Below are positions 1-32,000 of a stretch of DNA of 32,000 nt, one piece after another (within the stretch, counting starts at the first letter, position 1; the number at the start of each line of letters is the position of its first letter). The notes below the pieces were generated by a model. That model did not search any database and was not told the origin of the DNA. It was given only the letters and a program-made list of their open reading frames with translations. The DNA is from Bigelowiella natans nucleomorph (Eukaryota > Protista > Cercozoa): NCBI GenBank assembly GCA_000002455.1, contig DQ158856.1, positions 60,001 through 92,000 of the forward strand. The letters are read 5' to 3'. Made by a program: the position numbers and the translations under genes.

Positions 1-536
1 GCGTTCATTTTTAACTTTTTGTTCTTTAAATTTTTAGTCTTATGAGTAAATAACTCGGTAATAATTGTGTGATGAATAAGCTTACCTTTGATGTGATAGA
101 AGCCATGTGAGAAATTAAGATCATTTTTATAGGGTGAACAATAAAAATAGCACAGACGCTTGTGTTTATGGTTTTCGCTATTATTAGTAAGCCAAGTTTT
201 AGAATTTATATCTTTTATAAGATTGTTAGCAAGCCAATTTTTATTTGGAGGATTATAAGAACTCTCAAAATTATTTAAAAAATGTTCTAGATTTTGTTTG
301 TTAATGAAGTTATTAGAATAAAACTTATATGTAAGTTTATTCTTGAAATTATGTAGAAGTTGACTATTTTTTGAATTTTCTAGAATGATTGATTCTTTGT
401 TTAATTTTAAGTATAATAATTTATAGTATAAATTGATCCATGAAATTCTTTTTTGAGATAAATATTTCTTAAAGATCAGCAATGCATTGTAGCTCTTATA
501 TCTGGAACTATATTCTATTTTTCGCTTTATCTTCAT
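1..536 (-). CDS. Hypothetical protein, partial (runs off the window start)
   Basis: Hand translation: ATG at 536-534 opens a stop-free frame of ~178 codons to position 1 (MKIKRKIEYSSRYKSYNALL...KRLCYFYCSPYKNDLNFSHGFYHIKGK). No motif recognised. Confidence 0.55.
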   Translation of the reverse strand, partial: MKIKRKIEYSSRYKSYNALLIFKKYLSQKRISWINLYYKLLYLKLNKESIILENSKNSQLLHNFKNKLTYKFYSNNFINKQNLEHFLNNFESSYNPPNKNWLANNLIKDINSKTWLTNNSENHKHKRLCYFYCSPYKNDLNFSHGFYHIKGKLIHHTIITELFTHKTKNLKNKKLKMN

Positions 537-743
537 TTATTCTTATTTTTATATAACATATTTAAGTATATTCTCAAGAAACAATGTACATTTACTTGTT
601 TTGTCATTATCTGTGATATAAACTTTCTAATTATTTTTGGAATTATAATGTAAGTATAAATTTAGAAATAAATAGTTGAGAGCACTCCTCCACAGATTAG
701 AAAAAACTATAAGTAGTTTACTTCACAACTAACAATAGTAATT

Positions 744-921
744 ATGATCGAGCCATCCCTTCAAATTTTAGCTTTGAAATATAAATTAAAAAAAAAAGTA
801 TGTAGAAAGTTAATTAATTATTATGAGATGTTATGCAACTAATAGTTATAAATCTAAAAATTGTAGGAAAAAAAAATGTGGACACTGTGTTTTTTTAAGA
901 AACAAAAAGAAATCTAAATAA
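744..921 (+). CDS. rpl40: 60S ribosomal protein eL40, stand-alone (no ubiquitin moiety), one 19-nt intron at 809-827
   Basis: Spliced: MIEPSLQILALKYKLKKKVCRK|CYATNSYKSKNCRKKKCGHCVFLRNKKKSK. Matches eL40 IEPSL...CRKCYA...NCRKKKCGH zinc ribbon. In-frame stop upstream at 714-716. Confidence 0.93.
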
Positions 922-1124
922 AATTTTGTTAATATCTTTTAGAATCACGCAAAGTTTTAAAAAAAGAATCTACTAATATTTTATCAATTTTAAACTTATT
1001 CAAAAGTCTGAATTGTAATATATAAAAATTGCAAGAAATTTGCAATTAAAATATTAATAACTATAAATAAGTAACTGATTCGAATATACTTTGAACGATT
1101 GGAGATTAATGATAAGTTTTTCTT

Positions 1125-1205
1125 GTCAAAATGCCTGAGTGGTCAAAGGGGCCAGACTCAAGTTCTGGTGCACTAGCTTCGTGGGTTCGAATCCCGCTTT
1201 TGACA
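1125..1205 (+). tRNA. trnL: tRNA-Leu(CAA)
   Basis: Acceptor GTCAAAA/TTTTGAC, anticodon arm CCAGA-CTCAAGT-TCTGG, extended variable arm, T-loop GGTTCGAATCC. Confidence 0.95.
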
Positions 1206-1732
1206 TGATTATGTCCTCTATCACTAGAATCAATTTATGTGATAATTTATCAAGCGTAAAAATAAATTTCTTGATATCGCATATTATTTTTGAAAGTATC
1301 CTTCATAGAATTTATACAGTAATATTTTTATTGAAAGATTTATAATAGAATAAATCAAAGAATAATTTTTTTTTCTAAAGTATTATTATTTTGAATTCGA
1401 ATATCATTTGTATCTTCAAGAAAAATTGCTTTTCAACAGAAATAATAAATAATGAAACGAATAGAAAAAAAAATAATTTTGAAAAACTAAGCTTTGTTTT
1501 CAAATATCTATTAAAAAATAATATCGTAGATAAACGTAAAAATAAATAAATAGCCAATATTTTATTCATAATGCAACCTAACTCGTTCCTTGAATTACTC
1601 AATAATAAAGCCTTTTGTAATTTTTCTCTTAATGGTAAATAAATATTTAAATAGTTCAATATCTATTTAAACAATATTGCGATAAATTAATCAATTTATT
1701 TAATGGATTTTTAGGAAGATATATTAAAGCTA

Positions 1733-2228
1733 ATGGTTTACAAATTAAAAAAAGAAAAGTTTGATTTCAGTATTAATATGACTTGTTTGTATAACGATTT
1801 TCAAAATAGTAGATCTGGTTGGTTTCAATTAGAATCTTTATCTTACGTTCGTTCGATACAAGTTATAAAGGTGTCTAAAATTCATAGCAGTAATGCTATT
1901 AATAAAATTTATTTAGAATTTAATCCAGATATTAAAGTAAAATCCAATATTATAGGAAGTAAAAAAGAAGAGCAAGTCTGAGAATTCTAATTTGTTGGAG
2001 CTAATTTCGTTTCATGAATATACTAATATCTACAATTATCAAGTAAATTCTTTAACTTATGATGAAACTATGATCTACAGAATAGCAGGAGGCTATTTAA
2101 ATGATTATTTTTTCTATTTAAAAGAGACTAATAATAGTCCTTGGAAAGCTAGATGGAAAAATTTAATTCATAAAACTACGGAAAGAATAAAAAATTTTAT
2201 TGAAGTTAATAAATATCTTTTAGGCTAG
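1733..2228 (+). CDS. Hypothetical protein, 19-nt intron at 1937-1955
   Basis: Intron GTAAAATCCAATATTATAG joins ORFs 1733 and 1992 in frame. A further possible 19-nt intron at 2205-2223 would extend the end to ~2333. Confidence 0.5.
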
Positions 2229-2233
2229 TTTAA

Positions 2234-3170
2234 ATGAAATACTATACACCGAAATTAGTATTTCTGAGAAAATTAAATTTAATAATTACTTTGACAGTCA
2301 TAAAGTATATTTCAATAAAACTATCTTTCATTAATGGAATAAGAGTTATAAATTTTAAAGTAAAAACTTCTTAGATAGAAGTTAAAAATTAATAGCTTAA
2401 TTTCAATAAATGATAAAAAAAAGAAGACTTTAAATCAACTAAAGTGGCCTTTCAAATCTTTTTTAGTTTTTGTTATAATCAATCTTACTATTGCAACTCA
2501 AGTATAATTCATTAATAAAAGCACTATAAGATAAAAAGAATAGTAGATTATAAAACTAATCGATTGATAGGGCATAAAAGTGAAATATTACGTTTTGATT
2601 TTTCTAACAAAACTTATCGTTTGTTAAAACTTATAATATTTAATTATATAAAAAAACGTCTCTCTATCACAAATATATGCTTTTTATCGATTTTCAATAA
2701 TCCATGTGGGTTAGCTTCCTTAGAGAGGGTAACTGCAAAGAATAAAATGTTTCATTTCACGATACTAAAAACAGGGTCAATAGGTAATTTTTAAAATAAA
2801 AGCTTTCCTGCTTAAAGTATTAAACACTTTCTGTAAGCTAATAATGATTAAGAAAGAACTGCATTCTAGGCATAGCATCTTTGAAAATATAAAAAATATA
2901 AATTTTAATACTGTTAAAAAATTTTACTCTATTAAAGATATATTTGGATTTTCTTTAATAAAAAAAGCAAATATAAACTTTTTTTATTTTTCAAATAAAA
3001 GCATAAAAACTAGCAGCTATTTTATCATTAATACATATAAAAACTTTCTTTTAGTAATAAACATTAAAAAATATAGCATAGTTAATAGTTTTATGTGTTT
3101 TAAAAATTCTCTTAGCTCAAAAAACTTTAAAAATATAAGTCTTGACTATTGGTGTTATGTGGATTTCTAA
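2234..3170 (+). CDS. Hypothetical protein, introns 2360-2378 (19 nt), 2502-2521 (20 nt), 2784-2802 (19 nt)
   Basis: Three GT-AG mini-introns join ATG 2234 through ORFs 2564 and 2844 into one frame. No motif recognised. Confidence 0.5.
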
Positions 3171-3226
3171 AACAAGATATTGTAAAATGCAACAGTATTG
3201 TTAAATAATTACAATTGTTTATTTGA

Positions 3227-5263
3227 ATGAACTCACTAATATTTATTAAATTAAAGTACATCTTAAAAAGCATCACTGCTAATAAAAACATAAATATGAT
3301 TTTAACTACATCATCTATACTAAACATCATGAATATATTTAATAACTATATAATATTTGTATGTACTTCTTTACTATCAAATAAACTAACAATAAAAGAA
3401 ATATTTATACTTAATACGATTGTAAAAATAACCAATTTTGTTTTTATTCAAAAAACTAATATAAAAGGTAATATAATAGTATAAAAGAAAATTTTATTAG
3501 CGGGATTTTTAATGATGCTTTTCAAATAGATTTAATATTCTTTAAGCTACTTAAAATTAATGAAATTTACGTGAATGTAGTATTTAAGCTACTACTTATA
3601 ATACATTCATATATTCGTAGAACAAATTTTAATAAAATAATAATAAAAACTAACAGCTCTTGTTCATTGAAGAAAAATATTGATTTTTTACTTGTTTATT
3701 TTTCAATGAAGATAATAAAAAAATCTTTACTTTTAAAAAATATGGAAAGTGTTAAGCTTAGAGAACTTTTACTAACAAAACATTTCCCTGCACTAATCAG
3801 AAGTTCTCCAAAAATCTCATTGTTATATAATACAATTATTTCAATAGCAAATAGTTGCAATATTTTAGGTTATAATTCAAATTTTTTCACTTTCATAGAT
3901 CTTCCTTACATTTATTTGTGGGTTAAAAATAATAAAGAAAATAGTAAGTATGTCATTGACCAAAGGAAAACTTTTTCAATAAACGAACCAATAAATTCAA
4001 GTTTACCACAACAAAAATATTTAAATACACATAAAATTAAATTTAATAGAATTAAACTAGTGAACTTTTTAAATAATCTCTCGTGTATTTATGAAACTAA
4101 CGAAGAAAATACTATTAACACTAAATTTATCTACAATCGTCTTGTATTAAAAAATAAATATTACTATAGATCAGAATTTAACGTCACTGAAGTAGTAAAA
4201 AAAAATTTGTTCTTAGTCGACTTTTCACTTTTACGAAATAATATTGTTTGTCGAGACTTTTTAAAAATATTTATACGTTTATATTTCTTTTCTTATTCTA
4301 CATTATCTTCATTAAAATTTTTTTTGATATATCTTATTATTAAAAATATTCAATTATTGAATATACATCAAATTATGGCAAAAAGTAAACATTTTGATTT
4401 AAGACGTATTAATAATGTCAGATATTATGCCATGGAAAAGTTTAAAATTCAATATATATAAAAAGCTAATCAATAAAAGTATCATTTCAACTTCATTTAA
4501 ATTAGAAAAAAATAGATTTACCTTTAGATATTCTAAAAATAAATCTATTTTTTACTTTCGATTTTCTAAAAATATAATTATTACTACAAAAAGTCGTAAG
4601 CTATTTTATATTTTGAAATTATTTAAAAAAAAGCATAATAGGAAAAAACCTAATTCAAGAAACTTTAATTTAAAAAATATAATAGCATTAATTGAAGAGC
4701 AATCGAAATCGTCTCTAAAATTTGATTGCAAAAATTCATCCTTAAATCTGAATCTAGACTGTTTGAATGTATGAAAAATTATTTAGATTGCTGAAATATT
4801 TGATCTATCCAGTTCTGTTATTATTGCTTTAACAATTTTCTATCTTTTATTATCAAATTTTAATCCTTTTAATGAAAAAATAAGTTTATCCTATGATAAA
4901 TTGATGGAGTATGACAAATTTATTTTCTTAAAATTGTCTAATAATAAGAAGAAGCTAGATGATCCAATTGTAAACTATAGGTTTTGGTCTACTTTTTTAA
5001 TGCATCAATTAAAAACAACGATCAATAGTAAAATTATTTGTAATTTTTGCGAAAAAATCCAGATGCTTTTAAATGAAAAAAGGTTAAAAATATCTAATTT
5101 TTCAAGAATTGCTCTTATGTATAGCACAAATCTTATTTTTATAAAAAATTACTTTAAAATTAATTCTATACATTTATTAGTACGTAAAAACTTTTTACAA
5201 AATAAGATTTCATCTATAGGAGTTATTTTAAAAAGTATATTAAAAGCTATCCTGGTCATATAG
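3227..5263 (+). CDS. Hypothetical ~659-aa K/I/N/F-rich protein, introns 3468-3487 (20 nt), 4385-4403 (19 nt), 4769-4786 (18 nt)
   Basis: Each intron has exactly the length needed to join ORFs 3227, 3571, 4415 and 4901 in frame. Confidence 0.6.
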
Positions 5264-5422
5264 ATTAAAATAACTTGTTAGTATTTAAATGCCATTTAGG
5301 GATCTTTATGCTTTGATTTACTATCTCATTCAGAGGGGATTAGTAACAATATTTTAAACTATCTAACAAAATATATATTTCAACTATTAGGGTAAACATT
5401 TTTAGATAAAACTCTTTAATTT

Positions 5423-5675
5423 ATGTCAGTTCTATACAAGGATTTTGAAAAATTAAAAAACGAATCACTAAAAATAGTACTCAAGAGTCACACTACAATC
5501 ATAGGAACTCTTCAAGGTTTAAATTTTTATTTTAGATAGCGATATTTTAGGTAATATTGTCTTAAAGTTCGCAAAAGTTTCTCAAAAAAATAAGAATGAA
5601 ATGATTTATAAAGATTTAATTATAAGAGGAAATAGTGTAAGATATATAATATTGCCAGTAAATTTTGGATTTTAA
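5423..5675 (+). CDS. snrpD1: Spliceosomal Sm protein, most like SmD1, 19-nt intron at 5517-5535
   Basis: MSVLYKDFEKLKNESLKIVLKSHTTIIGTLQ|DSDILGNIVLKFAKV...LIIRGNSVRYIILP. Sm1 and Sm2 motifs; compare SmD1 KLSHETVTIELK and IRGNNIRYFILP. Confidence 0.82.
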
Positions 5676-5771
5676 AGTTTTAAATAATAATAAATAATAA
5701 GTATTTACTTCTAATAAGTTCACTAAAAAAACAAATAAGTTAAAAGTTATCTTGGGTGAATTTTAATAATA

Positions 5772-6101
5772 ATGGTATTTTTTATTTAGAAAAGGGTAGA
5801 ATTAAATCAAATAATATTAAAGCAATATCCAGAAAACTGTTTAATAAAGATAGTATGAAAACAAAATTTTGTTTTATAAAAAACAAGTCGTTGATAGAAT
5901 ATTTTCTAAGAACTCAAACAAAAAAAATTAGAAATAAGATTTCTTCTTTTCTTATTGTACTTGGATAATTAATAGGATATAGGAAAAAATGAGTATAAAT
6001 TAAAGGGTGCGGTTCAAAATAATAAAATAACTAAAAAAATCAAAGTACAACATTTATTCACTGAGTCTATATTTGTAAACTATGTCAAATTGATTAATTA
6101 G
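5772..6101 (+). CDS. rps17: 40S ribosomal protein eS17, introns 5775-5794 (20 nt, directly after ATG) and probably 5957-5975 (19 nt)
   Basis: M|GRIKSNNIKAISRKLFNK...FIKNKSLIE...TKKIRNKISSFL matches eS17 MGRVRTKTVKKAARVIIEK...NKRVCEE...SKKLRNKIAGYV. The 3' end is uncertain. Confidence 0.82.
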
Positions 6102-6779
6102 AATGTATAATAATAAATAATTTTTAAATAGTATTCTTCCAATCTATAAATTTAATATCTATTAACAAATTATAATTCAATGAATCTTTATCAGAAAATA
6201 ACAAATAGAGTAGATACTAAAAAATGATAAAAAATCTAAAGAGTTAGTCATAGAATTACTATACAAGAAATTAGATTAAGGATTTTAATGATGCAAAAAA
6301 ATTTAAATATCAACAAAACTTTAGTTAAAATAATAATTATAAATATATAATAATATATTAATAAAAAATTTATAATGAATCGAGAAACGATTGATCAATT
6401 TTTCTATTCTTAAACTGATTAAAACCATGAGTTATAAATGATAGCATGGACGTATGAAAATGTAAATAATTCTAAACTATTAAAGGTACTTTGTATGTGA
6501 GTATAAAAAACATGCTATATATTTTTAAAAGTTCTGAGATTTGATAAACAACAACAAGACAAGGCAGAATATAGCATACCAGAAGTAAATAAACTTCATT
6601 ACATTCTGCGGACTGAGCAAACATATGTATAGGTAACCAACGCTTTTCACTATCAATGTTGCGTTCTATTACAAAAGTTATTGTATGAATGCTGTAACTT
6701 TATATGCCAAATAGCATGGATGTTAGAGATATTGAATGAAAAAATTCTCATTTCTTTAAAATAAATGCATGAATTTCTA

Positions 6780-6857
6780 AAACCTCAGTTGGATATTCAT
6801 CATTGGTTTAATGTTACAGGAAAAAACAACTACTATGATCCTTTAAAGTAAGGTCGT
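6780..6857 (-). ncRNA. U3: U3 snoRNA, apparently miniaturised (~78 nt)
   Basis: Minus strand reads ACGACCTTACTTTAAAGGATCA (GAC box, box A', box A; plant U3 begins ACGACCTTACTTGAACAGGATC), then AAACC-A-ATGATGA-8nt-CTGA-GGTTT (C'/D kink-turn with a 5-bp closing stem). Confidence 0.8.
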
Positions 6858-6919
6858 AATTATACATATGAACTAAAGTCAACAACTAGCTTTTAGAATT
6901 ATAAATATTTACTATAAGC

Positions 6920-7324
6920 ATGACTTTCCCTACATACATAGTGATTTATATTATCGCTTTTAGTAATAAACTAATTTGTTTTTTAATGTATAATTTTTTA
7001 AACTTTCTTTTTACTTCGGTATTAAAGTACTTTGGTTTTTTTTCTTGTCCTAAAAAAAATAAAAAGACCTATTTTAATAATAATCTTAATTCTTTTCCTT
7101 ATACTTTATTTTCAATCAGTTTTATATTTATTTTTATATATTTTATTAATTGCACTAATGCATTGCTCTGTTCTTTTAATATGGATTCTTTCGATCGAAT
7201 TTTAATTATTAATTCTTTAATGATTTCCTATTTAGAACTAATCTCTCTTTATTTATTGTATAACTTATCAATTGATACTAGATTATTGAAAAGATTCAAG
7301 AAAAAACTCATCACTTATTATTAG
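6920..7324 (+). CDS. Possible hypothetical protein; strand ambiguous
   Basis: 134-aa hydrophobic ORF in the track. The minus strand also has intron-like elements (e.g. 7050-7068), so the true gene may be antisense. Confidence 0.25.
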   Translation: MTFPTYIVIYIIAFSNKLICFLMYNFLNFLFTSVLKYFGFFSCPKKNKKTYFNNNLNSFPYTLFSISFIFIFIYFINCTNALLCSFNMDSFDRILIINSLMISYLELISLYLLYNLSIDTRLLKRFKKKLITYY

Positions 7325-7746
7325 TATTTTTCAAACAAAAATTTTTATCAACAGGTGGTCATCTTTGTTTTTATCTCATATAATAAATTGATGAGAAACT
7401 ACATTTAGACTAAGTAAGTACGAAAGAATTATTAATTTAGTTATTATTTTTATTTACTTTTCATTTTTAAAAAATTTTTTTGGTAAACAATTTTTGCACT
7501 TTTTAAAATAATAGAAATAGGATAAATTAAGCAAAACCGTAATCAAAACTTGAATGCTATCACCACCTCTATTATATATGTCGTTAAGTTTAAAACATCT
7601 TTTAAAAACTGAAATAATAGAGCATAATAAGTATATGATAAAAAAATTAAGCACCAATTTTCATTTTCATAAAGAGTACTTCATCAATTTTATATATAAA
7701 AAGATCAATTTGAAATTTTTATTACCATCTTCTTTATTTTTTTGAA

Positions 7747-10700
7747 TTATTGATCATAGACTTTTCTTACGGATACTTTTCCAGTCCCAGTTGTTATTTT
7801 TGTACCTGTAAAAATATTACTCGCTACTGATTCATTACATTCAATAGATTTATGAGCTATACTTTTTCTAAGATTTTTCCAATTAGATTCAAAACTGATA
7901 TTATGGAAAAGTGAATCTGATATATCTAAAAAATTTCTTTGCATTCTAATTACAAAACCCTAAAATATTTTTAGTTACTTTAAATGTCATATAACTACAA
8001 ATAATTTTAATGTGTATTTTATTAATTTTAATATTTTGATGGCTAATAGTGTTTAATATATTCCAATATATTAAATTGTAACATGATTCAATACCGAAAT
8101 AGTAACGATGATTATTAAGTTTATGAAAAGTACTACAGTTTAAGGAAATAAACTTCAGTTTTTTGATAAAACAATTAATACTAATACCTTTAGTTATCAA
8201 AAAAAAGCAAGATGCTTTACTATCTACAATAGCAGAAGAATTAGTCAGTTTTTTACTACCATATATTTTTTCATTTAAAAACTTGCTGTTACCCATAGTT
8301 AATAGTGACATGTTTGTTTTATTATTGTTTTTCACTGTTATTGTTATACTTTTACTCCTATAATCAATAAAATATCTGAATTTTATTGATGAGATAGTTC
8401 TTTGGATTAATTTTAGTAGAGGTACTTTATAGATTAAATTTATCTTTTTTTTCAATGATTTTCTATAATTTAAGAAATAATTGGAAATTCGATGTATATA
8501 GGGTTTCTTGTATTCTTGTTTCGAATATTTATAATAGAGTACTTTAAATATTAATTTGATAATGCGTTTAAATATAGTTTTTGAAAGTTTTAAAGATAAA
8601 TTATAAATATTTAGTCTTATTCTTTTTACAAATTTTCCAATATTGACGATCTGAAATGAATTACTAATAAGAATACTTGAAGAATTTATAGACTTCACAG
8701 AAAAGATAAAATCCATCATTGATATTGTATTTAGTGTAAAATTTCTATTCAATAGAATATTAAAAGAATCTTTATAATTATATATGCTTCTGTTTAGTTT
8801 TAATGCTAGCATTGGAATTTTTTTTGAATGAATATATAAGCCTTGAACTAATTGAACTAGATAAGGGATTCCTCTATTAACTCCTTCATTAACTATGCCA
8901 GTATTATGAAAAGTATTTAGAGTCATCTGAGTGAGTGGTTCACCTATGCTTTGGCCACACAAAACACCTAATGGACTAAAACATGCAGTTTGTTTGGCAC
9001 GACTTATTATTAGAAAATTGTAGATCATGAGCATAAAGTAGAAATTAAAAAAGTTTAAATTGTTCAGTTTCTTTGAAGAACTATAAAATTTATACGAATT
9101 GCTCTTAAAATAAAAGTTAAACAAATTCTGATGCAATTTTGATAAAGTAAAAGTTTGATAGAAGTTTACAAAATATTTATTGAAGGAGATTTCATCGTTG
9201 AATGTTACTTTCCCATTTGTAAAGGTTCTATTAAGATATCTATGCCATTTTTTAATTAAACTAAATAACGAATATATATCGAGTTTTTGCTTGCAATAAT
9301 TATTTTTCAAGAATTGTAATACTCTTCTAAACTCATTGTACTGATTATCATTAGGCTTCATGATTACATCTGAAACGCTGTAATAATAAAAATCTAAAAT
9401 TTCTTTATTGATTGAATTTCTAATTGTAGCATCATTTTCTAAATATAAATTCTCAAGCATTTTTATCAACGATCTCTGTAAATATCCAGATCTACTTACT
9501 TTAGTTGCGGTATCAAGAAGTCCCAATCTTCCTGATAAGGTATGAGCAAAAAATTCAAAATTCGATAATCCTAAAAGATAATTTCCAAAAATGAAATTAT
9601 TCACAATTCTATTAATATCTATCATGTTGCGCAAATTAGGATACAATGAAAGTTCTATACGACCCATGAAAAAAGTTATTAAAAATATATTTCTTTCAGA
9701 ACCTTTAGCACCAGCTTTTACCATGTTTAATAGGGAATTTGAAGATGTTTTTCTTTTGTATATCTCCTCTTTAAATTTATTTTTGCTAAATAATAATAAC
9801 TTATTTTCCAGACCTTTCAATTTTAATATTATCCTTTCCTCGTTATTTTCTACTAATGTAACAAATTTCGATGAAAAGGTTTTAAATACTCTTGTGTAAC
9901 AATAAAATGAATTTTTATATCTAATAAGTCCATTTTTAAAATTATAAAAAAAAGATGACAAAAAATCTCTTTTATCATTCTTAAAAACTAAGTCATTAAT
10001 TCCAAAAGTAATTCCAATTTTTGATGTCATTTTATATAACAAGTGTGAAAGTTTATTTACAAATATTGAATAATTTATCTGATTGGTGCTTTGCTGAATT
10101 TTATTAAATAATTTATTTGATTTAAAATCATAAGAATCCAAAATTCCATTTGTAATTTCTCCATTGTTTACAATGATTGCATTTTTTTCATTTGGAAATA
10201 AGTCAAAAGCTAACTTTTTATTAAGACTTTTTTTGAAATATAATATTCGTTTTTCATTTAATGAAATATTACAGTCTAATAATAAAAAATTAATAATCTG
10301 TAGGCCTGTAAAATAGCCTTTTTTAGTGTTTCGTGAGTAAATAATTGGTTTTAGTTTTTCAACATTAGTAATTTCTGTTGCGCAATAAATTTTACTCACA
10401 TCTGTAAAATCAATAAAAAAGTCTTTAAATGTTAAAATTCTAAGCATAACCAGGTTATCTTGAATTAAGTTTCTCATTAGAGAACTATCTTTTGAACTTA
10501 CATTATTAACGTCAGCAAAAGTTAAAAAAGTTGACTCGGATTTAGATTCATAACCTCTAATTACGTGAAAGTTTATTTCATCTCCATCAAAATCAAGATT
10601 ATAACTTTTACAATTAATGTAGTTCATTTTTATCGTGTGATCCGTACTAATTAATTTAATTTTATGTGATAATAAACCTAAGTTATGTAAAGTTGGTTGT

Positions 10701-12025
10701 CTATTAACTAAAACGTAATCATCTTGTTTTAAATTTCTCATAAATGGTAGACTTTTTAAAAAGTGATGACTCATCCTAGAATAATGTGGTCTAAAAACAT
10801 TATTTTCAAAAAACTTCATTAATTCAATTTTAAATAAAAAGACTGTTGAATATTTGTTGGGAGATTTTAAATTGTATTTAAAAAAAAATACTTCACAAGT
10901 TTTTCGTATTTGTGCATAAAGAAAAAACTTAAATATTGCTATATTTATTGATGATAAATAGTCATGTATTAGCAAAGATTTTGCTACAATTTTAGGTAAG
11001 CCTACTTCTCCCGATTTAATCAATGGGTCTGGAGTAGCCACAGATCTGCCACTAAAATTTACTCTTTTGCCTAGAATATTAGAACGGATTAAACCAATTT
11101 TTTTTTCAATTAATTTCTTAAATCTCTTAACTCTTGTTTGCTCATTATTAATATTAGATAATAGACTATAAATAATCTCAAGGTCACTTTTTTCATTGAA
11201 CTCGGAAAAGTTTTTTAAGCTATTCTTTGATTGAATGGCTAGATCAAATATTTTTTTAACTTTTTTGAAGTTATCTTTAATAGACTTTTTACTGATGCTC
11301 TCAGTAATGGTAGATTGATAATTATTAAAATAGCTATTTAAGTCATGAAATCTATAACTGAATAGCTCAAAATTTAAAAAAGAATATTTAGACTGAAAAA
11401 GGGTTAAAAAGAAAACAATATTATTCCTCGTACATTTTTTATAAAGTTCTTTAAACTCGTTTGAGGAAACACTGTAGTTAAAATATTTTTTTTTATCGTA
11501 GTCTTTTTTATAATTACTTTTATGCAAATTATTGTTCTCTTTAAAATTTTTGTTTTCTTGAACTTTTAAATTTATATTAGTTTTCAGTCTATGTAAGGCC
11601 GCTTTTTTTGATATATTTATAAAAAATTTATTGCATCTTAAACAGGAGTTTTTATTAGTTAATTGTAAGATACCCTTAGATTGGTTTATCTGTGAAGATA
11701 AAGGCATAAGTTTTGTGAAATCAATCGCATGTTTACTATGTTTTGTAGTCTTATAAAAGAGTTTACTTCTTTTTAGTTCCAAAAGTTCATCAAAATTGCA
11801 CATAAAACAATTAAAACATAATGATTTACAAAAGAATAATAAATTGGCACTTAAAGTTGAATTCATTATATAAAAAGGATATTTAAATTTTAAATCTTTA
11901 TTACTTTTAAAATTTGAATCAAGTCCTTTATTATCAGTCGATGTCTGTGTCAGATCATTTTTAGTTAGATTTACTAGCGTTGATTTAAAATTAATAAAAC
12001 GGATTAAATTTACTGGACCCTTCAT
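7747..12025 (-). CDS. rpa1: RNA polymerase I largest subunit, one 19-nt intron at 7960-7978
   Basis: GKRVNFSGRSV, NRQPTLH, YNLDFDGDE active site, bridge helix SRSGYLQR, trigger loop GEPLTQMTLNTFH. Intron GTAACTAAAAATATTTTAG joins SYMTFK|GFVIRMQ...ISFES...GTG C-terminus. KRVNF and SRSGYLQR indicate Pol I. Confidence 0.93.
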
Positions 12026-12059
12026 ATATTATTTAAAAAAGATTAACAAATAAAAAGGC

Positions 12060-15000
12060 CTAAACGTCACTTTCTTCAACATTATTTTTATCATTATCGA
12101 AATAAAAGTCTCTAAAATGAAAAGGTCTGTGATAATCTTCGAAGTAATCAATTGGTATGCCAACTTTCAATGTGTAGTTCATTTCTGCATTAAAAGCCGA
12201 TTCAAAAAAATGATAGTTCCATAAATTATTTTTTGGAACCAAAAAAAAGCCTTGAAATTTGTTACTCAATGAGATTGATACTTTTCTTAGATATTTTTTT
12301 ATATTGTCTTTATCAAGCTTCTCAATATTTGTTGATAAAGAGTTTCTAAATCCTTCAGCGGTAAGTGAAAATGCTTTTAACGTACTGTAAGAATTTGAAA
12401 CAAATAGTATAACAAAGATTGATTTATTACCATTTAAACCATCAATATTAGTGATGAGTTTAGCGTGATATCTTAGATTCCTGCTGAGAATTTGATTCTC
12501 TGTATAGGCTGTTAAATGAATCCATCCAAGAATCTCAAAGTCATCAGTTGATTTGTGAGGAATGTGTTTTATTGCCATTGCTAACGACAGTCCAGAAACT
12601 AATTGAGGAGGTATACTTATGCAGATTATTTCTGATATATTATTAAATTCAATTGAATCTTTTCCGTAGATATAACCAAATGTTTCAGAACAAGTGTCAG
12701 AAATGCTTGCAAACTTTAAAACTAAATGCTTGCTAATCAAGAATATTCTACTATTTGCATTAAATTTTTCATTTTTGTTTATAAATAAATTTCTTACTAT
12801 TGCAAATGTATTTATTTTTTTTTGTAACCTCGATTTCCAATTTTTTTTTGATTTAAACTTTATTCTTTCGTATGGAGATTTAGTAAAACTTTTAATTACT
12901 ACATTATCTTTTGATACTGTTTTGCTCGATGTCATTTCTTTCTCATGTTTTATATTTGATGATGAATTAGACTTAGGTTTCAAATATTGTTCCAGGCCGA
13001 GTATTATATCCCTAATCTCCACTTGTGTCAAAGATGAAGTAGTTATTTTATGCCTTTGACAGTAATCATTGATAATTAAATCTTTCAAAATAACTTCGAC
13101 ATTAATCCATTCTTGTGCATCTAAATTAGGCCATAAGTATTTCGAGAACGATAAATTTTTATAATTGATATTTAGAATCGATATAGTTTTTTTATAATTA
13201 ATATGAAGACCTCTTAAAATTAGTAGTATACGAGCGAAAGCTGTATAAGAAGAAGAGTTTTTAAGCCAATTGTCATATATATTGAAAATTAACAACTTTG
13301 ATACTTTAGATTTTAATACAACATCATTAATATGATTTAATTTCATCAATGTGTAAAATGGAATAAGCAAATCGGTGCCAATTACTTTTATATTTGAAGT
13401 ATCTAATAAATGTACTTCTAAAGGTTCAAGTAAAACTTTTCTTGATACAATCAATTTTCCAGGTAGCTCTTCTTTAGGAATAGAATTTAGTAAACTGACT
13501 ATTTCTTCAGCACACTTCCATTTTGAATAATGTCCTAATCTTCTATGACCATCCCACAAACTAGAATGCATTATCTTTACAAATAATTGTCCAGTTCTAG
13601 GATTTATTATTAGAATAGCACCATTAATTGGTTTTGTTGCGAAATTACCTTCAGCTGTTTTATGTATAGTTACTCGATAAACATTCGTGTCATCAACAAA
13701 CCATACAACTTCATTCATGAATAAACTTCCATAATTTTTCGATGATAAGGATTGTGCACTAGGATCTGAGGAGTATAACTGCACTCCTTTTCGAATTCTT
13801 TCTCTTAATACAAATAAAGATGGATTTACTTTGATCAATTTAGATAAACACTGAATAAAAACTATTTTAATTCCCGGTATCCAATTTCCATATGCTGAGT
13901 ATAGATTATAGGCCAGGTCAAATCCTATCATTAATCCCGTTGTGCTAGGATAAATTGATTGAAGATCGGTACAAAAATCTAAGTATCTCGATCGAACATA
14001 TCTTTCAATGTCATGGGAATCGAAATCACCCCATCTTAATTGAATGTCTATCCAATATTTGCTTGTAAATTTTTGATCAAATACATCATTCAGATCAGAT
14101 ATTAAAGTTGTACTTGAGCAATGCCATAAAGAGTTACAGTATAAAACTATATCAGCACAAGACGAATTCATTTTGTAAGACTTTCTTGGATGTATAGTTT
14201 CTTTTTGAACAATTTCTATACCTAAGGTATCAGTTTGACTATCTAAAGTTTGAGCTAAATCAATTATCAAGCTTTCATGGATTTTTTGCCATAAATGTGC
14301 CCTGAATATTTGAATCAACGAGATTTTCAATGTAGGTATTTTCCCATGCATGAAAATACCAGTTAAATCAAGTTGTACTTGAAATCCTATATAAACATTA
14401 GCCCGATTTATTGTAGGTGACCACCATAATGTAAATCTTCGATTAGGTATTTGATTTAACCCTGTTCTCTGGGCATTAGTTAATTTTCGAAATTTCATGG
14501 TCTCCTCAAAGCCTGAAGATTTTTCCCAAAACAATCCTTCCCATGATGGAAAATATGTTCCTTTAAATAAAGTATGCTCGAGCATACCGTGTATACCTCC
14601 AAGAGCTTGAATAATATCAGTTTTATAGTTGAACAAATTCCAAAGTTTGCCATCATGCTTTTGATCAGTCCACCAAAATGGATTATATTTCAAAATATAA
14701 AACTTTTTAAAAATATTACGCATTCTCCACCCTTTATCATAGATTAAGAGAAATCTATCTTTCTGAAAAAGCGTATTGATTCTAGGAATTCCTTTATTCC
14801 AGTATGGTTCAAGATCTTCGATGGTTAGCTTCTTTTTTTTTTCTTTTGCTTCTTTTTTTTTCATACCATATTCTAGCCATGTTTGATACGACTCTATGAA
14901 TTCTTGATCCCAGTTTTTAATATATCTATAAATATTAGGAATGTTATTTTTATCACTTGCTTGCATACCAGCTTGAAAATGTGTTACAGCATGATCATCT

Positions 15001-18000
15001 TGATGAGAATATTTAAGATCTGATTTGGGGATATTTATATGACTCATAGATATGAGACCTAAGCCTCCCATCTCTTTCGGTGAATAAAATACTACTGATG
15101 GAAATCTAGCAGGCATTTTTGAATTTAAACCCATTTTTATTCTTGTTTGAATTTTAGTTTCACATTTGATTATTGTTTCCAGTAAAGAATAAGAGCCTTG
15201 AATGGCTTCACGAAAAAATGAGACCATTCCTATTAATGTTGTATTCCATTTATTTGATATTTTAGTAAAAGTAAGAGACCCCGAAGTCATTAAAATTTGC
15301 CTTATTCGATTTTCAAAGAAGTTAATAGATTTATCAGATACAGTTATTTTAAAGAGACGAGAATTAAGTTTTTTATAACTATCTGATATCAACCACTCAT
15401 TCTCTCTTTTTGCTACAACTCGAGAAGTATTTAAGTTATTTAGTTCAAACTTGCACTTAAAACCTAGCATATTAAAAGTAATGGGTCGATTAACTTTACT
15501 AATTATTTTTATATGAGTATTCATCCATTTCAGTTTAGAAAGACTATTAGGAATTCTATTTTTAATTTCATTGAAAACTGCCTTCGCTATTATCATATCT
15601 TTTAAGGAGTTAATATTTTTTTTATTCGGCCTATCATTTTCAGCTTTATCAAAAAGCATTGAATGTTCCTGCGTTTTATTAAATTTATAATTTTGTAAAT
15701 AATTACTAGTTATTTCGATCGCTTCTATTTTTGAGAGACGTAACAAAATAAATATCTCATCATTAATTCTATAAAATAACTTAATAGGATGGCTTGATTG
15801 ATTGTATTTTTGGTTTCTGTAATCATTACTCTTAGTATCTTTAGTCACGTTATTAAATTCATTCGCTTTTTTTGTTCCTAGTAATATGAGATCCATTATC
15901 AGATTAAATATCTGCACAATAAAAGAGCTGAACTGTAACCCTCTTATAACACCGTAAATATTTAAGTGAGTCATATCTTTATAGCTTATATAAATGTTAT
16001 TTTTCGATGTCATATACTCTGAAATATTATTATCAATTAAAATTTTTAAAATTCTATTTAAGATTGTATGATCTATGTGGGAAAAGGTTTCATCTAGATA
16101 AGTTTGAAAAATTAAAATTAATGAATCTGAGTTATTAGGTATAGTATCACTAAAGGTACCACTAATATTTTTACACCATCTATATAATAAATAAGGTGCT
16201 ATTTCTTTATCCGTAGGTTTTAACCAAAAAGGAAATAGACTTAACTTATCTACTTCAAACCATATAAAATGATCTAAAAATGAATCTGTAAGCTTTTCTA
16301 TTGAGTTTACATCATACACTGGAATTAGATAATCATAGTAGTCCATAAATTCAATATATACTTCTTTAAAAGATCTCTGAGTTAAAAGATGTCTTTTTAT
16401 CATATTAATTATCTCAGTATTATTGTCGTATGAATATTCCAGAAGCTCCATTTCTTCTTTTTGTTCTAGATTTAATTTTAAATTCATAGAAAATTGCTCT
16501 TTTAGATGATTAAGAGTTAATACCAAAAGTTTTGAACTAAACTTATACTCATTTGATGGAAAAGAAATTAGATTAAAATTATTGATATCCAACCAATGAA
16601 TCAAAATCCTATAAATTGTTATAACTTCTCTAACTTTAATGTATGGTCCTTCTTTTAAATATTTATGCTGTTTTTCTTGCTCTGATTTCAAGTATAGTCT
16701 AGTTAACCTACCTAAATTTTTCTTGCAGACAACTTTGTCTACAGTTGCTCCTTTTTTAATTCTTTCACGATTATAGTGAGCTATGTTTGTCCACCAATCC
16801 GCTTTTTGTTTTATATATTTTAGTATTATTTTTTCAATTTTAGGTGGCATATTTGGGACGATCCAAGAAATATTAGCCTTCCAACATCTCCAAGCTTCAC
16901 TTAAATGAGATAGTATTAGATTTGCTTTATTCAATTTAGTACTATCCGGTAGCAAGCTTAAAATCTCATGAATTACTGATGCTCTTAATTCTAAATCATA
17001 ATGGGACTCAACTCTTTGTTTAGTAACATTTTTCGCAATTTTATTTTCGGTTCTACCAAAAAATTGCCTTGATAATAAATTAAATAACCACTTCTCTAGT
17101 AAAGGAATTATTCCTCGCAAAAAAAATACCCAAACACGCCAAAGAGGAAACCAAAATCCTACTCCTGGTCCTTTACCAATTTCTCCTGTATTAAATCTAT
17201 AATGAATCAAATGTTTAAAATCTTTACAAATTCTGATCTGACGCATGACTCTATATTTATATCTATAAATTCCCGTTAAATGTCCTACATGACTAAAAAT
17301 ATAAAACAGACAATCAGCCAATTGATAAGCATCAACATTACCCAATCTAAACTGTATATTTGCATCAATAATTAACTTCGTTAATCTTAAAATTTCTCTT
17401 GTAAGATGGAAAGCGTTTCCAAATCTAGATTTTTTTCTCTCTTTCGTAGTTAATGTTTTAATAGGTTTTAAATTGAAATTGAAATCAAGATGTAAAAAAT
17501 TTAAACCCTTTTTATGAATTAACAAATTTAGCATATTGTAGCCTTGTTTGCATAAGTGGATTCCAGCCTCAACCCAATCTAATTTAGTAGATTGAAAAAA
17601 CTCATTTTTTTTCAATAAAGTCAATAAACTTGAAGAAGAGTTTTTTTGTATACTTTTTTTTGTTATCTTATTCATTATATATTTTTTTAAAAGTTTTTGA
17701 TAAGACACTCTCACCTTTTTAGGAAATTCTAAAGGACAATGTACCAAATACCAACTTCTAGTTATAGTAATATCCAATATTCTTTTTATCTCGGGATGTT
17801 GATTAGAAAAAGGTAGTGGAGCATAGGAAAGATTTAGTGCCTTAGAAGTATTTCGGTTGTATAATTTCAAAAAATCGAATAGAAACTTGAATCGCTTTGG
17901 TAATAAAATATCTTGCGCGTGCTTTTCTTCGATATTCTTGCTTTTAACCGAAAACAACATTGATTCCTCAAGAAATATTGGCAATTGAATATCTTCAATT

Positions 18001-18857
18001 TTCACTATATGACTTAATTGGTCAAGATAAATTTTGTCATCAATCAAATTTACGTTGGAATTATATAAATATGGATAATCAAGTTTATACTCGACTCTTA
18101 TTGGATAAGATACCATAGAACTATGGACTGTATAAGATGCTTTTTCAAGAATATCATCTTTTGTAAATTCTGTACTAATAGGTTCAAAACTTGGTCCACC
18201 AGGAACTATTAAATTTAAAGATTTTGCTATCAAAAAGCTTTCCAAATTAAATAGAAAATAATAGTTTATATCTACTATTTCCGTGATTATTTCCTGAGAT
18301 AACTCGCGTAATATTGATAGAGTTGATAAGTTAAAGTAATAACTCTTATCTTTAGTTTTTATTTTATTTAAAAGTTTATCAAGAGGTGAATAAAGCCATG
18401 ATAAGTTTTTTTTTGAAACACTTTTATGAATAACTTTTTTTATAGCCTCAAGTGGCTCAATATTTAATAAGCTTTGTGTGTAATCAAGCGGTTTTTCGTC
18501 ATCATCAAAAGATGGTAAACGCATTCGCTTAAAGTTTTTTCTATCTTTTTTTTCTTTTCGCATTTTCATCCATGTATTACCCCACCTTGCTAAAAATACT
18601 TGTAGAATTGTTTTAGGATTGGCATTTACAAAACTAATTGCTCCAGAAGAATGATAAAGAATTTCATTATATTGTATTTGTTCCCATGGCATTGGAATTG
18701 TTTCAATTATTTTGAAAATAGCATGAGGTAAGTACTTTAAAGCTGCAATATACACTCTTTTATCAATTGCGGCATCAATAGACTTTAGTCCATCTGTATT
18801 TTTAATAATTTTTCTTATATGTTCAGGTGAAACAATATTTTTAATGTTCGATGTCAT
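12060..18857 (-). CDS. prp8: Pre-mRNA splicing factor Prp8 (U5 snRNP), no intron detected
   Basis: PEHIRKII, LKYLPHA, KERKKSRFGNAFHL, PARFP, QIPNRRFTLWWSPTINRA, RNase H-like DDTNVYRV and C-terminal MPN domain. The track starts at TTG 18869; first ATG is at 18857. Confidence 0.99.
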   Translation of the reverse strand: MTSNIKNIVSPEHIRKIIKNTDGLKSIDAAIDKRVYIAALKYLPHAIFKIIETIPMPWEQIQYNEILYHSSGAISFVNANPKTILQVFLARWGNTWMKMRKEKKDRKNFKRMRLPSFDDDEKPLDYTQSLLNIEPLEAIKKVIHKSVSKKNLSWLYSPLDKLLNKIKTKDKSYYFNLSTLSILRELSQEIITEIVDINYYFLFNLESFLIAKSLNLIVPGGPSFEPISTEFTKDDILEKASYTVHSSMVSYPIRVEYKLDYPYLYNSNVNLIDDKIYLDQLSHIVKIEDIQLPIFLEESMLFSVKSKNIEEKHAQDILLPKRFKFLFDFLKLYNRNTSKALNLSYAPLPFSNQHPEIKRILDITITRSWYLVHCPLEFPKKVRVSYQKLLKKYIMNKITKKSIQKNSSSSLLTLLKKNEFFQSTKLDWVEAGIHLCKQGYNMLNLLIHKKGLNFLHLDFNFNLKPIKTLTTKERKKSRFGNAFHLTREILRLTKLIIDANIQFRLGNVDAYQLADCLFYIFSHVGHLTGIYRYKYRVMRQIRICKDFKHLIHYRFNTGEIGKGPGVGFWFPLWRVWVFFLRGIIPLLEKWLFNLLSRQFFGRTENKIAKNVTKQRVESHYDLELRASVIHEILSLLPDSTKLNKANLILSHLSEAWRCWKANISWIVPNMPPKIEKIILKYIKQKADWWTNIAHYNRERIKKGATVDKVVCKKNLGRLTRLYLKSEQEKQHKYLKEGPYIKVREVITIYRILIHWLDINNFNLISFPSNEYKFSSKLLVLTLNHLKEQFSMNLKLNLEQKEEMELLEYSYDNNTEIINMIKRHLLTQRSFKEVYIEFMDYYDYLIPVYDVNSIEKLTDSFLDHFIWFEVDKLSLFPFWLKPTDKEIAPYLLYRWCKNISGTFSDTIPNNSDSLILIFQTYLDETFSHIDHTILNRILKILIDNNISEYMTSKNNIYISYKDMTHLNIYGVIRGLQFSSFIVQIFNLIMDLILLGTKKANEFNNVTKDTKSNDYRNQKYNQSSHPIKLFYRINDEIFILLRLSKIEAIEITSNYLQNYKFNKTQEHSMLFDKAENDRPNKKNINSLKDMIIAKAVFNEIKNRIPNSLSKLKWMNTHIKIISKVNRPITFNMLGFKCKFELNNLNTSRVVAKRENEWLISDSYKKLNSRLFKITVSDKSINFFENRIRQILMTSGSLTFTKISNKWNTTLIGMVSFFREAIQGSYSLLETIIKCETKIQTRIKMGLNSKMPARFPSVVFYSPKEMGGLGLISMSHINIPKSDLKYSHQDDHAVTHFQAGMQASDKNNIPNIYRYIKNWDQEFIESYQTWLEYGMKKKEAKEKKKKLTIEDLEPYWNKGIPRINTLFQKDRFLLIYDKGWRMRNIFKKFYILKYNPFWWTDQKHDGKLWNLFNYKTDIIQALGGIHGMLEHTLFKGTYFPSWEGLFWEKSSGFEETMKFRKLTNAQRTGLNQIPNRRFTLWWSPTINRANVYIGFQVQLDLTGIFMHGKIPTLKISLIQIFRAHLWQKIHESLIIDLAQTLDSQTDTLGIEIVQKETIHPRKSYKMNSSCADIVLYCNSLWHCSSTTLISDLNDVFDQKFTSKYWIDIQLRWGDFDSHDIERYVRSRYLDFCTDLQSIYPSTTGLMIGFDLAYNLYSAYGNWIPGIKIVFIQCLSKLIKVNPSLFVLRERIRKGVQLYSSDPSAQSLSSKNYGSLFMNEVVWFVDDTNVYRVTIHKTAEGNFATKPINGAILIINPRTGQLFVKIMHSSLWDGHRRLGHYSKWKCAEEIVSLLNSIPKEELPGKLIVSRKVLLEPLEVHLLDTSNIKVIGTDLLIPFYTLMKLNHINDVVLKSKVSKLLIFNIYDNWLKNSSSYTAFARILLILRGLHINYKKTISILNINYKNLSFSKYLWPNLDAQEWINVEVILKDLIINDYCQRHKITTSSLTQVEIRDIILGLEQYLKPKSNSSSNIKHEKEMTSSKTVSKDNVVIKSFTKSPYERIKFKSKKNWKSRLQKKINTFAIVRNLFINKNEKFNANSRIFLISKHLVLKFASISDTCSETFGYIYGKDSIEFNNISEIICISIPPQLVSGLSLAMAIKHIPHKSTDDFEILGWIHLTAYTENQILSRNLRYHAKLITNIDGLNGNKSIFVILFVSNSYSTLKAFSLTAEGFRNSLSTNIEKLDKDNIKKYLRKVSISLSNKFQGFFLVPKNNLWNYHFFESAFNAEMNYTLKVGIPIDYFEDYHRPFHFRDFYFDNDKNNVEESDV

Positions 18858-18904
18858 AATTAAGCTCAACCAATTAATTAACTTTACTTTTAAAATGATG
18901 TTAA

Positions 18905-19768
18905 TTATTGCGTCATATAAACCTTTCTAGATTTTTTTCTTCCCGACCTTCTTGCAGCAATAAGACCTACTTTTTGTCCTGGAGGACTACGCCTGCTAAC
19001 AGTTGAAGGATGACCGATATGTTGATGATTACCTCCCCCATGTGGATGATCTACTGGATTGGAAGCTACTTTCCTTACCTAAATAAAAAATTTTTACAAT
19101 AGGATATTTTTTATTTAAACTTTTAAACTTGTAATAATTTTTACCAGCTTTTAATAACGGCTTTTCGTACTTACCGCCACCTGCTACAACTCCTATTGTT
19201 GCTCTACAAAAGGAAGATAAAATCTAATAATCAAAATTTTACTTTTATTTTCTTAGATGGTAGTTTTAATTTAGTCACATTATTGTATTTAGAGTGAGAA
19301 AGAACACCGACAAAGGCTCCGGCAGACCTTGCTAATTTTCCTCCATCACCTTCTTTCTAATGATTTATTTGGATACTTCTTCAACGTTGCAAACAAATAC
19401 ACCATTAGGTATATTAAATAGAGGAAGGACATTTCCAGTGATAGGTCTTGCCTGTAATCCGCAAGCTATAGTCTATTAGTAAAGACAGTACTTTATTTAA
19501 ATACAATTTTTCTACAGCAATATATAATTCATAGTAATTTTTAAAGTACTTTGTTACATTAAATTTAATCTGGTGAGTAAAATAATACTTTTATTGCTGG
19601 TACTTTTTTTACAGTATCAATATGAAATTTAGAAATAATTCCTTTTATAACGCTATACTTTTCTTCATTTGTCATGCTTTTGTAAGAAATTTTTCCTATA
19701 CGTCTTGAACTTCCTTGTTTTTGAAATCCAATTTTTCCTTTTCTTTGAGCACTTATAATTTTACCCAT
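18905..19768 (-). CDS. rpl8: 60S ribosomal protein uL2 (L8), five phase-0 introns: 19570-19588, 19473-19491, 19357-19376, 19224-19242, 19079-19097
   Basis: Spliced product contains [73 protein letters not shown] and [12 protein letters not shown]. Confidence 0.97.
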
Positions 19769-19815
19769 ACAATACATGTACAAGGATTGTTTCGTTAAGT
19801 ATAATTTATCTAAAT

Positions 19816-20240
19816 ATGTTGAAGCTATACAAAAAACAAATTGCATTAACCAATCCCTATTATCAAGGCACAACCACACATATTTTACTTGATTCAAATA
19901 TAATTGTCAGAAAATATACGGAAAAAGTACACATTTTTTTTTAAGTTGCCACTTAAGCATTCTATTAGAATTTCAATTGATTGTAAATGCTATTTTTACT
20001 TCACATCATGTATTTATAAAGAAATACTTTATCTAATTAAAAATAAAGTTTTGTTAAAACAATTTCTAAAGGTAAAAAAGAAAAAACAAGGTAAATAGAA
20101 TTCGATTAATAAATTGTTACCATAAATTTGTTTATGGTGACAAATGTATAAAAAACACAGTTTTTTTAAATCCTTTTCTAAGAGTTGCAACTTTTGATCA
20201 GAACTTATTAAAAAATTTAAAGTCAAAACTTAACAAATGA
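19816..20240 (+). CDS. fcf1: rRNA-processing PIN endonuclease Fcf1/Utp24, introns 19927-19945 and 20072-20090 (19 nt each)
   Basis: HILLDSN, KCYFYFTSCIYKEI, CYHKFVYGDKCI and VATFDQNL align with Fcf1 HILVDTN, KCIPCITDCVMAEI, CTHKGTYADDCL and VATVDRDL. Confidence 0.85.
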
Positions 20241-20260
20241 TAAAAATAAAATAGATCTAA

Positions 20261-21204
20261 TTAATAATTTAAGTTATATGAAATATTTTCATACTGGTTG
20301 TTTAATGACACTTTATTCATTTCTTTCATTAAGATAACATCATTCGGACATGAAAAACATTGTCCCAAAGGTCCTGGAGCTAGAAATCCTGTGTTAAAAG
20401 AATATAATATTGGATGTTGCATGTTTATAAAAGTATACGAATTATTTACAAATTTGCTATGGATTTTAGAATTAGGCTTGAATGTAAACATTCTAGTTCG
20501 TACTAAAATATTTTTTAACTCGCACAACAATCCCCTAATTTAAGTTAAGTTTACTTCAACTCCATTGTACTGCATATTCCATTAATTGATAAATTTGAGG
20601 ATTCTGCCAAATTGGCATGTAAATCATTGTTAGAAAAAGTACCTATTTTGGTACTTTTTGCTACGTAATTTTTTGACAACATCCATGCTTTTTTATAGCT
20701 GAAACCATTTCTAATCAATTCAAAAAATTTATCAAGTTTAATTTTAATTCCACATCTAAATACTATAAATATACCCTTGCTCTTTCCCAAAATTAAATTC
20801 ACCCAAATATAATTCACCTTTAACTGAGCTAAAAAAAAGTCCCAAGCCATGAGCGAAACCAGCATGCAATTCACCTTCATATCTTAATAAATTTATATAA
20901 CCTATCATAAAGTCCATATCTTGTTAAACCTGCTGCTGATACATTACCCATTACAATTGTTCCTTTTCCATGTGGTATATCTTCAAGAGTTAATCCTTCA
21001 TAACTTTTTTAATGAATTAAACCTCGTTCCATCATCAAATATCCAACTATTCCATTTAAAAGAATTTCCTTTAAAAGCAGATAAAGGATGATTTGATAAC
21101 AAGTATAGATCATTATCTATTATTGAATCAGAATATTTTCTTACTACTCCTTTACCAACGAACTCGTTTTCCATCCAGAATAAACGATTTGCAGCAGCTA
21201 CCAT
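20261..21204 (-). CDS. tic100: MORN-repeat protein, TIC100/EMB1211-like (~288 aa), introns 21004-21022, 20883-20901, 20756-20774 (19 nt each) and 20535-20554 (20 nt)
   Basis: Three MORN repeats (FDDGTSYEGLTLEDIPHGKG; YEGELHAGFAHGLG; YLGEFNFGKEQGCG) followed by RMFTFKP...QHPILY...FLAPGPLGQCFSCP, resembling TIC100 RMFVNKP...QHPYFY...WMAPGFINQFYEVP as recalled. Confidence 0.78.
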
Positions 21205-21280
21205 AATGCTCAAAACCAAATAAAACTTTTTAATTATTGCTTAATACAGTAAATAATGATTGCCTATTAAGTTCAATATA

Positions 21281-21584
21281 ATGCTTAGAGAGGGCCAAAA
21301 AAAAAGGCTTCCCAATGGCAATACCCCAAGATGGTCAGAACTAGAAAACTATATATTTTTTAATGTTATCTCTATTATAAAAGGCTATTAAAGAATTCGG
21401 TATGAATTACTCTATTATAAGTAATTTATTAATCAATAAATGCTATAGACAAATAAAACGTAAAATAAAACGCGAAATTGAAATCAATGAATCACTTTTC
21501 AGAATACTACTTCACTGTAAATCCAATAGTCGTATGAGGAAAAAATTAATAAAACTTATATATTTTAATAAAATGCAAAACTAA
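21281..21584 (+). CDS. bdp1: Minimal SANT/Myb protein, TFIIIB subunit B''/BDP1-like (~94 aa), 19-nt intron at 21365-21383
   Basis: RWSELENYIFFN|AIKEFGMNYSIISNLLINKCYRQIKRKIKRE matches the BDP1 SANT pattern WSxxETxxFFxAIxxxGTDFSMIxQLFPxRxRxxIKNKFKRE. Confidence 0.75.
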
Positions 21585-22546
21585 TTTTCTGATAGTTTAG
21601 TTAAAAAAACTCCCAAAAAATATAGTCCAATAAGTGGTAAGCATGTAATCAATTGTGTTACAGGATCTGTAGTTGGGGTAATCACAGCTGCAGCTATTGA
21701 ACAAATTATGATGACATATCTCCACTGAGAAAGCATTTGATTAGAAGTTACTAATTTACTTTTTCCCAAAATAACTAAAATAATTGGAATCTAATTATTG
21801 CAATTGTACCTGAAATCCTATACCGGTAGAAAACATAAGTTTTATATAAAAATCAAAATACTGCTTAATGGAGAGAGTCGATTCTACCAAGCCGTCGGAG
21901 TAAGTAGAAAAAAAATTAAGGGCAAAAGGACTTAGAATATAATATGAAAAGATTAACCTATTTACTTCATTTAAACCCTAATACAAATAAAAAAATCGAT
22001 CCGAGAATAATAGGAATATAAAAATTTTTTTCATTTTTTGTTAAACCTGGTATAGTATAAGAACTAATTTGATAGACTAGAGAAGGAAAACTACAAATAA
22101 TACCAAAATTTATTGCAATCTGAATTTTTTTTTAATTAACTTCTAAACTAGTAAAAAAAAATTCTCCAGGATTTAATTGTAAAAAACTATAATTGTTTTT
22201 TAAGCCGTTAATTTCAAAAGCGATCAATAAATCTTTGGAAATGGATAAACAAATACAAAAAGATAAAAATATATTGATTATACTAATTAAAATTCTCTCT
22301 CTTAGTTCATCAATGTGATAATTTACAGTTTGCTTTTGAATCTGGTTATCCAAAATCTGATCAGGTATACACAAAGCTTCTATTTATTCTTATAAAACCA
22401 TGATGAGATTTTTTTTTGAAAAATATTTTTTTACTTTTGTTAATGATTGAATTTCTATTATTTTTAGTTATTAAAAGTTTCTGATTATTCTTTTGTAAAA
22501 ATATGTTGCGGCTAATAGATATGCTAAATCTTGCATTCTTAATCAT
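21581..22546 (-). CDS. tatC: Plastid twin-arginine translocase TatC, introns 22380-22398, 22120-22140 (21 nt), 21958-21976, 21791-21809
   Basis: Basic N-terminal extension, then [22 protein letters not shown]...PGLTKNE, GFQ|IP, WRY...[14 protein letters not shown]. Confidence 0.96.
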
Positions 22547-22588
22547 AGAGTTAAATATTAATATTTTATATAATTTTTGTTTTATTTA

Positions 22589-23442
22589 TCACTTATTAAA
22601 AGAATAATAGAAGGAAGCCCAATTAATATTTGATTTTTTTACACTTCTAACTTTCTTACAATTTTTAATGGACGGTTTAAAACTATCTCTACAATTCAAA
22701 ACTCTATCAATTATTCCATATTCTTTTGCCTCTAACGGGGTCATGTATCTAATTTTATATTTATTACTTATCTCGATCGGTATCTGATTCTATCATTGAT
22801 AGTGACTGATCTGTAAATTTAGACAATAAATAATTTATATTATTTCTGTGATATAAGAGTTCCTTGACCTAAAATTAAATTTAGATACTTGAATTTCAAT
22901 ATCTACCGCATTACCCTGTATTCCTCCTATTGGTTGATGTATCATTATTCTAGTATTAGGAGTTGAAAATCTTAAACCGTTTGTTCCCGAAGCTAACAAA
23001 AATGCACCCATTGAAGCGGCTAGACCTAATGAAATTGTATTAGTAGATTTATTTGTCCAGACAATAGCATCATATAATGCTAAACCAGCCATAATGCTAC
23101 CACCTCATAAGAATATTTCTAACCTGGAGAGTTTATACATAGTTTTATACTACTATTATTATCTTTATAAGATAAAAATAAAATACTATTAATCAAAGAA
23201 TTGACTAACTGATCATTTATCTCGCCAGTACAAAATAGAAAATTATTATTTTCAAAAAAATCTGAAATATCAAGTAAATCATCATAGGTCGATGCAAAAT
23301 GTTTAATGTTTTTACGATATTTATTATTAAAATCTAGATTAACAAAATGATTCTTAGTTAATCTTCTAGACCACAAGCTACCAATAGCTCGAGAACTGTT
23401 ATTAATATAACTATTTTGACTTTTAATTCTTGGTGTTGGCAT
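22589..23442 (-). CDS. clpP: Plastid ClpP protease subunit, introns 23104-23123 (20 nt), 22869-22888 (20 nt), 22749-22767 (19 nt)
   Basis: S/R/N-rich transit-peptide-like leader, INSPG|[13 protein letters not shown] (Ser), IMIHQP (His), DTDRDKYM (Asp), EAKEYGIID. Confidence 0.96.
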
Positions 23443-23552
23443 TTAACTAAAGTAGAATCCTTGCTTGGATCTTTAATTTAATACTGATCAATTAATAGTT
23501 TTTTCAATTAATACTACTTATAATTATTACTACAAGTAGAAAAATAAGTTTT

Positions 23553-25022
23553 ATGATAACCAAAACAAACTATAAAGCTAAACTAACTACATACACAATA
23601 AAGAAAAATTGCATAAAAAAAATCTCATTTAGAACTTTTCAGCAAACTGAAAGCTATAAATATAAATTAAAATCATTTTCTGAATGTGAAACTATTCGAA
23701 AATCATTGAATAGTAACACTTTAAAGTCTATATCCTTAAAGAATCTAGAACCGCTATGGATTATCAAATTTAGACTGGATGCTCTGAAATCGTTATACAA
23801 CAGAGACACCCCAAAGTGGTCAGAATTTAATAGTTACAATTTTGATATCAATAACTCTATTTATTACTCAGCTTTAATCAAAAAAGACACTGCATTAGTT
23901 AGTTCGAATAACGAAACAAGTATTATTTCGTCATCGTCAAAGAAAAAAACAGCTATTGATTTAGTATTGGATTCTATTTCTATTGATACTTCTTATCAAA
24001 AAGAATTGGGTAAGCATGGTGTGATTTTCACTAATTTATCAAATTCTTTAAAAAATTATTCGGACTTAATCAGTAATTTTATGGGAAGTGTAGTATCACT
24101 AAGAGACAATTATTATACAAGCCTAAATTCCGCAGTTTTTTCTGAAGGCTCATTCATCTATATCCCAGCTAATCTAGTATGCCCACTAGATTTATCGACA
24201 TACTTCAGAATTAATGGAAATGTTATCGGACAGTTTGAAAGGACTTTAATAGTAACAGAGAAAAATGCCAGCGTCACTTACCTTGAAGGATGTACTGCAC
24301 CTTATTTTACAGAAAACCAGCTTCATGCTGCTGTAGTTGAGCTTTGCGCAGAGGAAGGCTCAGAGATTAAATACTCCACTGTTCAAAATTGGTATCCTGG
24401 AGACTCTATGGGCAAAGGAGGTATTTTTAATTTTGTTACTAAAAGAGGGCTATGTAACGGGTCTAGATCAAAAATATCTTGGACACAAGTAGAAACAGGA
24501 TCATCCTTAACATGGAAATATCCTAGTGTAATACTAAAGGGTGATAACTCGGTAGGAGAGTTTTATTCAATTGCCCTTACTAAATTAAGACAACAAGCGG
24601 ATACTGGTTCTAAGATGATACATATCGGTCGAAAAACATTTAGCAAAATAATTTCTAAAGGGATCTCCTTAGGAAATTCAAAAAATTGTTATAGAGGGCT
24701 AGTATTAATTCACAATAAATCATTAAAATCCAAAAATACTACTCAGTGTGACTCAATAATTTTTGGTGACAGTTCTTCGGCTAATACTTATCCATATGTC
24801 ACCGTCAGAGATTCCTCTGCGTGGCTTGAACATGAAGCTAGTATTGCTAGGATTCAAGATGACCAAGTTTTTTATTTACAACAACGTGGTTTAGGATTTG
24901 AAGAAGCTATAAACTTAATAGTTGGAGGCTTTTGCAAAGAAGTCATAGAGGAACTGCCTTTTGAATTTTTAACCGAGGTAAATGAGCTATTAAATTCGTC
25001 AATGATTAAAAAAATCGGTTAA
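23553..25022 (+). CDS. sufB: Plastid Fe-S cluster assembly scaffold SufB
   Basis: LNSAVFSEGSF, STYFRIN, GQFERTL, YLEGCTAP, QLHAAVVE, YSTVQNWYPG, NFVTKRG, QADTGSKM, with a ~30-aa basic leader. Confidence 0.98.
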   Translation: MITKTNYKAKLTTYTIKKNCIKKISFRTFQQTESYKYKLKSFSECETIRKSLNSNTLKSISLKNLEPLWIIKFRLDALKSLYNRDTPKWSEFNSYNFDINNSIYYSALIKKDTALVSSNNETSIISSSSKKKTAIDLVLDSISIDTSYQKELGKHGVIFTNLSNSLKNYSDLISNFMGSVVSLRDNYYTSLNSAVFSEGSFIYIPANLVCPLDLSTYFRINGNVIGQFERTLIVTEKNASVTYLEGCTAPYFTENQLHAAVVELCAEEGSEIKYSTVQNWYPGDSMGKGGIFNFVTKRGLCNGSRSKISWTQVETGSSLTWKYPSVILKGDNSVGEFYSIALTKLRQQADTGSKMIHIGRKTFSKIISKGISLGNSKNCYRGLVLIHNKSLKSKNTTQCDSIIFGDSSSANTYPYVTVRDSSAWLEHEASIARIQDDQVFYLQQRGLGFEEAINLIVGGFCKEVIEELPFEFLTEVNELLNSSMIKKIG

Positions 25023-25062
25023 TCTATTTAATGTTTTACTATTTAATTAAAGTTTTACATCT

Positions 25063-25562
25063 ATGAACAAAACAGAAAATCAAAAAAATTGTAGCACAAT
25101 TTTAAAAAGTAGCTGGATATTACTGGGACTAATAGTAAAATAAAATCTTATAGATAAATAAGCTTAAAGAAAAAGAAATAAATAGTGATTTAATTTCTAA
25201 TGTATATGAAAAAAGTAATTTGACAAGAATTAGTTTCATTATGTGTTTCCCAAGAAGAAAAAATACAATTATTAAATTTTCTAAAATCTTTTGATTATAC
25301 TACTTATATTTCAAGAGGAGAAAAAAAAATTGATCAATTAAACCAACTATTAACCAATAATTTAAAAAACCAAGTGGCTAATTCAGAAATACAAGAGAAT
25401 AAAAAAGCCTCAACACAACCTAACAGTTTATGCTGCTCAACTACAACTCAAAATGAATCAGAAGTAATAGAAAATATAAAAAGGAAAGTTTACCTTCTTT
25501 ATTTGATTGATAGAAATATGAAACTTTTACAAGTGATCTCTAGTGCTTTAAAATTTAATTGA
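25063..25562 (+). CDS. Hypothetical protein (~153 aa), introns 25135-25153 and 25215-25233 (19 nt each)
   Basis: Two mini-introns join ATG 25063 in frame to ORF 25374-25562. Confidence 0.55.
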
Positions 25563-26067
25563 TAATACAAAACTAAAATAAATTTAATAAATAATTTTAG
25601 AATACGAAATTCTTTAAGTTATTTCAGATTATTTAAAAATAAAATTATTGTTAGACTGTATTAACTTCCTTTTTATCCAAGTTTATTTTACCATTGTAAT
25701 TTATTATACTTAATGTGCAATAAAATAGAAAACTATAATATAAAGCTCTCAAACGACCAGATAATATTGTTCTTCAAAACAATAAAGAAAAAAAATAATC
25801 TAGTTAAAGGTAAAAAGGAAACCATAAAAAACCTAATCAGTAATAAAAGTATACTACTTATTGTATAGTTTCTTTTCTGATTATTGCATCTAACTGCTTA
25901 ATTGATACAAAATTACATATTTTTCACTATTGTCTGTTATATAAAGTAAAATTTTGTTTTTTTTCTGGAAGTAACATAACTAATTATAGATTCAAAAGAA
26001 TTAGGACAACTATGCGATCTTAAACATAAAGCATGTATATTAGGAATATTAAGAAATTAATAGTAAT

Positions 26068-26147
26068 GTCTCAATAGCGCAGTGGTAGCGCGTCGGTCTC
26101 ATATACCAATTATCCGAAAGTCGTGAGTTCAATCCTCACTTGAGACA
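26068..26147 (+). tRNA. trnM: Elongator tRNA-Met(CAT) with an 8-nt intron at 26104-26111
   Basis: Acceptor GTCTCAA/TTGAGAC, TCGGT-CTCATA[TACCAATT]A-TCCGA, T-arm GTGAG-TTCAATC-CTCAC. Mature length 72 nt. Confidence 0.92.
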
Positions 26148-26155
26148 CTTAATTT

Positions 26156-26485
26156 TCAATCTGGTACTCTTATTCTATGCAAACCACATTTTTTAATTTT
26201 AATTATAGAATCGTTCGCAGTAGTTATACTATTCATACCGATATTATAGAACTTTAAAAAATTCAGATGATTTTTATAGAAATAAATTTTTAATACTTTA
26301 AGCACAAATCTTTAATGATTTTAATACTTCCCATTCGTACAATTTTTTATTACGATTGTACTTTTTTTATAAATTCGTATTGAAAATATATTATTATTTA
26401 TTCTAAAGCGCGCTAAAAATTTTCCTATTTCGAATATATTAATAATGTTATATAAAATTATATTTTTAAATTCAATAACTATCAT
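26156..26485 (-). CDS. Probable divergent 60S ribosomal protein eL22 (~103 aa), 18-nt intron at 26310-26327
   Basis: MIVIEFKNIILYNIINIFEIGKFLARFRINNN...KSTIVI...FVLKVLKIYFYKNHLNFLK is colinear with eL22 FTLDC...IMD...EQFLQERIKVN...KSKITV...[20 protein letters not shown]. Identity is low. Confidence 0.5.
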
Positions 26486-26538
26486 TGTATCTCAGCTTTA
26501 AATTAAAATGTTTCTACATAATTAGTTAAATATCTTTT

Positions 26539-28188
26539 TTACATATTTAAAAAATTTGCACTTGAAATAGTTCCTGTGACTTTAGAAATCTTACTAATTT
26601 TTTTATAGTGTCTTTTACTGATAACAGCTTGAGTATGCATTAAAACACTTGATATTTTACACAGAGAGATCAATGAGTTATATAAAAGCAATGAAGGATC
26701 TACAACACCTTCTCCCACTAGGTTAGTAAGACATTTATATTCAGCATCGTAACCTATTTCAAAAGGATAGTTTACAATCTTCTTTTCCATCAAATAACCA
26801 TCTTCATCAGAATTTAGAATGATATTTCTATTCGGAACTACTATTGATTTTCTCAACAATTGCATTCCCAGCGATTCTTCCATACAGCTAGATAAAGCCA
26901 TAAAATATTTCAAAAAATTAGATAAATGAACAAGAGAGACAGCTGAACCCGTAACTACTCCCTGAGTAACAGCTGAAAATGTGGCATTTTTAGCGTCTTC
27001 TAATCTTAATTTTTTATCAATCAGTTCCAATTCAGTTGGTGCACCAACTCGAATAACTGCTATACCACCAGATAATTTTGCTATTCTTTCCGATAATAAA
27101 TTTGTTTCAAAAGTACTATCTGTACTTGAAAGAAGTTTCTCTAAATAATCTATTCGAGATTTGATTTGATTTTTAAAACGATTTTTAGAGATCAATGTAC
27201 AATTATTCTCAGATACAATACATTTTCTTAATGAACCAAAATCTTCTGGTTTTAAATTTTTTAATTTCATACCTGAATCTGATGAATAAAAAGAAGCCCC
27301 TGTTGCAATGGATATATCTTGTAAAATTGATTTTCTATAACTACCGAAAGAAGGAATTTTAACGGCGCATATTTTTATATTTTTTTCTTTATTGTTTACT
27401 AAAAAGGCATTTAGACACTTTTTAGATATAGTATCTGAAATAATAAGCAATGGCTTATCAATCTGTAGAATAGATTGCATTATTGCAGCTGCTTGTTTAA
27501 TACTATCTATAGGTAAATCAGTCACGAGAATTGCGCTATCATTATATTCACAGGTTGAGTTTTTAAAATTGTTTATAAACTTGTGAGAAACATAACCTCT
27601 GTCAATCTGAAGACCTCCATAAACTATCAAAGATGTATCATTCTTATCAGACGTTTCTATAGAAATTAATCCATCCGTACCGACTCTTTTATATGCATTC
27701 ACAATTAATTTACCGAGTAATTTGTCACCACCGCTTGAATTAGTTGCAATGTTTAATATATCTTTATTGTTATTCAGAGGCCATGATATTTTGTACAGTT
27801 TATTTAATAAGATATTTGTGCATTTAAAAATCCCATTGCTAAAAAAATAAGGTGTATAACCAGAGTGAATTAAACTAAGCCCTCTCGAAAGAACATTCCC
27901 AGTGAGAATACCTGTAGTAGATGTACCATCACCAACAGAATCATTTACATTAAAAATAACATCCTTGACTAAAAACTGACCAATATGCTCGACAAAATTT
28001 TGGTTATTAATTTTATTAATAATAGAAGTACCATCATTAATAATCTGCGGTTTTGAGGTTTTATCCCACAGTACAATATTTTTACCTCTTGGTCCAAGTG
28101 TAAGACTTAATATATTCGTAGTATCTTGTAAACCTTTTTTAATTTGTTTTATAATGACATCTCTGTAGCAAATATTTTTTATTTTCAT
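26539..28188 (-). CDS. cpn60: Plastid chaperonin 60, alpha-type, divergent
   Basis: TLGPRGKN, GDGTST, IDRGY, ERIAKLSGGIAVI. KLRLEDAKNATF is characteristic of the alpha subunit. Confidence 0.95.
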   Translation of the reverse strand: MKIKNICYRDVIIKQIKKGLQDTTNILSLTLGPRGKNIVLWDKTSKPQIINDGTSIINKINNQNFVEHIGQFLVKDVIFNVNDSVGDGTSTTGILTGNVLSRGLSLIHSGYTPYFFSNGIFKCTNILLNKLYKISWPLNNNKDILNIATNSSGGDKLLGKLIVNAYKRVGTDGLISIETSDKNDTSLIVYGGLQIDRGYVSHKFINNFKNSTCEYNDSAILVTDLPIDSIKQAAAIMQSILQIDKPLLIISDTISKKCLNAFLVNNKEKNIKICAVKIPSFGSYRKSILQDISIATGASFYSSDSGMKLKNLKPEDFGSLRKCIVSENNCTLISKNRFKNQIKSRIDYLEKLLSSTDSTFETNLLSERIAKLSGGIAVIRVGAPTELELIDKKLRLEDAKNATFSAVTQGVVTGSAVSLVHLSNFLKYFMALSSCMEESLGMQLLRKSIVVPNRNIILNSDEDGYLMEKKIVNYPFEIGYDAEYKCLTNLVGEGVVDPSLLLYNSLISLCKISSVLMHTQAVISKRHYKKISKISKVTGTISSANFLNM

Positions 28189-28266
28189 ATTATGACTAAC
28201 TCAGATAGTAATTATTTGCATGCAATTTATACTTGTTTTATTTAAAATTAAAGGTTACTTACACTC

Positions 28267-28704
28267 TTAAGTTATAGATTCATAAAAAACGAAATCTTTA
28301 AACGGGAATTTATTTTTTATAAAATAATGTAGATCAATAAAATTTCCTCCTCTCTTTTATTATTTATTAAACATTAACGATTATATTTTCAACCTTTTTT
28401 GTCATACCTAAAGATACGATTGTAATAGATTTCAATGAATCAGAATCAACAGGTCCTATAACTTTACCAAAGCAAATTATTTTTTTAATTGACTTTTACA
28501 ACTAAATAAACCCTTTTGTTAATTAACTTTTTTTGGATATCGATGAGGCGGTAAATTTTACACTTGCTTTTTTTCTTTATTGAAGTAATAAAATTTTTAA
28601 AATTATTCAACCAATTAATATCAGACGATCTTAAAAAATTCTCTTTTTAATAGCAAAACATGTAACTGAAATATATTTGACTTATTTTTAAAGAAGTATT
28701 TCAT
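28267..28704 (-). CDS. rpl18: 60S ribosomal protein eL18, truncated (~126 aa), introns 28641-28659, 28493-28511, 28354-28372 (19 nt each)
   Basis: QLHNFL...KIYRLI...IICFGKVIG...ITIVSLGMTKKVENIIVN|RGGNFIDL aligns with eL18 KLYRFL...LSRMI...VVVGTIT...[26 protein letters not shown]. Confidence 0.78.
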
Positions 28705-28752
28705 TTAACTATTGAATAAAAAAGTTGTGTTATTACTAAAGGCTATTACTAA

Positions 28753-29249
28753 ATGTCTTATTGCTCAAGTAAAATTGTTTTTAGCTAGTGAGTGGATTAT
28801 TTACAACGCGACCAATGATATTAACAACTTCAGGATATATTTTTGACGAATATGCTATAAAATCATATTTAAATGTAAAATATAATATTTTAGGAATTTA
28901 AAAAATGTCCTATAACCGGAATGCCATCCACACACAAAAATTTAATTGAATGCAAAAATTCTAATGTAATCATTCAAAAACTAGAACTTTAAATGCGTTT
29001 TTTCACAGCATACCGATTTAATTACATTATTAGAAGAAATTAAAAATGTATTACGTTTAATTTTAGCAATGGCAGAAATACATTTTAGAATACTTTCAAT
29101 TAAAAAACAATCTTTTATACATACGCCAAGAGCTTATTTTAAGTTACTATCAAAACGACGCCGCATACAGAGCTTTAGTTTCAGCATTAAGAGATAGAAA
29201 TAAATTAAAGAAGGTTATTTTTACCCTTAAAAAATTATTGTGTAAATAA
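28753..29249 (+). CDS. prp19: Prp19, U-box plus coiled coil only (~139 aa), introns 28769-28788 (20 nt), 28875-28893, 28966-28984, 29048-29066 (19 nt each)
   Basis: MSYCSMSG...SGYIFDEYAIKSYLNEFKKCPITG (U-box), then LL...QW...EYFQLK...RQELILSYYQNDAAYR (compare RQELSHALYQHDAACR). Frame across 29067-29100 was taken from the line coordinates. Confidence 0.9.
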
Positions 29250-29323
29250 CTTAAATGAAATTTTCAACTAATTTATTTAACACGAAACTTAAGAGAACCA
29301 TAATAAACTAAGTTATTAAAAAC

Positions 29324-29396
29324 CTCTTCCGGTAGGTTTCGAACCTACGACTTTGTGGTTAACAGCCACACGCTCTACCAATTGAGCTACGGAAGA
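29324..29396 (-). tRNA. trnN: tRNA-Asn(GTT)
   Basis: Acceptor TCTTCCG/CGGAAGA, anticodon arm TGTGG-CTGTTAA-CCACA, T-arm GTAGG-TTCGAAA-CCTAC. Confidence 0.95.
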
Positions 29397-29462
29397 CATT
29401 GTACTATACTTATCATTATATTTATCATTATATTATATTAGTTACTAATACTTTTTAAATAA

Positions 29463-31550
29463 TTAATCTATTTTTTCAAGATTAGGATCAGCCTTAAACC
29501 ATTTTTTATCTTTTAACAAATATTCTTCTTCAATTAGTTCGGTACTGTTTAAGTTTAGACCTAACTCTAGAATTCTAGATACACGTTGACTAAAATTAGT
29601 TGGATTATCTATAGAAAATCCAGAAACGATTAAAGTTACATCAAATAATAAATAAGTAATATCCCGTATCATTTTATCAGTTCTATCCAACTCAACTCTT
29701 CTTTTTAATTCTTGAATTATTTTATTTTCAGGATTTATTTCATAAGTTTTTTTTGAAGCCATATATGAGGACATCGTAGAATCTCTCAGGGCTTGGGCTT
29801 TCATTATTCTTTCCATATTAGCAGTCCACCCATATTCACCTGTCACTAAACATCCAGGCGATTTTTGAATTCTATCAGAAACAATTACTTTTTCTACCTG
29901 ATCTCCTAAAATTTCTTTCATCACTTCACACAAATCTGAATAAGATGCAACCAATTCATCATGTTTTTTTTGTGATTCGACGTCTAGTTCGTCAAGCGTG
30001 AGGCCTTCTTTAGTAACGCATACTAATTTATAACCTTCGAACTCTTTCAATTGCTGCATACAGTATTCATCCATCGGATCTATCATATAAATAACCTCTA
30101 TATCATTGTAAAGTAGTTTCTCTATGAAAGGCGACTTTTTCAATACCTCTGTACTTTCTCCAATAATGTAATAAATTTTTTTTTGTTTAGGTAAACATCG
30201 AGCGATATAATCCTTAAAGCTTACTGTCTCCTCATCAACTTTAGATGAGCGAAATCTTAAGAGTTCAGCTAGTTTAGATCTATTCTGAGAGTCTTCATGT
30301 ACTCCTAATTTGATGTTTTTACTGAAAGCTTCATAGAATTTCGAGTAATCATCACAATCATTGCTAATCTCAATGAACATCTCTAAACATTTTTTCACCA
30401 AGTTTTTCTTAATTACTTTCAAGATTTTGTTTTGTTGGAGAGCTTCTCTCGATATATTTAGAGGTAAATCTTCCGAATCAACGATTCCTTTGATAAAATT
30501 TAAGTATTCAGGTATTAGATCTTGACAGTTATCCATAATAAATACTCTACGAACGTACAGTTTGATATTGTTAGATTTTTTTCTGGAATCAAAAAGATCA
30601 AAAGGAGCTCTACGTGGAACATAAAGTATTGCCTTAAAATCAACTTGTCCTTCTACTGAAAAATGTTTTTTAGCTAAATGATCTTCCCAATCATTAGTAA
30701 TCGACTTATAGAATGAGGAATATTCTTCTTCACTAATATCCTGAGATCTTTTCATCCATATAGGTTTTTGTTTATTCAGAACAATCAGTTCTTTTTTTAC
30801 TTCCTTAACTTTTTGAACGTCTGCAGAATTTTCATTTTTTTCTGACGACTGTTCATTTACTACATCTTTTTCAACTATCTTCTCAACTTCTAAAGCGATT
30901 GGATAACTAATGAACTCACTATGTTTCTTAATGATTTCTTTAAGACGTCTTTCTTCTAAAAACTCTAGCTGGTCATCTTTAAGGTATAAAACAACTCTAG
31001 TTCCTCTACCAAAGTTCACGATTGGCTGAATTTTTCTTATACTAAAAGAACCACCTGCTAATGATTCCCATGAATAGTAATCATCAAGATTATGCTTAGT
31101 AAAAATTATGACTTTTTTTGAAACTAAATAAGAAGCATAAAAACCAACTCCAAATTGACCAATCAATGATAAATCAGTTCCTTGTTTTAAAGCTTCAACA
31201 AATCTTTTAGTTCCCGATCTAGCAATTGTTCCAATATTATTGATAAGATCGTTTTTAGTCATACCTATTCCAGAATCTGCAATTGTTAAAGTATTGTTAG
31301 CTTTATTGGGTATGATATGAATGTATAAATCTGCTTCAGCATCAAGTATGCTTGGCTCACTTATAGACTGGTATCTCACTTTATCTAAGGCATCAGAAGA
31401 GTTAGAAATTAGTTCACGTAAAAATATTTCTTTTTTTTTATAAAAAGTATTAACAATTAAAGATAGTAGTTGATTTACTTCGGTTTGAAAATAAAATATT
31501 TGACCTTTTTCTAAAAGCACATATTCTTGATTATTTGGTGCACACATCAT
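29463..31550 (-). CDS. hsp90: Cytosolic-type Hsp90, no intron detected
   Basis: [65 protein letters not shown]. Confidence 0.99.
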
Positions 31551-31751
31551 AATCTTTCATTTAGTATATAGTCGGTAGGTTAATTCTATAATACTCATTA
31601 TACCCAAACTATAATTTTACTTGGTTTTTTCATTTATATTATGAAAATTAAAATATATTAGATTTAAATCCGCAAACATAAATTTTAGACAAAAATAATT
31701 TATTATACGACAATCATAATATTCACAAAAAAAGATTTATACAAGTTTTTT

Positions 31752-32000
31752 ATGATAAGTAATGATACATTTATCAGTAGATATATAAGTTTCAGATATC
31801 AAAATAACGAAAAATATAATAAGACGCGCCTGACAAATTTCGAACCAGCTAGAATATTAAAATATAATATGAATAATTTTTTTACTTTAAAGAATAAATA
31901 TACCAGTAATTTTTCAGCTACGAAAAATAAATCAGCTGTTAGATCAAGATTTTTCTTAAATTATTTATGTTTTTATTTAAGCATTATATATATGAATAGT
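31752..32000 (+). CDS. Hypothetical protein, partial (runs off the window end)
   Basis: Stop-free frame of 83 codons from ATG 31752 (MISNDTFISRYISFRYQNNEK...). Confidence 0.35.
   Translation, partial: MISNDTFISRYISFRYQNNEKYNKTRLTNFEPARILKYNMNNFFTLKNKYTSNFSATKNKSAVRSRFFLNYLCFYLSIIYMNS

Follow-up and report, generated by a model that had tools for sequence, protein, structure and literature searches.

A candidate miniature U3 snoRNA gene lacking the B/C motif in the Bigelowiella natans nucleomorph

Could a 78-nt element that begins like plant U3, but has only a short loop in place of the whole B/C domain, be the U3 snoRNA of the Bigelowiella natans nucleomorph? The B/C motif and the protein Rrp9 count as essential to the U3 snoRNP and as part of its core. 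Three contigs, bearing telomere repeats and subtelomeric rDNA, make up the 372,870 bases of the nucleomorph genome. The DNA examined here (the window) is a 32,000-nt stretch of chromosome 1 (60001-92000), and coordinates refer to this window unless prefixed otherwise. The candidate lies inside it on the minus strand (6857→6780). All of the motifs quoted in a preliminary description of the locus are present; the strand, which that description did not give, is the minus strand. The element and its parts are as follows:

6780..6857, minus strand: putative gene for a miniature U3 snoRNA, 78 nt long, or 79 nt if the fourth U of the 3' U-run is counted; ends predicted
6845..6856, minus strand: GAC box plus box A' (U3 nt 2-13), forming a predicted 11-bp helix III with the nucleomorph's own 18S 1160-1171
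6855-6853, minus strand: GAC sequence motif
6850-6846, minus strand: A' sequence motif, UACUU
6837..6842, minus strand: box A core AGGAUC (U3 nt 16-21), forming a predicted 6-bp helix II with own 18S nt 10-15
6826..6834, minus strand: 3' strand of a candidate weak 5' stem-loop with nt 1-5 and 8-11 (-3.2 kcal/mol)
6826-6821, minus strand: T6 (U6 run)
6810..6825, minus strand: short hinge of ~16 nt, overlapping the U6 run
6805..6809, minus strand: AAACC, 5' strand of the terminal stem; contigs of a second strain have one A fewer
6797..6804, minus strand: box C', a 3-nt bulge AAU and then GAUGA; position 2 of the bulge is a purine, as in canonical box C
6789..6796, minus strand: 8-nt loop in place of the whole B/C domain
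6785..6788, minus strand: box D, CUGA
6780..6784, minus strand: terminal stem 3' strand, GGUUU

We compared the element with known U3 sequences. Nucleotides 1-12 are identical to the Rfam Plant_U3 consensus at 12/12 positions, which bears out the match to the plant U3 5' end given in the preliminary description. This plant-U3 12-mer is present in a single copy in the whole genome, and there are no copies with one mismatch. The Rfam U3 models, which had been proposed as a check, did produce an alignment at relaxed thresholds, with all scores far below gathering (16.4/55, 8.4/34, and 7.2/80 bits across the three models). The first of these values, with an E of 1.2, belongs to ACEA_U3, whose alignment spans model positions 1-209 but skips the middle, and whose consensus is similar to the sequence around C'; the last belongs to Plant_U3 (RF01847; 7.2 bits versus a cut-off of 80). 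An Rfam scan of the element at the gathering level gave no match.

We next examined the pairing of the element with the nucleomorph's own rRNA. The 18S starts at C1:1337, an anchor common to all six rDNA copies. In its 5' end (1337-1365), G9 and U25 replace the usual U and C, inside the U3-pairing region. Because the 18S departs from the usual sequence at these positions, the box A helix (helix II, with own 18S 10-15) is 6 bp rather than 7 bp, at -9.2 kcal/mol. Helix III as drawn in the older model, between GAC and the 18S 5' end, contains one G·U pair and is weak (-2.5 kcal/mol). The complementarity to the 18S 5' sequence that had been claimed for the element is thus correct for box A over 6 bp; the 7-bp box A pairing does not exist here, and the GAC pairing is weak. 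We then scanned U3 nt 1-14 along 7.1 kb of the nucleomorph's own pre-rRNA, and the best duplex was with 18S 1160-1171 (11/12 pairs, -14.1 kcal/mol). Because this segment lies immediately before the 3' strand of the pseudoknot, we take it to be the equivalent of yeast 18S 1111-1123. In the revised cryo-EM model, it is with yeast 18S 1111-1123 that the U3 5' end pairs (PMC7144924). The proposed check of the element against its own 18S therefore yields two predicted helices, helix III at 1160-1171 and helix II at 10-15. If the element is a U3, this would be independent support for the cryo-EM pairing over the older model, since the nucleomorph 18S weakens the old helix III and the new one is kept.

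In the genome, 131 sites pair equally well with the helix III target, with RGGATC following in this one only. Ranked simply by the energy of its duplex with the 18S 5' end, the site does not stand out (rank 220). The helix I segment (UUUC, on the 3' side of box A), which follows box A in plant U3, is deleted in the nucleomorph element. Helix I is dispensable in yeast, where its loss has no clear effect (PMC7144924).

The second half of the element consists of the C' and D boxes. These follow the sequence rules of a kink-turn, with a 5-bp stem (AAACC/GGUUU), the bulge AAU, two sheared G·A pairs, a U·U pair, and a G-C pair, as predicted from sequence. The locus had been described as holding a textbook C'/D kink-turn with boxes 8 nt apart, and its sequence pattern agrees. 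Yeast C' has a U at bulge position 2 and binds Snu13 poorly (PMC5499572). The purine found here at this position is of the canonical high-affinity type and would suit an RNP with only one kink-turn. The whole 78-nt sequence folds no better than shuffles (z +0.89), and the U3 5' domain has an alternative short hairpin (-3.7 kcal/mol versus -3.2 for the 5' stem-loop).

No further CTGA occurs on the minus strand until 6194, 594 nt away, and the only C-like word downstream (6602) lacks the G of the first sheared pair. Of the preliminary description's statement that there is no box B and no other CTGA for hundreds of nucleotides, the part on CTGA is accurate; a box-B core word, AGUGA, does exist at 6651, but it falls beyond the terminal stem and has no box C or D that could serve as its partner. 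Because the B/C motif between C' and D is absent, we filed the element as a variant homologue of U3 (clan CL00100) and not as a canonical member.

To judge how readily such an arrangement arises by chance, we used dinucleotide shuffles of the 203 kb of non-rDNA genome, with patterns defined after seeing the site. The number expected per shuffle was 0.033 for GAC/A'/A elements and 0.10 for compact stem-closed C/D motifs. Both motifs fall within 100 nt by chance at ~8e-7 (about 1e-6 per 200 kb), a figure that is generous because the patterns were chosen post hoc, with a margin that is still large. Neither half is convincing alone; for example, TGATGA..CTGA within 30 nt was found 18 times in the genome versus 17 in the control. 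Nonetheless, no other compact C/D motif in the 203 kb has a 5-bp stem, and this one adjoins the only plant-U3 12-mer. A separate TGATGA..CTGA pair, 30 nt apart and intergenic, lies just upstream of trnD (C1:24342-24381, plus strand) and is a possible small C/D RNA.

We also searched for a second U3. RF00012, Plant_U3, and ACEA_U3 run over the whole genome (three contigs) gave nothing above 9.4 bits, and in a whole-genome pattern scan GAC, TACT, and AGGATC occurred in order at this site only, outside the rDNA itself. A full-length U3 elsewhere would have made the element a fragment; three covariance models and the patterns found none, with chromosome 2 and the end of chromosome 3 covered by the model and pattern searches only. 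Outside this genome, ~33 kb of Lotharella oceanica and 20 kb of a second nucleomorph-like contig were scanned without finding a U3, and a metagenome pattern scan gave 120 chance-like matches, some on gut-metagenome contigs, none with both GAC and the stem. A full-text literature search for "U3 snoRNA" with "nucleomorph" returned no report; a mention in Marz and Stadler 2009 or Samarsky and Fournier 1998 is possible.

Transcript contigs from a second strain differ from the reference by 16 substitutions and one deletion over 1.64 kb. No substitution falls in a box, and the deletion removes one base pair, cutting the terminal stem to 4 bp. The complete lack of substitutions in the 78-nt element between strains is not significant (p 0.46). 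By comparison, 8/16 substitutions lie within 6665-6755, just downstream of U3 (p 8e-7), the most variable stretch between strains, and this clustering argues against a conserved 3' extension. Two further data sets are identical to the reference at the locus, T6 included. The unstranded transcript contigs run across the U3 locus and neither show nor exclude a discrete small RNA. They also define two short introns beside it:

6472..6489, minus strand: 18-nt GT-AG neighbor intron in the downstream same-strand transcript, removed in transcript contigs
6878..6896, plus strand: 19-nt GT-AG neighbor intron, removed in transcript contigs; it interrupts the divergent gene's leader (ORF 6920-7324)

Since contigs lack intron 6472-6489, there is a spliced same-strand transcript downstream of U3. 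The block 6370-6780 on the minus strand is transcribed and spliced, giving a 78-aa ORF (about 6624→6370) for which exon-by-exon searches found nothing significant and no family; the stretch 6400-6780 folds no better than shuffles (z +0.33). The spliced leader intron at 6878-6896 places the start of the divergent transcript upstream of 6878, within ~20 nt of the U3 start or overlapping it.

Pairing of the hinge with the nucleomorph's own 5'ETS had been proposed as a check, and 9-bp matches exist at C1:873 and C1:1069, competing for the same hinge bases; they are at chance level, as 107/200 shuffled ETS sequences were as good. Docking on the 5'ETS is thus conjectural. The hinge-5'ETS helices V and VI are essential in yeast (PMC7144924). 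The 5'ETS also contains, at C1:1226-1234, ~110 nt before the 18S, a UUGAUCCUG word like the canonical 18S 5' end. This word could pair over 7 bp with U3 box A; it also lies within a local hairpin and may be there by chance.

For the proteins of the RNP, we relied on published gene lists and a scan of our own. Fibrillarin, a Snu13-like protein, and just one Nop56/58 are encoded by the nucleomorph (PMC6461891). The gene list compiled jointly for L. oceanica and B. natans contains fcf1, imp4, mis3, dip2, and tbl3 and lacks rrp9, imp3, mpp10, and sof1 (PMC4035089). Our WD40 matches were confined to two adjacent loci on chromosome 2, which is a lower bound given the limited sensitivity of the scan. 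Rrp9 is essential in yeast and required for A0-A2 cleavage (PMC7144924); in Giardia and two Plasmodium species it is reportedly missing (PMC3879963), so that its loss is tolerated elsewhere. The suggested independence of the nucleomorph U3 from Rrp9 is partly supported by these gene lists and the low-sensitivity WD40 scan, with which a diverged or imported Rrp9 would also be compatible.

Collectively, these data lead us to regard the element as probably (at a probability of roughly 0.7) the nucleomorph's own U3 from the green-algal endosymbiont, cut down to a functional single-kink-turn, B/C-less RNP of ~78-80 nt. Its proposed identity as a U3 that has lost the B/C domain is supported at the DNA level by the pairing with the h27 region of the 18S, by the lack of any other U3, and by the boxes being kept in the second strain. 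Judging from the sequence, the 5' domain is able to pair with both 18S segments that U3 contacts in cryo-EM processomes (1160-1171 and 10-15), which are brought together at the central pseudoknot region. The helix I segment, which is dispensable, is deleted, and nothing is left of the domain between C' and D. Snu13 would bind the single C'/D kink-turn and recruit the single Nop56/58 and fibrillarin, which would stabilize the RNA. The 5' domain could then chaperone early 18S folding and position 18S 5'-end cleavage, carried out by Fcf1/Utp24 together with Imp4; the processome would be a stripped one that has no B/C-Snu13-Rrp9 module. Less securely, no more than a single short helix in the hinge may remain for docking on the 5'ETS, and the 3' end may arise by trimming of a read-through transcript back to the protein-bound terminal stem. 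The fuller proposal, that a natural ~78-nt U3 functions with neither the B/C motif nor Rrp9, pairs little or not at all with the 5'ETS, and forms the RNA core of a minimal SSU processome through two 18S helices, is tentative, and we put its chances at a little under even.

Several alternatives were weighed against this reading. It is unlikely that the element is a decaying relic, a nonworking gene that has lost its B/C half while 18S processing relies on a host-imported U3 snoRNP or proceeds without U3. RNA import has been proposed on the grounds that several expected RNAs are missing (PMC6461891), hinge-ETS pairing is not detectable, and the terminal stem is weaker in one strain, all of which a relic would accommodate. 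On the other hand, the deletion is clean and has left each functional box whole, and the 5'-domain segments that were lost are those dispensable in yeast. Proteins are only 33-52% identical between genera in this genome, so unselected words should decay quickly, which argues against a relic. We consider it quite unlikely that the mature U3 is longer (150-250 nt) and extends past 6780, with a B/C-like module, divergent or appended at the 3' side, occupying the ~150 nt ahead of the downstream ORF. Nothing accounts for the ~150 nt that separate 6780 from the first in-frame ATG (near 6624), the box-B core at 6651 falls among them, and transcript contigs cross the locus without strand information. 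Against such a module, the D box and terminal stem close at 6780, CUGA is absent for 594 nt, the C-like word at 6602 lacks the G of the first sheared pair, and the downstream stretch is the most variable between strains and folds no better than shuffles.

A split U3, in which this RNA gives the 5' domain and C'/D and a second small RNA gives the B/C kink-turn in trans for an imported or unrecognized Rrp9, is very unlikely. We know of no precedent for a B/C motif supplied in trans, and the 8-nt loop has no apparent complementary handle. Such a partner could be sought among the five orphan C/D-like sRNAs reported without convincing targets (PMC6461891), and the essential role of Rrp9 in yeast (PMC7144924), with a WD40 scan that is a lower bound, would favor its retention; the loss tolerated in Giardia and two Plasmodium species (PMC3879963) speaks against that need. 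Most improbable of all is that the element is simply a C/D guide for methylation, or that its words came together by chance in AT-rich spacer DNA. The element has weak Rfam matches to several C/D families, and TGATGA..CTGA pairs are as frequent as in the control. Guides, however, have 10-21 nt of antisense upstream of D or D', whereas the 8-nt loop is too short and has no 7-8 nt complement in the nucleomorph's own pre-rRNA, so the element is not a methylation guide; chance fits poorly with the only compact 5-bp-stem C/D motif in 203 kb lying beside the only plant-U3 12-mer.

Read as a miniature U3, the element can be set beside known systems. It shares with plant U3 (RF01847) the first 12 nt, the AGGAUC box A core, and a 5' stem closing on the same end, which fits the green-algal origin of the nucleomorph; unlike the 221-position plant model, it has 78 nt and lacks the upper 5' stem, the helix I segment, and the B/C domain. 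The U3s covered by ACEA_U3 (RF01848; trypanosome 143 nt, Euglena 180 nt) are likewise compact protist U3s with a similar C' region and terminal stem, but ~105 model positions between C' and D are reduced to a short loop in the nucleomorph element, which has roughly half as many nucleotides as the trypanosome RNA. All four boxes (C', B, C, and D) and two kink-turns are retained in Euglena U3 (PMC2784804), whereas the nucleomorph element has one kink-turn. Protist U3s cited in the same work are 143-180 nt long (PMC2784804), 143 nt being the shortest U3 we found cited, and microsporidian U3s keep a loop with box C (PMC5832005). Yeast U3Δ2,3,4 is a viable engineered U3 without the peripheral 3' hairpins (PMC5499572); it keeps the B/C motif and Rrp9 binding, while the nucleomorph element is without the motif.

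The element also resembles the orphan sRNAs BnNM-R9 to R12, which come from the same genome and have C and D boxes, snoRNA-like length, and no assigned function; they were never identified as U3, which the study does not mention (PMC6461891). Five C/D-like nucleomorph RNAs were classed there as orphans, of which R11, one of the nucleomorph's most plentiful sRNAs, exceeded U6 in abundance in 5/6 libraries (PMC6461891). The candidate U3 may be one of these published RNAs. As a U3, it would partly answer a question from that 2019 study (PMC6461891), namely, what the C/D proteins bind without convincing guides. What is new here is a B/C-less U3 homologue, most likely functional judging from its sequence, in a nucleomorph. 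If this is true, a natural 78-nt U3 would show which parts evolution is unable to drop: helix III, helix II, and one C'/D kink-turn. Since covariance models miss this one, similar miniature U3s could hide in other reduced eukaryotes without Rrp9.

The T6 run had been taken to argue against transcription by Pol III. That argument fails in this genome, where 8/12 tRNA genes examined, on chromosomes 1 and 3, have no run of at least four T within 25 nt downstream, none has T6, and the U6 gene end has no long T-run. Because most of the tRNA genes examined have no oligo-T terminator, oligo-T termination is apparently not the rule here. The published lists of Pol III genes contain rpc1, rpc2, and rpc10 only (PMC4035089), and transcription of the U3 by Pol II and by Pol III are both compatible with the data. 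The genes trnI and trnQ abut without a spacer in B. natans and L. oceanica (L275:3248-3482). Abutting tRNA genes and missing oligo-T terminators suggest read-through and processing.

The neighborhood of the element includes the B. natans nucleomorph proteins SmD and rps17E; a search with rps17E gave no non-Bigelowiella homologue. A closer relative (JGI 3300017007; ~73-76% DNA identity) keeps the orphan gene-SmD order, and its SmD contig ends 113 nt past the gene. In L. oceanica and the second nucleomorph-like contig, RPA1 synteny breaks directly after RPA1. RPA1 itself has 1359 aa in the reference versus 1419 aa in other strains' transcripts (window 7747-7977, minus strand). A 19-nt intron near 7959-7977 is removed in a transcript contig, and the 65-aa ORF is therefore the last exon, encoding the RPA1 C terminus.

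What the first reader, a model, noticed from the sequence alone, without database searches (positions are those of the whole stretch)
20261..21204. Nucleomorph-encoded TIC100-like subunit of the green-lineage TIC complex, hidden by four mini-introns
Seen: splicing yields ~288 aa with three MORN repeats and a downstream RMFxxKP...QHP..Y....APG...Q....P block. Established: that combination marks TIC100/EMB1211, part of the Tic20-Tic56-Tic100-Tic214(Ycf1) import complex of green plants and algae, where the protein is several times longer. No obvious transit peptide precedes it, consistent with an intermembrane-space subunit. Inference: this secondary plastid keeps a miniaturised Ycf1-type TIC complex partly encoded in the nucleomorph, a possible reason the nucleomorph persists. 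It could easily be annotated as hypothetical or PIP5K-like; I cannot check whether it has been reported.
Basis: partly seen in the sequence, partly recalled or inferred. Interest (0 to 1): 0.85.

Follow-up and report, generated by a model that had tools for sequence, protein, structure and literature searches.

The report
Nucleomorph-encoded Tic100 plastid import subunit
A small five-exon gene in the relict nucleus (nucleomorph) of the alga Bigelowiella natans, publicly labelled only "Morn repeat protein 1", is a trimmed version of Tic100, a scaffold protein of the green-plant chloroplast import machine, which suggests this secondary plastid still uses that machine.

Summary
A minus-strand gene at 21204..20261 has five exons and four GT..AG introns of 19, 19, 19 and 20 nt, and encodes 288 aa. 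It is identical to the public record "Morn repeat protein 1 (nucleomorph) [Bigelowiella natans]", so the gene model was already known; only its function was not.

The Tic100 reading is supported.
- The last exon alone matches Chlamydomonas Tic100 (PDB 7vcf_T, residues 729-808, E 3.7e-10), outside the MORN repeats.
- Exons 1, 2 and 3 match residues 255-372 in the same order.
- The whole public protein scores E 1.3e-46 against Tic100, against 4e-7 for generic MORN proteins.
- An AlphaFold model of an 86%-identical relative has Tic100 chains as its top three Foldseek hits.

Orthologues sit at the same place in other chlorarachniophyte nucleomorphs. Free-living green algae have Tic100 proteins of about 400-430 aa, so the shrinkage is mostly loss of the C-terminal tail.

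The partners are present. The nucleomorph also encodes Toc75, Tic20 and a Tic56 homologue 17 kb away, and a paper reports a plastid YCF1.

No paper I could search links Tic100 to chlorarachniophytes. This is a new member of a known kind. Localisation and binding remain untested.

The parts
21023..21204 (-). Exon 1 (residues 1-60 plus two bases of codon 61). It has a short N-terminus with no presequence and holds the conserved VGKG...SNHPxSxFxG..xKW..W motif that precedes the MORN sheet.
   Evidence: Matches Chlamydomonas Tic100 residues 255-301, the only PDB hit (E 0.036). Exact match to P0059 residues 1-60.
21004..21022 (-). Intron 1, 19 nt, GT..AG.
   Evidence: A probable RNA contig (run X1) lacks exactly these 19 nt. 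The junction residue is S61 in P0059.
20902..21003 (-). Exon 2 (residues 61-95): first MORN-like repeat, YEGLTLEDIPHGKG.
   Evidence: Tic100 residues 304-330, E 0.42; generic MORN proteins score similarly. Exact match to P0059 residues 62-94.
20883..20901 (-). Intron 2, 19 nt, GT..AG.
   Evidence: The junction residue is R95 in P0059. The X1 contig ends at 20902, the last base of exon 2.
20775..20882 (-). Exon 3 (residues 95-131): second and third MORN-like repeats.
   Evidence: Best PDB hit is Tic100 residues 340-372 (E 5.3e-6). Pfam MORN E 4e-4 on the exon alone and 22.6 bits on the whole protein.
20756..20774 (-). Intron 3, 19 nt, GT..AG.
   Evidence: The junction residue is G131 in P0059.
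20555..20755 (-). Exon 4 (residues 131-198): invariant GCG, two helices and a further hairpin. It ends where Chlamydomonas Tic100 carries its ~280-residue middle insert.
   Evidence: No PDB hit alone. It aligns within the full-protein match to Tic100 residues 256-435 and across the family.
20535..20554 (-). Intron 4, 20 nt, GT..AG.
   Evidence: The junction residue is K198 in P0059.
20261..20534 (-). Exon 5 (residues 198-288 plus TAA): Tic100-specific C-terminal block. The invariant residues R212 M213 K217 P218 Q237 P239 T246 P251 G252 P253 G255 Q256 P261 lie at about 20345-20494.
   Evidence: Alone it hits Chlamydomonas Tic100 residues 729-808 at E 3.7e-10. It also finds 43 proteins with the same block among 1.84 billion representatives; those inspected are Tic100-like.
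20161..20260 (-). 3' untranslated region with two poly(A) addition sites, near 20216 and 20161. It runs into the convergent neighbouring gene.
   Evidence: Raw RNA reads of run X24 have loose T-runs just before 20216 and 20161, and read depth extends down to about 20191.

Best explanation
The gene encodes the chlorarachniophyte orthologue of Tic100, inherited from the green-algal endosymbiont and kept in the nucleomorph.

Shown:
- It is transcribed, spliced at four mini-introns and polyadenylated.
- The 288-aa product keeps the conserved Tic100 core. That core is the pre-MORN motif, the MORN beta-sheet domain and the first part of the C-terminal helical domain with the RMF..KP / PGPxGQ block.
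- It lacks the charged C-terminal tail and terminal helix that other green-lineage Tic100 proteins have.

Inferred:
- It is made in the periplastidial compartment, the remnant algal cytosol.
- Like other Tic100 proteins it has no N-terminal presequence and would enter the space between the two inner plastid membranes.
- There it would intertwine with plastid-encoded Ycf1/Tic214 and sit beside Tic56, forming the intermembrane-space scaffold. That scaffold links the Toc75 channel to the Tic20/Tic214 channel, so that imported precursors cross both membranes in one supercomplex.
For: Sequence:
- Exon-by-exon matches to Chlamydomonas Tic100 (7vcf_T) are in the same order as in Tic100: E1 to 255-301, E2 to 304-330, E3 to 340-372, E5 to 729-808.
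- The public protein P0059, identical to the exons, scores E 1.3e-46 to Tic100. The next hit, MORN1, scores 4e-7, and Arabidopsis TIC100 scores 2e-5.
- It shares 38% identity over 256 aa with the Neomeris (Ulvophyceae) homologue, E 1e-64.
- 37 columns are invariant across 14 family members.

Reciprocity: the Neomeris protein finds only this locus in the 373-kb nucleomorph genome.

Fold: an AF2 model of the 86%-identical P0047 (pLDDT 74.9, core above 85) has Tic100 chains 7vcf_T (E 1.6e-15, TMq 0.63), 7xzi_E and 8z9y_D as its top three PDB hits.

Conservation:
- Orthologues exist in the Lotharella oceanica, L. vacuolata and Amorphochlora nucleomorphs.
- They form one split with 100/100 support.
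- The L. oceanica gene has the same neighbours, TatC-Morn1-Fcf1-L2-Prp8.

Expression: and the MMETSP transcript.

Partners:
- Nucleomorph Toc75.
- Tic20 (PMC3017389).
- A Tic56 homologue with E 4.9e-23 to 7vcf_Q.
- Plastid YCF1 (PMC1523203).

The role of Tic100 as an intermembrane scaffold intertwined with Tic214 comes from the cryo-EM paper.
Against: - There is no localisation or interaction data for any chlorarachniophyte Tic100.
- The protein lacks the C-terminal helix that in Chlamydomonas binds the Tic56 N-terminal helix and Ctap3, so part of the known interface is missing.
- The lineage sits on a long branch (stem 1.15 changes per site).
- B. natans YCF1 is described as unalignable, and I could not examine it.
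- Toc159 and Toc34 are reported absent from B. natans (PMC3542566), so the supercomplex must differ from the Chlamydomonas one.
- The structure model was built on an 86%-identical relative, not on the window's own protein.
Confidence: 0.85

Rival explanations
1. It is a Tic100-derived protein that has taken on another job. In a cell that lacks Toc159/Toc34 and has two extra membranes, the trimmed protein might work elsewhere. Examples are the periplastidial side of the outer envelope, or a lipid-binding MORN adaptor, rather than a TOC-TIC bridge.
For: Loss of the C-terminal tail and terminal helix in all eight chlorarachniophyte sequences. No presequence. Reported absence of Toc159/Toc34. No known translocon for the second membrane, with Derlins located only in the ER.
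Against: - The strongest conservation lies in the parts that build the Tic214/Tic56-facing core.
- Free-living green algae also lack a presequence on this protein.
- Toc75, Tic20, Tic56 and YCF1 are all retained, which is what a working complex predicts.
Confidence: 0.1
2. It is a generic MORN-repeat protein (of the MORN1, RSPH1, junctophilin, PIP5K or ARC3 type), as the public name 'Morn repeat protein 1' implies, with no tie to protein import.
For: Pfam recognises only a MORN repeat. Exon 2 alone scores slightly better against flagellar and apicomplexan MORN proteins than against Tic100.
Against: - Exons 1 and 5, which hold no MORN repeat, hit only Tic100.
- There is a gap of about 39 orders of magnitude between Tic100 and the best generic MORN protein.
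- Foldseek ranks Tic100 chains first.
- All 43 hits of exon 5 in 1.84 billion representatives share the same block.
Confidence: 0.02
3. It is a decaying relic: a Tic100 remnant that is still transcribed but no longer functional.
For: Truncated C-terminus. Fast-evolving genome. Long branch.
Against: - The frame is intact across four introns in every species.
- 37 columns remain invariant against distant green algae despite the long branch.
- Position is conserved between genera.
- Transcripts are spliced and polyadenylated.
Confidence: 0.03

Closest known systems
Chlamydomonas reinhardtii Tic100 (Cre06.g300550; PDB 7vcf chain T, 7xzi/7xzj)
   Same: Matches in the same order over residues 255-435 (pre-MORN motif plus the beta-jellyroll/MORN domain) and 715-808 (start of the C-terminal helical domain), with E 1.3e-46. 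It is the best fold match.
   Different: The algal protein is 955 aa. The nucleomorph protein lacks the N-terminal helical domain (about residues 1-254), the middle helical domain (about 436-714) and the C-terminal tail with the helix that binds Tic56 and Ctap3.
Arabidopsis thaliana TIC100 / EMB1211 / CUE8 (At5g22640; PDB 8z9y chain D)
   Same: Three MORN motifs in a beta-sheet domain. An intermembrane-space subunit of the 1-MDa Tic20-Tic56-Tic100-Tic214 complex. Third-ranked fold hit, E 1.1e-7.
   Different: It is 871 aa. Direct sequence similarity is weak (E 2e-5, MORN region only). Function is shown genetically in Arabidopsis and is untested here.
Short Tic100 homologues of core chlorophytes: Neomeris dumetosa (Ulvophyceae, 419 aa), Pedinophyceae sp. 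YPF-701 (CAG9466398.1, 410 aa), Tetraselmis striata (398 aa)
   Same: The same core from the first residues to the YNL motif, nearly gap-free (38% identity over 256 aa with Neomeris). They also have no N-terminal or middle helical domains and no presequence.
   Different: They keep a tail of about 110-140 aa (a charged stretch plus a terminal helix ending in a basic RxPRLxRP-like motif). All chlorarachniophyte proteins lack this tail. They are nucleus-encoded in free-living algae.
'Morn repeat protein 1' of other chlorarachniophyte nucleomorphs (Lotharella oceanica, L. vacuolata, Amorphochlora amoebiformis)
   Same: True orthologues: about 50% identity (53% measured for L. oceanica), the same length class (295-312 aa as annotated), the same truncated C-terminus, and the same neighbours in L. 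oceanica.
   Different: Only the species differs. None is annotated as Tic100.
Generic MORN-repeat proteins (apicomplexan/trypanosome MORN1, RSPH1, junctophilins)
   Same: MORN hairpin repeats. E 4e-7 to 1e-2 over residues 46-139. Foldseek E about 1e-6.
   Different: Nothing corresponds to exon 1 or exon 5, and their biology is unrelated.

Membership tests
Tic100 (green-lineage TIC subunit) | Sequence homology to experimentally defined Tic100 that extends outside the MORN repeats | tested here: met
   Exon 5 alone matches 7vcf_T residues 729-808 at E 3.7e-10. Exon 1 matches residues 255-301. The whole protein scores E 1.3e-46 in two stretches that follow the Tic100 order.
Tic100 (green-lineage TIC subunit) | MORN motifs forming the beta-sheet (jellyroll) domain | tested here: met
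   One Pfam MORN repeat at the cut-off. Three YxGx..G.G units by eye. Seven strands at residues 50-137 in the model of the 86%-identical P0047. Tic100 chains are the top fold hits.
Tic100 (green-lineage TIC subunit) | Conserved C-terminal block RMF..KP ... Q.P..Y...T....PGPxGQ....P | tested here: met
   All of these residues are invariant in the 14-sequence alignment, which spans chlorarachniophytes, Ulvophyceae, Pedinophyceae, Tetraselmis and Chlorophyceae.
Tic100 (green-lineage TIC subunit) | C-terminal helix that pairs with the Tic56 N-terminal helix and Ctap3 | tested here: not met
   All chlorarachniophyte sequences stop right after the YNL motif. The tail and terminal helix present in the other green-lineage sequences are absent (the role of the helix is). 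This is a difference within the family rather than an exclusion, because the homology elsewhere is unambiguous.
Tic100 (green-lineage TIC subunit) | N-terminal and middle alpha-helical domains of the Chlamydomonas structure | tested here: not met
   Absent here. They are equally absent from the Neomeris, Pedinophyceae and Tetraselmis homologues, so they do not define the family.
Tic100 (green-lineage TIC subunit) | Co-occurrence with Tic20, Tic56, Tic214/Ycf1 and Toc75 | tested here: met
   Toc75: nucleomorph ORF of 737 aa, E 4.8e-20 to 7vcf_B. Tic20: weak exon-wise Pfam hit, plus PMC3017389. Tic56: G000:C1:98586-98990, E 4.9e-23 to 7vcf_Q. YCF1: from the literature only (PMC1523203).
Tic100 (green-lineage TIC subunit) | Location in the intermembrane space and physical membership of the TIC / TOC-TIC complex | not testable with these tools
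   The one complex prediction, with the Toc75 POTRA region, gave no answer.
Generic MORN-repeat proteins (MORN1, RSPH1, PIP5K, ARC3 type) | Similarity explained by MORN repeats alone | tested here: not met
   The regions without MORN repeats match Tic100 only. Generic MORN proteins trail by about 39 orders of magnitude.

The most novel reading that the evidence does not exclude
Every non-plastid-encoded core subunit of the green Ycf1-type translocon (Toc75, Tic20, Tic56, Tic100) may have stayed in the nucleomorph, although so far all four are shown only in B. natans (Tic100 in four species, Tic56 in two). None has been shown to have moved to the host nucleus, though host genomes were not searched here.

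Tic100, and probably Tic56, lack a presequence and enter the intermembrane space from the periplastidial side. A host-nucleus copy might therefore be unable to reach its destination.

If so, these translocon genes would be untransferable, and would be a concrete reason why the nucleomorph persists. B. natans would also offer a natural minimal TOC-TIC supercomplex, without GTPase receptors and with a 288-aa Tic100.
Probability: 0.25. Interest if true: 0.8.

Novelty: new member of a known kind. Interest (0 to 1): 0.62.

Why it matters
[quoted passage not shown] Recognising 'Morn repeat protein 1' as Tic100 changes that count. So does recognising a nearby gene as Tic56; its L. oceanica orthologue is labelled 'RNA binding protein'.

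Together they suggest that the whole Tic20-Tic56-Tic100-Tic214 core survived a secondary endosymbiosis. This bears on three things:
- The debate on how general the 1-MDa TIC complex is.
- What the minimal functional Tic100 is. The 288-aa core marks the indispensable part.
- Why nucleomorphs persist.

It also gives a directly testable target for work on protein import in chlorarachniophytes.

Tried and rejected
All searches on the window's own sequence were made exon by exon, by reference. Full-length work used the public records P0059 and P0047 that the database tools returned.
- Complex prediction of P0059 with the nucleomorph Toc75 N-terminal 340 residues gave no answer (score 0.00). This is no evidence either way.
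- Exon 4 alone gave no meaningful PDB hit.
- The Pfam Ycf1 model found nothing in the nucleomorph, but it also rang in no control genome, so this is uninformative. The plastid genome is not in the assembly.
- The Pfam MORN model found nothing in the six-frame genome search, because the repeats are short and split by introns.
- Rogers 2007 (plastid genome) and Gilson 2006 (nucleomorph genome) are not held in the library. The presence of YCF1 rests on one sentence in PMC1523203.
- I considered that loss of the Tic100 C-terminal helix reflected loss of Tic56. I rejected this, because a Tic56 homologue is present.
- The position of chlorarachniophyte Tic100 among green algae is unresolved in the tree, so no donor lineage is claimed.
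- Literature searches for Tic100 with nucleomorph, Bigelowiella or chlorarachniophyte, and for nucleomorph with MORN, returned only unrelated mentions. Closed-access literature could not be searched.

Full report
**What is in the sequence**

The assembly has 372,870 bp in three contigs, and the window is contig 1, positions 60001-92000. The matching public protein comes from the 140,590-bp chromosome of the Bigelowiella natans nucleomorph.

On the minus strand an ATG at 21204 opens a reading frame. It is interrupted four times by GT..AG segments of 19, 19, 19 and 20 nt, at 21022..21004, 20901..20883, 20774..20756 and 20554..20535. Removing them gives an 867-nt CDS of 288 codons ending in TAA at 20263..20261. 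Introns of 18-21 nt are the norm in this genome (PMC6009652).

Every search on the window's own sequence was made exon by exon, by reference.

The gene model is independently confirmed:
- The public protein P0059, 'Morn repeat protein 1 (nucleomorph) [Bigelowiella natans]' (ABA27197.1, Q3LWG8), contains the five exon translations exactly. One residue sits at each split codon: S61, R95, G131, K198.
- The same protein is on record from an MMETSP transcript.
- A transcript-derived protein of a close relative (P0047, 86% identical) has the same junctions without any indel.

**Expression**

Raw RNA-seq reads of the same species label cover the last exon. They carry untemplated T-runs before 20216 and 20161, which means poly(A) tails on minus-strand transcripts. 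A probable RNA contig lacks exactly the 19 nt of intron 1 and ends at the last base of exon 2. The gene is therefore transcribed, spliced and polyadenylated.

**What it is**

Against all PDB sequences the exons behaved as follows.

| Exon | Match in Chlamydomonas Tic100 (7vcf_T) | E-value | Note |
|---|---|---|---|
| 1 | residues 255-301 | 0.036 | only hit |
| 2 | residues 304-330 | 0.42 | generic MORN proteins score slightly better |
| 3 | residues 340-372 | 5.3e-6 | best hit |
| 4 | none | - | no meaningful hit |
| 5 | residues 729-808 | 3.7e-10 | only significant hit (one chance-level match at E 0.28) |

The matches follow the order of Tic100. The full public protein P0059 scores E 1.3e-46 against Tic100 in two stretches, 14-191 to 256-435 and 187-278 to 715-808. 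The next hit, MORN1, scores 4.3e-7, and Arabidopsis TIC100 (8z9y_D) scores 1.9e-5.

An exhaustive HMMER search of 1.84 billion representatives with exon 5 found 43 proteins. Those I inspected all carry the same block downstream of MORN repeats.

An AlphaFold2 model was built on a 32-sequence alignment for the 86%-identical P0047 (mean pLDDT 74.9, residues 50-215 mostly above 85). Foldseek ranks 7vcf_T first (E 1.6e-15, TMq 0.63), then 7xzi_E and Arabidopsis 8z9y_D. Generic MORN proteins start at about 1e-6.

In the other direction, the Neomeris homologue finds only this locus in the nucleomorph genome.

**Anatomy compared with the family**

The alignment has 37 invariant columns. They include two cysteines (C132, C192), RMF..KP and Q.P..Y...T....PGPxGQ....P.

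In the published structure, Chlamydomonas Tic100 has four domains: N-terminal helical, beta-jellyroll with the MORN motifs, middle helical and C-terminal helical. It intertwines with Tic214 in the intermembrane space. Its C-terminal helix pairs with the Tic56 N-terminal helix and with Ctap3.

The nucleomorph protein keeps the pre-MORN motif, the beta domain and the first, conserved part of the C-terminal domain.

The N-terminal and middle domains are missing. They are equally missing from Neomeris (Ulvophyceae, 419 aa), Pedinophyceae sp. YPF-701 (410 aa) and Tetraselmis striata (398 aa).

What is specific to chlorarachniophytes is the loss of the tail of roughly 110-140 residues, including the terminal helix. 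So the miniaturisation relative to the likely donor is about 30%, not several-fold.

The N-terminus leaves only about 13 residues before the first conserved motif. The free-living algae are the same, so the absence of a presequence is a family trait. This fits an intermembrane-space location.

**Conservation**

Orthologues named 'Morn repeat protein 1' exist in the nucleomorphs of Lotharella oceanica, L. vacuolata and Amorphochlora amoebiformis. Eight chlorarachniophyte sequences form one split with 100/100 support on a long stem.

In L. oceanica the gene lies in the order ClpP-TatC-(gap)-Morn1-Fcf1-L2-Prp8. The window matches where checked: TatC lies at its upstream side, and a 2269-aa ORF sits where Prp8 lies in L. 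oceanica.

**Partners**

- The nucleomorph encodes a 737-aa Toc75 (Pfam Omp85; E 4.8e-20 to 7vcf_B).
- It encodes Tic20 (a weak exon-wise hit; stated in PMC3017389).
I tested it. The 134-aa ORF at G000:C1:98586-98990 matches Chlamydomonas Tic56 (7vcf_Q, residues 129-205, E 4.9e-23) and Arabidopsis TIC56 (E 9.7e-16). It has a GYF_2 domain. Its L. oceanica orthologue is labelled 'RNA binding protein'.
- PMC1523203 states that the B. natans plastid genome encodes a YCF1, described as unalignable.

So the complete Tic20-Tic56-Tic100-Tic214 core plus Toc75 is accounted for, split between the nucleomorph and the plastid. Toc159 and Toc34 are reported absent.

**Mechanism**

Shown: gene structure, expression, homology, fold and co-occurrence of partners.

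Inferred: the protein is made in the periplastidial compartment and enters the intermembrane space. There, together with Ycf1 and Tic56, it builds the scaffold that couples Toc75 to the Tic20/Tic214 channel.

One complex prediction, with the Toc75 POTRA region, gave no answer and counts neither way.

**Novelty**

The gene and its introns are public, but the function is not. Full-text searches for Tic100 with nucleomorph, Bigelowiella or chlorarachniophyte, and for nucleomorph with MORN, gave only unrelated mentions.

Nucleomorph papers count 17 plastid-associated genes and two translocases. I cannot exclude a report in closed-access literature.

**Verdict**

This is a new member of a known kind, with a notable trimmed form. 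The idea that such genes explain nucleomorph persistence remains speculative.

Noticed in passing
G000:C1:98586-98990, minus strand (L005:1587-1991), about 6.6 kb beyond the window's end: A 134-aa ORF with a GYF_2 domain matches Chlamydomonas Tic56 (7vcf_Q, E 4.9e-23) and Arabidopsis TIC56 (E 9.7e-16). Its L. oceanica nucleomorph orthologue is labelled 'RNA binding protein'. A short downstream exon may follow, but I did not model it.
   Followed up: partly
window 20161-20260: The poly(A) sites of the Tic100 transcript (about 20216 and 20161) lie inside the 3' end of the convergent neighbouring gene (19816-20240, Fcf1-like). The two genes therefore have overlapping 3' ends and only 20 nt between their stop codons.
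   Followed up: no
P0044 (Amorphochlora amoebiformis) and P0045 (Lotharella vacuolata), alignment A1 columns about 313-318 and 361-367: The annotated orthologues carry 6-7 extra hydrophobic residues exactly at the positions of introns 1 and 2. These are probably 18- or 21-nt in-frame introns left unspliced in the public annotation.
   Followed up: no
window 20752-20754 (C132) and 20572-20574 (C192): Two cysteines are invariant in all 14 aligned Tic100 homologues. A disulphide in the intermembrane space is conceivable, but I did not test it.
   Followed up: no
window 21581-28188: Neighbouring plastid-related genes: the last TatC exon (21584-21769, Pfam E 4e-10), SufB (23553-25022) and Cpn60 (26539-28188). 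Further on are Hsp90 (29463-31550), and upstream an RNA polymerase largest subunit (7946-12025) and a 2269-aa ORF (12060-18869) at the position of Prp8 in L. oceanica.
   Followed up: partly
window 20462 and 21297: One DNA-like run (X18) shows G>A at 20462, inside exon 5, and a 1-nt deletion at 21297 in the spacer. This is probably strain variation.
   Followed up: no
window 20855-20930: In run X1 a 76-nt contig (depth about 517) spans intron 2 unspliced. The flanking exon contigs have depths of about 1900-2800. This suggests some intron retention or DNA carry-over.
   Followed up: no
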